Under the pieces are notes generated by a model, which saw nothing but the letters and a program-made list of their open reading frames with translations, did no database searches and was not told the DNA's origin. A DNA stretch of 63,041 nucleotides, filler included, from Craspedostauros australis (Eukaryota), in the NCBI GenBank assembly GCA_030167865.1. It is 22 parts of 22 records of this genome, joined end to end, with 100 filler letters (N's around TTAATTAATTAA, not from the genome) between each part and the next. Parts side by side here need not be neighbours in the genome. Positions count along the whole stretch, not along the records: positions 28,005 to 34,489 come from JALAGF010000666.1; 21 more parts are not named here. One strand, 5' to 3'. How positions within the stretch are numbered: position 1 is the first letter of the stretch; each line of letters begins with the position of its first letter. This document shows, piece after piece, positions 1 through 63,041 of this stretch. The position numbers were made by a program, and so were the translations under genes.

Positions 1-822
1 GATTGTCATCGGTATTGACGGGACTCGGTCATTTGGGCCAGCGGCATCGATGCCTCGTTGTATTTGTCCGAAGTAGGACCAACATGATGTCTCACTAAGT
101 TCTTCGAAAGGAGGTTCGTTCTTCGCCAATCGCGGAATGTCAATTGAGGCTTTCTTGTGTCTGGTGACAAAATCGTTATTCGATGTCGAATTAGTCGTAC
201 TAGTCGAGTTTCCGTCTCCGCTGCTTTTTGCCGGGTGTCCCTGTTAGAAATATCTCTCGCGGTTCGTTCGTGGACAAGTAACTTGTGGGGACACAACGCG
301 GCTAACGTTGGCATCGCGCATGGCGCGAAACGAAAAAGAGGAATTGGGGACTTATGCACGACTGAATTGGTTGGTCCCGTGTACGATCACACGTGAGTGA
401 CTTGATCCCACACAAAGTCACCAACATCAACCGAAAAGATCGCAACGCACCAAAGCACAAGCAGTGCTGAACAGGAGTCCTCACACATGTGTGGGGATGG
501 ATGCGGCAAGGCTCCCACGCTTTGTCCTCCAGAATGCGCCAAGTGTTAAGTTGTTGGCGTATTGGGATGTGATGCCAACGTGCGACGGCATCGTGCTCTG
601 GAGAGAGCAGAGCCGAGTAGACGGGGCTTGAAGCGGAGACTTGGACAGGACCACGGCACACAAGAGAGATCTGGCACTGAACAATACATTGAGATTGCGT
701 ACTCCTCTGTTCCACTTGTCTATGAAATGATATGTTTGACAGTAAAACTTCCCCACAATCTTCTTGTTACGCATGCTGCTGCAGCATGATTTGGATGGAC
801 AGAACAGTCGTCGACGACAGCA

Positions 823-2673
823 CTACGTGCAAGGGATCTCTCCCACCCGACCGAATGGCGTCAACGCATCCCCGTCGCCATCAACGTTGCTGTCGTCCCG
901 ATGCGAGCTGTCGCCGGCACCCGGTTCGCCGTAGTAGTACACATCGTCTCCCTCGTTGAGCTTTTGCGCACGTTGTGACCACAGATCCTCGAACATTTGA
1001 ATTTTGTCCGGCACGGACGATGGCGGTTTCTTGGGTGGTTTGAGGGATGATTTGGACGATGATTTCTTGAGTGATTTGCGCGCGTTCTTGGACGATGGCT
1101 TTTTGGATTTGCTGCGGCTGCTGCTGTTGCTGATGTCCATCGTCGATGATGATTTCTTCTTTTTCTTTCGTTCGGATTTCGCTGACGGAGATCCGAACGG
1201 CGAGAGGTTGTACGATGGCAGGGACTTGAGGGAATCGGCAGATTCGCTGTACTGCTGCAACGCTGCTGATATTTTGGTGGCCTTTCTGCTGCTGCTACGA
1301 CGTGATGATGACGACTTCTTTTTGGATTTCTTGATTCTGGCCAAGCCCGATTCGCTGCGGACGCTCTTCATATCGTCATCATCATCACCGCCGTCATCGT
1401 CATGGTCATCGTGATCACCATCGTTATCGCTGTGCCTGTCTCGATGTTTCCTGCGACTTGAATGCTCGCCCCTCTTATTTTTGGACGATGATGACGATTT
1501 GGAAGATTTCTTCTTCTTCTTGTGACTGCTTCTGCTGCTGCTGCCGCTCTTGGAGGGCAGTTTCAAACTGCGCGTGGACGTCGCTTTGCTCATGCCATCG
1601 CTCCTGAGCGCTAGCTTGGTATTGCCGACGCTGAGGGGAGACATCAAATCCGCCTCTCGATTCGATTCGTTGCTTGGTGCCGCCAGGGACATCTGGCTCG
1701 GTGTTTGTGACGAAAAGCGAGAGATCCTGCGCCGACTTTTGCCCGCCTTGCGATCCTTGGACAGAGCCGGCGCACTTTTGAAGCTGGAAATGCTGTAGAC
1801 GCTGTGCATGTCATCATCGTCATCATCGTCGTCGTCGGCAGTGCGAGACGATGACCCATCTTGTTCACCTTCGTTGTCGTTGTCGCTGCTGGATCGATCG
1901 AAGTACGAAAATGGCTTTGTCTGTTTCTTGAATGTGATGCGAGAACTGGGTTTCTTCTGCTTCAAATTGACATCGTTGCCTTGCACGTCGTCGTTGTTGT
2001 CGTCATTGCTACCATTGCTACCATTGCTGTCGTTGCTGTCGTGAGTAGGGGGATTATCGCCATCGTCAGCAATTTCAAAATCGCCGATCTGCAACGAACC
2101 AAAGGATGACAGAGATCCCGTTCCGAGAGAGGACACCGATGACGCGAACTTGGCGTTGGTGCTGGGCTCGAACTGGAGTTCCACCTCGATGTCACCGGTT
2201 GCAGCATCGTCTGCTTCTTCCTGTTTGTCTGCGTTTGTGGATGTGTCTCTGTCTGCGGCTGCGGCTGCGGCTGTATCTACGCTTGTGACTGTGACTGACG
2301 CCCGTTTATCATCTGCATCTGTAGCAGCCGCATCTGCAGCAGCAGCATCTGTGGCAACAGCATCTGTAGCAGCAGCATCTGCAGAAGCGCTCCCCTTGTC
2401 ACTTATCCTGCCTCTCTTGCCATCCTTCTTGGCACCGCGCCTGGATCGCTTCGGTTTGGAACTGGACGACCGCTGCTGTCGCAAAGAGCGCAAAGCGCTG
2501 AGACGGTTGGAGCAGCGGGAACGGGACCTCGAGCGATCATCCGGATCCGTGGACTTGCTGCCATGTTTGGCCTTCTCGATGGACCTCCCCCTGCCGTTGC
2601 TGTCTGTTGCGGACAGCATCTTGTCCTGCTTGGTGTCGCCATCCCGCAGCTCCAGCTCTCCCTCGATCGTCAT
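823..2673 (-). CDS. Low-complexity Ser/Lys/Asp-rich, probably disordered hypothetical protein (616 aa)
   Basis: Long ATG-started ORF with poly-S, poly-K and poly-D tracts. No recognisable domain or signal peptide. Confidence 0.6.
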   Translation of the reverse strand: MTIEGELELRDGDTKQDKMLSATDSNGRGRSIEKAKHGSKSTDPDDRSRSRSRCSNRLSALRSLRQQRSSSSKPKRSRRGAKKDGKRGRISDKGSASADAAATDAVATDAAAADAAATDADDKRASVTVTSVDTAAAAAADRDTSTNADKQEEADDAATGDIEVELQFEPSTNAKFASSVSSLGTGSLSSFGSLQIGDFEIADDGDNPPTHDSNDSNGSNGSNDDNNDDVQGNDVNLKQKKPSSRITFKKQTKPFSYFDRSSSDNDNEGEQDGSSSRTADDDDDDDDDMHSVYSISSFKSAPALSKDRKAGKSRRRISRFSSQTPSQMSLAAPSNESNREADLMSPLSVGNTKLALRSDGMSKATSTRSLKLPSKSGSSSRSSHKKKKKSSKSSSSSKNKRGEHSSRRKHRDRHSDNDGDHDDHDDDGGDDDDDMKSVRSESGLARIKKSKKKSSSSRRSSSRKATKISAALQQYSESADSLKSLPSYNLSPFGSPSAKSERKKKKKSSSTMDISNSSSRSKSKKPSSKNARKSLKKSSSKSSLKPPKKPPSSVPDKIQMFEDLWSQRAQKLNEGDDVYYYGEPGAGDSSHRDDSNVDGDGDALTPFGRVGEIPCT

Positions 2674-3352
2674 GGTGCGAGTGTGTTGAGTTGTTGAGTT
2701 GTTGCGACTGTGCTTCTATAGTCGTAGAATAGTATGATGAGTTTGATGTTGTTGATGTTGTGCATGGAATCGGAGAGTGTTGCGATGCGTCATCAATAAC
2801 GCTCTCTGTTGGTGTTCGGTGTTCCGCTGGTTGCGTCAAAGTCGCCTTGACTCTTCTTGCTGTTCCGCACGTGCCACTATGTACTATTACTATGTATTCG
2901 TTGTGGACTTCGGTGTCGGCTTCGTTCAGAGGTCTTGTTGCGCGCGAAATGTTCGTGGCCGCAAGTCACCAAGATCGAGACGGAAGTTGTCTGTCGATCC
3001 ACCTGTCTCTCTGCATTGCGCTTAAGTGTTTGTCATGTCCAACCGTAACATTGGCGATGTTGGTCATCTCGTTATGACCCAGGTGAGCGAGTGGACCAAC
3101 CTTTGGTAAAGTAGAGTGGCACTTTTTCTTCAATTTCAACACAACCAAGCATATAAACCAACTCATTATAGTCTCCATAGCACCAAGAAAATTACCCAGA
3201 GCCTTGAAGTCCGTAGTTTAAGTTTTATGGACCTGTCAATGTGCACATTTTTGGACTACTCCTAAACTGAGCGATAGACATCCGACAAGTTCGATCCAAA
3301 ATAACGTGTTTGTGTTCTTAGTTTTGGCGAATTTGTTCACATTTTGAATTAA

Positions 3353-3529
3353 TTAGTCCTTATTTTGTTCCTCCATTTTCGCCACCAGTCTCCGTCTCAT
3401 CTTCGTGCGAATCGCATCCCTCACTTCTTGCGGGACCATCTCTTTGTTCTCCGCGTGCCTCCTGGTGGTGTTGGCCTCACACCACATCCTATTCTCCCTT
3501 TCCTCTTCTTCCATCTCTTCCTCTTCTTG
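3353..3529 (-). CDS. C-terminal fragment of an unknown protein (QEEEEMEEEE...EVRDAIRTKMRRRLVAKMEEQNKD*), possibly transposon-encoded
   Basis: Frame is open from the contig edge to TAA at 3355-3353. It points toward a motif (3217-3233) shared with the repeat module at 32.9 kb. Confidence 0.3.
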   Translation of the reverse strand, partial: QEEEEMEEEERENRMWCEANTTRRHAENKEMVPQEVRDAIRTKMRRRLVAKMEEQNKD

Positions 3530-3629
3530 NNNNNNNNNNNNNNNNNNNNNNNNNNNNNNNNNNNNNNNNNNNNTTAATTAATTAANNNNNNNNNNNNNNN
3601 NNNNNNNNNNNNNNNNNNNNNNNNNNNNN
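3530..3629. other. Artificial contig linker (N44-TTAATTAATTAA-N44), first of 21 in the window
   Basis: The same 100-bp spacer with six-frame stops recurs near 3574, 5247, 7824, 9164, 10504, 12104, 13411, 15287, 16675, 18073, 20519, 22179, 24594, 25975, 27949, 34534, 36601, 38237, 39437, 45477 and 57270. Confidence 0.98.
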
Positions 3630-4330
3630 CAGCTCCATCTCCATGTCGTCGAGCTTGGCGCTCACGAACGCGGGGATCTCCTCGCAGGGAGCGGAGCTCC
3701 CGGTGATGTCCTCATGTATGTGCTTGCGTTCTTCGGATGACATCGCGTGCAGCTCTTGCGCGATGATATCGGGGACCTTGAATGTGTTCAAGATGTCGTC
3801 GTTGGTCAACGGTGTGGTTTGCTCCGCATCTGCTCCTATTGCGGCGTTCGCAAATGTGTTCGCGCAAGCGGGATTGCTGTGATTAGTATCCTCGTTCGGT
3901 TTCCCGATCTGAGCATGAGGAGAGAGACGACGATGGATTGTGAGCTATATCAACATGCGGTTTGGTTCACTGTTGGCGTTCCGGTTGCAACTTCATTCGA
4001 ACTATTATAGTAGGTATGGTATCTCCGCGGTCGTAGTCGGCATCATGGGCTACAGAGAATCATCGCCATTGCGCAAGTACTCACCTTGCCATCATCGTCA
4101 CGGAGAGTGCTGCTGCTGAAGTCACAGTTGCAGCCGTTGCCAGTGTCTGAGCCGAGGTCTGATCTGGCTTCAACGATCTCATTGCCAAGCGTGCGAATAT
4201 TATGCTCGCCATGACATGGAAAGCAGGATTCTGACAAAGAGCAGCTCGCCAAGAGGAACTCATCGTCATCCGTGCAAAGCATCGAATACGCATCCAGTTG
4301 CTGCCACTCGTCGGCGGAGAAGATACTCAT
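3630..4330 (-). CDS. 5' part of a diatom multigene-family protein (resembles DUF6824-associated family members); two exons
   Basis: ATG at 4330 (MSIFSADEW). Phase-0 intron 4084-3909 (GTGAGT...polypyrimidine CTCAG) joins ...DDGK to IGKPNED... Continues as IAQELHAMSSEERKHIHEDITG...EEIPAFVSAKLDDMEMEL, a motif I recall from an expanded diatom family. Truncated by gap. Confidence 0.6.
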
Positions 4331-5302
4331 GGTGGGAGTGCCGGTCACGGTGTTTACAGTAGTAATGGGTATTTCACGCAAGATTGATGTCTGTGCTTGT
4401 GGCTTGAAGTGATTCTGTGAGCACACTGCGCTGATCTGGGGTGGGCTGGAGGAAGATGGGCTGAAGGAAATTGAGCTCACAGCGTCTCACGGCATCTTTG
4501 TTTGATGTCGAGTTTGTGGAAGAAACAGGAACTGCCGTTGCTGTTGAGAATTCGTTGTGTGGGTGCAGGTGGACACTGGAGTGGCCCATGTAGCGCCATG
4601 GCTCAGACTTCAAGCTTGTTCTGATCGAAATCACGGTCGACACAACACGCAACAGGGACAGCCGCGCTCCCCCTTGTTGTGCTTTGTCATGATGCTGAGA
4701 GCCGCTTGACTTGTCTTTTGGCTTCAGGTATTATAGTTTGCTCACAATGGCGCGGTGTCCCCTTGGGTATGCGAGCGAACTGGAGAGGTAAAGCAGACAG
4801 AGAGCAGCTGGTTGTTGACATATCCTCAATGAGATGGCCTACGTGGTGGGTACAGGGAGAACGTGGCTCTGTGTGTCCTGACACATGAACCCCCAAGCAT
4901 CGAGATGCATGTGCGCAGCACAAAGCACGGGAGCGAACGAGAACACCGCCGCGATTGTTGGGTTCCTTCTTCGTTTCTCGTCCCCCCTTTCTCCGCCCCC
5001 TGTTCATCTGCGAATGTTTGTCGCGCTTCTTTCATCGAACGTCATCTTCCTCGGTCTCTTGATTTCGAGATGTAAGTTTAGGGATCAGCCACGAACGATA
5101 ACGTTGTACATACAATGATACACTATAATGCGGTGCAATTGCGTTGATGGAAATGCAAGCTATTATATTATAGATCCGTGATGTATAGTAAGATAGTTGG
5201 ATNNNNNNNNNNNNNNNNNNNNNNNNNNNNNNNNNNNNNNNNNNNNTTAATTAATTAANNNNNNNNNNNNNNNNNNNNNNNNNNNNNNNNNNNNNNNNNN
5301 NN

Positions 5303-7779
5303 ACGAGCTGTCGGAACCGTTCGAGGTCGGACTGCGTCGCACAGATGCATCGTCGGAGATTCGCAAAGTTGTCATGACTTAGGAGTTCCCATGCGAGATC
5401 GACGGAGTTTTGCTCGGCGACGCTCTTGTTCTTGTAGTGGATGGCGATGCCCACGCCCTCCTTGACGAGCACCGTGTTTGGAACGCCGCAGTGATCCACA
5501 TCATGGATCAAGGCGGAGAACGCACAGGCGAACTGAGTCAATGGATCCGATGTGATCCCGTACGTGTACTCGTGCAGCTTCTTGGCCCTTCCCGNGCTGG
5601 TCGATGCCTTGNGTGACAACGATGNCNATGNCATCGCGCCAGTGTTGTTCGCATTGTNCATGCTCTGCTGCTGGTACGCCCACTCCACGGTGCGATTGTC
5701 GCCGTTGGTGTCGGCGCTGCTGATGCAGTCGATTCGTTTGTCGGGCGTCACGACACGTGACAGCAACTTCGTCACTGACTGGACGACGTGAGAGGCATGC
5801 TCAAAGCAATGGAAGGAGTTGTGTCGGTACATTTGCGAGACGGCGATGACATATTCGCGCAGCTCGGATATGACGGCGGGATCCAACTTCACAGTCGCTG
5901 GGTCACACTTGTACTTGGAGGCCCTGTCCGGAAGCTCGATGATTTCTTTCACTTCATCTAGGACGGTATGATCAGGCTTGTCATCACCAGGTGTCACTGC
6001 AAGGAAGTTCACCGGATCTGAATGATCACCTGATGCGTTCGGTCGGCTCCTTGTGAACGATGGCATCGGAGATGTTAGTGACGACGAAGACGATGGAGTT
6101 CGTGGATCTCGCATCGCCACCACCTTCTGCAACAATCCCTGAAGGACCTCTGCATTCCACTCCACCAGTCGCTGCATCTTCCTTTCTTGTTGTTCCTGCT
6201 TGCTGTGTGTATGTTTGCTGTGACGGACCGGCGATGCTGTCAGTGGTGGTGGTGGTAGTGGTGGCACCGCACCTACTACGATGGGAGTGGTTAACCCGGA
6301 GGTCGGTTGTGTGGTTATGGTCCCTGCCATTGAGATGGAAGTTGCAGTTGTCATCGGACATGATGTGCCGGGGTGAACAGCGTCTTGTTTGGCAGTGACC
6401 GGTGTCTGCATGCTCGTAGTCGGATCGATGCCGTTGTTTTCGATTTGAATGGAGCCATCGCCAACTTGCATTGCGGAAGCTATCATCTGGATGGATCCGT
6501 GCGAGCTATGATGGTCGCGATCGAATGCCCAATACGTCTGGACCTTGCCCTTGCCCTTGATTTCGACGAGGTCGTCTCTTGCCACAGTCCAGTGTGGCTT
6601 GCCATTCGCTGCAAGCAGCTTGGCTGTGTCGGCGGACACATGGATGTGATTCTCAAGGCCGGTGCTCTCCATCCTTGCAGCCATGTTGACGGTGTCACCG
6701 AACAGCTGGAAGCGAGTCTTCTCGCCGCGTAGCACGCCAGCAGTGACAGGACCAGAATGGATACCGAACCTCATGGTCAGGTCGCCAGTGTCAGGCCCCA
6801 GAAGGACTTCCAACGATTGCACACAGCCATCCATTTGATGCAGGCACTCTCGCGCAAACCGCAGCATGGCCACGGCATGATCGTCACGAGGATTCGGAAG
6901 TCCGCACGCAGCAACATAGCAATCTCCGATCGTTTCGACCTTGAAGATGCCTCTTCGCTTCGCGATGGCGTCGAACGTGCTGTAGATCTGCTCAAGGAGA
7001 GTGAAGACTTGGGACGGCTCCCTCACGCTGGCCCACGCTGTGAAGCCAGCGATGTCCGCGAACAGGACCGTGACGGAGGGGAACAGATCTGCGATGGGCT
7101 CCGATAGAAGTAGCCGCGCCTTTTCGGCCTCGTAGTCAGCGAGGCTTTCCATCCGTCTCGTGATCTTCTTTGGGGCACTAGCATGATTGTGGGCTGATAA
7201 TGCCGCGTTGCTTGTGTTTCTTGATGCTCCTCGGAGAATGGCTTTGCCTCTTGTGAACAGATTCGAGACGGGAGATGGCGCGATCTGGTCTCTGCCTTCA
7301 ACCTTGTGCCTCTCTGTGTCCTTCACTGCGGCATCATGATCCTTGATCAATCGATCGCGGAACTGTGCGGGAAAGAGAGATGTGACGATGGCATTCGTTC
7401 GGGCAGCTGAATGCATCACGGTCTTCTGCCGGTTCTGAACGAGATAATCATACAGGATGAAGGCTACCGAAGTCACCATGAAGACCAGGACGACGGCGAT
7501 GGTGTAAGTCAACGGTGTGCTTGTGATGTACTCAGACTCAAAGTCTTCTGTTGGATATAGACTTATCGAGTAGTGGCATACGTGCAGATATTCGGTACCT
7601 TCCAGGATTGAGAACTTGGCAGACAACTCCAGATGGTCGAATCGGCTGTCGTGATAATCGCCAACCCCGGTATGCATGACTTCGGGTCCAGAGATGCGGT
7701 AGCTGATGGTTTGATCGCACGTGCTCTTGATGACCAGATCGATGGGTCGGACGCCAGCAGGGACGATCTTTTCGAAGTA
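5303..7779 (-). CDS. Membrane-anchored class III adenylate/guanylate cyclase fused to an HD-type cyclic-nucleotide phosphodiesterase domain (partial)
   Basis: Frame open across the whole contig. TM helix (YTIAVVLVFMVTSVAFILYDY). Cyclase motifs TVLFADIAGFT, KVETIGDCYVA, RFGIHSGPVTAGVL and FQLFGDTVNMAARMES. PDE-like motifs FHCFEHASHV and ALIHDVDHCGVPN. Confidence 0.92.
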
Positions 7780-7879
7780 NNNNNNNNNNNNNNNNNNNNN
7801 NNNNNNNNNNNNNNNNNNNNNNNTTAATTAATTAANNNNNNNNNNNNNNNNNNNNNNNNNNNNNNNNNNNNNNNNNNNN

Positions 7880-8924
7880 GAGGACTTGAATGTTATGTCG
7901 AGAAATGGCCGTGTCACGATCTTCTTGATTCCATTCAATTCTCGCGTGCGCTACGATGATGACTACGACACGCTCGATGACGAGTGGAACCTCATCGACG
8001 ACTGGATGAAGGAGCAGAACAAGGAACACGCATCAGAAGGGACCAACAAAGCATTCTTCTCGTCTGCCGATTTCTGGTGGTATGACACCAACGGGTAAGT
8101 CCGCGATCGTCAGTTCGTCATTCTATTGCGCTCCACATATGCTTGGTTTGGCGCAATTCAATGACTTCCAACAACTTCGTCGCTCATCCACTCACTCACT
8201 CACACATGCAAAACATGTATGTACACCTATCCACTTACATATACATACATTTTCGTATACATACACCCACGAACACTCCAACAGACAAATGCTCAAGACA
8301 GCATACGGATCTGTTGGTATTGCGCTTGCTGCTGCCACGATCATGTTGCTGGCCACATCCCGCTCCTTGCTCCTAACTCTCTTCTCGACAACGACCGTGG
8401 CTTACGTTCTCAGCTCCGTCACCGCTTCGCTGGTCTCCCTCGGCTGGACACTGGGCTTCCTTGAGTCCATCTGCTTCGCCATCCTAATCGGAATCTCTTG
8501 CGACTTCGTCCTTCACTTCGCACATGCCTACACCACGATGGAGGGTGATGTGCATCGCGAGGAGCGCACCAAGTTCGCAATACTTCACATGGGACCATCC
8601 ATCTTGGCAGCAGGCTTCACCACGATCGCATCGGCAGCAGTAATGAACTTCACGGTCATCACGTTCTTCCAGAAGTTCGGCCTCATCTTGCTCATCGCCG
8701 TCATCCAAGCAACCATCGGTGCCTTCATCGTGTTCAACACGCTCGTGATCTGCTTCGGTCCCAAGAATCCCTCCAAGATGTATGACGCGCTGAAGGAGAA
8801 GTGTTCAAGTGGAAACCGTGACCCATCGCCAACCAACAAGGATGGAGACAGCAGCGACACGAACAGCGAGGAGGCAAAACACATCGACACCAACACGAAA
8901 ACGCACGCATCTCACTCCTACTAA
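7880..8924 (+). CDS. C-terminal part of a Patched/Dispatched-like (RND, sterol-sensing) membrane protein, copy A
   Basis: Phase-2 intron 8095-8284 (GTAAGT...CAACAG) gives YDTNG-QMLKTA. Multi-TM domain with LIGISCDFVLH (GxxxD motif) and HMGPSILAAGFTT. Stop at 8924. Confidence 0.85.
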
Positions 8925-9219
8925 AAGGATCACACCTTCAACCGATCAGTTTGCATTTCGGCATCAGAAGAGTGACACAAACAGCACGCACAACGCACAA
9001 ACCGTCACGAAACACCTGAAACCCAAGCACAGAAGATGCAGAGCAGAGTCCTCCAAAGTATAATCGTGTATACTCTCTACAAATATTATAGATGAAAGGA
9101 TACATATTCAAACAGTGGGNNNNNNNNNNNNNNNNNNNNNNNNNNNNNNNNNNNNNNNNNNNNTTAATTAATTAANNNNNNNNNNNNNNNNNNNNNNNNN
9201 NNNNNNNNNNNNNNNNNNN

Positions 9220-10264
9220 GAGGACTTGAATGTTATGTCGAGAAATGGCCGTGTCACGATCTTCTTGATTCCATTCAATTCTCGCGTGCGCTACGATGAT
9301 GACTACGACACGCTCGATGACGAGTGGAACCTCATCGACGACTGGATGAAGGAGCAGAACAAGGAACACGCATCAGAAGGGACCAACAAAGCATTCTTCT
9401 CGTCTGCCGATTTCTGGTGGTATGACACCAACGGGTAAGTCCGCGATCGTCAGTTCGTCATTCTATTGCGCTCCACATATGCTTGGTTTGGCGCAATTCA
9501 ATGACTTCCAACAACTTCGTCGCTCATCCACTCACTCACTCACACATGCAAAACATGTATGTACACCTATCCACTTACATATACATACATTTTCGTATAC
9601 ATACACCCACGAACACTCCAACAGACAAATGCTCAAGACAGCATACGGATCTGTTGGTATTGCGCTTGCTGCTGCCACGATCATGTTGCTGGCCACATCC
9701 CGCTCCTTGCTCCTAACTCTCTTCTCGACAACGACCGTGGCTTACGTTCTCAGCTCCGTCACCGCTTCGCTGGTCTCCCTCGGCTGGACACTGGGCTTCC
9801 TTGAGTCCATCTGCTTCGCCATCCTGATCGGAATCTCTTGTGACTTCGTCCTTCACTTCGCACATGCCTACACCACGATGGAGGGTGATGTGCACCGCGA
9901 GGAGCGCACCAAGTTCGCAATACTTCACATGGGACCATCCATCTTGGCAGCAGGCTTCACCACGGTCGCATCGGCAGCAGTAATGAACTTCACGGTCATC
10001 ACGTTCTTCCAGAAGTTCGGCCTCATCTTGCTCATCGCCGTCATCCAAGCAACCATCGGTGCCTTCATCGTGTTCAACACGCTCGTGATCTGCTTCGGTC
10101 CCAAGAATCCCTCCAAGATGTATGACGCGCTGAAGGAGAAGTGTTCAAGTGGAAACCGTGACCCATCGCCAACCAACAAGGATGGAGACAGCAGCGACAC
10201 GAACAGCGAGGAGGCAAAACACATCGACACCAACACGAAAACGCACGCATCTCACTCCTACTAA
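9220..10264 (+). CDS. Same Patched/Dispatched-like gene, copy B (probable allelic haplotig)
   Basis: Contig 9220-10459 repeats 7880-9119 at offset 1340 with the same ends and four substitutions noticed (one I>V). Intron 9435-9624. Confidence 0.85.
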
Positions 10265-10559
10265 AAGGATCACACCTTCAACCGATCAGTTTGCATTTCG
10301 GCATCAGAAGAGTGACACAAACAGCACGCACAACGCACAAACCGTCACGAAACACCTGAAACCCAAGCACAGAAGATGCAGAGCAGAGTCCTCCAAAGTA
10401 TAATCGTGTATACTCTCTACAAATATTATAGATGAAAGGATACATATTCAAACAGTGGGNNNNNNNNNNNNNNNNNNNNNNNNNNNNNNNNNNNNNNNNN
10501 NNNTTAATTAATTAANNNNNNNNNNNNNNNNNNNNNNNNNNNNNNNNNNNNNNNNNNNN

Positions 10560-12059
10560 CCAACTGAGGATGACAAGGCTTCCACAGCCATCATCAAGAG
10601 CCCATCCAAGGAGGTGAGCGCTGTGAACTTGCATCGAATGCTCCGTCACGCACCGCTTGAGACCATGAAGCAGACAGCCACTCAATACGGATGGAAGATC
10701 ATCTGCGAGATGCTGGTGTGTTGCAACTGTGCTGTCGCGAATGCGAGAGTGAAGAACATCTCAAAGACTAGAATCCCAAGAGCGACTCGCCGTGGCGAAC
10801 GCCTCTTCATCGATATCAGTTACACTAAACACATAGGCTTTGGAGATAAACGCTACTGGACCTTGATCGTGGACAGCTTCACGGACTACTGCTGGAGCTT
10901 CTTTCTGAAGAACAAGAGAGACCAACCAGGGTATCAAACGATTTGTGCAGACGATCAAGTCACACACAGGTGATCAACAAATCATTTTCCAAGGCGATAA
11001 CAGCGGAGAGAACAAATCCACGCAGGATACTCTCATCGATGCAGGACTGAATGCGAAATTCGAGTTCATGGCGTCCAACACGCCACAGCGGAATGGTAGA
11101 GTAGAACAAAAGTTTGCGTATCTCTACACCAAGATCCGCTCCATGCTCAATGGAGCACAACTCAACAACAAATAGAGGCATGGCCTGTGGGCATCAGCTG
11201 CAAGCACTGCCACTGCCATCGCCAATTCTTTGACAGCAATCCACCATACACCGATTCACTTCGAACATTCGGAGAGGTGGTTGTTGTGAAGACCACCTAT
11301 GGCAGGATCTCTGCCAAGCTCAAGAATAGAGGAGAAGAGATGGTGTTCATCGGATATGCACACCAACATGCATCAGGAGTGTACAACATGTACAGACCAT
11401 CGACCAAGTCACTGGTCTGTTCCTGCNACATCAAATAGCTCAACCAATCATACGGATAGTTCTGTGGCTGGGCACAAGCACCAAACACACTCAACAATTC
11501 AGAAATGACGAACGCAGATAGCTTCACAACCATTGGACAGAAGGGAGCAACGCCAAGGACGGCAATGCATCAAATGACAGAACCAAGGAGAGTATCCTTT
11601 GCCAACACCAACAAGTATCACATCCTATTGGACAGCGATGATGAGGACGAGGAAGCAGCGACCCAACTGCTCGAGAACGAGGAAGATCGGAGCGAGTCCG
11701 ACCCTGAGGATGACGAGATCCTACCATCCGGCGACAAAGCCGACGATGACAAGGGCATCACTCCTCTGAACACACCAGCGAGGCCTGCGCGTGGTACACC
11801 ATCAAGACCTCCACCAACCAAACCAAGCAAGNGTGACATAGACAGAAAGGAGAGACTCATGTGTCACAAAGCAAGAGGCAGGAAGGGACAGAACAATCCC
11901 AAGGCAACTGCAGGGAAGAAGATTCCCAAAGCACTGTGCGCACTTGCAGACAACAACAGACCAGGTCAAAAGGAACAAGGTGATGAGAACGAATCATCAT
12001 CAAACAAGGAGAGCGACAAACTCAGCGATGAGTTAGCTGACGAACTGAGTGATGACAAC
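10560..12059 (+). mobile_element. Decayed Ty1/copia retrotransposon: GAG-pre-integrase, integrase core and acidic linker
   Basis: LHRMLRH...CCNC zinc-binding motif, ERLFIDIS, LIVDSFTDYCWSFFLKNK, DNSGEN, NTPQRNGRVEQ and KLKNRGEEMVFIGY, broken by frameshifts and stops. The 3' part is homologous to 36657-37320. Confidence 0.9.
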
Positions 12060-12159
12060 NNNNNNNNNNNNNNNNNNNNNNNNNNNNNNNNNNNNNNNNN
12101 NNNTTAATTAATTAANNNNNNNNNNNNNNNNNNNNNNNNNNNNNNNNNNNNNNNNNNNN

Positions 12160-13090
12160 CCAGATGATACAAATCATGCTGAGGCTGCTGACTACCTCCA
12201 ACATCTTCTCGTCGTCCATGTGGAAACTGGGGCAGATCCAGTCGACGCACGAGACTGCCGCCTGGATCGCGGCCAGGACAGTGTTCATGGAAGTCAAAGG
12301 CATATTCCTTGACAAAGACGGCGACGAGATAGTGGCACAATCCAGCTCACCCAATCCGAAATCCAAGAAAAAGTCGAGGAAGCCAAAAAACAAGGTGAAG
12401 GCGTACCCAAGAAAACAACCACAGGCCCGCGAGCTGGTGAGCGTCAACGACGTCCTTAGCGAATTCCACAAGACCTTCTTCGACGTCCGCCTCCCAATGT
12501 CAAGGGAAGGGAGCGAAACTCCACTGGCACAGGCTATTGCAGGGCTGAATACCTTACGTGCGTTCGTCTTCCGAGCCGACTCAAAAGCACAAATCCTCGC
12601 ATGGAGAAAGAGCAAAGAGGTGCGCCCGTGGACCGCAGCAGATGTGGCCTGGACCAACCGCGAGACAGTGAAGCAATTCGTCGACAGCCTGTACGCAAGA
12701 ACCGGATTCATGACATACACGCGGGTATGGATCGCCCACAAACAAGACCTTGACGTATTCGAAGACGACGGCACGCTGGCAACTGCAGCAATCTCGTTTC
12801 GGAAATCCGACATTCAAGAACACAACATCGTGGCGGCAGGATGGCTATTCGGCAGCCACAGCACCATGAACACGGATGACCTGGCAGAGGTGATCAACGA
12901 GCATGAATTCGTTCAGAACCAATGTGTGGTCCAGCTCCGCATACGCGAGATACAGCTGGTGAAGAGAAGAGGGAGAAGAGCAGAATCCGACGACTACCGC
13001 AGCAGGCCAAGGGCCACGCACATCATGTGCGGGGAGTCCAAATCCGCGATCTGCAGAATTGCGATGAAGGACATGTTCAACAGTTGTTAG
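12160..13090 (+). mobile_element. ORF1 fragment of a non-LTR (Ambal-like) retrotransposon, a different family from the 45.6-kb element
   Basis: Motifs align in order with ORF1 at 45749: DSKAQILAW/DKSLVIRPW, FMTYTRVWIA/VYMQILLA, IVAAGWLFGS/ITEIGFMAYS and ATHIMC/ALHIHA. Confidence 0.6.
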
Positions 13091-13366
13091 AACGTAATCG
13101 TAGATGGGTGTGAAGGATACCGCACCGAGAACGTAGAGTGATCAAGTCGTTGTTGTTGGTGAGGAGAGTGTTTGTTTACTGTNTTATTCGTATGGTAGTA
13201 GGAATGCTGTCNAGCTCACAAGATGGTTTCTTGAGAACTGTGAGCATGAGAGAGGCATGACATGATCTCATGCAATTGCAGATGAAATTAACACGGAGAC
13301 AACACGGCAAATGTGCGTGTTACTGCGTGAAGATGAGGTGCAAAAGGTCAATGAACAAAACACCGC
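13085..13366 (-). mobile_element. Possible LTR end inserted into, and truncating, the ORF1 fragment
   Basis: The ORF ends abruptly in TGTTAGAA (reverse complement ...TTCTAACA, a typical LTR 3' end) and the composition shifts. No TSD is visible. Confidence 0.3.
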
Positions 13367-13466
13367 NNNNNNNNNNNNNNNNNNNNNNNNNNNNNNNNNN
13401 NNNNNNNNNNTTAATTAATTAANNNNNNNNNNNNNNNNNNNNNNNNNNNNNNNNNNNNNNNNNNNN

Positions 13467-13651
13467 TGTTTGCGTTGGGGTCTGTTTTTTTGCCATCTGG
13501 ACCCCTCCTGAGAGGCCGGAGAAGTGCTTTTAAAAGCACCTGGTGCTTTTAAAAGCACTTCGGGGGGTCAGAGAGGGCCAAAAGTGCTTTCAAAAGCACC
13601 TCCACTAAGAACACCGTGAAACAAAACTCACCATGGATATCAAAATTTAAA
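13467..13651 (-). repeat. Palindrome-cluster repeat module, copy 1 (GTGCTTT-NN-AAAGCAC x3)
   Basis: 16-bp palindromes at 13524-13539, 13543-13558 and 13584-13599. Flanking arms match 32908-33114 in reverse complement. Confidence 0.85.
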
Positions 13652-14150
13652 CCTCGCAATTTCCGATCGCCGTGCGAGTGCGTGGTGGATACCTGTGTTC
13701 AACGTGTCGTGTCTCTGTGATCCTCTCTTGTCCGTGATTGTTGTGTTCCTTGTTTCGTGTTTCGCTCGCGCCGTTGACTCCGTCTGGTTCGGGAGCTTTG
13801 CGATCTTTGTGTGTGATGTTGTGCAACTTGGGGCACACGAGCACGTGTGCGACCAACAACTCCGACGAAGGATCTGTTGTCACCTTGTGCTTTTCTTTGG
13901 ATGGACAAAGCGGAAGATACGCGTTGGTGCGACGCCAAGACAACTAGCGGAAGTGCACGCACATCCGTTCTTGTTTGGCAAACCACAATCCGCGCATCTC
14001 GGCGCGCTTGTTTGCGGATACAGCCATCTCTCAAGAGCAAGACAGTGGAGCAACAATCTGACACAAAATCGAAAGAGCACAGATCGCAAGTACATCCAAC
14101 ACACAGAGACAACAACCTGCAAACGCAAAGCAAAGCACACACACGACACC

Positions 14151-15219
14151 ATGCACTTCCAAGGATCCATCAGCTTCTTCGCCCAGCTGTCGCTGGTCAT
14201 CAGCGGCGCCATGGGACGCGCGGATGCTGAGAGCAGCAAGCGCATCTCCCGCAAGGACCGCAGCGACAGCCGCAACGTCAACAAGATCTGGGGCCGGCAG
14301 AGCACCAAGACCCGCGATCAGGTCGCCGAAGACGGCCGCCTCTTCGCCAAACAAATCAGGGAGGAGCTCAAAACCAAGGTCCCAAACAAGCCGAAAGGCC
14401 CTGAGTTCATGGGTCTCTACGAGAAGACTGCCCAAAAGGTGGACCTCCAGAACGCCCCCTCCAACAAGGCCAAGAAGGCTCCAAGCCTCGCAAAGGTAGA
14501 GTGCGATCCAACTGTGGCACAGACCACCGACACAGGAATCCTGTCAGCGGCTTCCGGATGCCCCGCCGACTTCACCTGCATCCCGTTGCTGACAGCTGAT
14601 GCCAACAGCGGATTGTGCGTGCAGACTCCAGCTTCCATCTCGGCAAGCAAGGACGACAATGTGCAACGCCGTGCTGCCGCCCACCACGATCGCAATCTGC
14701 AGAACGGAGTAGATGCCGCGCTCGTCAGTCTCAATGGCTACTGTGGCTTCCCCAAATTTCCCAACATCGAGTGCACGGGATGCCCCCTCGATGTCAACGC
14801 CTTCAACTTCGCAACTGACAGCGTCAGCCTATACTGCGAAGGCGACGCCTTCATGGGTACTCTCATGGTCAATTTCTCCCCACCTGATATCGTGGACAGG
14901 CTTCTCAGCGTGGACCCGCCCTCTCAGGCGTACCAAATCTTCGACAGGCTCTGCGGCCCCTTCCCCATCATCGGAGATAACCCATTCCTGCCCAGCTCAT
15001 GCGACTGTCCAGCTCCGGGTTTCGATCCCGACACCCAGTCTGCAACTGTCAACTGCGCCGCCGCGTGCCGCAACTTTGGTGCGACTTTCTACGGCGATGG
15101 AACCGCACAGGTCAACGAAGAAGCGCCATTCTGCGACTACACCGCCATCAACACATGCAATTTCTTCGCAGAGACGTGCAACTGCGACACCGGCGTCCTT
15201 GACGATCTGTCTGGCTCAG
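14151..15219 (+). CDS. Secreted cysteine-rich protein, first exon(s)
   Basis: ATG at 14151 with a signal-peptide-like start (MHFQGSISFFAQLSLVISGAMG). Basic pro-region and an RNLQ site. Three degenerate C-x-C...F-D...C repeats. Probable GTAAG donor at 15220. Confidence 0.7.
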
Positions 15220-15342
15220 GTAAGAGCGTCGCATCATCAAGTNNNNNNNNNNNNNNNNNNNNNNNNNNNNNNNNNNNNNNNNNNNNTTAATTAATTAANN
15301 NNNNNNNNNNNNNNNNNNNNNNNNNNNNNNNNNNNNNNNNNN

Positions 15343-16170
15343 CAGCGATGAGGCGGAGTTCTGCGCTGGCTTCGTGAAGGATGGTGTCCACCAGGGTGCC
15401 AAGGACTCATGTCAGGGTGACTCTGGTGGTCCCGTGTTTGTGGCAGAGGGTGGCGAGCGCGTCCAGGTGGGCGTGGTGTCTTGGGGTATCGGTTGTGCTC
15501 AGCAGCGATATCCTGGTGTGTACGCTCGTGTGAGCAGCACGTACGAATGGATCAAGGTACGTACATCCGAGTGGGTGCATGCATGTCAATGCATGATGGA
15601 AGTATGATCGAAGTATGGTTGAAACATGAAAGGGTGTGGCGAGTATGGTGAGTATGTAAATATGTATTATATGATCACAACAATGAGCTCACTATTCCAT
15701 TCCATTCCATTGTACTCTTCCCCGCTCTCCCAATACTCCTACACCCACAGGAGAATGCATGTGCCATGTCCAAAGTACCATCCGAGCTGTGTGGCGCAGG
15801 AGGTGGAAACAGCGATGATGAGAATGACAACAACAACGATGGTGGTGGCGATGACAACAGCTCCTGCATCTCTGTCACGTTGAAGCTCCACACCGATGAT
15901 TTCCCAGAAGACACATCCTTCATGATGTATGACTCTCAAGATTCGAGCACAGAGTATTGGAACGAGTCTGGCTTCATCAGGTCCAACACTGAGTATCCTG
16001 AATACAACGCATGCGTTCCACGTGATCGCTGTACTTACTTCGATTTCTTCGATGCCTTCGGTGATGGTATCAGCGGAGATGGCTTCACGTTGATTGCTGA
16101 TGGAAAGCAGCTGCACTCTGGTGGCAACATCGGATCGGAGGTGTTGAAGAACATTCCTGAAGGTTGCTAG
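15343..16170 (+). CDS. Trypsin-like serine protease, C-terminal part, copy A
   Basis: FCAG...[11 protein letters not shown]...[12 protein letters not shown]...PGVYARVS. Phase-0 intron 15557-15750 (GTACGT...CCACAG). C-terminal module TDDFPEDT...DAFGDGI. Stop at 16170. Confidence 0.92.
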
Positions 16171-16730
16171 AGAGAGAGAGAGAATAGAGAGGATGGATTG
16201 CGTGTGAGACAACGGAACGGTCTTTCGTAATGCCAATAGCAACAGCAACGCCAACCACAATGGCAGCATTATGCAATCCTCCTCTTCCAAGTACGCGTGT
16301 TCCACAATAGAGTAGTCGTCGGAAAACCAATCGGAGCGTGGTTGCTCGTAATACTACACTCCAGAATGTGGGATCGTGTATCGCAACAACCGTCGATTGC
16401 TTGTCGTGTACTCACGCGGAGGTGCCATCACCGTTCGAATTGTGGAGCACGTACGGACGACCGCAGTTGCTTGCGCTGACGCGGGTAGAAGCAAAGCACG
16501 AGAGGAATGATAGGGTGTGCCAGATCAAGGAGTGAAGTGTTGCCACCCAATGCGCTGCGATGGTGGTTGCTTGTGAAGAAGCGGGAGTTTGTTGTTGTTG
16601 ATGGATTGTGTGTGTGTGTGTGGGGGGGGGNNNNNNNNNNNNNNNNNNNNNNNNNNNNNNNNNNNNNNNNNNNNTTAATTAATTAANNNNNNNNNNNNNN
16701 NNNNNNNNNNNNNNNNNNNNNNNNNNNNNN

Positions 16731-17568
16731 CAGCGATGAGGCGGAGTTCTGCGCTGGCTTCGTGAAGGATGGTGTCCACCAGGGTGCCAAGGACTCATGT
16801 CAGGGTGACTCTGGTGGTCCCGTGTTTGTGGCAGAGGGTGGCGAGCGCGTCCAGGTGGGCGTGGTGTCTTGGGGTATCGGTTGTGCTCAGCAGCGATATC
16901 CTGGTGTGTACGCTCGTGTGAGCAGCACGTACGAATGGATCAAGGTACGTACATCCGAGTGGGTGCATGCATGTCAATGCATGATGGAAGTATGATCGAA
17001 GTATGGTTGAAACATGAAAGGGTGTGGCGAGTATGGTGAGTATGTAAATATGTATTATATGATCACAACAATGAGCTCACTATTCCATTCCATTCCATTC
17101 CATTCCATTGTACTCTTCCCCACTCTCCCAATACTCGTATACCCACAGGAGAATGCATGTAACATGTCCAAAGTACCATCCGAGCTATGTGGCACAGGAG
17201 GCGGAAACAACGATGATGAGAATGACAACAACAACGATGATGGTGGCGATGACAACAGCTCCTGCATCTCTGTCACGTTGAAGCTCCACACCGATGATTT
17301 CCCAGAAGACACATCCTTCATGATGTATGACTCTCAAGATTCGAGCACAGAGTANNNNNNNNNNNNNNNNNNNNNNNNNNNNNNNNNNNNNNNNNNNNNN
17401 NNNNNNNNNNNNNNNNNNNNNNNNNNNNNNNNNNNNNNNNNNNNNNNNNNNNNNNNNNNNGATGGTATCAGCGGAGATGGCTTCACGTTGATTGCTGATG
17501 GAAAGCAGCTGCACTCTGGTGGCAACATCGGATCGGAGGTGTTGAAGAACATTCCTGAAGGTTGCTAG
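16731..17568 (+). CDS. Same trypsin gene, copy B (probable allelic haplotig)
   Basis: Contig repeats 15343-16630 with the same ends. Intron 16945-17148 carries (ATTCC)5 versus (ATTCC)3, and there are a few SNPs. Confidence 0.9.
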
Positions 17569-18128
17569 AGAGAGAGAGAGAATAGAGAGGATGGATTGCG
17601 TGTGAGACAACGGAACGGTCTTTCGTAATGCCAATAGCAACAGCAACGCCAACCACAATGGCAGCATTATGCAATCCTCCTCTTCCAAGTACGCGTGTTC
17701 CACAATAGAGTAGTCGTCGGAAAACCAATCGGAGCGTGGTTGCTCGTAATACTACACTCCAGAATGTGGGATCGTGTATCGCAACAACCGTCGATTGCTT
17801 GTCGTGTACTCACGCGGAGGTGCCATCACCGTTCGAATTGTGGAGCACGTACGGACGACCGCAGTTGCTTGCGCTGACGCGGGTAGAAGCAAAGCACGAG
17901 AGGAATGATAGGGTGTGCCAGATCAAGGAGTGAAGTGTTGCCACCCAATGCGCTGCGATGGTGGTTGCTTGTGAAGAAGCGGGAGTTTGTTGTTGTTGAT
18001 GGATTGTGTGTGTGTGTGTGGGGGGGGGNNNNNNNNNNNNNNNNNNNNNNNNNNNNNNNNNNNNNNNNNNNNTTAATTAATTAANNNNNNNNNNNNNNNN
18101 NNNNNNNNNNNNNNNNNNNNNNNNNNNN

Positions 18129-20474
18129 AAATAATCTTTGGCTTGGACGCAGGCCGTGAAGAGTTCCACTTCCCATCTCGAGAAATTACCTGCGTTGTCT
18201 GTGATCTTCCTCACGCCAACAGTGGAAACGTATCCATCTGCGAGATTGCTCGATCCCTCCGCCACAGTTGTGAGTGATGGGCAGAATTTCTGATTGGTTG
18301 GATTGGGTTGGAGCGATTTTGTCTTGTTGATCGTTTCCTCAAGATCGGCGCATGCCTCCCTCATCTTGAGAAGAGCTTCTATCAGCGCATTGTCTATGTA
18401 CAACGTCTTCACCAGGGTCTCCCACTTTGAAGCATCGAAGCTGTCGAGTGCGTTCAATTTCGAGACCAGTTGATGACGCTCGAGACCAAAGTCTGCATCG
18501 ACTACATTGGTTGTCAAGTTCTCCCAACGCTTCAGCTTGATGCGATCGTCACGGGCGTCTTCACGTCTCTCCTCTTCCTTGTCTATCCACGCTGTGACCT
18601 CACCCGTGGTGTTGGGGTCAAAGTTCTTGGGCTGTTTTCGTTCGGTCGGTTGGATGAGGTTCATTTCAGACCGCTGATGGTACATTCCATTCATCGCGAG
18701 ATCAGACCAAACAGCAACAGGTTTCACACCTTTCAGCGCGTCCCATGCCTCTTTCACGGGGTCTGGCTTGCCGGCAGTGCCTGTTGTGGACGATTTGAGC
18801 TTCATTCCAAGGGTATCCTCGACGATGGATTGGATGCATGTCCTGTTATCCAATGAGACGGTCGTGGCTGCAGTGATGGCAGCACCAATGATCTGCGTTG
18901 ACAACGCCTCGTAGGCAAATGGTGTTGTTCCGAGAAAGCCATCTTCACCGTTTAGACTCCTCCCCCTCTCCAACAGCCACACACTGAAGAGTTGAATTGC
19001 CTCATCCACGATGAATGGCTTCTCCAGTGTCGGTTGACCGTTGAAGGTTTCATTGATCACGGTGTTGTTGTTTGTATCCAAAACAATTTTGTCGAATATC
19101 GTGAACGGCTCGGGTGTCACCAGTCCATACTTCGTGACGAGATACCACATGATCCGCTTGTTATCCATTCCAAAGTCCTCAAAATTGATTCTATAGTCGA
19201 GATCCATCGCATGTTGCCTTGCTCTTTCGATGTCCATGGGCACGGTGAAGTTTGTTTGATACAGAAGAATCGCAAGTGCCTGTGCCGCTCGCAGAGATCG
19301 GTCGCTACCTTTCTCTTCAAAGTNCCTATCNNCCCACAGANCCGCCAAGCCATTGCTTNTCGCGAATTTATCAAACACCAACGACANCAACCTCATCTCA
19401 TCGCCNAGCTCGCCGAACTTCAACAGCGTCTCTGTCAGCTGGTTGACCAAGATCGAGGCCATCCTTGCATTGTGTGATGCGATGATGCTCAGGAATGGCG
19501 TCTCCATAATCTTGTCGTAGGTGGGAAGCCTGGACTGTTTCTTTAGGTTTCCGTCGTATCCATTGCAAAGGGCTTCGTACACTTCCTTGGGATCCTTTTT
19601 GGCACTGGGTTCAAGACAGACGAAGTTGTCGCTTAGAGAACCGACAGCCCCACCGTACATTCCGGTACCTGCGATGGAGAAGACCACCTCGATGGCTGAC
19701 AGGGTGTCGAATACTGGGAGCCCGCCATCATCCGTGCTGTTTCCGTTCTTCACGTTTCCAATGGCCTTGTTTATGATGTAATGACCGAGATCTCTTCCAA
19801 GGTCTTCATAGTTTCGAATGACCTCTTTCGCAAGATTGGGACAGTACCTTGCTTCATCAATGGCAAACACTATCCGAATCCTGTCGTCCTCCACCTTCGG
19901 GTCTTCTTCGTTTCCAGTCGTGTTGCCTTTATCGTCTCTCAGGCGTTGCTTCTTCGCATCGAGTGCACGCAACCGCTGCTGCACCGTGTTTACGATCGTT
20001 GATAGCACCTCGCCGTTCTTTTTGAAGAAGTGATCATCCATACATTTCTTCAAATAAGCCCGGCTCTGATTCGTCCGAGCTTCGCTTGCTTGCGCCGTCG
20101 CTACGTCATTCTCTGCGACGTACATCAGAGTGATGACAGCATCTCTTGACTCTGCACTTGTGGCCAAATCGACTGTCTTGCCTGTGCCGCTGCCGGAAAA
20201 GAAGACACGGACAATGCTGGATGCTGCCGGTTCCCTATATTGGGTGAGATGCACTCTTTGGGGGATTCCATGTTTGTCGCCCATATGTCGGAAATTGCAT
20301 TCGCCGACGTAGTATGCTACTTTTGTGGCAGTGCCATATTTCATGCGGCGAAGAAAATGCGTTGTGCCTTCCCGTACAGCGGTGAAGAGCCTCTCGAGGC
20401 TCTCCAGTACCGATTCGCGGAGATCCACTTTTGGGTTATCGAGTCCACCGAGACCCTTGATCGACTTCCATGCG
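18129..20474 (-). CDS. P-loop NTPase + PD-(D/E)XK-like nuclease protein (Crinkler/RHS-like), family member 1, partial at both ends
   Basis: Frame open across the contig. Walker A SGSGTGKT and Walker B IVFAIDEA, then FSIAGTG and HNARMASI. C-terminal AEGSSNLADGYVS...ACVQAKDY. Collinear with 28153-32352. Confidence 0.8.
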
Positions 20475-20574
20475 NNNNNNNNNNNNNNNNNNNNNNNNNN
20501 NNNNNNNNNNNNNNNNNNTTAATTAATTAANNNNNNNNNNNNNNNNNNNNNNNNNNNNNNNNNNNNNNNNNNNN

Positions 20575-22134
20575 TTCCGTGGAACCTGAACACCAAACTT
20601 GAAGATAGGACCTTGTGCACGTGTTTTGCGTTTACCAGCATTGATGAGACGGTTGAGTGTCTTCTTTCTCTTTGCTAGTTTACGGAATCGCTTCCAGCCA
20701 GGCAGACCGAGGAGGTTGTTGTCTGCGGCGTACTTTGCACAAGATACAGGGTCNNNNNNNNNNNNNNNNNNNNNNNNNNNNNNNNNNNNNNNNNNNNNTT
20801 CCATGGTCACACTGCCATCCTCCCATTGTACCTTTACGTTGTAGGAGGAGCCATTGTACTTGCTGTGATTGGAGTGGAATGGACCTTCATGACCGGTGAT
20901 GGCTTTGAAAACGCACATCTCCCCATCGCCGATCTCCTGTTCGTGCTGCTGTTCGATAATGTCAGCTAAATCCGTGTACGCGATGAGCTCTTCAGTGTCG
21001 TCGTCGCCGTATGCGATGAGCATCTTGATGTTGTCATGGTTGGCTGCGTCTCCATCCTTGATCTTGCGGATCACTCGAGCTCTCCACTTGAGGCCATCCT
21101 GTTGATGGAGGAAGGTCAATCCGAGCAGCTCATCAGGACTGAACTTGGGGACTTTGACTACACCTGGATCTGATTCTCCATGTGATGTGGCTACCAGGTC
21201 AGATAGTGCATGCACAACGGGTTGTCTAGGCTTAGGTGTGCTGTCACTATCGAGGTCTTCTGGATTTTCGGTTTCGCTAGCTTCGTCACCCACGTCACCA
21301 TCCTCCCCAGAATCAGGCAGGGGGTAGTCTGCCCGTAGGTTTCGCGCGTCATCAGACACACGTCGGATGCTTGAGCGTGGCAACAGCCGTTGTGTCGCGT
21401 CATCTAGAACCCAGAACGTCAGTTCATCACCCTTGTGCTCGCATGGTCCAGCCCAGCGTCCACGCCGTTCCTGCGCGGTGCCTGGGAAGGCAGCGTTCCC
21501 GACCTTGTAGTACACTGGCTCCCACCAGTGGAAGCTGAGGTACTTGCTCACGTCGGGACGTTGGCCTGTGGCGGCTTGGATGGGCGTGATGTGACCGGCC
21601 GTGGACTGGGACAGATGGTTGAACAGCCCCACGACGTACAAGGTGCAGATGAGCCAGAACCTGGCAGGGGTGCCAGCTCGGTCCATGATGCCGTTGGTGG
21701 TGCGCTTCACATCCTGGATGCGCCGCTCGACAGGATTCTGATGTTGGTGGTGTGGTTCGGACTGGTGGTCTGCGATGCAGTACTGCCGGAGGATGTCCTT
21801 CATCTTGCCCCCGATCTGCGCCGTGGCGTTGTCGGACATCAACACGTCCATGGCACCATGCTCCCGAATGAAGTCCTGCACAACACGGGGAACATGGGAT
21901 TCGCTTGCCAGAGGGTACGCCGCTGTGAGGCGCGTGTTGGATCCTACAAACACCTGCACCATGGTACATCCACCGTGTCCGGGGACTCCATCATGATGAG
22001 CAGGCGTGTCAGAGAACAACGTGTCCATGGAAACAACATCGTGTAGACGACTGACATTGGCTGCGGGGAATCTAGACTTATAGTGTTTACGCATGGGATA
22101 ACGCTCAGACATGCGGTACCACTGGGTAGTACAT
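20575..22134 (-). mobile_element. CoDi-type copia pol fragment: integrase plus chromodomain-like module
   Basis: RFPAANVSRL, VSMDTLFS, LMSDNA, SEPHHQHQNPVERRIQDVKR and FHWWEPVYY. Downstream YNVKVQWEDGSVTME...YAADNNLLGLPGWK and FKFGVQVPR. Confidence 0.9.
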
Positions 22135-22234
22135 NNNNNNNNNNNNNNNNNNNNNNNNNNNNNNNNNNNNNNNNNNNNTTAATTAATTAANNNNNNNNNN
22201 NNNNNNNNNNNNNNNNNNNNNNNNNNNNNNNNNN

Positions 22235-22422
22235 ATAGTGTTTGAGTCAGTGGTGATTCATGAATGAGTGTGGGAGAAGGAGGGAAAAGAGCGATTGTTC
22301 CGTATTTGTTGGTGGGAGGTTTCGCGCCAAAATTTCGCGCCAAAATAATTTCAAGGTGCGACAAGGAACACACTGAGTGAAAAAGTAGTCCGTTCTTTAG
22401 ATGAACTTCAACTCTCCCTCTC
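22235..22422 (-). mobile_element. Polypurine tract and start of the 3' LTR of the copia element
   Basis: About 70 bp after the pol stop comes GAGAGGGAGAG (22422-22412), then T and TGAAGTTCA... (LTR start 22410), running to the contig edge. Confidence 0.7.
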
Positions 22423-22492
22423 AGTGTTGAGTCGCAGTGAAATCGTGACATCGGTGAAAACTTCATCCGTGGTTGATGTATGAATGTCTCTC

Positions 22493-24549
22493 TTACCATC
22501 CCATGATTTGGAATCGCAAGTACTGGAAAGTCTGGACGATTGATCCCTTGGTGAAGACGTCGGCCAGCTGCTCGCCTGTTGGGATGTGTTGTACACAGAT
22601 GAATCCAGCCTTGACCCAATACCAGAAGAAGTGCCATTTGGTGAGGAAGTGTTTGGTTCGAGCAGTTGGTTGGTGATTGGTGGCGAGTGAGATGCATGCT
22701 TCGTTGTCTTCGAAGACGGTGCACTGCAGGTTTGTGTGCAAGGGCATGTCTGTGCCAGCGTTGTCGATGACCTGGCGGATGAGCTGTTGAATCGGAATGA
22801 GGGTGCGCATTGCGAGGGAAAGCGCAGCATACTCAGCCTCCATTGTTGAGAGCGCGATCTCCGTTTGAAGCTTGGACTTCCAGATGAGCGGACATCCTCC
22901 TAGTTTGATGAGGTATCCGGTACGCGACTTGACCGCTGTGCGATCCTGGTCGGGCTCTTGTCTGTATAGTCCTGCGAAGTCGGAGTCAACGAAGCACGTG
23001 AGGTCCAATTGTCCAGTCGGGCGTATGATGGTACCCTTGTCCTGCGTAGTCTTCAGGTATCCCATGATCCGCTTAATCGCTTTTGCGTGTGAGCGACGAG
23101 GGTCGCTTCCGAAGCGAGCGACTTGGGAGACAGCGAATGCGAGGTCTGGACGTGTGTTGGTAGTGAGGTAGAGTAGCATGCCCACCACGGAGCGGTAGTT
23201 CCAATTTTCATCCATGGGTGGCTCATGCTCGTTCCTGCCAAGTGCGGTTTGGGCCGCGAGTGTGTCGGCTCCGCCGCATTCCATCATGCCTGTCGCCGCG
23301 AGCACCTTTTGGATGAGCCCTGGCTGTCGCAAGTGGATGTAGTCGGCTTGTGGGTCACGGTTGACTTCGATGCCAAGGAACTCGTTGAAGCTTCCTTCTT
23401 GGGTGAGTTCGAACCCCCGGTTTCGCATGGAGCGGATGAAGTCGTCTGCGAATTTCTTGGTCTTGGATGCGATGCTGGCGTCATCGACATAGAGGACTAT
23501 CATGATGCCTTCGCGGATGAAGAGGCACTGCTCCTGATCGCAGGCCGTGAATCCTTCGGCAAGGAGAGCTCGAATGAGGTGTTTGTACCACAGGCGAGGG
23601 GCGATGGTGAGGCTGTATAGACTCTTTCGTAGGACAAGGCAGGTGTTCGATCCCTTGCTTGATTTGAATCCTCGTGGTAGATGGAGGAACACCGGCTTGT
23701 GGATCTCAGCTTGGACGAAGGCGTTGGTGAAGTCGATGGATGTCGTGACCCATCCCAGGACGATGGATGTGATTAAGAAGATGCGGACGGAGGACCATGC
23801 CACGACTGGCGCATAAGTTGAAGCGTCTTCGAGGATGAGATCGCCGCGGCAGCACCATCGACCCTTGTACTTTTTGATTGTACCGTCGGGGAGGCGTTTG
23901 CGGCGGAAGACCCACGTACCTGGGTAGATCTTCTCTCCATAAGGCACAGTGCTCTTGTCGACTTCTTCCCATGTACCCTTTTCGGTGAGATCTTGGATTT
24001 CCTTGTTCGCTGCTTGCATCCATGCGTCTCTATTATCATCGCGGATGGCCTCGTCGAAGGAGAGTGTGTCTGGGTCGGAGGTCGAAGCCTTGTACGCTGC
24101 CGTTCGCTCAGAGATGTCGAGGTCGGCGCCTGTNGCGAAGTAGCTCATGAGTTGCCAGTCAACATAAGCTGGGAAGTTGGTGGCATCTGGCTGTGGCTCA
24201 ATGATGTTCACGGAGTATGCGTGTTGTTCGATGTTGGCCCAATCCTTCTGTGGGATGCAGTTGTTGGTGTCAAGGATGTAGCTCGGGTCAACTGTTAGGG
24301 TGCTTTGGAGGATGGCTTGAAAGTCAGTTTCGCGCGTGTTGGGTACGTGATGGACTGGCTCGGTGCCTCCTTCTTGCACTCCAAGGTTAAATTGCTGAAC
24401 TTCGAATCTGCTGGGTTGCTGCCATGGTCCTGGGCGAATGGTGCTGGTGTGCTGTCGCAAGGATTCGAACGCCAGCCGGTAGTTGTGGCTCTGTCCGATT
24501 GCATTCCAGATGGAGAGGAACTTTGCCTTGAACATTGTTGCTCCGAGTC
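22493..24549 (-). mobile_element. Ty1/copia reverse transcriptase-RNase H (intact frame)
   Basis: WVFRRKR...KYKGRWCCRGD, TYAPVVAWSSVR, IDFTNAFVQA, IVLYVDDA, FVDSDFAG, IALSTMEAEY, FEDNEAC and QLADVFTKG. Confidence 0.96.
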
Positions 24550-24649
24550 NNNNNNNNNNNNNNNNNNNNNNNNNNNNNNNNNNNNNNNNNNNNTTAATTA
24601 ATTAANNNNNNNNNNNNNNNNNNNNNNNNNNNNNNNNNNNNNNNNNNNN

Positions 24650-25930
24650 GTTGGTGAGCATGGTTTCCAATGCCTCATTCAACGAGGAGGTGATGCTGAC
24701 CTGCTGGACTTGGTTGATGTGGTCAAACCCTCCGCGAAAAAGGATATCAGCGAGGGTTTGGATGACCATAGGAGTCCTCTCGTCGTTTTGGAGGACGGCC
24801 TTGATCTGAGCTGTGGGGTCGTGGGGCATCTGGAACATGGATGGTTGCATCATCGCTGGTCCATGGTTGCTGGACATGATGTATCCAGACCAAAGACGTC
24901 GTGGCGATGGGTATGCAATCGCTGGTCGGGGCTCCGTCCGGGCCCTCTTGTTAGCGTTGCTGGTCTCCGGAGTGCTGGGAGTCAATGGTAGGGGATGGTT
25001 CAGGATGGGAAAACTGTGAGTGTTGGCGTTCACATCCTCATTGTGGATCACAGGTGCCGGGTACGCGGTTGCTACCGGTACGTCATCATCAATTGGTTCC
25101 TCCGGTAGTGTAGGAGGCTCTGGTTGTTCGTCTTGGGTTGAGGGAGGCATCGGCTCTGCTGCCTCGGGAGGATTCTCCGCGACCGTGATGGGAGCTTTCT
25201 TCGCGTTGATGGTCCCACTCGTGGTTTTCTTGGCGGACCTGACCTGTTTGATCGTCTTGATTCCCGACATTCCCGAGGAAATGGTGGAGTCCTCGGATTC
25301 GTCGAAGAGCCCCTCTCTTTTGGGGCGATTGCTTTGCTTGCTGTTGGCTCCAGAGCTGGGTCGTCGCGACGCTTGGTTCCGTTTGATCGGCTTGCCTTCT
25401 GGTCGGTAGATGGACCCAGAATCGTCACTGTCGCCGGGCTCTGGGATGGACGCGCTGTCCACGGAATGGTCGGTTGGGATTATGGGCTTTGGGCGTACCT
25501 TGTCGGTATACCCTTGTCCATCTCGCGTGGCGGTCAAGATTTTGGACGCCGGTGATGGTCGTGATGATCGTCTGACGGGAGGTCTGGGATGGCTGATCAC
25601 CGCTCCACTCGCGATCTCTGCTTCCACGTCAATCACGCTTCCTGGGTCCTGCGATTCTTGGTCTCCATCGTGGTGCGCCTCTGATTCAGACTCCTGGTGG
25701 CTGGCTTCTTCTGCGGTCATCTTCTCGTCGAAGAATCCGTCAGGGATCTCATCCAGGAACCTGCCTTCTGGTGTCTCTCCCTCTTCGAGACTGGGACGGG
25801 TATCTTCGAGGGATGGTATCCCATTGACCATCTCATCATCATCGGAAGGGGGAAAAGGCTCGTTCGCGAGTGCTTTCTTCTCTCGTGCGAAGTTGGTGGC
25901 GAGGGTGTCGCTTTGTTTCCGGACCATTCG
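24650..25930 (-). CDS. Acidic/Pro-rich hypothetical ORF fragment, possibly a retroelement structural ORF
   Basis: Frame open across the whole 1.28-kb contig. No diagnostic motif recognised. Confidence 0.45.
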
Positions 25931-26596
25931 NNNNNNNNNNNNNNNNNNNNNNNNNNNNNNNNNNNNNNNNNNNNTTAATTAATTAANNNNNNNNNNNNNN
26001 NNNNNNNNNNNNNNNNNNNNNNNNNNNNNNATTGACTCGTCGCTCTTTCTGAGCAACAACATAGAGGAACAGCCTGAGGAGGCTACGATAATACTGGGCT
26101 GCAACATGTGCAGATCCCGCCATGGCCGGCACAGCCTGCATAGTGCGGTGTCTCCTTTGACTACCATGTGCTGGTGGTTTTCGATCAACACCAGAGAGAC
26201 ATCAACTCAGTGTTATCGCAAATGCGAAACTGAGTGGCAATGATGGACGCATCAAGCATGTGATCGACATGTTCGTTCCTTGAGTCGGCTGCCCATGGTG
26301 GTGGTACAGATCCTGGGTCAAAATTCCCGCTTCGCGACTTCACTGTATACGGAACAGGCACGCAGTAGCACGACTGCTGGGGGAAATGGACATGATGTGA
26401 TGAGACTAACTGCAGACGCGCCGTGTTCCAGCGTGTTAATCTGCCTTCGCTTTGTTTGTTGATCTGTTGTTTTGAGCGTCACGGAACGCATTCGCTTTTC
26501 TCACAAAAACTACAATTCGCACGATTAACACACGATTACAACACAGACAACAACAGCAACCAAGACGAGTATACCAACGCATGAAAGACAACCACC

Positions 26597-27904
26597 ATGG
26601 CAGGAGCAGCAGCTGAGATACAGAACTACCTTCGAAATGTGCTACTGTTTCCAGAAGATGCAATGGGTCAAGCGTTGAAGGAGCAAGGGATTGCGTCATT
26701 CGACGACCTGCTCGCCTTTGATGATGACGAGATCCAAGGCTTATGCAAGACAATTCGACAAGGCAGTGGCTACATTCAGAACCCATCATTCGTACCCTCA
26801 AAGCCAGATACTGGAATACCGACGATGATCAAGAATCCAGGAGTGCCTTTTGGATGGGTCTACGAACAGCGATTGCGACAACTTCGATATTTGCGATTTC
26901 ACTACAGCCGCATTCAACGGACTTTCACGTCTTCGAACGCCACACTATCAAGATTGAAGAGTGTGTGGAGCTTGTTCAAGGAAGAGAAACGCATCAAGAA
27001 AGCGGACCCTTTGCCAATACCAGAATTGCTTACCAAGATCGAGAATGTCAGGGAAACATTGGAGGACATCAAGAACTATTTGGAGAATACGCTTGGAAGC
27101 AGGGACGTGCCTTTGGCATACGTCATTCGGCCAGATTCGGCAAAACCAGAAGACAGATCTCCGCCTGTGATACAAGGATTTGGAGAGCCGACATTATTGG
27201 ACGAACTCATTGATCGAGCACCACACGTGGACTTGACCTACAGGACAGACAATGCAGCAGTTTGGCAAGTGATCCGAGCTGTGACACATGGAGGCCCAGC
27301 GTGGAATTGGGTGCAAGGATTCGAACGATCCAAAAATGGACGCGCAGGACATCAGGCGTTGGAGCAACACTATCGTGGAGACTCTTACCAAGCGAGAACG
27401 AAAGCGTCAGCAGACAAGATTATCGCAGAGTCTTACTTTGATGGAAAAGCACGAAACTTCACGTTCGAGACTTATGCGCAACGACTAAATGCAGCCTTCG
27501 AGGACCTCGCACAAGGTGGTGAACCACAAGTCGAAGAGGCAAAAGTGCGACGTCTCACTCGCGGCATCAAGGATGACCGTCTCAAGGCAGCATGCGAAGT
27601 CGTACGTGCAACACCATCAATTCGATCCAGCTTCCACAACACAGTCAACTATTTGTCGGAATCATTGGACCAACGCACTGATACTGCAGTCAACCGACGT
27701 ATCGCAGGACTACAAGGCAATAGTCCAAAGTACCGGCGTCGCTCAGGTGGAGGCAGAGGCCGGGGTGGCAGAGGTGGTCGAGGAAGAGGTGGTGACAAGA
27801 GCAAGCCACAGTATGATGCGAATATGAAAGTCACAGACAGATATTACGATCGAGATGAGTGGGCGGCAATGTCAGCATCGCAAAGGGCTCGTGCTATTGC
27901 ATTA
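26597..27904 (+). mobile_element. CoDi-type copia Gag ORF (5' part of the polyprotein)
   Basis: VPLAYVIR, DNAAVWQVI, GRAGHQALEQHYRG, YFDGKARNFTFETY, an RGG box and VTDRYYDRDEWAAMSASQR, motifs I recognise from diatom CoDi Gag. Confidence 0.85.
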
Positions 27905-28152
27905 NNNNNNNNNNNNNNNNNNNNNNNNNNNNNNNNNNNNNNNNNNNNTTAATTAATTAANNNNNNNNNNNNNNNNNNNNNNNNNNNNNNNNNNNNNNNN
28001 NNNNCAAGGTGAGCAGAATCAAACATTGTTGTTGCTATTGATGACACCAACACTCATAACAACACTCACACCAACACCACAACTCCACAGTTTCTTGTTG
28101 CTGTCGCCTTTTCGCCTCCAATCACTTCCGCCGAACGGCTGTCAACAGCAAG

Positions 28153-31100
28153 ATGGGCGACGACGCGCCGACGGCTGAAGATGATCAAAATACACTTATC
28201 GATCTCGACTCAATCTTCAACAAAAAGGAGTTCTGGGCCGACATGTCGAACTTGGATAAGGACAAGGAAGCACAAAACCATCTGGAGGAGTGCGCCACCA
28301 AGGCCCTGAGGAAGGTTGGCGTCGTCGCCCCCGATGAGACCCGCATCAAGACGACGAGCCGACAGATTCGTTCGAAATGGGACAACTGCCGCAAACACGT
28401 TTGCGTGCAGGTGCGCAAAGGCCTTACCGCTGCACAACTGTGCGGCAATGTTGAGGAATACGCCATTGATCAGAGCTCCACCTCGGTGTCAACGTGGCTC
28501 CTGACCTTCCTTCGTGGCAAGAATGCAATCCCCCAGTGCATCCTCGACGCTATCCAGGAACCCAACGACGATGATCATCTTATCGTTGACGGTAACCCAC
28601 ACCAGTCAGTTCTCAACCTGTTGAAGGAGATCCGCGGTGAAGACCCCAAGGGCTTTCGTGGTCTGAAGTACACCTCGGACATCATCCACCAAAATGAAAC
28701 TGAATTCGCACACTTCATCGGCAACCCCAACTTTCGACATGCAGGAAAGACCGACTTGATCCCCAAACAAGTCTTCATCCAAGCGCCCACACCAACAGGC
28801 ACCCACCAGGACGAGCGGGTCCATGTGTACCACGAAGAGAGCGGTAGTGGCAAGACCGTGCAGCTTGCGGCGAGCGCATACACCAGAGGCGCTCTGTTCA
28901 CTATCATGCTCAACACCGACGATGTGAAACTTCTCCCTTCATCGAATGCTGATGAAGTAGACAAGGACGACCGAATGAACAAGTCCTGGACGAAGCTCAC
29001 AGATGAAGTCGGATCGATCCTCACGCGAGACAAAAATAGTCTCGACAGGCTTGTCGACTTCCTGGAAAAGTTGGATAAGGTGGTGGAAGAGAAGACCACA
29101 CTGTTCATCGTCGTTGGGATTGACGAAGCAAGCAAGTCCCCAAACTTCGTCCGGGCCATCATCCAGAGCCACAGTGACTTTGGAACGGATCTGGGGAAGT
29201 TCATCCAGCGCAAATGCACTGAGGAGGTCGCAAAGCAAGCCAATTCCGCTCCAGCAGGAGAAACACAAGACTCTTCGAATGCGAATGGACAGGACCTTTG
29301 TGTTCTCAATCACATTGACATCAAAGTCCTATTCTCTGTGGCAGGCACCGGTGCCGGCCAAACACCGGCGGGATCAATCCCCAAGAACTTCACTCACCTC
29401 CATATTTCTGCAAAGCTGAATCCCGCAGACGTCTACCACATTCTTCGCAGCGAATACGTGAAAGACGTGAAAGACGGCACGAATACCATCATACCAGAGT
29501 ACACAGAGGTTAAGAAGTTCCCTCTCCTCAAGGCCATCGTTGATTCCAACGCCCGGATGATCTCGATCTACATGCGAGTGTCAAACAATCGACAAAAGTC
29601 CAACCAAAGAACCGGAAAGAAGTCAAGTGAGAATGAATACGAGCAGAATGCCATCCTTTCCGAAACCTTCACCGCCTTCATGAAAAGCAATGGCTTGATT
29701 ACTCTGGTGCATAATCCTTACCTTGCGCGGCTCACAGCATCCCAGGCTTTGGCGGTTCTTCTTTTCCAACAGAATAAACCTTTCCGCAACCCGCTCACCA
29801 ATGATCAACTGAACAACATGGACTACGGGATCACCTTCCAGCGCTTCAAGGACGACGTCGACGCCGACGCCGACACCGACGCCAGCGATGCCATCATGCG
29901 TCGGTTGGTCGTCACGTATGGCTTAGTCACCGCAAGGCCACTCAAAGGTAAAGGGAACTGCACTCCCCAGGCAAAGCCATTCGCGCTCAGCGATGCCATG
30001 CAGCTCCTTTGCCTTTGGCTCATCCAAGGCGGTGAAGCAGTTGCGGCTGAGAAATCGTTTCTCGGAACAACCTCGACCAGCTTTGAAACCCTCACTGCGC
30101 TGCTGGCCGGGGCCGCCATCGCTGCGTCCTCCGTCGTCAAGAAAGATGGCGATGGGCGCGTCATTGCTGCTCCCGCCAATGGTCCCAATCCTAACACGGT
30201 TGGGCAGCAGAAAGCAGACATCTTTGCTGCTCTGGGCAAGGTCGGCATGAGCATCACACCACACCTGACAAACAATAGGTTTTCCCACTACACATGCGAA
30301 ACGACCGACGGAGACAAATGTGTGGAAAAAAACGCCGGCCATCAGTTTTCGGCTCTCAAGAATACCCACCCGGCCTTACTTCCAGACAATCTCGAAATTC
30401 CTCGGGTGTACTTCCACAAGTCAATGATGACTTCCGTCGAGAGCGGCGTGGACAAGCGGCGCATCCGGGCTGCTACTCGTACAAAATTCGAGGATGCTAT
30501 CTCCACTGCTCATATGGAAGCCGCGTACCGTGTCAGCACTGTTTCTGAACAACTCCATCAAGTCATCAACGGTACTCCTAGTGACCAACGCACGATAGCC
30601 ATCGGCGATGCTGCACAACTCATGGAAGACATCAAGACTACTACTGCACACGCCTTGGCCTGCATCACGGGTACTGCGGCACAAGACCAGGCAAACACCA
30701 ACGCTGTTGCTCTACCGGGCCTGGTAGCCACCAACGCTGTTGCTGTACTAGGCCTGGCAGCCGCCAACGCTGCTACTGCTGCTGCTGCACTAGGCCTGGC
30801 AGCCACCAACGCTGCTACTGCTGCTGCTGCTGCTGCACTAGACCGGGCAGCCAAGAACGCTGCTGCTGCTGCTGCTGCGCAAGGCCGGGCAGCCAAGAAC
30901 GCTGCTGCGCAAGGCCGGGTAGCCAAGAACGCTGCTGTGCAAGGCCAGGCAGCTGCTCTTGCGCAAGGCCTGGCAGCCGTCATGGCTGCTGCTGCGCAAG
31001 GCCTGGCAGCCACCAAAGCTGCTGCTGCGCAAGGCCTGGCAACCAAGAGCGTTGCTGCTGCACTAGGCCAGGCAGTCACCAACGCTGCTGCTGCTGCACT

Positions 31101-32352
31101 AGGCCAGGCAGTCACCGACGCTGCTGCACTAGGCCAGGCAGTCACCGACGCTGCTGAAGCACAAGGCCTGGCAGTCACCAACGCTACTGCTGCACTAGGC
31201 CAGGCAGCCACCAACGCTGCTGCTGCAAAAAGCCTGGCAGCCACCAACGCTAATGATGCTATGGTTTTACTAGATCAGGCAGCCCAGGGCGCTGCTGTTG
31301 AAGCTGCTGATGATGCACTAGTTCAGGCAGCCAAGGCCGCTGCTGCTGCTGATGCACAAGACCTGAGTGCCAAGGCCGCTGCTGCTGCTGATGCTGCACA
31401 AGACCTGAGAGCCAGGAACGCTTCTGCAGCAGAACACCTGAAAGCCGCCAAAGCTGCTACCGCAGACGCTGCGGGTGCTATTTTCCGCGGCATGGATGTA
31501 GAGCACATGCAGGCAAAAGGAATCTCGGCGTCTTCTCCGCTGATGAACATGACTGAACACGAAATCACAGCGTGGTTGGAGGACCATCATTCAATTTTCA
31601 TCGATCGCGACCTACTCCGCCAACTCAAGGTGCTCTGGGACGCCGTGGGACAATCCAACAGCGGGCAACACAACGGTCAGCAAGACAGCGGTCAGCAAGA
31701 CAACTATCAGGAAGACGCGAACCCGGCCGCCGCCCCCGCTCCCGCCAACGCATCTCACAGCACAACCACAGTGAAATATTTCTTCAACCTGCCACTCATC
31801 CACGTTGCAGAAGGTAGCAGTGAGTTCGCAGATGCCTACGTCACCTTCCTTACGGAGAAGATGGACACCACCACAGGTAAGAAGATCTACGGTTTGCGAA
31901 CAATCTGCATCCAAGCCAAAGATTACGCCAAGGATACAAGCCCAAAAATGGAAACTTACAAGAAAAATGCCTCCGCAGTGGCGAACCCCGCACTGGACCC
32001 TCTCTTTGGCGACGACCGGATCTACACTGCTGCAGGTACGCGAAACGCAGTTGCTTGGAACTGCAGGGAAGAATTTCCATACGTTCCTTTCGTGGTGGAT
32101 GATTCCAAAATCCTGGAGAATCAGATGGAAGCGATGAGTAAGCGCCGCTCCAAGACTGCAAAACATGGCGCGCATGCTGTGCTCTGCATCGGACCATCAA
32201 AAATTGCGCCATCATCCACACAAGGCGCAAACAAAAGGCCCGACGCACAACCCGTTCTCCCCGGAGAAACCAAGAAAAGAAGCATTGAACGTGGGCAAGA
32301 TGCTTCAAGCGACAGCCAACCTGCAGCAAAAAAGCAAAGACAAAGCGCCTGA
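28153..32352 (+). CDS. P-loop NTPase + Ala-rich repeat insert + PD-(D/E)XK-like nuclease (Crinkler/RHS-like), family member 2, complete 1399 aa
   Basis: Uninterrupted ORF. Walker A EESGSGKT (~28834-28857) and Walker B IVVGIDEA (~29107-29130), then FSVAGTG and SNARMISI. Nuclease-like FADAYVTF (~31825)...ICIQAKDY (~31903). Basic NLS-like tail (KKRS...KKQR). Confidence 0.85.
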   Translation: MGDDAPTAEDDQNTLIDLDSIFNKKEFWADMSNLDKDKEAQNHLEECATKALRKVGVVAPDETRIKTTSRQIRSKWDNCRKHVCVQVRKGLTAAQLCGNVEEYAIDQSSTSVSTWLLTFLRGKNAIPQCILDAIQEPNDDDHLIVDGNPHQSVLNLLKEIRGEDPKGFRGLKYTSDIIHQNETEFAHFIGNPNFRHAGKTDLIPKQVFIQAPTPTGTHQDERVHVYHEESGSGKTVQLAASAYTRGALFTIMLNTDDVKLLPSSNADEVDKDDRMNKSWTKLTDEVGSILTRDKNSLDRLVDFLEKLDKVVEEKTTLFIVVGIDEASKSPNFVRAIIQSHSDFGTDLGKFIQRKCTEEVAKQANSAPAGETQDSSNANGQDLCVLNHIDIKVLFSVAGTGAGQTPAGSIPKNFTHLHISAKLNPADVYHILRSEYVKDVKDGTNTIIPEYTEVKKFPLLKAIVDSNARMISIYMRVSNNRQKSNQRTGKKSSENEYEQNAILSETFTAFMKSNGLITLVHNPYLARLTASQALAVLLFQQNKPFRNPLTNDQLNNMDYGITFQRFKDDVDADADTDASDAIMRRLVVTYGLVTARPLKGKGNCTPQAKPFALSDAMQLLCLWLIQGGEAVAAEKSFLGTTSTSFETLTALLAGAAIAASSVVKKDGDGRVIAAPANGPNPNTVGQQKADIFAALGKVGMSITPHLTNNRFSHYTCETTDGDKCVEKNAGHQFSALKNTHPALLPDNLEIPRVYFHKSMMTSVESGVDKRRIRAATRTKFEDAISTAHMEAAYRVSTVSEQLHQVINGTPSDQRTIAIGDAAQLMEDIKTTTAHALACITGTAAQDQANTNAVALPGLVATNAVAVLGLAAANAATAAAALGLAATNAATAAAAAALDRAAKNAAAAAAAQGRAAKNAAAQGRVAKNAAVQGQAAALAQGLAAVMAAAAQGLAATKAAAAQGLATKSVAAALGQAVTNAAAAALGQAVTDAAALGQAVTDAAEAQGLAVTNATAALGQAATNAAAAKSLAATNANDAMVLLDQAAQGAAVEAADDALVQAAKAAAAADAQDLSAKAAAAADAAQDLRARNASAAEHLKAAKAATADAAGAIFRGMDVEHMQAKGISASSPLMNMTEHEITAWLEDHHSIFIDRDLLRQLKVLWDAVGQSNSGQHNGQQDSGQQDNYQEDANPAAAPAPANASHSTTTVKYFFNLPLIHVAEGSSEFADAYVTFLTEKMDTTTGKKIYGLRTICIQAKDYAKDTSPKMETYKKNASAVANPALDPLFGDDRIYTAAGTRNAVAWNCREEFPYVPFVVDDSKILENQMEAMSKRRSKTAKHGAHAVLCIGPSKIAPSSTQGANKRPDAQPVLPGETKKRSIERGQDASSDSQPAAKKQRQSA
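30690..31480 (+). repeat. In-frame coding minisatellite, ~30-42-bp units (GGCCWGGCAGYCACCAAC-(GCT)n-GCACTA/GCGCAA)
   Basis: About 20 degenerate units encoding G(L/Q/R)A(A/V)(T/K)NAAA...(L/Q); the reading frame stays open throughout. Confidence 0.9.
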
Positions 32353-32907
32353 CGGCAGCGATGAATCGCAACAACGTCGGGGCAACTGTGGGCATTGTGC
32401 CATGAATCAACAACCAGGCAGCCGGACCAAGATGGCAAATGTCGCATGCCTCGCGAAGGCCTCGTTCATCACCGACACCAACCAAAGGAGCACACCGAAA
32501 AGGGGTTCGGTGTTTCCAACCTATGCATACATGCATTCATCCATCCATACATGCATCCTTCAGAACATCTGGTGGTTCTGATGAGTTGCGCAACGACACT
32601 TTTGCCAGTACCAATGCATGGCCCTTCGGAAGAAAGTCTGCGTTGCAGTCTTACCGAGAGTACACGTAAAGTTAATCACTAGTACCAAATACACTAATAC
32701 ATGCAACACTACAAGACAAGTGCAGCCGCGAATGCTGCGCCGGCATGATCTTCACAGCGACTAATAGGAGCCCCCGAGTGAGTCGACCTGTACTCCGTTA
32801 TTGGCCTCCAGAAATTTTCTCTCCTACATACTAACTAACCACATATTTGTAATCCTTGTAGGTCTAATACAAATAATTAACCATTACAATTTTTAATTAG
32901 ATCCTAT

Positions 32908-33114
32908 TTTAAGTTTTATGGACCGATGGATATCCATGGTGAGTTTTTTCCTTCCTTTGAAGGAAGCTTTCCTAGTGCACCTTCCTTCAAAGGAAGATCG
33001 GGGGGGTCAGAGGGCCCCAATTCTTCCTTCGAAGGAAGCCTTCCTTTGAAGGAAGAATTTTGGCCTCTCAGGAGGGGTCAAAATCCCCAAAAAAAACAGA
33101 CCCCAACGCAAACA
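32908..33114 (+). repeat. Palindrome-cluster repeat module, copy 2 (CTTCCTT-NN-AAGGAAG x4)
   Basis: Palindromes at 32951-32966, 32981-32996, 33023-33038 and 33040-33055. Arms GATATCCATGGTGAGTTTT and GGCCTCTCAGGAGGGGTC...AAAAAAACAGACCCCAACGCAAACA are shared with 13467-13641. Confidence 0.85.
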
Positions 33115-34029
33115 TGACACCCCACTGCGTCAAAATAACACGGTTTTTGCTCTACGCGATACATACGGACGTTGCAACCGCAAATTTACTTCTGGTTGCT
33201 GTGCTTTACAGACTAGTACCAAAATTGAAGCACCTGTACTCTTCATGTGCACCTCCTCCATCTAATCCAATGTATCTCCTTCGACTCAAGCAAATCCATG
33301 CATCTAATATGAATGAGGAGGATGGAAAATGGTAACAGTAATCCATATATTTCTGCTATATTACTTTAGTACAGTTGCCGTCATGGTTGCTTTGCTACGT
33401 CTACATGCAAGTTGACGTTCAGACTGACAGATGAGAGAGGACGTCCCTCCTCCACGTGTAGATGAGATGGTTCCGATTCCTCTCCTCTGGTTGCGCTCGG
33501 CGTCCATCTCGGTCGTGTTTTGATCGTTTTCCAGCTGCATGAGACGTCTTCCACATGTTACATTCAATTTCAAACAAATTTCATCGAGGCGTTGAAAAAA
33601 CTGCGAAATCACTCCGTTATGTAATAAGAGTCGTTTTGGTGTCTGCAACGACAGTTCGCGGTATCCAGATTCTGGGTTGGACAGTTGTGTCCGGTTTCTG
33701 CGCCAATGAAAGTCATCGGTTTTGAGTGGCCCAGAACAAGGAACTTGGCTTTGTTTCGGCATGGGCTTGCGTCATTGTTCATGTCCATTGCACATCAAGG
33801 CACCAGGATGGGCAGAAGACGAAAAGCCGACAGCACAGCGACAACGACAACAACGACGACAGCCACGACGAAAGTGAAAATGAAAGTGACAATGCAAGTG
33901 ACAATGCAAGTGACCACAACAGCAAAGACAATGACAACATCAACATCAACAGCACAAAACCAATCTGAAAAGCCCAGCCCCTCATCATCACATCCACATC
34001 GATGCGAGAAGCCAACCCCAAAGAGTGAC

Positions 34030-34489
34030 GGATGCAGTCCGTGTCCATGCTCCATGACAGCATCACATCAACAGCCACAGCCGCATCGATCCAAGCATGC
34101 AGTCCATGTCCATGCTCTCCAACAGCATCGCATCGACAGCCACTGCGATTGAAGCATGCCGTCCGAGTCCATGCTCCATCACAGCATCACATCCACAACC
34201 GCAACCACTGCGATTGAAGCATGCCGTCCGAGTCCATGCTCCATCACAGCATCACATCCACATCCACAGCTACAGCCACTGCGATTGAAGCATGCCGTCC
34301 GAGTCCATGCTCTCCAACAGCATCACATCCACAACCGCAACCACTGCGATTGAAGCATGCCGTCCATGTCCATGCTCTCCAACAGCATCACATCCACAAC
34401 CGCAACCACTGCGATTGAAGCATGCCGTCCGAGTCCATGCTCCATCACAGCATCACATCCACAACCGCAACCACTGCGATTGAAGCATG
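34030..34489 (+). repeat. 65-bp minisatellite
   Basis: Unit GATTGAAGCATGCCGTCCGAGTCCATGCTCCATCACAGCATCACATCCACAACCGCAACCACTGC starts at 34147, 34212, 34283, 34348, 34413 and 34478. Degenerate units from ~34030. The array runs into the gap. Confidence 0.95.
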
Positions 34490-34737
34490 NNNNNNNNNNN
34501 NNNNNNNNNNNNNNNNNNNNNNNNNNNNNNNNNTTAATTAATTAANNNNNNNNNNNNNNNNNNNNNNNNNNNNNNNNNNNNNNNNNNNNCAAGGTGAGCA
34601 GAATCAAACATTGTTGTTGCTATTGATGACACCAACACTCATAACAACACTCACACCAACACCACAACTCCACAGTTTCTTGTTGCTGTCGCCTTTTCGC
34701 CTCCAATCACTTCCGCCGAACGGCTGTCAACAGCAAG

Positions 34738-36556
34738 ATGGGCGACGACGCGCCGACGGCTGAAGATGATCAAAATACACTTATCGATCTCGACTCAATC
34801 TTCAACAAAAAGGAGTTCTGGGCCGACATGTCGAACTTGGATAAGGACAAGGAAGCACAAAACCATCTGGAGGAGTGCGCCACCAAGGCCCTGAGGAAGG
34901 TTGGCGTCGTCGCCCCCGATGAGACCCGCATCAAGACGACGAGCCGACAGATTCGTTCGAAATGGGACAACTGCCGCAAACACGTTTGCGTGCAGGTGCG
35001 CAAAGGCCTTACCGCTGCACAACTGTGCGGCAATGTTGAGGAATACGCCATTGATCAGAGCTCCACCTCGGTGTCAACGTGGCTCCTGACCTTCCTTCGT
35101 GGCAAGAATGCAATCCCCCAGTGCATCCTCGACGCTATCCAGGAACCCAACGACGATGATCATCTTATCGTTGACGGTAACCCACACCAGTCAGTTCTCA
35201 ACCTGTTGAAGGAGATCCGCGGTGAAGACCCCAAGGGCTTTCGTGGTCTGAAGTACACCTCGGACATCATCCACCAAAATGAAACTGAATTCGCACACTT
35301 CATCGGCAACCCCAACTTTCGACATGCAGGAAAGACCGACTTGATCCCCAAACAAGTCTTCATCCAAGCGCCCACACCAACAGGCACCCACCAGGACGAG
35401 CGGGTCCATGTGTACCACGAAGAGAGTGGTAGTGGCAAGACCGTGCAGCTTGCGGCGAGCGCATACACCAGAGGCGCTCTGTTCACTATCATGCTCAACA
35501 CCGCCGATGTGAAACTTCTCCCTTCATCGAATGCTGATGATGAAGTAGACAAGGAAGACCGAATGGACAAATCCTGGGCGAAGCTCACAAAGGAAGTCAG
35601 ATCGATCCTCACGCGAGACAAAAATAGTCTCGACAGGCTTGTCGACTTCCTGAAAGTGTTGGATGGGAAGATGCAAGAGAAGGCCACACTGTTCATCGTC
35701 GTTGGGATTGACGAAGCAAGCAAGTCCCCAAACTTCGTCCGGGCCATCATCCAGAGCCACAGAGACTTTGGAATGGTGCTGGGGAAGTTCATCCAGTACA
35801 AATGTATTGAAGAGTTGACGGAGAAAGACATCCTCCCTCTATCAGGAGCACCACAAGGCTCTTCGAATGCAAGCAAACCGAGCCTGTTTTTTCATGAGTC
35901 CATCAACAAGCTGACAGACCTGGAACGAAGCGGACACCTCTGTCCTCTCCAGCACATTGACATCCAAGTCCTATTCTCTGTGGCAGGCACTGGTGCCGCC
36001 CAACCACCGACGGGATCAATCCCCAAGAGCTTCACTCACCTCAATACTTCTGCAAAGGCGAACCCTGCAGACGTCTACCACATTCTTCGCAGCGAATACA
36101 CGCAAGGCGGCAAGCCTACCATCATACCAGAGTACACAGAGGTTAAGAAGTTCCCTCTTCTCAAGGCCATCGTTGATTCCAACGCCCGGATGATCTCGAT
36201 CTACATGCGAGTGTCAAACGAGCGACAAGCGTCCAACCAAGGAACCGGAAAGAAGTCAAGTGAGAATGAATACGAGCAGAATGCCATCCTTTCCGAAACC
36301 TTCAAAGTCTTCATGGAAAGCAATGGCATGAAAACTCTGGTGCACAACCCGTACCTTGCGCGGCTCACAGCATCCCAGGCTTTGGCGGTTCTTCTTTTCC
36401 AACAGAATGAATCTTTCAGCAAATCGCTCACCAACGATCAACTGAACAACATGGACTACGGGATCACCTTCCAACGCTTCAAGGGTGACGCGGGCGATGC
36501 CATCATGCATCGGTTGGTCGTCACGTATGGCTTAGTCACTGCAAGGCCACTCAGAG
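34738..36556 (+). CDS. P-loop NTPase (Crinkler/RHS-like) family member 3, 3'-truncated
   Basis: Appears identical to member 2 from the contig start to 35426, then diverges. Walker A and B are retained. Confidence 0.85.
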
Positions 36557-36656
36557 NNNNNNNNNNNNNNNNNNNNNNNNNNNNNNNNNNNNNNNNNNNN
36601 TTAATTAATTAANNNNNNNNNNNNNNNNNNNNNNNNNNNNNNNNNNNNNNNNNNNN

Positions 36657-38192
36657 TACAGACCATCAACCAAGTCACTGATCTGCTCACGTGATATCAA
36701 GTGGCTCAACCAATCATACGGACAGTTCCGTGGCTGGGCATCAGTACCGAACATATCCAACGAAGCAGAAACAACAGACGCAGACGGCTTCACAACCATC
36801 GGACGGAAGGGAGCAACGCCAAGGACGACAACGCGTCAAACATCGGAAGCGAAGAGAGTATCCTTCGCTGACAGCAACAGGTACTACATCCTATCGGACA
36901 GCGACGATGAGGATGATGAAGACGATGGAATAGTGACTCAACTGATCCATAACGACGAGGAAGATCGGAGCAAATCCAATCATGAGGATGACGAGATCCT
37001 ACCATCCAGCAACGAAGCCAACGATGACACAGGCATTACTCCTCCAAACACACCAGCGAGGTCTACACATGACACACCATCCAGACCTCCACCAAGCAAA
37101 CCAAACAAGCGTGACGTAGCTAGAAAGGAGAGGATCCGACGTCATGAAGCACGAGGCAGGAAGGGAGAAGCTAATCCCAAGCCGACTACAGGGAAGAGTG
37201 TTCCCAGAGCTCTGCGTGAGCTCGCAGACTTCAACGAACGAGGTCGAAAGGAAGAAGGTTACGAGAGCGATCCATCATCCGATGAGGCGAGTGACGAGCT
37301 CAGCGACGAGATAACCGACGAATCCAACAACGAAACTACAGATGACGAAGAAATCGTAGACGAGGAAGAAGAGATCGAGATCACTCATCACAGCACAACT
37401 GGACTGTACGGAATGAATGCAATCATCACCGAAGTACCAGCGATCGACATTGGACTGTCGATGCAGGACGAGAACAAGGAACAAGAGAAGCACATCGAAC
37501 CAACAACATTCGATGGAGCCTTCAATCACCCAGATCCCATCCATCGCAAGGGATATCGAGCAGCCATCAAGAAGGAGTTCGACTCCATGGATACACGCAA
37601 GGTGTACAGCAAGATCAAACGAGACGCCATTCCACACGGCCGCAGATGCTGCAAGTGCAAATGGGTCTTCAAGTTGAAACGCGACGGCACACATCGAGCG
37701 CGACTCGTTGCATGTGGCTATTCACAAATCGCAGGAGTAGACTTCCAAGAGCATTACTCACCCGTCATCCATGACGTAACATATCGGGTCATGATGGTGA
37801 TCATGCTGATCAAGAAGATGGACTGCGCACTCGTCGATGTCGTAACGGCATTCCTACATGGAGACCTNNNNNNNNNNNNNNNNNNNNNNNNNNNNNNNNN
37901 NNNNNATCATCAACCAGACGAAGCCCTGACCCTACACAAGCCAATCTACGGACTTGTGCAGAGCGCCAGGCAATGGTTCAAGATGTTGGTGTTGACCCTC
38001 AAGAACATCAACTTTGAACAGAGCGCGGCAGACCCGTGCCTGTTCTACAGGAAGACGAACGAAGGAAGCATGATTGTGGCCATCTACGTGGACGATTGCT
38101 TCTGCTGCAGACTCCAAGGCACTGGAGACATTCCTGAAGGACATCCAAGGCAGCAAATTCAAGGTAACAATCGAGCGCGGACTCGGAGACTA
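36657..38192 (+). mobile_element. Ty1/copia pol fragment: post-integrase linker and RT
   Basis: EPTTFDGAFNH, CKWVFKLKRDGTHRARLVACGYSQIAGVDF, VDVVTAFLHGD and AIYVDDC, followed by a frameshift. Same family as 10560-12059 and 38293-39392. Confidence 0.93.
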
Positions 38193-38292
38193 NNNNNNNN
38201 NNNNNNNNNNNNNNNNNNNNNNNNNNNNNNNNNNNNTTAATTAATTAANNNNNNNNNNNNNNNNNNNNNNNNNNNNNNNNNNNNNNNNNNNN

Positions 38293-39392
38293 ATCGTTGG
38301 GATGTTGATGGGTTCTTGGCAATGAAGATCGCTCCAATGTTGTCCACACGGACCTTGATCGGTGTCTTCACTGGGACGCCCACACTTTCGAGTAGCTGCA
38401 TAACGAAGAAGATCTCCTTTGCTGCTTCAGAAAGGGCAACGTATTCTGCTTCGGATGAGCTGAGTGTGACGGCCTTCTGTGCCTTGGATCGCCAAAGGAT
38501 TGGTACCTTGCACAGGTATAGGATGAATCCCCCTACGCTGATTCTCGTGTTCTTGTCTCCTGCATATTCGCTATTGTAGAAGAGCTCCATGTCCTAGCCG
38601 TCGTCATCTGGACGTGCTGGATGGATTTTCAATCCATAGTCCTTTGTATCGATCACATACTTGATGATCCGATACATCTCCTTCATTGCGGCCTTGGTGG
38701 GCCCGATCAATACCTTGGAGAGTTCCCTCACAGGGTTCGCGATATCTGGTCGCGAGTGCTTGATGAGGAAGAGTAGCATATCCACGCCTCGGCGATATTC
38801 GGCATGTTCTTCTGGTCCGACCTTCTGTAGTCCGTTGTCTTCGGATGGTCGTACGATGATTTGGCCCGGGGTTCCTGGTGTCCCATAGCGTTGCATCTTC
38901 TCAACCTTGGTTCTGAACTCTTCGATGAGATGTCGGATGAGATGTGGTTGACGCAACGTTGCTCTAGTCTTGTCATGGTTCAGTTCGATGTTGCAGCTGA
39001 GGTAGTCTCCAAGTCCGCGCTCGATTGTCACCTTGAATTTGCTGCCTTGGATGTCCTTCAGGAATGTCTCCANTGCCTTGGAGTCTCCGCAACAGAAGCA
39101 ATCGTCCACGTAGATGGCCACGATCATGCTTCCTTCGTTCGTCTTCCTGTAGAACAGGCACGGGTCTGTTGCGCTCTGTTCGAAGTTGATATTCTTGAGG
39201 GTCGATACCAACATCTTGAACCATTGCCTGGCGCTCTGCACAAGTCCGTAGATTGGCTTGTGTAGGGTCAGGGCTTCGTCTGGTTGATGATCCATCCCGT
39301 TGGGACAATTCATGTAGATCTCCTCGTCGAGGTCTCCATGTAGGAATGCTGTTACGACATCGACGAGTGCGCAGTCCATCTTCTTGATTAGC
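38293..39392 (-). mobile_element. Ty1/copia RT-RNase H fragment with an in-frame stop
   Basis: YVDD, SRPDIANPVRELSK, then TAG at 38596-38594, and the same frame resumes with VTLSSSEAEYVALSE and RVDNIGAI. Confidence 0.93.
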
Positions 39393-39492
39393 NNNNNNNN
39401 NNNNNNNNNNNNNNNNNNNNNNNNNNNNNNNNNNNNTTAATTAATTAANNNNNNNNNNNNNNNNNNNNNNNNNNNNNNNNNNNNNNNNNNNN

Positions 39493-39935
39493 GACAGGGC
39501 GTCGTGGGTGGAATCTTGGCCTTTGAATATCTCAAGCAGATCGCACAACAAGATGACGATGACGTTTATGACGACGGCGACGACGAGGGATGCCTATCGG
39601 TGATTCTGTCGTCGACGCCAACGAACGTGCAGAAGATGCGGGAGGAAGGCATTTTATCTGCAGCAGCAACTGCATCTTGGAAGACCAGCGACGACGTCTC
39701 AAGCTACGTCGCAAGCCCACCGTCCGAGTCGGCCAAACGGATGCCCAGCTGCATGATCGTGCGGGGCGAGGATGGCATCGTCACGCAGGGCTCCATCGAG
39801 GGATGGAAAGCGCTATTTTGCAAGAGCCGTTCGGTGCGTGAGAAGGTGCTGGTCGGTGATGGCCATCACGGTCTCGTGACGAATCNCTTGGTCTACGGTG
39901 ATTGCGTCGACACCTTCTTTGGCGAGTATGATTGA
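39493..39935 (+). CDS. C-terminal fragment of an alpha/beta hydrolase (proline iminopeptidase-like), possibly degenerate
   Basis: GGILAFEY after the nucleophile-elbow position, then SVILSSTP, MIVRGED and GHHGL. Spacing looks short and the elbow motif is not clean. Confidence 0.55.
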
Positions 39936-40145
39936 TGCAGTGGAGGCACAGATCGCAGCAGCAAGCACTGGTTATATTGTAATTATCTCTGGGTCATAAA
40001 GGGATACGAGTCGCACCTTGTCCATTATATCCGTGCTCCGGCGACTGCATCAAGTACAACAACGAACAGTCATGTTGAGATAGGATAGGTTGCTCTACGC
40101 AAGTACGCACACGCAAGTACGCACACGCAAGACGAGAAGAGGCAC

Positions 40146-41249
40146 ATGCGCAACGACAATTCGCACGATTCCACAATGGCCGACAGCAGCGCCTTGTTCG
40201 CGGAGCTGCTGTCAGATCCTGATGATCCCAACTTTTCTGCCACGAAGGCCCTCGTGCGGCATCTGAGGCAGGAGGTCGATCTGTCACAGCAAAAGGCCGA
40301 CTGCCTCAACGAGCAGGCACGCATGCTGTCGGTGCAATTCGGTGTCACGCAGGCCGCGCAGGATCAGTACGGTGAGTCAGGCAGGGTTGTGGCAAGCAAA
40401 GCGCTGTCTTTGCTACACATTGAAATTAGCGGTTGTCGTCTTGTCTCATTTGTTTGATCTCTCATCGCACCGCAATCTCCTTTATCACTCATCACCATTT
40501 GCAACAATGAAACAACCATGGTCAACGCGTGATGTGCGATGATATCCACCCCGACATTCCGGACTGCAGCCATCGATCCAACCCAACTGCCACCCCTCGA
40601 TGAGAATGGCGTTCCCAAGTACAAGGGCAAGAAACGGGGTCGCAAACCCAAGGCCAGGAAACGCAAGATCAATCCCAATCGACGCAAGCGTCAACAAACG
40701 GCGTACACACTGTTCGTGCAGGAGACGTATCCAACAGTCAAGGCGCAGAATCCAGAATTGCCCAGCAATCAGCTGATTCGCATCGTCGATGGACAATGGA
40801 AGACGGGAGTGGATGCCGAACAGAAACAGGCATGGAAATTGCGCGCCTTGGCCATGCGGACGGACACGACCGCGGAGGAACATGGTGCAGAAGGAATGGC
40901 TGCCATCGACATCGAAGTTGACGAGATGGCAGGTGATGACAACGCAAACGGCAACACAAACAGCAACGACGATGAGGAGGAAGAGGAGCAGGAAGACGAA
41001 GGCAACGAAGGTAACGAAGGTGAGGAGATGGCGGATGCACGAATAGAAGACAGCGCTGATCATTCTCATCATCAGAATCAGGAAAGCGCCGAGGACCATG
41101 ATGATGATGATCGGACCAATGACGGAGTATTGGTAGATCAGAATATTGGTGATGATGATGATGATGGTCACGATGCTGACGAAGACGGTGAAGAGCAGGT
41201 GGAAGACGACGGCGGCGAAAAGTGGATATTAACATCTCCGGCTATGTAA
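40146..41249 (+). CDS. HMG-box protein with an AT-hook-like motif and acidic tail; two exons
   Basis: Phase-1 intron 40372-40569 (GTGAGT...CTGCAG) restores the frame. Contains KKRGRKPK and KRQQTAYTLFVQETYPTVKAQNPELPSNQLIRIVDGQWK, with a D/E-rich C-terminus. The start could be 40146 or 40176. Confidence 0.85.
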
Positions 41250-42029
41250 CCAACTAATGTATCGCAACACAATGCTACGCACTCGCTCTCATCATCCTGG
41301 GATCTTCCGCCATAGTGTAGAAATGAAGTGCATGATTGCGGTTACCTTCGTGCTACGGAGAGAATCAACTGGATAGGTGGTTCTGAGCAGTTTAGGTTTC
41401 ATGGGGCTTATGCAACGCTCTGACTCTTCTCGTACTTGTATGGCGTGTGTTGAATCAGACATGCAATTCATGCAATACAAATGGGATGGATCAGCCCAAA
41501 TGCGCGTCACTGGCCGATGAAGGCTGCTCGATGACGGCTTGTCTCACCTTACCTCATGGAAATATGAATCAGCCAAGGGACATCGACGGCACCACTCGAT
41601 CACATGCTACGCGTGCTGGAGGTGGCTGATACCCCACACTCGACGAACCAATTGCTCTGAGCGCAACGTCGTATCGGCACAGCCTGGATGCAGCTGCAAA
41701 ATCTTTGCCAGCATTGCGTCGCAACGATCCCATCGATGGCGCCGTGATTAATTTGAGGATGGGAGACTTGGTATGATTGCTTTGCGTTGACGGGTTGTCG
41801 CGGCATGCTGGAGACGGCTGCCAACAACATGGTGGTCTGTCACGCAGATGATGATGATGATGCTGATGATATTGTTGGCTGGTCGGTCAGGCGGTAAGTC
41901 TGTTGGCACCCCCTGCTTGGTCGTTGGTGAGTCTTGATGGACGTGCCGGGCGAGCAGATAACGTCGAGCAATCATCTCAGTCGGCTCAGCTCCAAACCAA
42001 CACCAACATCGACGTCATCGACGTCACCA

Positions 42030-43595
42030 TCATGCCGACGAGGACAAGCACATCTGTCGCGGGCTTGACATTTGGCACAGACGAAACATCTTTTTGAAGA
42101 TGTTGCCCGTGCCAGCCACATGCGAGAAGCTGCGGTGCTGCCGGAACAGCTCCAGCGTGGAATTTGTGATGGAAATGAGCTCCTGCGGGCTGACGAAGGG
42201 TCCATGACGGATGTTGGGACGATCAAAGCAACAGCTGCTCGACATGAGATCCGGGACGTCATGCATCACGCGCTTGCCACCCAAGTCTACGTCGTCGTAC
42301 CTCTTCTTGTGCGCCTCCAAAGTCACCTGCGACACATCCGACGCAATCGAAATGGGTTGGCCACGATGCGGAATGATGACGGACGAAGAGAATCGACCAG
42401 TAGGTGCTGGTTGCAGTGCATGCCGCACCAAGTAGTGCACGTCGCGCATGTGAGGCAGCTCGTCGGCCTCGGTGTAGTAGACGAAATCAAACTCATCCTG
42501 GCTGTACACATTCTGCCACAGCAGCTCCTTCGCCGTGACCGATGTGCCGTACGTCAAGCGATCGAACGACTGCAGATCCTTGATGAGCTGCACGTCGTAC
42601 AGATACCGATTGAGACCGCTGCTTTGCACGACGAAGGCGTAGTCGAATGGATCTCCCACGAATACGACAACATTTGGGAACACGGCCGTCACCGTCTTCA
42701 CCGTGATGTTGAGGAACAGCTGGCTGCGTCGCTATTCCGGGCCGTCGAGCTTGGCTGCGTAGTACGCTATGATCGCCAAGGTGTGTCCGTTACGTTGCTT
42801 CGAGGCGTTGTTGTAGAAGTCGTTGCGCTCGTAGTCATCCTGCATGCCTTCCAACAGCTGGATCGTGTCGTCCAGCAGCTCCGCGCTCCTGCCTGTGATC
42901 TTTTCGTAGCACGACAGATGATGCACGAAGAAATCGAACATGTCGACGGCTTGCAGATTCCAGCTTCTCGCGCTCATTGCGAAGTGACCATACTCTAGGT
43001 TTATGTTCTCCGCTTCGTGAAGATGCTGCAGGCTGATGCGGCCGTTGCTGAGCAAGCGGTCGACGGTGACGAGCCACGCGGCCGAATAGCCATCGCTGGG
43101 CTGTTCTCGCGTCATGCCAGCGAACCGTTGCGTGCTGTCGTCCCTTGTGGATGACGCAACAGGAAACGTTCTCATGTCGACGATCCCGTCTTCGTTGTCT
43201 TCGTATGACACCCCACGACCCTGCAGCAGATCATCCCTGCTGTACCCTGCCATGAACCGCTGCGGTCTGTGGCCTGTCGAGAAGTCGTGGATCGCGTCGA
43301 ACGGTGGCATCTTCAGCACGCCCGACAGTCCTGACTGAGTGGCTTCCGGCCATTGGGAGCGTGTGGCTGTGGCTGTGGTTGTGTTACCATCCCCCTTGGA
43401 CGATGTGATGATGACATCAGAGACATCGAAGAGGTTGGATATGAAGCGGAGCGATGAGATCTGCGCAAGGCTGAGGAAGATGGCGATCGCGAGGACAGTC
43501 CGAAGGATCGGACTGACCGACCAAGGGGTCGATGATGCTGATGCTGATACGACTACTGGTGGCCTCCTCATGTTGGCATCGTCGTATCCGTGCAC
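42030..43595 (-). pseudogene. Type II membrane glycosyltransferase-like gene interrupted by a single in-frame TAG (42734-42732)
   Basis: ORFs 42732-43595 and 42030-42701 are in the same frame (GAA TAG CGA CGC AGC CAG CTG TTC...). N-terminal TM anchor and a DxD-like FVYYTEADE motif. Confidence 0.6.
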
Positions 43596-43802
43596 CCTCT
43601 TTCAGCAGTCCAGAGAGGTCTAATCACAGGCTTGTGACTGCATGTCTGTTCCGATGTGTTGCCTTGTTTGGCACCAATTTTCGGAGACTCGTTGTGGTGA
43701 CTTTCGTTTGGTTTCTTTGTCGATGAGAGACGGCTGAAGGTGAGACTGGTCGTTATCGGGGTGAGATACACAGCAAATCAAATATCCGTAAGGAATTTTT
43801 CG

Positions 43803-43919
43803 GGACTGAGGAGTCCACTTAGCCGTAAGTGGACTCCTCAGTCCACATACCATTTTTGTTGTTTCGTAAGTGGACTCCTCAGTCCAGTTACCGTAAGTGG
43901 ACTGAGGAGTCCACTTACG
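43803..43919. repeat. Cluster of four GTGGACT-(GAGG/CCTC)-AGTCCAC quasi-palindromes upstream of a transposase-like gene
   Basis: Sites at ~43803, 43829, 43870 and 43892. The last has 12-bp arms (CGTAAGTGGACT GAGG AGTCCACTTACG). Sites 1 and 2 form a 19-bp stem with a GCCG loop. Confidence 0.9.
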
Positions 43920-44233
43920 ACCACAAAAAAAGTAGTCGAATTTCGCTGTTCTGAGAAAAGACTACTTCGACCACTTCACCTCCTCCAAATTCCCAGTTCC
44001 TCTTGATTGCGTTCTGACTGTGATGCTGGCGTCGTGTTTTGTCGTGTTGATTTACGTGTTGCCAACCGCATCCTTGGACTTCAATGGACTTGCAGATGAC
44101 AACACAGGAACTTTGGATGCGACAACAAGCTTTCCATCGTCCGCTTCAGCGACATCACCGTTGTTCATTGTCACACGCTCCTCCAATACAATACTGTTTA
44201 GTTGTCCACCAGCATCAAGGAGCTTGCTTCATC

Positions 44234-45432
44234 ATGAGTACTTTGCCTGCCATCACAGCTCTCATCGAGCACATGGCAGATACCACCAACCACAGTGATT
44301 ATGACACTGACAGCTCATGCGAAGACCGGGTCGTCGATACCCCAAGCGATCTTGACAGTGACGATGACGACGACGTCCTTGGTGTCCACAACAAAAGCAA
44401 TGTTGACACCAACAATGTTGATACTGGAGTCTACCGCATTGGCAATGCTCATGTGGTCAATGGTGCATCAGCAGCCACTCTGATCTCTGCCATCGTCCCT
44501 GCCACCAACGCCATTGTCCCCAACAACACTCACACCAACACATCCACAACCGGCACAACTGCAACCAGCACAACTGCAACCAGCACATCCAAAACTGTTG
44601 AACAACCAGCTCTGACAGAAGCAGAACGAGTTGCTTCTATGGGCCTGCAATGGAAGCTGCTGGATCCCAACACTGCAGAGTTTTGCGTCTCTGTGGGGAA
44701 GGCCCGGCAGCAAACCTACACTCTGCTGTGCGACGAGGTGAAACATCTTCGCTCCTCCTCATCCGATCTGTGCAACACCGCATCACCTACCCCTGCGCAT
44801 TTGGTTGATCTATTGCTAGGTTTGGCATCGCCCATATACCTTTCAGCATTTTCAGCTTCGCCGATCAAGATGTCTCCATATGAGTACTTTCAATTCCTCC
44901 TCGCATTTGCATGCCAGGTAAAACAGCGCTCCACTGTCAGAGACCTTTACGATGCAAACAACTTCGAGAACATCCCTGACTTCCCCTCTTCTGCTGTGTA
45001 CTACGAATTGTGGCGTCGAATCGAAGTGGATGGCAACTCCAAGCAGAAACGTAAGCGCTATTTTTGGAGCGAACTTCAAAAGAGTTGCAACACTCTCCTG
45101 GAGAAGATCTCATTGCGCGATGCAAAAATGAAATGCGTCATCACACTTGACGACGACAAGGTCCATTCGCATAGCAAAGGGATGACAAGTGGCCTCACCA
45201 TCAAGCGTCACACTCAGGCGAATCGACCAGGGTAAGTCACGAGCCGAAATGGGGTTGTCAACAGGTTGCATTTGTTGTATTATTTGCATTCATCCTCTCA
45301 CTGCCTTTTTTCTTGTACAACACAGTCCTGTGGCCATCGCAGGTGTCCTGACAGCTTCCTCTATGCCCTGCACCATGGCCTTCCTCAGAGAGCGGCACCA
45401 AGACAACTGTGAATCTACAATGGAAATAATCA
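44234..45432 (+). mobile_element. piggyBac/IS4-like DDD transposase, N-terminal half, with one intron
   Basis: Acidic disordered N-terminus. FWSELQKSCN...CVITLDDDK...HTQANRPG matches the position of the first catalytic-Asp strand. Phase-2 intron 45232-45325 (GTAAGT...CACAG) continues as GPVAIAGVLT. Family call is from recall. Confidence 0.55.
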
Positions 45433-45748
45433 NNNNNNNNNNNNNNNNNNNNNNNNNNNNNNNNNNNNNNNNNNNNTTAATTAATTAANNNNNNNNNNNN
45501 NNNNNNNNNNNNNNNNNNNNNNNNNNNNNNNNCACCAAAATCCTGGCAACGGTGTAACACAACAAGGAGGGTGGAGCACGAATCATGATTATTGTTTGTT
45601 CAATTACCACAACTGTTGCGATTATGATAGAACTAAGACATAATACCAGAACCCGAAAATCCAAAACACACAGTAACAACAATAAAATCCAAAACAGAAC
45701 ACATCAACAATTTCACGGTACTAAGTCTACAGAAGTTTGTACGCAACC

Positions 45749-48229
45749 ATGGATCGCAAACAGCAAGCGAAGAAGACCACAAAGCAGGTCCGCATCGTAA
45801 TCGACAAAGCTGTTGACGATATGGAAGTCGAAGCAACAACCAACGAAGCACAAGCCCAACAGACAAAGCCACCGCCAGAGCCAGATCCGAAAGCAAACGA
45901 AGCAGCAGAGCTGGAGAAACAAGGATGGATAGCCACTGCATGGCAAACTCCCAACGCTTCTCGTTGGAAAAAACTTCCGTTGAGTGTCATCACGCAAGCC
46001 AAAGGGTACACATCAGAGGAGGTCTTTGGGGAAACGGGACGGTCGCTCCACGACAAGGCGAAGCAAGTGCTAACCCTGAAAGCCCTGTGGGAAGGCAACG
46101 ACACCTCGTTTGTCTCGGCAATGGTCCCCTCCGTCAAAGAGATCACCGAGTTTTTCCAAGCTGTGATGGACAGCAGAATCACAAAACTTGGGAAGGCAAA
46201 AATCTCTCCGGATGACCCCAAACGAACAGGAGTCAAACAGATGATAGCAGACCTGTCTCTCACAGACCCTCGCAAATGCTTTGGCCCGTCGCCACAAGGG
46301 GAGCACCAGAAGACGATGGCGAATCAGATGACGATCATGTGGGCAGCAGCAGTCAACTACATGGGCAGCCAATATCCTGAAGAATTGAGCCCACCGGAGG
46401 TTGATTCAGCAGCGGAGCCCATGGAGGAAGATAGCAACGACAGCAGCCACGACCTTGAGGCGCTTATCACTAAGCGACCCCTGCGTCAATCGAATCTCAC
46501 GGCTTTCACGACCACAGTCAAGGAGGGAAAATCCAAGCGACCCAAAACTGTCAAAGCCCCTGCAGCGGCAGCACTTCCAAATCCTAATCAGACCTCTGAT
46601 CAACCTGACGCACCTGGGGAATCTGAAGATGACGCCGCCAAAAAGCAAGGGTGGACGACAGTGGAGGCCAGGGAGACGCAGATCGGCAACATCAAGCGAC
46701 GACACTACGAAAGATTTGAAATGCGCTTGAAGATCCCGAAAGGGTCTCGCACGCCAGTCCGGGATTTTCAGGCAAGATTCGCACAATGGTGGGAGGAGGC
46801 CAAAGACATGGACAAGAGCCTCGTCATACGCCCATGGTACAAGAAGAACAAGAAGAAAGGATGCATCTCGACAACGGAAGGAGTCCCAACCCAATGGAAG
46901 GACCTCAGAGTCTACGTGGGAAAGGCAAATCCAAGCTCAAGGAGCGAGGATGTGTACATGCAGATTCTGCTGGCATCCAATGTCGACATGCAAGTCTTTA
47001 CCAGCAGGAGCAACGAGATGGAAGGATCCTACACAGAAGGAGAATATGCCTACATCCAAGACCTAAGGGATGCGGAGCACATCACCGAAATCGGATTCAT
47101 GGCGTACTCAGGAAACTTCACGAAGGCGAAGCAAACTCTCGAAATCATCAACCAACTACTGGAGGAAAGCAGAGCAAAGATCAAGGTGGGAGGAAGAGTC
47201 AAATTCATCGGAAAAGTACAGGAGGATGTCCAAGACGAGCATAGAGCCAATGGAGGAAGCTGGTACAACGCGCCTTGGATGGCGCTACACATCCACGCCG
47301 ATGTCAAAGACGCTCGACGGGCATCCAAAATGCTTGGTCAAATCTTCAACAAAAGAGACGCGCATCGTGGGGGGCTGAACTACCGCTACGTCCCCAAACC
47401 GGGAACATCCGTCATGGGAGCCAAGACCGCCACCAAGGTGAAGGCCATGATCAAGAAACACCAGCGCTACGTACGACAGCTCAAGTACGAACAGCTCAAG
47501 GGAGACTTCTCGCTCGATGAAAAAGATCCGGAGACCAAGCAAATCACTCTGCGACAATTTCTGGCAAAGCAAACCAAAGAGGGGTGCCCTCTCATCCACG
47601 ATGTGAGCACGACGCACATGGCAGATGGCAAGGAAGACGCCATACACATCGTCGCATTTGGTGAACGATTCCCGGAAGCAGTCGGGATCATACACACCAT
47701 TGCCGTCCGCTGTGCCACGGAGATCAACGAGTCAACCAACGCGTGGTTCTCAGACGACATCGTCGAGATGAGCTGTCTCATGCAGAAAGATGACAGTGGA
47801 GACTACGTTGATGCCGAAATGGAGCTGGAGATGGATTTCCTGCTTGATGAAGGCTTCGGCGAAGTGCAAATCGACGGCATGGGAATGATGGACGACGACC
47901 AAGAGCCCTCGCCAAGGAGAAAGAAGCCAAGGCTAGAGGATGAGTCGGTCTACACGTTCACCACTGAACTTGGCAAATCAGCAGCATCGTCACGATACAC
48001 CCAACCAGACTCACAGACAGAGGCAGAGGAAATCGAAAATGAACTGGAGGCAGTCATGAGAGAAGCAAGGAAAGACCAAGAGGCGGAACGCAATCGTAAG
48101 AGAGTGCAAGAACAATCAAACGAGATCGCCAACAAAGATTCCATCATCGCAGCGCTGCGCGCCCAGCTACAGGCGTCCGGCTCGGCTCCCCCCGACTCAA
48201 GCAAAGAAGGGGGCGCAACCAATGAATAA
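45749..48229 (+). CDS. ORF1 of the non-LTR element (826 aa from the first ATG)
   Basis: Long ORF preceding pol with a C-terminal coiled-coil-like segment. Overlaps ORF2 by 8 nt (ATGAATAA). Confidence 0.9.
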   Translation: MDRKQQAKKTTKQVRIVIDKAVDDMEVEATTNEAQAQQTKPPPEPDPKANEAAELEKQGWIATAWQTPNASRWKKLPLSVITQAKGYTSEEVFGETGRSLHDKAKQVLTLKALWEGNDTSFVSAMVPSVKEITEFFQAVMDSRITKLGKAKISPDDPKRTGVKQMIADLSLTDPRKCFGPSPQGEHQKTMANQMTIMWAAAVNYMGSQYPEELSPPEVDSAAEPMEEDSNDSSHDLEALITKRPLRQSNLTAFTTTVKEGKSKRPKTVKAPAAAALPNPNQTSDQPDAPGESEDDAAKKQGWTTVEARETQIGNIKRRHYERFEMRLKIPKGSRTPVRDFQARFAQWWEEAKDMDKSLVIRPWYKKNKKKGCISTTEGVPTQWKDLRVYVGKANPSSRSEDVYMQILLASNVDMQVFTSRSNEMEGSYTEGEYAYIQDLRDAEHITEIGFMAYSGNFTKAKQTLEIINQLLEESRAKIKVGGRVKFIGKVQEDVQDEHRANGGSWYNAPWMALHIHADVKDARRASKMLGQIFNKRDAHRGGLNYRYVPKPGTSVMGAKTATKVKAMIKKHQRYVRQLKYEQLKGDFSLDEKDPETKQITLRQFLAKQTKEGCPLIHDVSTTHMADGKEDAIHIVAFGERFPEAVGIIHTIAVRCATEINESTNAWFSDDIVEMSCLMQKDDSGDYVDAEMELEMDFLLDEGFGEVQIDGMGMMDDDQEPSPRRKKPRLEDESVYTFTTELGKSAASSRYTQPDSQTEAEEIENELEAVMREARKDQEAERNRKRVQEQSNEIANKDSIIAALRAQLQASGSAPPDSSKEGGATNE

Positions 48230-51200
48230 TGCACGGCTGGGGGCAGGCGAAGCATCGTCAACCACCCCCGCAAGCCAAATGGATGCAACCCCGGAGGGGA
48301 CGCGCCAGGATGGGCAAAACCTCCAGGACAAGCATTGGGGAGACTCCACGGCGACAAAGGGCCACTCGATACTGAGAATAGCAGCCCTAAACGTGGGATG
48401 CCTCCAAAGCGAGTCCAACCATTGGAAAAACCGAGACATGTGGCAATGGATTAAGCAGATGAAGATTGACGTAACACTCCTGTCGGAAATCGGCATCAAC
48501 TGGTCGAAGATGGGAGGAACCACGTCTTGGAGCACAGCAGCGAAGCAACACGTGCACACCGAAAGACATGCCCTCTCCTACAATGAGCACGAACAATACG
48601 GGAGTCGACGACAGTGGGGAGGCACAGCATGCACGACTACGGGACTCTCATCAGGCAGGGTCATGGCGCAAGAGACAGATCCAAAGCGATTGGGCAGATG
48701 GGCCAGCCTCACCATGAGAGGGAAGAAAGGCACAACAGTGCGAATGGTCAGCGTCTATGTCCCATCGAAAGGCGGGAAAAGCGCAGGCACGGTGTACAAC
48801 CAGCAAGCATCGTGGCTGGAATCACAAGGCAACACCACACCACCAATCAAGCAACTCATACAGGACCTAGAGGAGGCTCTGCAAGAATGGAGAAGCGCAG
48901 GAGAGACAATCGTGATCGGCGGCGATATCAACATGCAGGTCGACAGGTCTCAAATGGCCGAGATGATGAAGCGCCAGGGCATGCGGGAGGCCATATTGAG
49001 CCGACACCCCAACGCTCCAGGCATATCTACCAACATCCGGGCGCAATCAGATCGGGTCATAGACGGCCTATGGGTGTCAAAGTCACTGAGCATCATAAGG
49101 GCAGGCTACAGCGCATTTGGACCGTGGGATCACCGCACCGCATGGGTGGAGGTCACATCGGAGTCCATCTTCGGCACGCAAAGCAAGCCCACACCAACAT
49201 TCAGCGGTCGCAGAGTGCAGCTCAACCGGCCCAACACGGTGTCTCGCTACCAGGAGCAGCTACGCAAGCAATACCAAGCCAAACAAATAGGGCTGAGAGT
49301 GCAACGTCTACGGCAGGCGACAGTCGCAGGCGAGCGTCTCACAGAGGAGCAAATCGCGGAGGCCGAATCAATCGATGCAGACAGGACACACATGATGCTG
49401 AATGCTGAGAAAAGAGCGCGGCGAATATTCCTGGGAAATGTCCCATTCTCTCCCGAGATAAAGCGCAAAGCAATGGAGAAGCAATTCTGGGATCTGGCGT
49501 GGAAGAAACGTCAAGGGAAAACCGTGAGCTCCAGGTGGTACAACCGGGCCAAAAAGAAGGCAAACCTGAGCATACGCACCGCGACACTATCCACGGAAGA
49601 AATACAAGAGCGGCATAAGCGAGCACACCAGCTCTGGAAGAACGCCAAACGCAACGCGGCGGAATACCGGAAAACATTTCTGGAAGAAAGGGCCGAAGAA
49701 GTAGCTCGCGCAGGAAAGACAACAGTGGCCGCGGCGCTGTCCAACATCGTCCAACGAGAGGAGGTGGTGCAAACGTTCCAGGCCATCCGCAGAGTGACAG
49801 GCAGCTACGACGCCAACGGCAAGGTGGCACTGGTCATCGCAACGAACGAGAATGGCGAGGAAGAAGTTTATGACACCGAGCAGGCCGTGATAAAGCAGTG
49901 TATGAAGGCCAACGAAGCCAAATACAGGCAGGCCTACATAACACCGCTGCAAGCACGGAGATTCGAGCAGGACGTACAACAGCACGGGGCAACACGGGCC
50001 CGCCAGCAGCACCAGCACCAGCTTGGCCTGTATGACAACATGCTGATGGATCAGCTTCTGTCCGGTCATCCCGTCCCATGGCCAGCCGAATTTCAACGCA
50101 TCACCGTGGAGAGCCACCAGGCATTGTGGTCCAAAGCCCGCGAGCGCACCACGTCGGGGCCGTCTGGACTGCACTTCGGCCTCTGGAAGGCCAATGCGAA
50201 GGATGATCAACTGGCTGAAGTGGACGCAGCAATGAGAGAGATTTCTCTCCGAACTGGGTACAACTTGCAAAGGTGGTTACGGTGTGAGGATGTAACGCTG
50301 CTCAAAGAGCCCGGAAACTACAGGGTGACACGATTCCGAACCATAAGCTTGGTGGAAGGAGATTTCAATGCAAACCTAAAATGGGTGGGCAAGATCATGA
50401 TGCAACACGCGGAGCAACACGACATGCTGCCAGAGGAGCAATACGGCAGCCGGAAACAGCGAAGTGCGGCGGAAGTCAGCCTCAACAATCGCATGATCGA
50501 TGATATCGTCCGTATTACGGGAGCCACTAGCGCCATATGCTCCAACGATGCTAAGAGTTGCTACGACAGAATGGCACACAACCCACTACGGATGAGTATG
50601 AGTCGAATCGGAGTCCCGCCATGGATCAGCCACAGCGTGACCGACGCGGTTGAAGGCATGAAACATCATGTACTCACGAGCTTTGGGCGATCGCTGCGAA
50701 CGTATCCCACCAAAGGAACCAAGCTGCAGGGGTTGCTCCAAGGACTCGGAATATCCCCCGCCGGATGGGTTGCGATGAGTTCCCCGCTCATGCAGGCCAT
50801 GCAACGGCAAGGATATGGTTTCAGGACCACTAGTCCGATCTCCAGAACCACAACACGACTGGTATGTTTTTCCTTCGTCGACGACACAGATTTGATCCAC
50901 TCAGTTCGAAACGACGCATCTGATCCAAATGCATGCATTGCAGAGGTCCAAGCAGTGGTGGACTCATGGGAGGGTATGCTCCGGGCGACCGGGGGAGCTC
51001 TCGAACCGAGGAAAAGCTACTGGTATCTAATGGCATTCAGTTGGGACGGAGAGCGATGGCGTTACAAAACAGTGGAGGAGCAGCCAGGCGAGATCAGCAT
51101 CAGACAACCAGACAGCAACGACAAATCACAACTACAACGGCTGCATGTCGACCAGGCCCGAAAGGCACTGGGGGTCATGGTTAGGCACGATGGCAACCAA

Positions 51201-53852
51201 GAGAGTAACGAGGCGTACTACGTCGGTAAAGCACAACAATGGGCAGACAAAATGCGGCGAGGGAAGCTACTGCGCATGCACGCGTGGATCGCGATGAAGG
51301 CGACCATATGGAAAACGATCGAATATCCCCTGCTGAGTTCCACCTTCTCCAAGGCGGCAGCGGAGCGCATCATGCGGCCAATACTCCAAGCTGCGCTACC
51401 CGCATCTGGCATACAGCGCAACGTCTCCAGGGCACTGGTGTTCGGGGCGCCACAAGGTTTCGGTCTTGGAGTGCCGCATCTATACAATGTGCAAACAGTT
51501 CGACACATCGAGGCCATCGTTCGGCACTGGAAGACGCCCTCGCTCACTGGGAGGCTGCTACGAACGCAGGTCGAGATCCTCACACTCCAGGTAGGAATTC
51601 CTAGAGTGATGGAGATGGATTTCGACAAATGGGGCTTGCTCGCCGAGGAGTCCTGGATGAAGTCGGTGTGGGGCGAAGCTCATGAGGCGGCAATCCAGAT
51701 ACGGTACGAGACACCCATCGTCACACCGCCACGTCAGCACGACGTTCCGGTTATGGATCTCGTGATGAAGCTGGGGCTGCCCAAGTCGACGTTACGAGCA
51801 GTGAACTTGTGCAGGCAAAAGAAACAGGTTTTTTGGCTGTCAGACATTGTAAATGCAACAGGCGATGCCCTGGTCCCCAATGTGCTCGAGCCCGAGCCAA
51901 CGCAACTCAGACAATCGGTAATGAAGTGGCCAGCGATGGGTGCTGTAAGTTCGGCGAGGTGGCGACAGTGGAGACAGGTGATCAGCCAGTGCTTCTCGGC
52001 ATCTCGAACACGTGCCATCAAGTTGGAGCGACCTCTGGGAAGTTGGAGGGAGTTCTCGTCGATGAGGCCCTTGGTCTTTCGAAATGTCCGTGAGGATCGG
52101 CTATTCCATTCTTTGCTACCCGATCAACACTTTCGCAGGATACCCAGACGCCGAAGGCAGCGACAGTATGAAACAGCTGAAGGCGCCATAAGTCCAGGCC
52201 AGGAGGTGGTCGATGGGTACCAATCCCAGGGAAGAATAATGGTCATCGACTCGGGTCCAGGACTTCCGCCAGACACTCCTCCAGTGACGCAGCTCGATAC
52301 CCTCATCAACGCAATGCCGCCGTCCAAATCATGGGCAGTGTATGTTCATGACATGGTGGGTGAAGTCGATACTGTCGCCCACTCGCTGCGATGCGGTACA
52401 CTCAAGGCGTGCAGCGACGGGTCCGTAGCAGACGGGTGTGGAGCAGCGGGTGCAGTCATTCATGCCAGCCACCAAGGAGAAGAAACCAGGCTATGGCTCG
52501 CCAACAGGACCCCAGCGACAAATGAGATCATGCAATCCCACCGGGCGGAGCTCGCTGGAATCTACGGAGTGCTCGTGCTTGTCGAAGTCATCTGCGAAGC
52601 ATGCAATGTGACGCAGGGCTCGATGACTCTGGGATGTGACAATCTCAGTGCGTTGAAGGCGATCGACGGCGAATGGCATCTGTCCCCGCGATCCACCGAC
52701 GCGGATCTGCAGAGGGCGGTTCGAAGCCTCAGCCAGGGTCTTCCAATTGCAGTCACAGGGAAGCATGTCAAAGGGCACCAGGATGACGCAGCGGAATGGA
52801 CAACTCTCGACGATTGGGCGAAGCTCAATATTGAGGCCGACAAACTGGCGGGCTCGGCTCGCGTGTCTCTTCCGGAGGCGTGCGTCTATGCCGGAGCTAT
52901 CTACGGAGAGCGGGTGTCCATCCACAGCAGGTGCAAATTGACAACGATTCGGTATGACAGCATCTTTGGACGATCCACTGCTGGTGCGGCGATCGAGGTC
53001 CTGACAGCGCGGAAAGTAGTCGACCAAGGGGAGCCAGTCCATTGGAGCGCGGTCGCAGGAGGCCTCCGGTCTCTCGATCACACCAAACGCATTCTCACTT
53101 TCAAGCTAGTGACAGGAGAGGCAGCGACAGGCCAACGCATGAAGCAGTGGGGCCTGCGCGACTCCGATAAGTGTCCCAATTGTGGGGAACCGGAGAGCAG
53201 CGCGCATTTCTGGGAATGCAAAGATCCCGTCAGAGTCCAAGCGGCCAGCCGACACGTCAAGGATATCCGGAGTTGGATGCAGCGATACCCCACCAGCCCA
53301 GGGGTCACGCAAGCCATAATCTCGGCACTTCGCAGTCAAATCAGCGGCACAGTCTTGCTGCAGCCAACGGACATGAGCGCTGGAATGAGATCTGCCACTC
53401 AGAGTCAGGCAGCAGTGGGACGCATGGCCCTTCGGAAGGGTTTCCTGTCCGCAGAATGGCACGCACTGCAGGAGGCCTTTCTGAAGCAACAGGAAACAAG
53501 AAAGACGGCCAAAAAGTGGTCCATACAATTGGTGCGGCGCATATGGAAAATAGCATGGGAACAATGGCAGGTGCGCAACGACGCATTATTCCATCAGGAC
53601 GACTCGGCCGACGCTGAAATGGAGCAAGCGCTGCGAACACGCGTAGCTTCAATCCGGCAGCGCCTCGAGGAGTCCCCGACCAGCCACCACAGAATCATCG
53701 ACACCACCCCCGGAGAGGGCGCGTCGGTACCGCAAATCGCTGTATGGCTTGAGCAAGCTGCTCGGCTGCTTGGCGAACCAGCTGCCCACGGCACGCTGAG
53801 TCGCTGGCTACGGTACAAACAGCAAGTTCAACCATCCCAACCAAACGTTTAG
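48222..53852 (+). CDS. ORF2: AP endonuclease, reverse transcriptase, RNase H and C-terminal zinc-binding motif (1876 aa)
   Basis: APE: AALNV, LSE, IGGDIN, IDGLW, WDHR. RT: RTISL, EQYGSR, NDAKSCYD, LLQGLGISP, FVDDTDL. RNase H: CSDGS, SHRAELAGI, CDN, HVKGHQD, NIEADKLA. Zn motif: CPNCGEPESSAHFWEC. Confidence 0.97.
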   Translation: MNNARLGAGEASSTTPASQMDATPEGTRQDGQNLQDKHWGDSTATKGHSILRIAALNVGCLQSESNHWKNRDMWQWIKQMKIDVTLLSEIGINWSKMGGTTSWSTAAKQHVHTERHALSYNEHEQYGSRRQWGGTACTTTGLSSGRVMAQETDPKRLGRWASLTMRGKKGTTVRMVSVYVPSKGGKSAGTVYNQQASWLESQGNTTPPIKQLIQDLEEALQEWRSAGETIVIGGDINMQVDRSQMAEMMKRQGMREAILSRHPNAPGISTNIRAQSDRVIDGLWVSKSLSIIRAGYSAFGPWDHRTAWVEVTSESIFGTQSKPTPTFSGRRVQLNRPNTVSRYQEQLRKQYQAKQIGLRVQRLRQATVAGERLTEEQIAEAESIDADRTHMMLNAEKRARRIFLGNVPFSPEIKRKAMEKQFWDLAWKKRQGKTVSSRWYNRAKKKANLSIRTATLSTEEIQERHKRAHQLWKNAKRNAAEYRKTFLEERAEEVARAGKTTVAAALSNIVQREEVVQTFQAIRRVTGSYDANGKVALVIATNENGEEEVYDTEQAVIKQCMKANEAKYRQAYITPLQARRFEQDVQQHGATRARQQHQHQLGLYDNMLMDQLLSGHPVPWPAEFQRITVESHQALWSKARERTTSGPSGLHFGLWKANAKDDQLAEVDAAMREISLRTGYNLQRWLRCEDVTLLKEPGNYRVTRFRTISLVEGDFNANLKWVGKIMMQHAEQHDMLPEEQYGSRKQRSAAEVSLNNRMIDDIVRITGATSAICSNDAKSCYDRMAHNPLRMSMSRIGVPPWISHSVTDAVEGMKHHVLTSFGRSLRTYPTKGTKLQGLLQGLGISPAGWVAMSSPLMQAMQRQGYGFRTTSPISRTTTRLVCFSFVDDTDLIHSVRNDASDPNACIAEVQAVVDSWEGMLRATGGALEPRKSYWYLMAFSWDGERWRYKTVEEQPGEISIRQPDSNDKSQLQRLHVDQARKALGVMVRHDGNQESNEAYYVGKAQQWADKMRRGKLLRMHAWIAMKATIWKTIEYPLLSSTFSKAAAERIMRPILQAALPASGIQRNVSRALVFGAPQGFGLGVPHLYNVQTVRHIEAIVRHWKTPSLTGRLLRTQVEILTLQVGIPRVMEMDFDKWGLLAEESWMKSVWGEAHEAAIQIRYETPIVTPPRQHDVPVMDLVMKLGLPKSTLRAVNLCRQKKQVFWLSDIVNATGDALVPNVLEPEPTQLRQSVMKWPAMGAVSSARWRQWRQVISQCFSASRTRAIKLERPLGSWREFSSMRPLVFRNVREDRLFHSLLPDQHFRRIPRRRRQRQYETAEGAISPGQEVVDGYQSQGRIMVIDSGPGLPPDTPPVTQLDTLINAMPPSKSWAVYVHDMVGEVDTVAHSLRCGTLKACSDGSVADGCGAAGAVIHASHQGEETRLWLANRTPATNEIMQSHRAELAGIYGVLVLVEVICEACNVTQGSMTLGCDNLSALKAIDGEWHLSPRSTDADLQRAVRSLSQGLPIAVTGKHVKGHQDDAAEWTTLDDWAKLNIEADKLAGSARVSLPEACVYAGAIYGERVSIHSRCKLTTIRYDSIFGRSTAGAAIEVLTARKVVDQGEPVHWSAVAGGLRSLDHTKRILTFKLVTGEAATGQRMKQWGLRDSDKCPNCGEPESSAHFWECKDPVRVQAASRHVKDIRSWMQRYPTSPGVTQAIISALRSQISGTVLLQPTDMSAGMRSATQSQAAVGRMALRKGFLSAEWHALQEAFLKQQETRKTAKKWSIQLVRRIWKIAWEQWQVRNDALFHQDDSADAEMEQALRTRVASIRQRLEESPTSHHRIIDTTPGEGASVPQIAVWLEQAARLLGEPAAHGTLSRWLRYKQQVQPSQPNV

Positions 53853-54128
53853 CGGCGGCGGAGCCACCTCCTCACTGGGGTCCACATACATATACACACA
53901 GCAACGCCGAGTCCGTGCTCTCTTCCCGCCTAGCGGGAAGATTAAAGGAGGCGGAGAAAAGCGCCTACGGCGCAGATGCCACAGTGGTAATCTAATCCTT
54001 GCGTTATTTATTTATTTGATAGAACTAAGACATGAGTCATGTCGTAAGTCGAGATGGCCAGCGAAAAAGGGTTTGAAAAAAAACGGCTTCTCATAAAGCG
54101 TATTTGGGCGAGTCCGTTGAGTCGCCGC

Positions 54129-54240
54129 TTGCGTCCGGACGCAAATTGGCCCAATTTGCGTGGGGACGCAAACTGAGCGTCCAATTTGCGTGGGGACGCA
54201 AACTGAGCGTCCAATTTGCGTCCGGACGCAAGCTACGTAG
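54129..54240. repeat. Cluster of four TTGCGT-NNNN-ACGCAA palindromes (30-bp period) ending at CTACGTAG; probable DNA-transposon end
   Basis: Sites at 54129, 54156, 54186 and 54216. The outer two have a CCGG core and the inner two a GGGG core. Confidence 0.8.
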
Positions 54241-54901
54241 GCCAGTACCAGGCCAAAATCATTATGGATATCGGTGCTTCTCTATCTCCGTTACTCCAGC
54301 GATCGGGGGTATTTGCAGATGCGGATTGTGACATCACCATCTTCTTCATCATCGTTGTCGGACTCACTTCCAGGGGGAGGTCAGTTCGTGCCATCGGTGT
54401 GCTCGAATGAGACCGTCAGCTGTCACGAAGCTTCAGTTCAGCGACAGTCCGCCGGACGTGGCCCAGGGGAACACGGTAATTTGTCCACTCACGACTCCAC
54501 GAGCTCGTGATTGAGCTGAATCGAGTCGTGCTTTATGACGTAGTTCCCGTCAAGCGCTGAAGTTGCGCGCCGGGCGTGCCTGATCCCCGTTCTCGCCCGA
54601 TCCTCAATCTCGCGCTTGGTTAGTTGTGAGGTTCGCTTGTGCAAACGAGTGTCATTTTCGTGTCGTTTGGCGAACGGGCGTGATGCCGAAAACAAGTTTC
54701 AGAGTACTGCGACATGTTACATTGTGTCAATTCGGATAAATGTGTTCTTCATTTTTGGACAAGTCGCGATTTCGTGTCGCATACACATAATATGCTATCT
54801 ATTTCGATTATGTTTGAAATGTCCTACCACCAATGAAAAATAGTGTGTACAAATATACGTAGCACAAGTACCAAGTTTGGCTTTGTTTGAGTTTGTGTGT
54901 C

Positions 54902-54984
54902 GGGGGACACAGGGGGGACAGAGGGGGGACACAGGGGTACACAGGGGGGACACAGGGGGGACACAGGGGGGACACAGGGGGGAC
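54902..54984 (+). repeat. G-rich 11-bp tandem repeat (GGGGGGACACA)n with G-quadruplex potential
   Basis: Eight G4-G6 runs separated by ~5-nt loops. Confidence 0.9.
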
Positions 54985-55686
54985 ATTTTGGATGTGATCC
55001 AACGGCGAAGTTCTGTCTTGTCGTGTTGCTTGGGTTTCGTTCCACAGAAGCCATTCGTCGCGCATCTGTGCGCATGGCAAACAGCAACCACGATAATGGC
55101 GAATGAATCTGCCTGTGTTTACAATACTTAGTGGCACAAAACGTCCGAATGTCTATGCGACATCCCATGGACACAAAGGCTTNGCATCAACTTNCAAGGC
55201 TAGTACATAATGTAGATCACCTGTACTACACAGAAAAAGTACAAGCCACATCATACATGTTTGTCATAGTCTTCACAGCATGCATTTAATTAATCCATAA
55301 AATATAGTATCTAATGAAGGCAATAAGTGCCTGATTTAGTTGTAGATATGTGCATCATCCATCTGTTGGCTCCAATTCCTTGCGTTGTGGGTCGTATTCT
55401 GACCAAACCTTCATTGGAAAGGATAAATATCCTACATTATAACAAGATCAGCGCATTGAGGGCATTCCAATGGGTATAATACCAGCTTGCAAACATCTAG
55501 ATCCATCTGGAAGAGACGCTGGTAACCAAATCTGTGAATCGTANGATACNGCACGGCACGCATCACACTGTACATTCTTCTTCATATCTATGCATTCCAC
55601 AGACCGTTTGGAGCAATCCAACCATCCATATCACTCCAATCACACTCCAAAGAGTACATACATAGAGTGTGGAGTCCTAGATCCGT

Positions 55687-57225
55687 CAATTAATGAATAC
55701 CGCAAGGATTGGATCACCTCTCTGGCATCTGTGCCGTCGGCGCTTTTCTCCTCCTCCTTTCAATTTCCCACCATGTGGAAAGGGAGCCCAGACTCCATAG
55801 TACGTAGTTGATATGCATATTGATTCTGGGCCTGCGGCCCTCCTTAATCCGTCAAACGCTCCCCTTGTCACTTGGGACCTGCTGCTTTTACCATATCCAT
55901 CGGCTCGGTGTGCCATAGGCGGCTGGCTCCGCGAGCGTTCGCGCTGCTTGCTCCAACCAGGCCGCAATTTGTTGCACTGGAGCCGTACTTCCTGGAGCTG
56001 TTCTGACAATCCTCTCGCTGTTGGTATGGGTGTCTTTGAGGTGAAGCCGGACTGAAGCTGCTTGCTGTCTTGGAGCCTGCTCCATTTTGGCTTCAGCCGA
56101 TTCCTCTTGTTGAAACAGCGCTTCATTCCGAAGCTGCCACTGCTCCCATGCGATTTCCCAAATGCGTTGAAATAAGCGTGTGGACCACTTGTTGGCCGTT
56201 NGTTTGGTATCATGNTGACTCAGGAATGTTTCTTGCAAGANGCTCCATTCTTTGGATAGCAATCCCTTCCGCAGGGCCATGGACCCCACAGATGCCTAAC
56301 TGCTCACTGCGGATCTCATTCCTGGCCCCATGTCTGTTGGTCGCAGAAAGACTGTGCCACTGACCTGACTGCACAGAGCTGAAACTATCGCTTGCGAGAC
56401 GCCTGGGCTGGTTGTATATCGATTCATCCAGTTGCGGGTGTCAGTCGCAGGCCTTGCCGCCGCTCTCACCCTGGCAGGGTCCTTGCACTCCCAAAAGTGC
56501 GCGCTGCTCTCCTGTTCTCCACAACTGGGACATATATCGGAGCTGCGCAGGCCCCACCGTTGCATGCATTTTCCTGTCACCGCCTCTCCTGCAATGAGTT
56601 TGAATGATGTAATCCTTTTGGAATGATTGGGGCCTCGTAACTCCCCTGCAATGGCTTCCCACTGTATCTGGTCGCCGCTGCTGAACACCTTTCGTGCCTC
56701 AAGAATACCAATTGCCTATTGAGTGGCTTGCTCCCCCGATATGTTGTCCTATCCTATGGACATCAGCTTGGATTGGCGGTGGAATGACGCTCGCTCCCCT
56801 CAGATATGGCAGCCGTAAATACACTCCTCTGACAGGGAAGCGCACACTGCCCCTGCGAGTCGATCTGCTTCCACGTTGAGGTGGGCCCAGTCGTCTAGCT
56901 CTGCCCACGCCCTGCTGCTGTCTTGGTGCCCTTTTATGTGCCGCCCTTGCACCTCGATCGGGAGCTTATGACTTTGATTATGGACTGCTCTCTGCAGGTC
57001 TGAATCTGCGGACCCTGGGGATAAATTCCAAGCTCGGCCTAGATCCTTGAGAGCACCCATGGTATTGCACTCTGGCACAGCTTTGCTTTGGGTGACTTGG
57101 CATGCCTCGCATATCACCTCTGGCATGACGAGGACCCCGTAAATGCCTGCCAGCTCCACTCGGTGCGATTTCATGACCTTGTTGGTGGCCAGTGTGCAGT
57201 GGGTTATCCACAGCCTGGCTGCTTT
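55687..57225 (-). mobile_element. Decayed 3' portion of a sister non-LTR element (RNase H, zinc motif, 3' UTR), inverted relative to the intact copy
   Basis: KSHRVELAGIYGVLV, HIKGHQD, CPSCGEQESSAHFWECKDP and IWEIAWEQWQLRN, with frameshifts. The 3' UTR is homologous to 53909-54005. Confidence 0.93.
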
Positions 57226-59879
57226 NNNNNNNNNNNNNNNNNNNNNNNNNNNNNNNNNNNNNNNNNNNNTTAATTAATTAANNNNNNNNNNNNNNNNNNN
57301 NNNNNNNNNNNNNNNNNNNNNNNNNTATTGTAACTTTGCGCTCGAGACAGTATTGCCTATTGTATTTACTCTATGGAGCGGTCGGAGACGCATGAGAGGA
57401 AGCTTGTGAGTACTGTCTGGCTGTTCTGTGCAGCATTGGCTGCCAAAGATACCTGCTTGATGGGATAAGGGTCAAACTTGACAGTGTGGCAGTGGCGGCA
57501 CGTCAATCATGCACGCGCGCGTCGGAAAATCTCGGGTTGAGGCCGACTCTGTTCGTACGCACTCGTCTGCCTGGGCGCCTTTGGCATGATTGCGATTTTG
57601 CCCATGCAGGGGATGAGGTAGCAAGGCAGCACTGGGTAGGGCTCAGAGAGTGATCGTACTTTCCAAGTGTGTCTCGATCTGCAGTGGATATTTGAGTGAA
57701 CACCGATTCAGGGTACGATCGGCGTGGCTCGAGCTCCTCTGTGTGCTCGTGGGTCCAAGGAGGTGCGTGTCAGGCGATCATTTCTGTGGGAGCGCTTTCG
57801 CTTCTGTACGACCTCAGAGTGGGAAATGAAGCAGTGATGGACGTCCATTAGGGCTGGCTGCCTGCAGAGTCTTCGGTGCCTTTCCAGGGTGAGGTCCTGG
57901 CGAAGCTGTCCATCAATGGATGGTATTCGTATTTACTAGTACGCATATGCACCGCATCTCGCCACTGCAGGGGATCGATTGGTCACATGCTTGGGGGCTG
58001 ACGCTGATGCTGAGCGCTATTGCGTGCTTGGTGGCAGCTAACGCACGCATAGTATAATACGTATCGCTTGGTAACATACGTCCTGCACATCGCAGAAAAT
58101 GCCTAACGATAACAATAGTTGTGTCTTCTCTCCAACGAGCAACAGTTCGTACTCGTATCTCTCTTGGCTCGATCACTGCGACCACGCTATGCGAATGCTA
58201 TGGAAGAACGAACACCCCTCCATGGGCGCATGGCGCAACGCCTCCTCAAAGAGGAGGCGTACTGTTATTCATGCGAACAGCAGCACTGCTCTTGCTCGCG
58301 CCATTCATGCCATACCTACCCACGCCCACACCAATCCCGATACTCTCTGCATTCATCTCTGCCATACTCAACTTATGCTCCACTGGAGTACGTACAGAAC
58401 GTGCCAACCATCATCCACAAACGACGTTCAAAGCCACTGCTCAAAGATCATTCACTGTCTTTCGCACCCACCACTCCACAGAACACTGCCATCGCTTCCA
58501 TCATCCCGATCATCATCACGAGCATCATCACTTGCGGGAACCAACACCGCGACGACAAGGGGCGAGGCCAGCAGCAAGAACCGGAACCGCATGCTGATGA
58601 AGAAGTCAACGATGGCGATGCGAAGATTTGCCTGCGCAATCGCCGTGATCGTGGTGATGTTGCTTGCGGATGAGAAGCCACATGCTCTGCATTGACACAG
58701 TTCGTGGCCATTCGTGCAAGCAGTGGACATTGAGGTATCCACCACAAAGCAAGCACCCACAAGAATATCATCCGCAAATGACTACATGTGCTCCATCTAC
58801 AGCTTCATGCCATTCATCATGATCAACACCAACAACAACACAAAGGTGGTGGCAAGGCCATTCTTCAATGTGCAAGGTGAAGACAACCCAGGCTACAACC
58901 AGCTGGTGTCGTTGGTGATTGCCACTCGCGCCTTCAACAAGAGGGACTCCAACCTGGTGCCAGAGCTCATCTTGTACCACAACTGTCCAGTCAAGTTTGA
59001 CACGACCAACAGCTGTGCAATTGACACCGGAACTGTGGGGCATGCCGCGGCGCAAGCACTATTTCCTAGCGGTCAAGACCTTCCATGTGCTTTGGCCGGA
59101 TTCTACAGTGAAGGGCCTGCGTTGGAGCTGCAGTTGGTGATGTTGGCAAGCTCTGCTCATGGATATTCCTTGCACTGTAGATAATGGTGGAGGTGGTTTC
59201 GATTCTGTTTGCTATTTCATTTTTTTGTTCCAATGGTTTTGGGGGTCTCCTGTTGGCCTGATGTCTCCTGACTATGAGTTGGTACACAAGATGCTCTCTC
59301 ACTGTTTCTCTCTCTCTCTCTCTCTCTCTTGTCCATGTAAATGTTATGCAATACTCCATATGCAATACATTTTTTATTGTCTTGTCTTCCACTGTCCCAC
59401 TCCTCTGCATGCAGTCTCCAATGTCTCCTCCAAACTTCTGTTTGCATATCCACAATCTCAAAACACTATGGTCATAGGATCTTCAGCTTCTTGTTCTGAC
59501 ATGGAGACAGATGTTGACATGGTGACACAATGACATCCTGTCAATGTCAGCTGTTGCTGCCTCCCATGTTCACTCAGATGCCACATTCCATTGATGATGC
59601 AATGGTCTGGCAAAGGTGTTGTCATTTGAGGTTAGTTGCAAAATACATCGATTCTTGCTCGATGCTATACATTTCCGCTGGATGATGGACAGACCGAGTT
59701 CCTGATGTTCTCAGATAACATTGTTCGCACATTTCCTTCCAAAATTGTGAATGAGTTGGTGTGCATAAATTTGTAATGTGATCTAGCTCAGTCACAGATC
59801 ACTCATGGCATGAACTTGTGTGCTGATTGCGCATAGAGTATAAGAGAACAATGGGTGAGCGATGCAAATACACATATGC

Positions 59880-62600
59880 ACATTCCAACACAGCCTGTCT
59901 GTGTTAACCAGTATGCTCAAGAGTGTTGCCAAAGCCATGCTCACATACCTTGGCCGCAATTGCCTCTGCATACTCTACCACCTTGTCCACCCCACCGCAT
60001 GGGACCTGGCCAAGCTACCCTACTTCAGCTACACAGCAATCGTCCCTGCAGCGCAACGTGGCCTCTGTTGGTGGCGAGCAGCACTCCTCAACAACACAGC
60101 ATGGAGCAGACAATCCACATGCACAGGCGTTCTGGTCAGAAGCTTTGGAGACAGCAGCAGAACAGGGGCCAGCGGTACCATCCTCTTCCCATAGCAAGCC
60201 TCTCGCATGTGGAGGGGTTATGGTCATCTCTTGTCGCCACTCGCCATTCATCTAACTGGAAAGAGCTTCAAACTCTACTCAGTACTCTTGAGCAAGTTGC
60301 CCAGTCACCGGATGCTGCCATGGAAGCTGCTGGAGCAACCTTCTTCTACTTTACCACCAACATGTGCACCTACTGCATGGTGGACTGCGGGATTTTACCT
60401 CTACAGAACTCCACAAGCTGGTGCGACGGATTAAGCAGCTCGAGGTACAGTTGTCTTGCCACCTACAGGTCGTCCACATTCCAGGAACTGCCATCATTAC
60501 GGAAGGAACCGACGGCCTCTGTCGCGTCATCTGGGTCAATGAGGCGCATCAACGGCCGACCTCAGAACGGATCCTCACTGCCTGCCTTGTGCCAACGCCA
60601 TTGCGTCCGCAACATGTTCTCCGTATCGCACAGCTGGCCTCCTCACAGCACACTGCCGATTTCCAGCTACGAGCATGGAACAAGCCATGGGACTCAGAGA
60701 GTTGTGTGGACTGCATCACGCTCTGGGCTCCCCCACCCAAATTGGCATACCCTCTCATCTACTTCCTACTGGGTTGCTGGGCAGAATGGCCACTCCATAC
60801 AGGATTCATCACCCTCGTCCCTCGCGTACTCCAGCGCGCCTTCACCCATCTACCCTGTCATCTCATTCGGGTTGGCGTGTTCACCAACCAAGATCTTCAC
60901 ATTCTGTCTTCCTTCCCTCTCAACATTCCCAACTTCCTCCTTTGTGTATCTCCTCACACTCGCTCTTTAACTCCTCCCAGACTGGACACAGCTCCCCGTT
61001 CCTGGGGTCGACACCACCGGCAACAGATCTCCAAACAACTGCCTGGGCTGCGCTTGGCCCATCAACCGCTGTACAGCCGCCCATCAATGCTACTTCGCCA
61101 GCGCCAGGTTCGCTCACGACAGCCTATACTACCGACCCTGTCACACACGCTATCAGAAATTGTGTTGCCGTGCAGGCCTGCCGTTCTACACACGACTGCG
61201 AAATGGTAATAGTCGTGCTCTACCGCCTAGTATTGGGATTCTTGCGAATTTTGTGCGCGAAGCATGCACAGTTCACGTACACACCAAACGTGAACTGGCT
61301 CCCAGTCCCACAGCCATCTAACTCCTCTGGCTAGAGCAAATGCACATCATCGACTTGGCGCACAATTGGGCAGCGGGCACCCTGGCTACATATGGCAGCA
61401 AGATCCGTGTGCTGCGCCAATTCGGAGCCGACTACGAGGCCCCACGCTACAGCCACCAGTACTCACCAGCCCTCCCTACTCGGATGCTATATCACTCATG
61501 TGGGCACAGGAGCATTATGCAATCCAGCCCCCACTCGAAGCAACAGTCAGGACAGCAGCACCATCAAAATCAGCAACGGACGGGGACTTCGGAGCGTCTC
61601 CTCCGCCTTTTGGACCTGGAACATGTGCTTCACCCGATCCGACGCAGCCATGATGGACGCCAAGCAACGACCCATCGTCGTCAATGCATGCAGTCCCACT
61701 GACCATCTCAGCTACGCCATGCTCACTCAAGGCATGCGGTCACGCATGGGGGAGGACTATCGCATGCAAGCAGCTTTGCTCGTTCGCCCGCCATGTGCAC
61801 TTCATGGACTGCAGCTTCCATCAACAGTACCAGCACTCCGTGACGGTACAGCAACGACGTACCGCAGCCATGGCCGCCATCATCAACCTGGTGGGTTAGC
61901 TCGGATGGTTCAGGGTGTCCAAAGCGTTCAGAATCAATTGGTTGGGTGTCACCCTGATCCACCTACAAAAATGCCAGCAACAACGACCTCTCCGGCAATA
62001 CCGGTGCGGTGCTGCTACGCCTCGCTCTCCAAACCAAGTCAGATCACAGCCGCCGAGCCGATGTCGCCGTTGCCTTTCGCACAGCCTCGGGTCTGAGTCT
62101 TGGCGACTGGTTGCAGTGGGCACATCGGCTTCAAGATGCACGCAACACAACGGACTTCGTCACCCAATATCTTTCCGGGCAGCCCTGGACATTGCAATTC
62201 TACCGTACTACATTCGTGCACTCTTCCCTACTCGAACAGTGGGACCGTGGGGATCCCTTCTTGTGGTCTGCCATCAGGGCCCAACAGGCACCTAGTCTGA
62301 CAAGGTTGAACTCTTCCCACATGTGCTAGCGTGGGGTGAGGACACACGTGTCCCGACAGCGCACGGGTTGTGTGAGGGCAGCCACCAAACTGGAGGCCTC
62401 TGAACACGGCCGATGGCGACACCAACGCGCCAACGCGCCAACCACGACATGCCAACTGCTTCCTTGCGATGGCCTCTTGCCGATCGGCTCGCTATCACTG
62501 CACTGTGCATGTGACCCACTCGCCCGCTCTCATCTTCTTCTTGTTTCTCCTATTCTTTCTCTTGGAGGGGGGAGGCTCTCTTTTGTCGGCCGACTGCAAC
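59880..62600 (+). mobile_element. Decayed DIRS/Ngaro-type tyrosine-recombinase retrotransposon (RNase H region and recombinase)
   Basis: RNase H: SFGDSSRTGASGT, SSNWKELQTL, FFYFTTNMCTY and VHIPGTAIITEGTDGLCR. Recombinase: WAAGTLATYGSKI, LRLALQTKSD and RGVRTHVS...EHGRWR. Many frameshifts. Confidence 0.8.
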
Positions 62601-62638
62601 ATCAAAAGGCATCGAGAGGTGCCAACGACCACCTCAGT

Positions 62639-62883
62639 TGAGATTCAATGAGGGACAGACTAGTACCGAACACGGTATCAACCCGATGGGAGAAATTCCT
62701 GTTTTGGCGCGAAATCTTCCGACTTGATTGACCACCAAACCTTTTTCTCCTCCTTTCTCTCCTCCATTCACGAATCCATCATGACTCAAACCTGACCGAC
62801 CTGACTCACACCCCACCTGGGAACTATATGCTCTTCAGATCCTCCTTACTAAAACTTATCTCGATTCCTTCATTGCTGATGAC
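62639..62883 (+). mobile_element. Probable LTR related to the copia LTR at 22235-22410
   Basis: Shared ordered blocks: AGT-TGAGATTCA versus AGT-TGAAGTTCA, TTTTGGCGCGAAA, a pyrimidine tract, and CATTCACGAATC..TGACTCAAAC versus CATTCATGAATC..TGACTCAAAC. Confidence 0.5.
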
Positions 62884-63041
62884 NNNNNNNNNNNNNNNNN
62901 NNNNNNNNCATGCGTATCCAACTTGCTTCAACTCAAGCAATGGAATCCGAGTGTCAGCTTCAGCCACAGCCACTGCTTCATGACCGTCACCACTGATTGT
63001 CATGACCTACACTGCAGTGTAACTACATGTGCGGAGAGCAA

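Follow-up and report, generated by a model that had tools for sequence, protein, structure and literature searches.

Patchwork versions of a Crinkler-RHS-like NTPase-nuclease gene, probably two haplotypes of one locus, in the diatom Craspedostauros australis

The closest described systems are the Crinkler-RHS (CR) proteins that combine NTPase, HTH and REase domains. As described in PMC5289972 and PMC11342252, these carry a variable header, a P-loop NTPase, a helical region and a REase-fold nuclease, and are multi-copy and present in free-living eukaryotes, features that the family analysed here shares. Unlike CR proteins, this family has no ubiquitin-like LxLFLAK header, and its nuclease is split by an insert of 250-550 aa. 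The CRN genes of Phytophthora sojae, in the account of PMC3726527, resemble the family in their species-level expansion, in fragment recombination (40-303 bases) and in the positive selection that M1a/M2a tests show for groups of duplicates. They are, however, a pathogen's host-targeted effectors that recombine at HVLVVVP (PMC3726527), whereas the present family, found in a diatom, has neither that motif nor a signal stretch. The search for the oomycete CRN header gave no PF20147 hit, and LxLFLAK and HVLVVVP are both absent from the translations. The RHS family of trypanosomes, as presented in PMC7563717, is also large and NTPase-bearing, with chimeric genes formed via allelic and ectopic conversion and with haplotype differences, but over half of its copies are disrupted, whereas few are broken here. 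No retroelement insertion after Walker A was found in 21 Walker-A frames (two of which end shortly after it, at contig ends), and P0001 and P0002, the proteins of the two copies, gave no RHS hit in Pfam.

STAND/NLR immune receptors are subject to diversifying selection and interlocus exchange, both of which are likewise seen in this family, and CED-4 and NRC2 are structural neighbours of its modelled NTPase-helical module. Unlike NLRs, the family has its effector at the C-terminus, where a nuclease fold is predicted, and lacks a sensor of LRR, TPR, WD or ankyrin type. Among the neighbours of the NTPase model, CED-4 is equalled or outranked by Cdc6/Orc1, and neither P0001 nor P0002 has an NB-ARC/NACHT hit in Pfam. 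The kind of system is known, and its mode of evolution is already known from the CRN and RHS families; a description for diatoms was not found in the literature searched. The search returned no well-described family of innate immune or gamete-killer genes in diatoms, and none of the terms NLR, NTPase, endonuclease, Crinkler, P-loop and NACHT occurs in the genome paper on Seminavis.

The window, that is, the whole stretch of DNA that was analysed, comprises 63,041 nucleotides of the C. australis assembly GCA_030167865.1 and consists of 22 joined contigs. Two versions of the gene lie on contigs C666 and C667 (Table 1). The first encodes, in order, a header, an NTPase, a helical/winged-helix region, a split PD-(D/E)xK nuclease and a basic tail. 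An earlier, sequence-only reading had described two NTPase-nuclease copies; the second copy, however, has no nuclease domain inside the window and continues on contig C1469, which holds the nuclease half: the last 328 bases of C667 (36229-36556) are the head of C1469, in exact overlap. The donor-like and acceptor-like motifs of the probable leader intron are present in all 15 family members that have a start.

Table 1. Coordinates of features of the two gene versions and of the surrounding assembly, counted along the window.
Feature	Position	Strand	Remarks
Artificial contig linker	27905..28004; also 34490-34589, 36557-36656	.	44 N, TTAATTAATTAA, 44 N
Shared node at start of contig C666	28005..28841	+	Same as head of C667 and last 837 bases of C2229
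Probable 5'-UTR intron	28009..28148	+	Donor GT; acceptor AG, 4 bases ahead of ATG; predicted from sequence
P0001, haplotype C666	28153..32352	+	Complete ORF, 1399 aa
Variable N-terminal header	28153..28731	+	Residues 1-193; no hydrophobic signal stretch
Walker A	28840..28857	+	SGSGKT, residues 230-235
Main ancestry switch	29056..29067	+	Maximum chi-square, 0/300 permutations, two donors
Walker B	29107..29130	+	IVVGIDEA (D324 E325), same in both copies
Hypervariable loop	29238..29331	+	C667 longer by 54 bases (18 aa)
C666 tract	29384..29483	+	98% to paralogue C5637, 85% to C667
First helix of nuclease fold with conserved Glu	30079..30096	+	SFETLT, E645
Ala-rich repeat insert within nuclease domain	30520..31470	+	Missing from other haplotype (C1469)
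Nuclease core strands	31825..31926	+	FADAYV (D1227), ICIQAKDY (Q1254, K1256); alignment, fold
Basic C-terminal motifs	32269..32343	+	Resemble nuclear localisation signals (putative)
3' trailer	32353..32758	+	About 400 bases, subfamily-wide; 77-87% to other copies
Junction of trailer with end of dispersed 1.9-kb repeat	32759..32933	+	
Shared node at start of contig C667	34590..35426	+	
P0002, second copy, haplotype C667	34738..36556	+	606 aa, open at contig end

The family has 93 matches on 83 contigs of the C. australis genome, 0 of them with an internal stop. Its profile reaches only 185 clusters, the named ones all from diatoms. Sequence searches gave little: none of the two window proteins and 51 homologues scored above the curated cut-off of any CR model in Pfam, P0001 and P0002 had no match in Pfam even at E values up to 1, the family gave weak hits apart from one SAP domain in P0143, itself a marginal hit, and a PDB sequence-profile search returned 0 matches. 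The structural models predict a STAND/AAA+-like NTPase and, C-terminal to it, a nuclease with the PD-(D/E)xK fold. The NTPase model of homologue P0004 (pLDDT 56) has Cdc6/Orc1, 2QEN, CED-4 and NRC2 as neighbours, with E values of 2e-4 to 9e-4 for the first three, and the helical region was aligned as part of this model, within matches of about 400 columns to Cdc6/Orc1-type proteins. SGSGKT and IDEA are invariant, distant homologues included. For the nuclease, modelled from C1469 (pLDDT 77.8), the neighbours are MspJI, AF1548, PaqCI, AspBHI and FokI (Z 4.7-5.6), and the PD-(D/E)xK fold is that of the four best-ranking proteins and of most among the first 20 (Z 5.6-4.0, rmsd 2.8-7.2); these scores are middling (Z <8), and this model had no Foldseek match at E 0.001. 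The core D and K are each conserved in 90% or more of 81 aligned sequences, and E, D and QxK are kept in P0001. The header is the most variable part among paralogues, with 36-92% identity to 8 close ones in 40-codon windows. In the ESM Atlas, the features of homologue P0018 matched a "Crinkler family protein" cluster at 0.94, in which 45% of the members carry PF20147, and fungal and red-algal clusters without a name at 0.98.

The sequence-only reading had started from an identical block at the 5' ends of the two copies. The block is indeed exactly 837 bases long without a difference, and the first difference, at 28842/35427, does fall within Walker A; it is synonymous (AGC/AGT, Ser230), and the following one comes 77 bases later. 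Both stretches are, however, contig starts adjoining the N/TTAATTAATTAA linker, and the same bases also end contig C2229. The case which that reading had itself named against its proposal, an assembler-duplicated path, is thus true of the 5' block: the 837 bases are one assembly node, written onto both arms of a branch that runs from C2229 either into C666 or, by way of C667, into C1469. The identity that drew attention to the locus is an assembly product. Exact shared contig ends are a habit of this assembly, as shown by 22 end overlaps of at least 99.5% identity among 43 stretches compared (21 of the 22 at 100%) and by the other two haplotig pairs of the window, with identical heads/tails of 606/494 and 369/568 bases. 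Since the block is a shared path, it does not represent two identical molecules observed separately, and nothing more than the first heterozygous site lies at its end. The contrast between 0 differences in 837 bases and 1.3% in the 3' flank requires either that homogenisation took place recently or that a second path upstream is missing, and the 5' part may have been homogenised recently (loss of heterozygosity) up to a point near 28842.

The two arms are real, divergent versions of a gene from a large family. They are probably two haplotypes of one locus, diverged through repeated ectopic gene conversion that long conserved flanks would have helped. This assignment follows from the single contig upstream of the node, C2229, and from a 3' junction private to the pair: among the 40 of 264 candidates scored, only C666 and C1469 carry the junction of trailer and 1.9-kb repeat (98%), with 6 mismatches and 1 gap in 450 bases. 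Flank sharing as such is no proof of allelism, because paralogous loci share flanks too (90-95% over 1.5 kb). The arms could instead be two very young paralogues (segmental duplicates), one upstream region having been collapsed or lost from the assembly, with later conversion and selection alike. This is rather unlikely, although nested flank-sharing groups hold more than two copies, the arms differ over 3.5 kb at 85-90% identity, well beyond the other haplotig pairs, and they never rejoin (C666 enters another repeat at 32930, and no exact rejoining that would close the bubble was found). Entry into the node from only one contig, the privacy of the 3' junction and a head-sharing pattern equal to that of plain SNP bubbles all speak for haplotypes. 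Among the runs searched, X1 (Logan contigs), possibly the assembly's own sample and so not independent support, holds 0.31 of the words, and X2 and X3 next to none, and no RNA run is among those listed; along the gene X1 shows letters of the C667/C1469 type, and at 32145-32511 a piece of exact C666 type.

The coding middles of both arms are patchworks of short tracts common to different paralogues. Both states were found in 8 paralogues at 70 of the 107 sites that differ between the arms, and the C667 state at 99 of them. C667 follows C666 before residues 302-305 and the paralogues C3271/C5719 thereafter, the switch lying upstream of Walker B; over residues 361-680, C667/C1469 are 94-99% identical to C3271 or C5719 and 77-94% to C666. 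The longer loop form of C667 is common to C3271, C5719, C4377 and C6527. A PHI-type test gave 0/1000 permutations in each of three sets. The longest exact run shared by C667 and C3271 is 138 bases, and the tracts are 94-99% identical to their donors, not exact. Moreover, one X1 contig covers 28722-29226, the switch included, and has 28 differing letters and 3 gap letters there, as many as C667. The mosaic is therefore not a mis-join, and an assembly chimera was rejected as its source.

Recombination or gene conversion, as proposed by the sequence-only reading, thus stands at the family level and fails at the P-loop, where no ancestry switch occurs. In its original form the proposal, two molecules identical up to a P-loop breakpoint and then diverging under positive selection, is very unlikely. 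Parallels come from trypanosome RHS genes, for which PMC7563717 describes a hot spot five codons past the ATP/GTP motif, and from mitotic recombination between homologues reported for diatoms in bioRxiv 2020.11.08.373134; the 0 differences in 837 bases versus 6 in 450 in the 3' flank also agree with it. The block is, however, one node, the pair's dN/dS is not above 1, and a breakpoint at Walker A was rejected because the 28842 difference is silent, segregates among paralogues (T in 8/9), and is followed by sequence in which C667 remains sister to C666 until residue 302.

The amino-acid differences quoted earlier are present in the translations, and the indels of the pair (3, 54, 9 and 24 bases) keep the frame in 4 of 4 cases. 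The 84 non-synonymous and 23 synonymous differences bear out divergence mainly at non-synonymous sites as a count but not as an excess, as the numbers of sites (821 versus 253) predict it. By counting, dN/dS of the pair is 1.13 (CI 0.71-1.95), and by ML 1.32 (p=0.27 against 1); this range of 1.1-1.3 is not different from 1. Positive selection was not significant for the pair in four tests and was rejected as a conclusion from the pair alone; the claim of diversifying selection holds at the family level instead.

Family-level tests were run on 9 close sequences with our own implementations and fixed codon frequencies, some pairwise fits being made by grid search; the codon analyses left out C5637 because of its frameshift, the part of C5719 past its N gap, C2575, C2576 and the copy at 18129-20474. 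At variable columns, defined as those that vary in outside homologues, dN/dS exceeded 1 in 36/36 paralogue pairs, against 0/36 at conserved columns, with medians of 1.70 and 0.31, and 19/36 pairs were significantly below 1 at the conserved columns. The M1a versus M2a comparison gave 2dL of 54.6, 65.1 and 65.8, compared with at most 35.1 among 100 null simulations with recombination; the nominal p-values are not trusted, as 34/100 of these simulations passed the usual threshold. Four disjoint pairs, restricted to single-base codon changes away from gaps, gave 168 versus 37 (ratio 1.64, p=0.0055), and a second subfamily provided a weak replicate (ratio 1.38, p=0.067). At the family level, catalytic columns are thus under purifying and variable columns under diversifying selection, beyond the recombination control. 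Relaxed or neutral evolution of dispensable copies, with dN/dS near 1 as absent constraint, would agree with the whole-region M0 value of 1.00 in all three blocks and with the one frameshifted copy, C5637. It is nonetheless highly improbable given the constraint at conserved columns, the 6/6 scored indels in frame, the 93 matches without an internal stop and the retention of the catalytic motifs.

The best explanation overall, to which we assign a probability of about 0.6, is that these are haplotypes diversified by ectopic gene conversion and selection, in a family of Crinkler-RHS-type intracellular conflict nucleases. A large, fast-evolving patchwork family of this kind suggests biological conflict. 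Such a role, which the sequence-only reading had also expected, is plausible; the self/non-self recognition that it named beside it is hypothetical. The gene could also be a mobile element or its passenger, with the nuclease and ATPase serving its spread and the copy number reflecting transposition. The high copy number and the conserved leader (0.8-1.3 kb) and trailer (0.4 kb) fit such an origin, and in the accounts of PMC5289972 and PMC12957317, NTPase-REase pairs are tied to transposons and fish Crinkler-like genes spread with hAT elements. This origin is quite unlikely, since upstream and downstream flanks share no inverted repeat (15 upstream compared with 20 downstream flanks for terminal inverted repeats gave 3 matches, none at shared ends) and the shared flanks stop at many points, 1-3 kb away on the upstream side and 0.4-2.1 kb on the downstream side. 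Such varied ends fit segmental duplication, and no transposon ends were found.

A selfish toxin-antidote or drive family, whose copies would kill gametes or zygotes lacking them and gain new specificities by conversion, is unlikely as well, if slightly less so. The analogy is with Medea1, of NTPase + REase architecture (PMC11342252), with Spok genes, described in PMC6660238 as having conserved UTRs, conversion tracts and a nuclease required for killing, and with wtf genes, which according to PMC7032740 diversify through ectopic conversion and repeat expansion. The likeness is an analogy of architecture and evolution, and the family matches it in its conserved flanks, mosaic copies and haplotype-specific repeat insert. 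It has, however, no kinase resistance domain, and no family-wide neighbouring antidote ORF was present at the 27 loci examined; these loci also showed no telomere repeats and no family-wide neighbour gene.

For the conflict nuclease reading, a tentative function, held at slightly less than even odds, is that of a Crinkler-RHS-class nuclease that is switched by ATP and works inside the cell, probably in the nucleus. A changing partner, either an invader protein or DNA, would be recognised by the header and the exposed helix faces. The NTPase would then change state and release the nuclease, and the freed nuclease would cut DNA, stopping or killing the cell. Conversion would yield new specificities, which selection would retain.

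The family occurs on 83 contigs, its frames are open and its catalytic residues retained, its haplotypes are patchworks, and it is under diversifying selection; this makes it a candidate for virus or parasite defence in this diatom, and likewise for reproductive incompatibility. A bolder and improbable extension is that the family is diatom-specific and, with dozens of intact ATP-switched nucleases, forms a set of single-gene poison-antidote drivers or a cell-suicide immune repertoire, whose own cutting would promote conversion and whose specificities would differ between haplotypes, leaving mates partly incompatible. If the copies are drivers, diatoms would have a system like Medea, Spok or wtf.

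The two copies lie at the starts of consecutive contigs in a window of 22 short contigs with 100-base linkers between them (table). As the sequence-only reading had described, they are identical over exactly 837 bases, the first difference falling at 28842/35427 and the second at 28919. This first difference does lie inside ESGSGKT, but it is silent (AGC versus AGT, Ser230). A search of the organism's own genome revealed that a third contig, C2229, ends with the same 837 bases (100%), and that the first 328 bases of C1469, the contig with the nuclease half of the second copy, are the last 328 of C667. Among 43 stretches, 22 overlaps of at least 99.5% were found (218-1534 bases; 21 at 100%), each at a contig end. 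The other two haplotig pairs in the window have identical heads/tails of 606/494 and 369/568 bases, and in additional pairs the values are 534/1534, 478/534, and 1534/457. These shared exact contig ends indicate that the assembler puts shared nodes on both arms of a branch, so that such a block ends at the first differing site by construction. The 837-base block is one assembly node, and the identity as far as the Walker A codon, previously taken as biology, is an assembly product ending at a silent site. Within the family this site is polymorphic, with T in 8 of 9 paralogues and C in the other.

Positions of the two copies and of neighboring elements
Feature	Positions	Strand	Remarks
Contig C666, first copy at its start	28005-34489		
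Contig C667, second copy at its start	34590-36556		Directly after C666
Probable conserved 5'-UTR intron	28009-28148		Donor-like AG/GT(A/G)AG ~146 bases before ATG
Repeat	32930-34489		CTTCCTTTGAAGGAAG-type palindromic units toward the end
Tandem array in this repeat	33983-34489		Units of 60-70 bases
Distant family member (C661)	18129-20474	-	34% to P0001 over the NTPase region
High-copy 190-base element (C2229, L003)	265-450 of C2229		>30 contigs at 89-98%
Inverted match to this element	80-162 of C2229		80-450 resembles a miniature inverted-repeat element
ORF pair, presumably of a non-LTR-retrotransposon type	45533-57225		834 and 1930 aa; based on motif resemblance
Inverted partial match	53077-54031 vs 55674-56627		69%
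Putative copia-type LTR retrotransposon fragments (gag, integrase, reverse transcriptase)	10560-12059, 20575-24549, 26031-27904, 36657-39392		Based on motif resemblance

The C666 and C667/C1469 arms are best explained as two haplotypes of one locus (probability of about 0.7), because only C2229 leads into the node and the 3' junction is private to the pair. Downstream of the stop, both C666 and C1469 have the 400-base trailer of the subfamily and then a dispersed 1.9-kb repeat, with 6 substitutions and 1 gap over 450 bases; this trailer/repeat junction is private to them among the scored places (40 of 264 candidates). Separate loci would fit the failure of the arms to rejoin, since C666 runs into another repeat at 32930, and flanks common to groups of more than two copies (90-95% over 1.5 kb). 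Moreover, a rate of 1.3% would predict more than 0 differences in 837 bases, so that the haplotype reading needs recent homogenization or a missing upstream path. The repeat at 32930 starts sharply, at the same point in about ten contigs, and interrupts the 1.9-kb repeat, which C1469 carries whole.

In P0001, the 1399-aa product of the first copy, a variable header with no hydrophobic signal stretch is followed by Walker A and B and by the motifs FSVAGTG and NARM. Beyond these come a helical region and a predicted nuclease fold, in which a helix carrying E645 precedes D1227 and Q1254-x-K1256. A long insert splits the fold; in C666 it contains Ala-rich repeats that are absent from C1469. Pfam gave no above-threshold match for the family proteins searched. 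Structural matches to a model of the homologue P0004 (pLDDT 56) are Cdc6/Orc1, CED-4, NRC2, and 2QEN, an archaeal ATPase. The model of the C1469 half (pLDDT 77.8) matches MspJI, AF1548, PaqCI, AspBHI, and FokI at Z of 4.7-5.6, with MspJI as the best Foldseek match (E 0.014); for this predicted fold the scores are modest and the matched set is consistent. The donor-like motif, together with AACAG 4 bases 5' of the ATG, occurs in all 15 members that have a start. The allelic pair C3580/C3579 (L042/L043) has CIKAKD for CIQAKD and SFATLT for SFETLT, two predicted nuclease-site residues unlike the rest of the subfamily.

The amino acid differences quoted in the sequence-only reading are present in the translations, and all four indels (3, 54, 9, and 24 bases) keep the frame, as it had stated; the 18-aa indel is a dimorphism across the family. 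Over residues 230-598 the copies differ at 107 aligned sites. In eight close paralogues both states occur at 70 of these, the C667 state alone at 29, that of C666 alone at 8, and neither at 0. Over residues 361-680 the C667/C1469 arm shows 94-99% identity with the paralogue contigs C3271 or C5719 versus 77-94% with C666, returning to 98% with C666 near the stop. A C666 tract (29384-29483) is 98% identical to another paralogue, C5637, and 85% to C667. These alignments indicate that the divergence is imported from paralogues, by conversion that may have run in either direction. Against either donor, the best switch point falls immediately before Walker B, at residues 302-305 (29056-29067; none of 300 permutations gave one as strong), and not near the P-loop, where a breakpoint had been proposed. 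Our own PHI-type test gave 0 of 1000 permutations in three sequence sets. The tracts do not copy their donors exactly (longest exact run of C667 with C3271, 138 bases), and one contig from the public sequencing run X1 covers 28722-29226 with 3 gap letters and 28 letters that differ, which is C667's difference count there. A mis-join is therefore an unlikely source of the mosaic, although X1 may be the same sample. Long conserved flanks would promote ectopic conversion.

The 5' flanks of C2229 (451-1353) and C2318 (L044, 4404-5305) are 95% identical, much more similar than the coding sequence (dN 0.48 and dS 1.0 for the C2318 NTPase against C666). In a mirror case, C2524 (L031), C6589 (L034), and C1880 (L035), two arms meet in a shared 1300-base node, and their differing headers (dN 0.25, dS 0.23 over 170 codons) are each like different paralogues.

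Divergence between the copies had been described as mainly non-synonymous and attributed to diversifying selection. The count agrees (84 versus 23), but against 821 versus 253 sites there is no significant excess: the dN/dS of 1.13 (CI 0.71-1.95) is not by itself evidence of selection, and a codon maximum-likelihood fit gave 1.32 (p=0.27). For nine close members, M2a was favored over M1a in three blocks (2dL 54.6, 65.1, and 65.8), with 23-35% of sites in a selected class at about 4.7-6.1. Recombination inflates this test: under a recombining null (new tree every 20 codons), 34 of 100 simulations passed the nominal threshold, with a maximum of 35.1. A tree-free test was also used, in which columns were classed by conservation in 36 homologues from a database search. 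Across 36 non-independent pairs, dN/dS exceeded 1 in all 36 at the 297 variable or inserted columns (median 1.70; 27 significant) and in none at the 122 conserved ones (median 0.31; 19 significantly below 1). A stricter count took four disjoint pairs and only those single-base codon changes that lay more than 4 codons away from a gap. It yielded 168 versus 37 (ratio 1.64, p=0.0055), and 32 versus 39 in conserved columns; under it the C666/C667 pair showed no enrichment (21 versus 9). The signal was weaker in a second subfamily of seven genes (ratio 1.38, p=0.067; conserved 0.51) and intermediate in the nuclease region (median 1.31; 4 of 15 pairs significant). Of the 49 sites with high posterior, 17 fall in unaligned loops and 21 in helices of the P0004 model, where a spacing of 3-4 or 7 residues is common and suggests exposure. 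These results show conserved catalytic residues, diversification at sites that probably lie on the surface, and exchange of tracts between copies.

A 217-aa query had at least 93 matches, a lower bound that includes some overlaps or alleles, on at least 83 contigs of this genome, with 0 internal stops and in 48 distinct frames of at least 800 aa. Against 1.84 billion representatives, a profile search returned 185 clusters; 4 of the 19 relatives looked at were organism-named, from Seminavis robusta and Bacillariaceae. Language-model neighbors, a lead only, were unnamed fungal and red-algal clusters and one Crinkler cluster. The C661 member has GSGTGKT, IDEA, NARM, LADGYV, and CVQAKDY, is open at both contig ends, and contains single Ns. 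C5637 (L036) has a frameshift between Walker A and B (about 2655), and C6251 (L072, 1657-3169) has two nuclease-core segments in tandem. The second expanded subfamily (CSASGSGKTAEL; L093-L100 on C6326, C4940, C3940, C4047, and C5773) shows 59-87% identity within, and three members have an extra GxGKT-like string (GGCGKT) downstream.

An oomycete CRN, RHS, or NLR identity was rejected on the features tested. The family may function as do Crinkler-RHS proteins of the NTPase+HTH+REase class. It evolves like the CRNs of P. sojae, for which PMC3726527 reports fragment recombination and positive selection, and like the RHS genes of T. cruzi (PMC7563717). No description of such a family was found in the diatom literature searched, nor by term search in PMC7335047; the supplements of Zhang et al. 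2016 may list diatom members.

Section 11 of PMC5289972 describes the nuclease of Crinkler-RHS proteins as the toxic part and the NTPase as its regulator; from this architecture, P0001-type proteins would be organized alike. An intracellular nuclear role would be the simplest reading of the sequences, given the lack of a signal stretch and the basic tails. Defense is the likeliest use of the DNA cutting, at somewhat under even odds. Selfish killing of non-carriers is unlikely; Medea1, Spok, and wtf are analogies. That the cutting serves the gene's own spread is slightly less likely still: no terminal inverted repeats were found in the flanks of family copies, and shared flanks stop at many different points, as in segmental duplication. 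Behind the assembly product the biology is real: the two copies are probably haplotypes, each a mosaic, within a Crinkler-RHS-like family that is positively selected and has expanded greatly in this diatom-like genome. In its proteins, a recognition event would switch the NTPase and release the nuclease to cut DNA.

Follow-up and report, generated by a model that had tools for sequence, protein, structure and literature searches.

The window analysed here, a stretch of 63,041 nucleotides of Craspedostauros australis DNA, consists of short contigs joined by N linkers, and the genome searched with it comprises 66 Mb in 6734 contigs. Its longer reading frames are a 1399-aa ORF with a long Ala-rich repeat and no Pfam match (28153–32352), a partial duplicate of which lies at 34738–36612; a single ORF with guanylate cyclase and cyclic nucleotide phosphodiesterase domains (5251–7677); and a 1876-aa LINE-like ORF with a reverse transcriptase domain (48222–53852). 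The subject of this analysis is a pair of related modules near 33 and 13.5 kb, which the original prediction had described as sharing three exact arms around palindromes of different sequence and a spacer in opposite orientation.

The description of the two modules was largely reproduced. The arms of 19, 18, and 25 bp are present at both loci, each with a single exact occurrence (32929, 33062, and 33090 on the plus strand; 13623, 13500, and 13467 on the minus strand). The palindromes are CTTCCTT-NN-AAGGAAG at 33 kb (starts 32951, 32981, 33023, and 33040) and GTGCTTT-NN-AAAGCAC at 13.5 kb (starts 13524, 13543, and 13584), and the spacers (32998–33022 and 13561–13581) have opposite orientations relative to the arms. 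The make-up of single palindromes, a spacer, and a back-to-back pair also holds, with the number of sites corrected to four at 33 kb and three at 13.5 kb. The 25-bp arm is exact, but its end merely coincides with the end of the 13.5 kb contig at the gap 13367–13466 and does not mark the limit of homology, which extends over about 290–340 bp in the left-right alignment of family ends.

Ends of an ATAT-targeting transposon family

Both modules lie within terminal inverted repeats of ~300 bp that bound the elements of a single DNA transposon family. All copies share a sharp boundary composed of unrelated flank, ATAT, and then CC. At 33 kb, the target site (32930–32933, plus strand), recognised from flanking-repeat copies, is followed by an inward-reading inverted repeat of ~300 bp that starts with CC and carries a TTCCT-type array (32934–33233, plus strand); end alignment and the type of interior assign it to the right end. 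Within this repeat lie site 1 (32951–32966), the 14-bp core of which begins at element base 19; site 2 (32981–32996, exact motif match); the spacer in its common orientation (32997–33022, plus strand), which is shared by 13 of the 15 spacer-bearing ends; and the back-to-back sites 3 and 4 (33023–33055, motif match and folding). The element interior, 3′ non-coding sequence with 65-bp tandem repeats, continues to the contig end (33234–34489, plus strand) and is 77–98% shared with other copies. At 13.5 kb, the element lies on the minus strand, with its ATAT at 13637–13640 defined by a paralogous flank without the element (L040). The inverted repeat (13467–13636), assigned by its head type, bears a TGCTT-type array without site 1 and is cut by the contig end. 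Site 2 (13584–13599) and the back-to-back sites 3 and 4 (13524–13558) are exact motif matches, and the inverted 21-nt spacer (13561–13581, minus strand) is enclosed by perfect 9-bp inverted arms (13552–13560 and 13582–13590).

The family is dispersed in the genome: BLAST gave 53 and 38 matches for the two modules, several per locus, which disposes of the alternative that only these two loci exist. A 13-base head pattern matched the genome 49 times versus once for the reversed control, the 49 places comprising members of this family along with a sister family and some unrelated sequences. In four contigs, the sister head is inverted at both element ends with ATAT outside. Element-free relatives of the flank of the 33 kb insertion (L025–L030) have one ATAT followed by unrelated sequence in all six cases fetched, and the single relative fetched for the 13.5 kb insertion (L040) likewise has one ATAT. 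Because these element-free flanks carry a single ATAT, we infer that the family duplicates an ATAT target. In 16 of the 17 family ends tabulated below, ATAT is bordered on its outer side by G or C. At two places, L051 (C5265) and L229 (C4912), a common ATAT joins the end of one family to that of another, suggesting insertion beside pre-existing ends.

Beyond the shared head, one of two interiors follows. The left interior extends over 6 kb to the first exon of a transposase gene (C6234), the final gap being bridged by L180 and L181. The right interior is the region 3′ of the same gene, after its Cys-rich domain (C6164, C5419, and the chain C1448-C1447-C4159 with 100% overlap). The 33 kb module represents a right end. 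Five of the six heads that lack site 1 and have a known interior are left ends, and the 13.5 kb head, which lacks site 1, is therefore probably a left end. The extension of copies that had been proposed as a way to find a linked transposase thus led to a DDD gene, and the family is of the cut-and-paste type, with an ATAT target, CC termini, and this gene between left-type and right-type ends. No single contig of the assembly carries an intact copy with both ends and the gene. A MITE was considered and rejected, since the family ends are continuous with interiors of several kilobases that contain a transposase gene.

The linked transposase and its relatives

The first exon of the family transposase has 57 matches in the genome. 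The motifs DDDK, DRG[YF], and WNxxKGGSD and a C-terminal Cys-rich domain are common to the family, its sister families, and distant homologues of ~1200 aa, and profile-profile comparison with the latter gave a probability of 100%. In all three groups, the domain follows the pattern CxxC-x7-8-CxxC-x4-C plus a later C and H. The likeness to piggyBac, judged from sequence profiles, is remote: the canonical piggyBacs of the genome match weakly (26%, E 7e-4), the first two acidic motifs being in register, and the third acidic motif resembles the canonical GGVD by eye. PF13843 had no match in the linked transposase, and Pfam scans of the lineage gave no transposase match above cut-off; canonical piggyBacs account for 102 PF13843 matches in the genome, in at least two divergent groups, and the linked transposase is not among them. 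For the insert between the second and third acidic motifs, the best PDB profile hit with full-length homologues as the query was lambda exonuclease (E 0.11), and a PDB profile search with exon 3 alone gave no hit; a lambda-exonuclease-like nature of the insert is a lead only. Longer homologues were not found with exon 2 residues 1–300 as the query. Structure models of two separate exons were of low confidence (pLDDT 44 and 39), and a fold search of the first returned no match. A protein atlas search gave a single cluster, with SAP in 20% of members. The insert was noted in L166, L126, P0008, and their relatives, and some homologues add an SAP motif between the second and third acidic motifs. 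No transposase relative was confirmed in metagenome contigs. Among ten clusters looked up, two had homologues named from Seminavis robusta, which, like the guanylate cyclase-phosphodiesterase ORF, points to a diatom. The lineage, with its ATAT target and exonuclease-like insert, may be poorly annotated in diatoms.

Repbase includes piggyBacX and piggyBacA, piggyBac-related groups with ATAT duplications, one of which has CC..GG termini. As T. ni piggyBac and piggyBat are described in PMC5861402 and PMC11707139, the present family resembles them in its CC termini, specific 4-bp target, DDD transposase, and C-terminal Cys-rich domain. Unlike piggyBac, it targets ATAT instead of TTAA, and neither the boundary nor the empty sites show TTAA; its half-sites are 4 bp apart instead of 7, with three to four sites in ~300-bp repeats; and its transposase of ~1200 aa or more has introns and the lambda-exonuclease-like insert. 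DDE/D transposons with a lambda-exonuclease-like nuclease (PD-D/ExK, YqaJ) have been described as KolobokE and ISL2EU in the texts of PMC9587614 and PMC4122938; the present family is distinguished from these by CC..GG termini, an ATAT target, and the position of the insert between the second and third acidic motifs. Kolobok, with TTAA duplication and RR..YY termini, was rejected on the same grounds of target and termini.

The window also contains ends of two sister families. One is a left end with an ATAT-CC head and four GGACT-N4-AGTCC sites (43782–43925, plus strand; head and site match), and the first transposase exon of this GGACT family, with the DDDK motif, was found by the exon 1 search at 44084–45235 (plus strand, contig C670). 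The other end has an ATAT-CC head and four TGCGT-N4-ACGCA sites (54129–54271, minus strand; head and site match); its head has 75 matches in the genome, several as facing pairs 0.65–1 kb apart, and three ends of this family (the window, L145, and L229) were tabulated.

Variation of the palindrome array

Palindrome type and spacer orientation were tabulated genome-wide, as the original prediction had proposed, for 17 family ends whose head is complete and whose flanks are distinct, 15 of them bearing the spacer; truncated, degenerate, or possibly allelic ends were left out (L003, L004, L014, L051, L111, L121, C6286, C2686, C6700, and C1330). A site-counting pattern built from the types already seen found 53 sites, and in 30 of these the 7-bp arms match perfectly. 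The 17 ends show at least four array types (CTTCCTT, CTGCCTT, GTGC(C/T)TT, and the imperfect CTTCCGA), along with partial and hybrid arrays, and the number of sites per end ranges from two to four, site 1 being frequently absent. The two types in the window, CTTCCTT and GTGCTTT, are three positions apart per half-site and are connected by single steps in the series CTTCCTT, CTGCCTT, GTGCCTT, and GTGCTTT. Two ends (L016 and L017) have GTGCCTT at site 1 and GTGCTTT at the remaining sites, and unequal halves, CTGCTTT/CTGCCTT, are found in L009, L013, and L015. In all five ends of the CTTCCGA type, site 3 alters three adjacent bases, giving a perfect palindrome. The half-site distance was 0.65 within copies versus 1.76 between copies (0 of 5000 permutations, over copies that are related and not independent), and the concerted patterns partly reflect shared ancestry.

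These results modify the claim that all sites of a copy were swapped in concert. The changes are indeed symmetric and common to a whole copy, but stepwise, half-converted, and position-specific intermediates exist. Several arrays are best read as products of recombination: L002 and L005, which have mixed TTCCT/TGCCT arrays at two distinct insertion sites, would combine two types; L015, L017, and L020 would have lost DNA between sites; and in L008 and L011 a left and a right end would have exchanged heads.

The inverted spacer is present in two of the 15 spacer-bearing ends, namely the 13.5 kb end (L023) and L032, both of the GTGC type and with identical inverted spacers. A diverged third instance occurs in the degenerate mini-element C6286, which has one end of each spacer orientation. 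The inversion does not depend on palindrome type, since L016 has its spacer in the normal orientation next to GTGC sites. It is limited to one subfamily and end type, and perhaps goes back to one event that was then inherited. A sister family shows another flip, in this case of a 10-nt spacer (L158 versus L160). An inversion between perfect 9-bp arms looks like the pattern expected of template switching.

Outside the family, 14-bp cores of the 5-4-5 form occur at similar offsets in every family examined. The half-sites are TGCGT, TGTCT, GGACT, and GTCCT in the sisters, as against TTCCT, TGCCT, and TGCTT here. The core offsets from ATAT (~20, 40, 49, 80–90, and 100–116) recur in sisters with different flanking sequence, and two more pairs of ends (L241 versus L239, and L145 versus L229) share arms while all of their sites differ. 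In metagenome contigs, five of 115 head matches had a 5-4-5 core at offset 40–41, with ~0.1 expected per offset; among the five (L253, L259, L271, L281, and L310), two represent one family, and L259 is possibly an artefact, its flanks being mirrored. These five metagenome elements, from the set L243–L322, combine this head with long symmetric palindromes that differ in sequence but share the offset.

Candidate binding sites and their reshaping

By analogy with piggyBac and piggyBat, the palindromes are most likely transposase binding sites. In both systems, Cys-rich domains bind end palindromes in pairs (PMC5861402, PMC11707139). In T. ni piggyBac, the TGCGT motifs contacted by this domain are inverted and lie at bases 17–21 and 29–33 (PMC5861402), and the palindrome of piggyBat, as given in PMC11707139, is unrelated in sequence and used in the same mode. 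The palindromes of the present family similarly begin near end bases 17–19, as reported for those two elements (PMC5861402, PMC11707139), and several sister families carry the TGCGT half-site described for T. ni piggyBac (PMC5861402).

We consider, with a probability of roughly 0.78, that the modules are transposon ends whose candidate transposase sites are held in a fixed geometry and reshaped by template switching and recombination. Each 14-bp core, a 5-bp half-site followed by a 4-bp gap and the inverted half-site, would be bound by a pair of Cys-rich domains. As every site is palindromic, all sites would be mutually direct and inverted repeats. Polymerase template switching could copy a new base from a half-site to its partner or to a neighbouring site and occasionally flip the DNA between two arms, and recombination between sites, between the two ends, or between copies could spread, delete, or mix sites. 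New variants would thus creep from half-site to half-site, and subfamilies would reach uniform but differing arrays. The need for transposase binding probably fixes geometry and position, and the half-site sequence would drift within the tolerance of the domain. Homogenisation of arms with multi-base changes and inversion of spacers by template switching at short inverted repeats have been described in yeast coding DNA (PMC8604942); in contrast to that case, as presented there, the present one concerns candidate protein-binding sites arrayed at the end of a transposon. The templated mechanism or recombination put forward in the original prediction therefore survives in part: the flip, the palindrome-perfecting multi-base changes, the deletions, and the hybrids support templated homogenisation with recombination between copies, as far as sequence comparison can indicate, but wholesale regeneration of the array was not borne out.

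The frame of this reading is largely known, namely a piggyBac-like transposon with subterminal palindromes that template switching and recombination reshape. In piggyBac-like elements of structural group SG4 (Bouallegue et al., PMC5381638), palindromic internal repeats act as both direct and inverted repeats, and the account given there reports no between-family consensus, knows ATAT as a rare site of single sequences only, and proposes rapid coevolution of repeats and transposase, which it calls not yet demonstrated. Unlike that account, as available in PMC5381638, the present family has a within-family series of palindromes and a spacer inversion. Our search of the freely accessible main texts on piggyBacA/X, on ATAT with piggyBac, and on concerted binding-site evolution returned no such family or series, although supplement S2 of PMC5381638 may list related ends. 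Within the literature searched, the graded within-family array series alongside domain variants appears to be new.

Lock-and-key coevolution, which the original prediction had also put forward, is a plausible addition, though less likely than not. Each array type would be matched to its own variant of the Cys-rich domain, and subfamilies would diverge, so that relatives and non-autonomous copies neither mobilise them nor are mobilised by them. Each main array type does occur at both left and right ends, and there are five Cys-rich variants, 69–90% identical, on catalytic segments that are 88–100% identical; but the linker preceding the domain is similarly diverged (69–89%), and every pair of domains has a pN/pS below 1. 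The comparison of L169 with L144 (domain 65/82, tail 67/68) points to patch exchange. The variable residues include those directly after the first CxxC, which may be compared with the piggyBac loop 557–571 that touches the major groove in the description of PMC5861402. Two links between domain and array could be traced (C6164 and C1448-C1447-C4159); these share KKRS..NLQVTTY around the first CxxC, but both are of the TTCC type, and none was obtained for GTGC. The hybrid arrays L002 and L005, and the occurrence of TGCGT in sisters with different domains (C246 and C3043/C6236), likewise weigh against a strict match.

The joint evolution of a transposase and its several binding sites has long been a question; in piggyBac-like elements it has been proposed but, by the account in PMC5381638, is undemonstrated. 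The graded arrays, the sisters of the same geometry, and the Cys-rich variants on a near-constant core make cognate versus non-cognate binding directly testable. It is conceivable, though in our view rather unlikely, that sites which rapidly rewrite themselves through template switching, together with exchangeable Cys-rich patches that keep up with them, repeatedly split the family into orthogonal transposase-end pairs with a shared catalytic core. Such pairs, if real, would provide a naturally occurring set of piggyBac-like systems insulated from one another and would show site-domain coevolution directly.

Strong folding could instead mean that the palindromes are non-functional by-products of hairpin mutation, or secondary structures only. 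Both module segments fold far more stably than their shuffled versions (z −6.4 and −5.7; 0 of 200 in either case), and the variation from two to four sites per end, with site 1 often missing, agrees with such an origin. The Rfam search of 32500–33600 gave no structured RNA match at gathering score. The recurrence of the 5-4-5 geometry and offsets in sisters with other flanks, and in the five metagenome matches, makes this origin improbable.

The symmetry of the sites might also suggest that a programmed site-specific recombinase or invertase, for example a Crypton-like tyrosine recombinase, rewrites or flips the array, and ATGG precedes ATAT at some ends, near the TATGG termini of CryptonS (PMC3212892). 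We regard this as very improbable, because the linked gene has DDD motifs and no tyrosine recombinase, the inverted spacer is limited to one subfamily and end type, and the long inverted repeats found here are absent from Cryptons as characterised in PMC3212892. CryptonS itself, with a tyrosine recombinase, short direct repeats, and no terminal inverted repeats, was rejected on the basis of the long inverted repeats and the DDD motifs. Programmed regeneration of the array is further disfavoured by the half-converted intermediates and by an inversion that is independent of palindrome type and perhaps inherited from one event. Finally, assembly artefacts of collapsed repeats are scarcely credible as the source of the differences, even in a fragmented assembly with gaps within many copies, as each array type is found at several insertion sites with unrelated flanks and the inverted spacer is identical at L023 and L032, with a diverged third in C6286.

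Short derivatives of the elements are also present (C6286 and L050). L050 (C1330) is a mini-element of ~150 bp in which a sister family's left end is fused to its right end inside the palindrome array.
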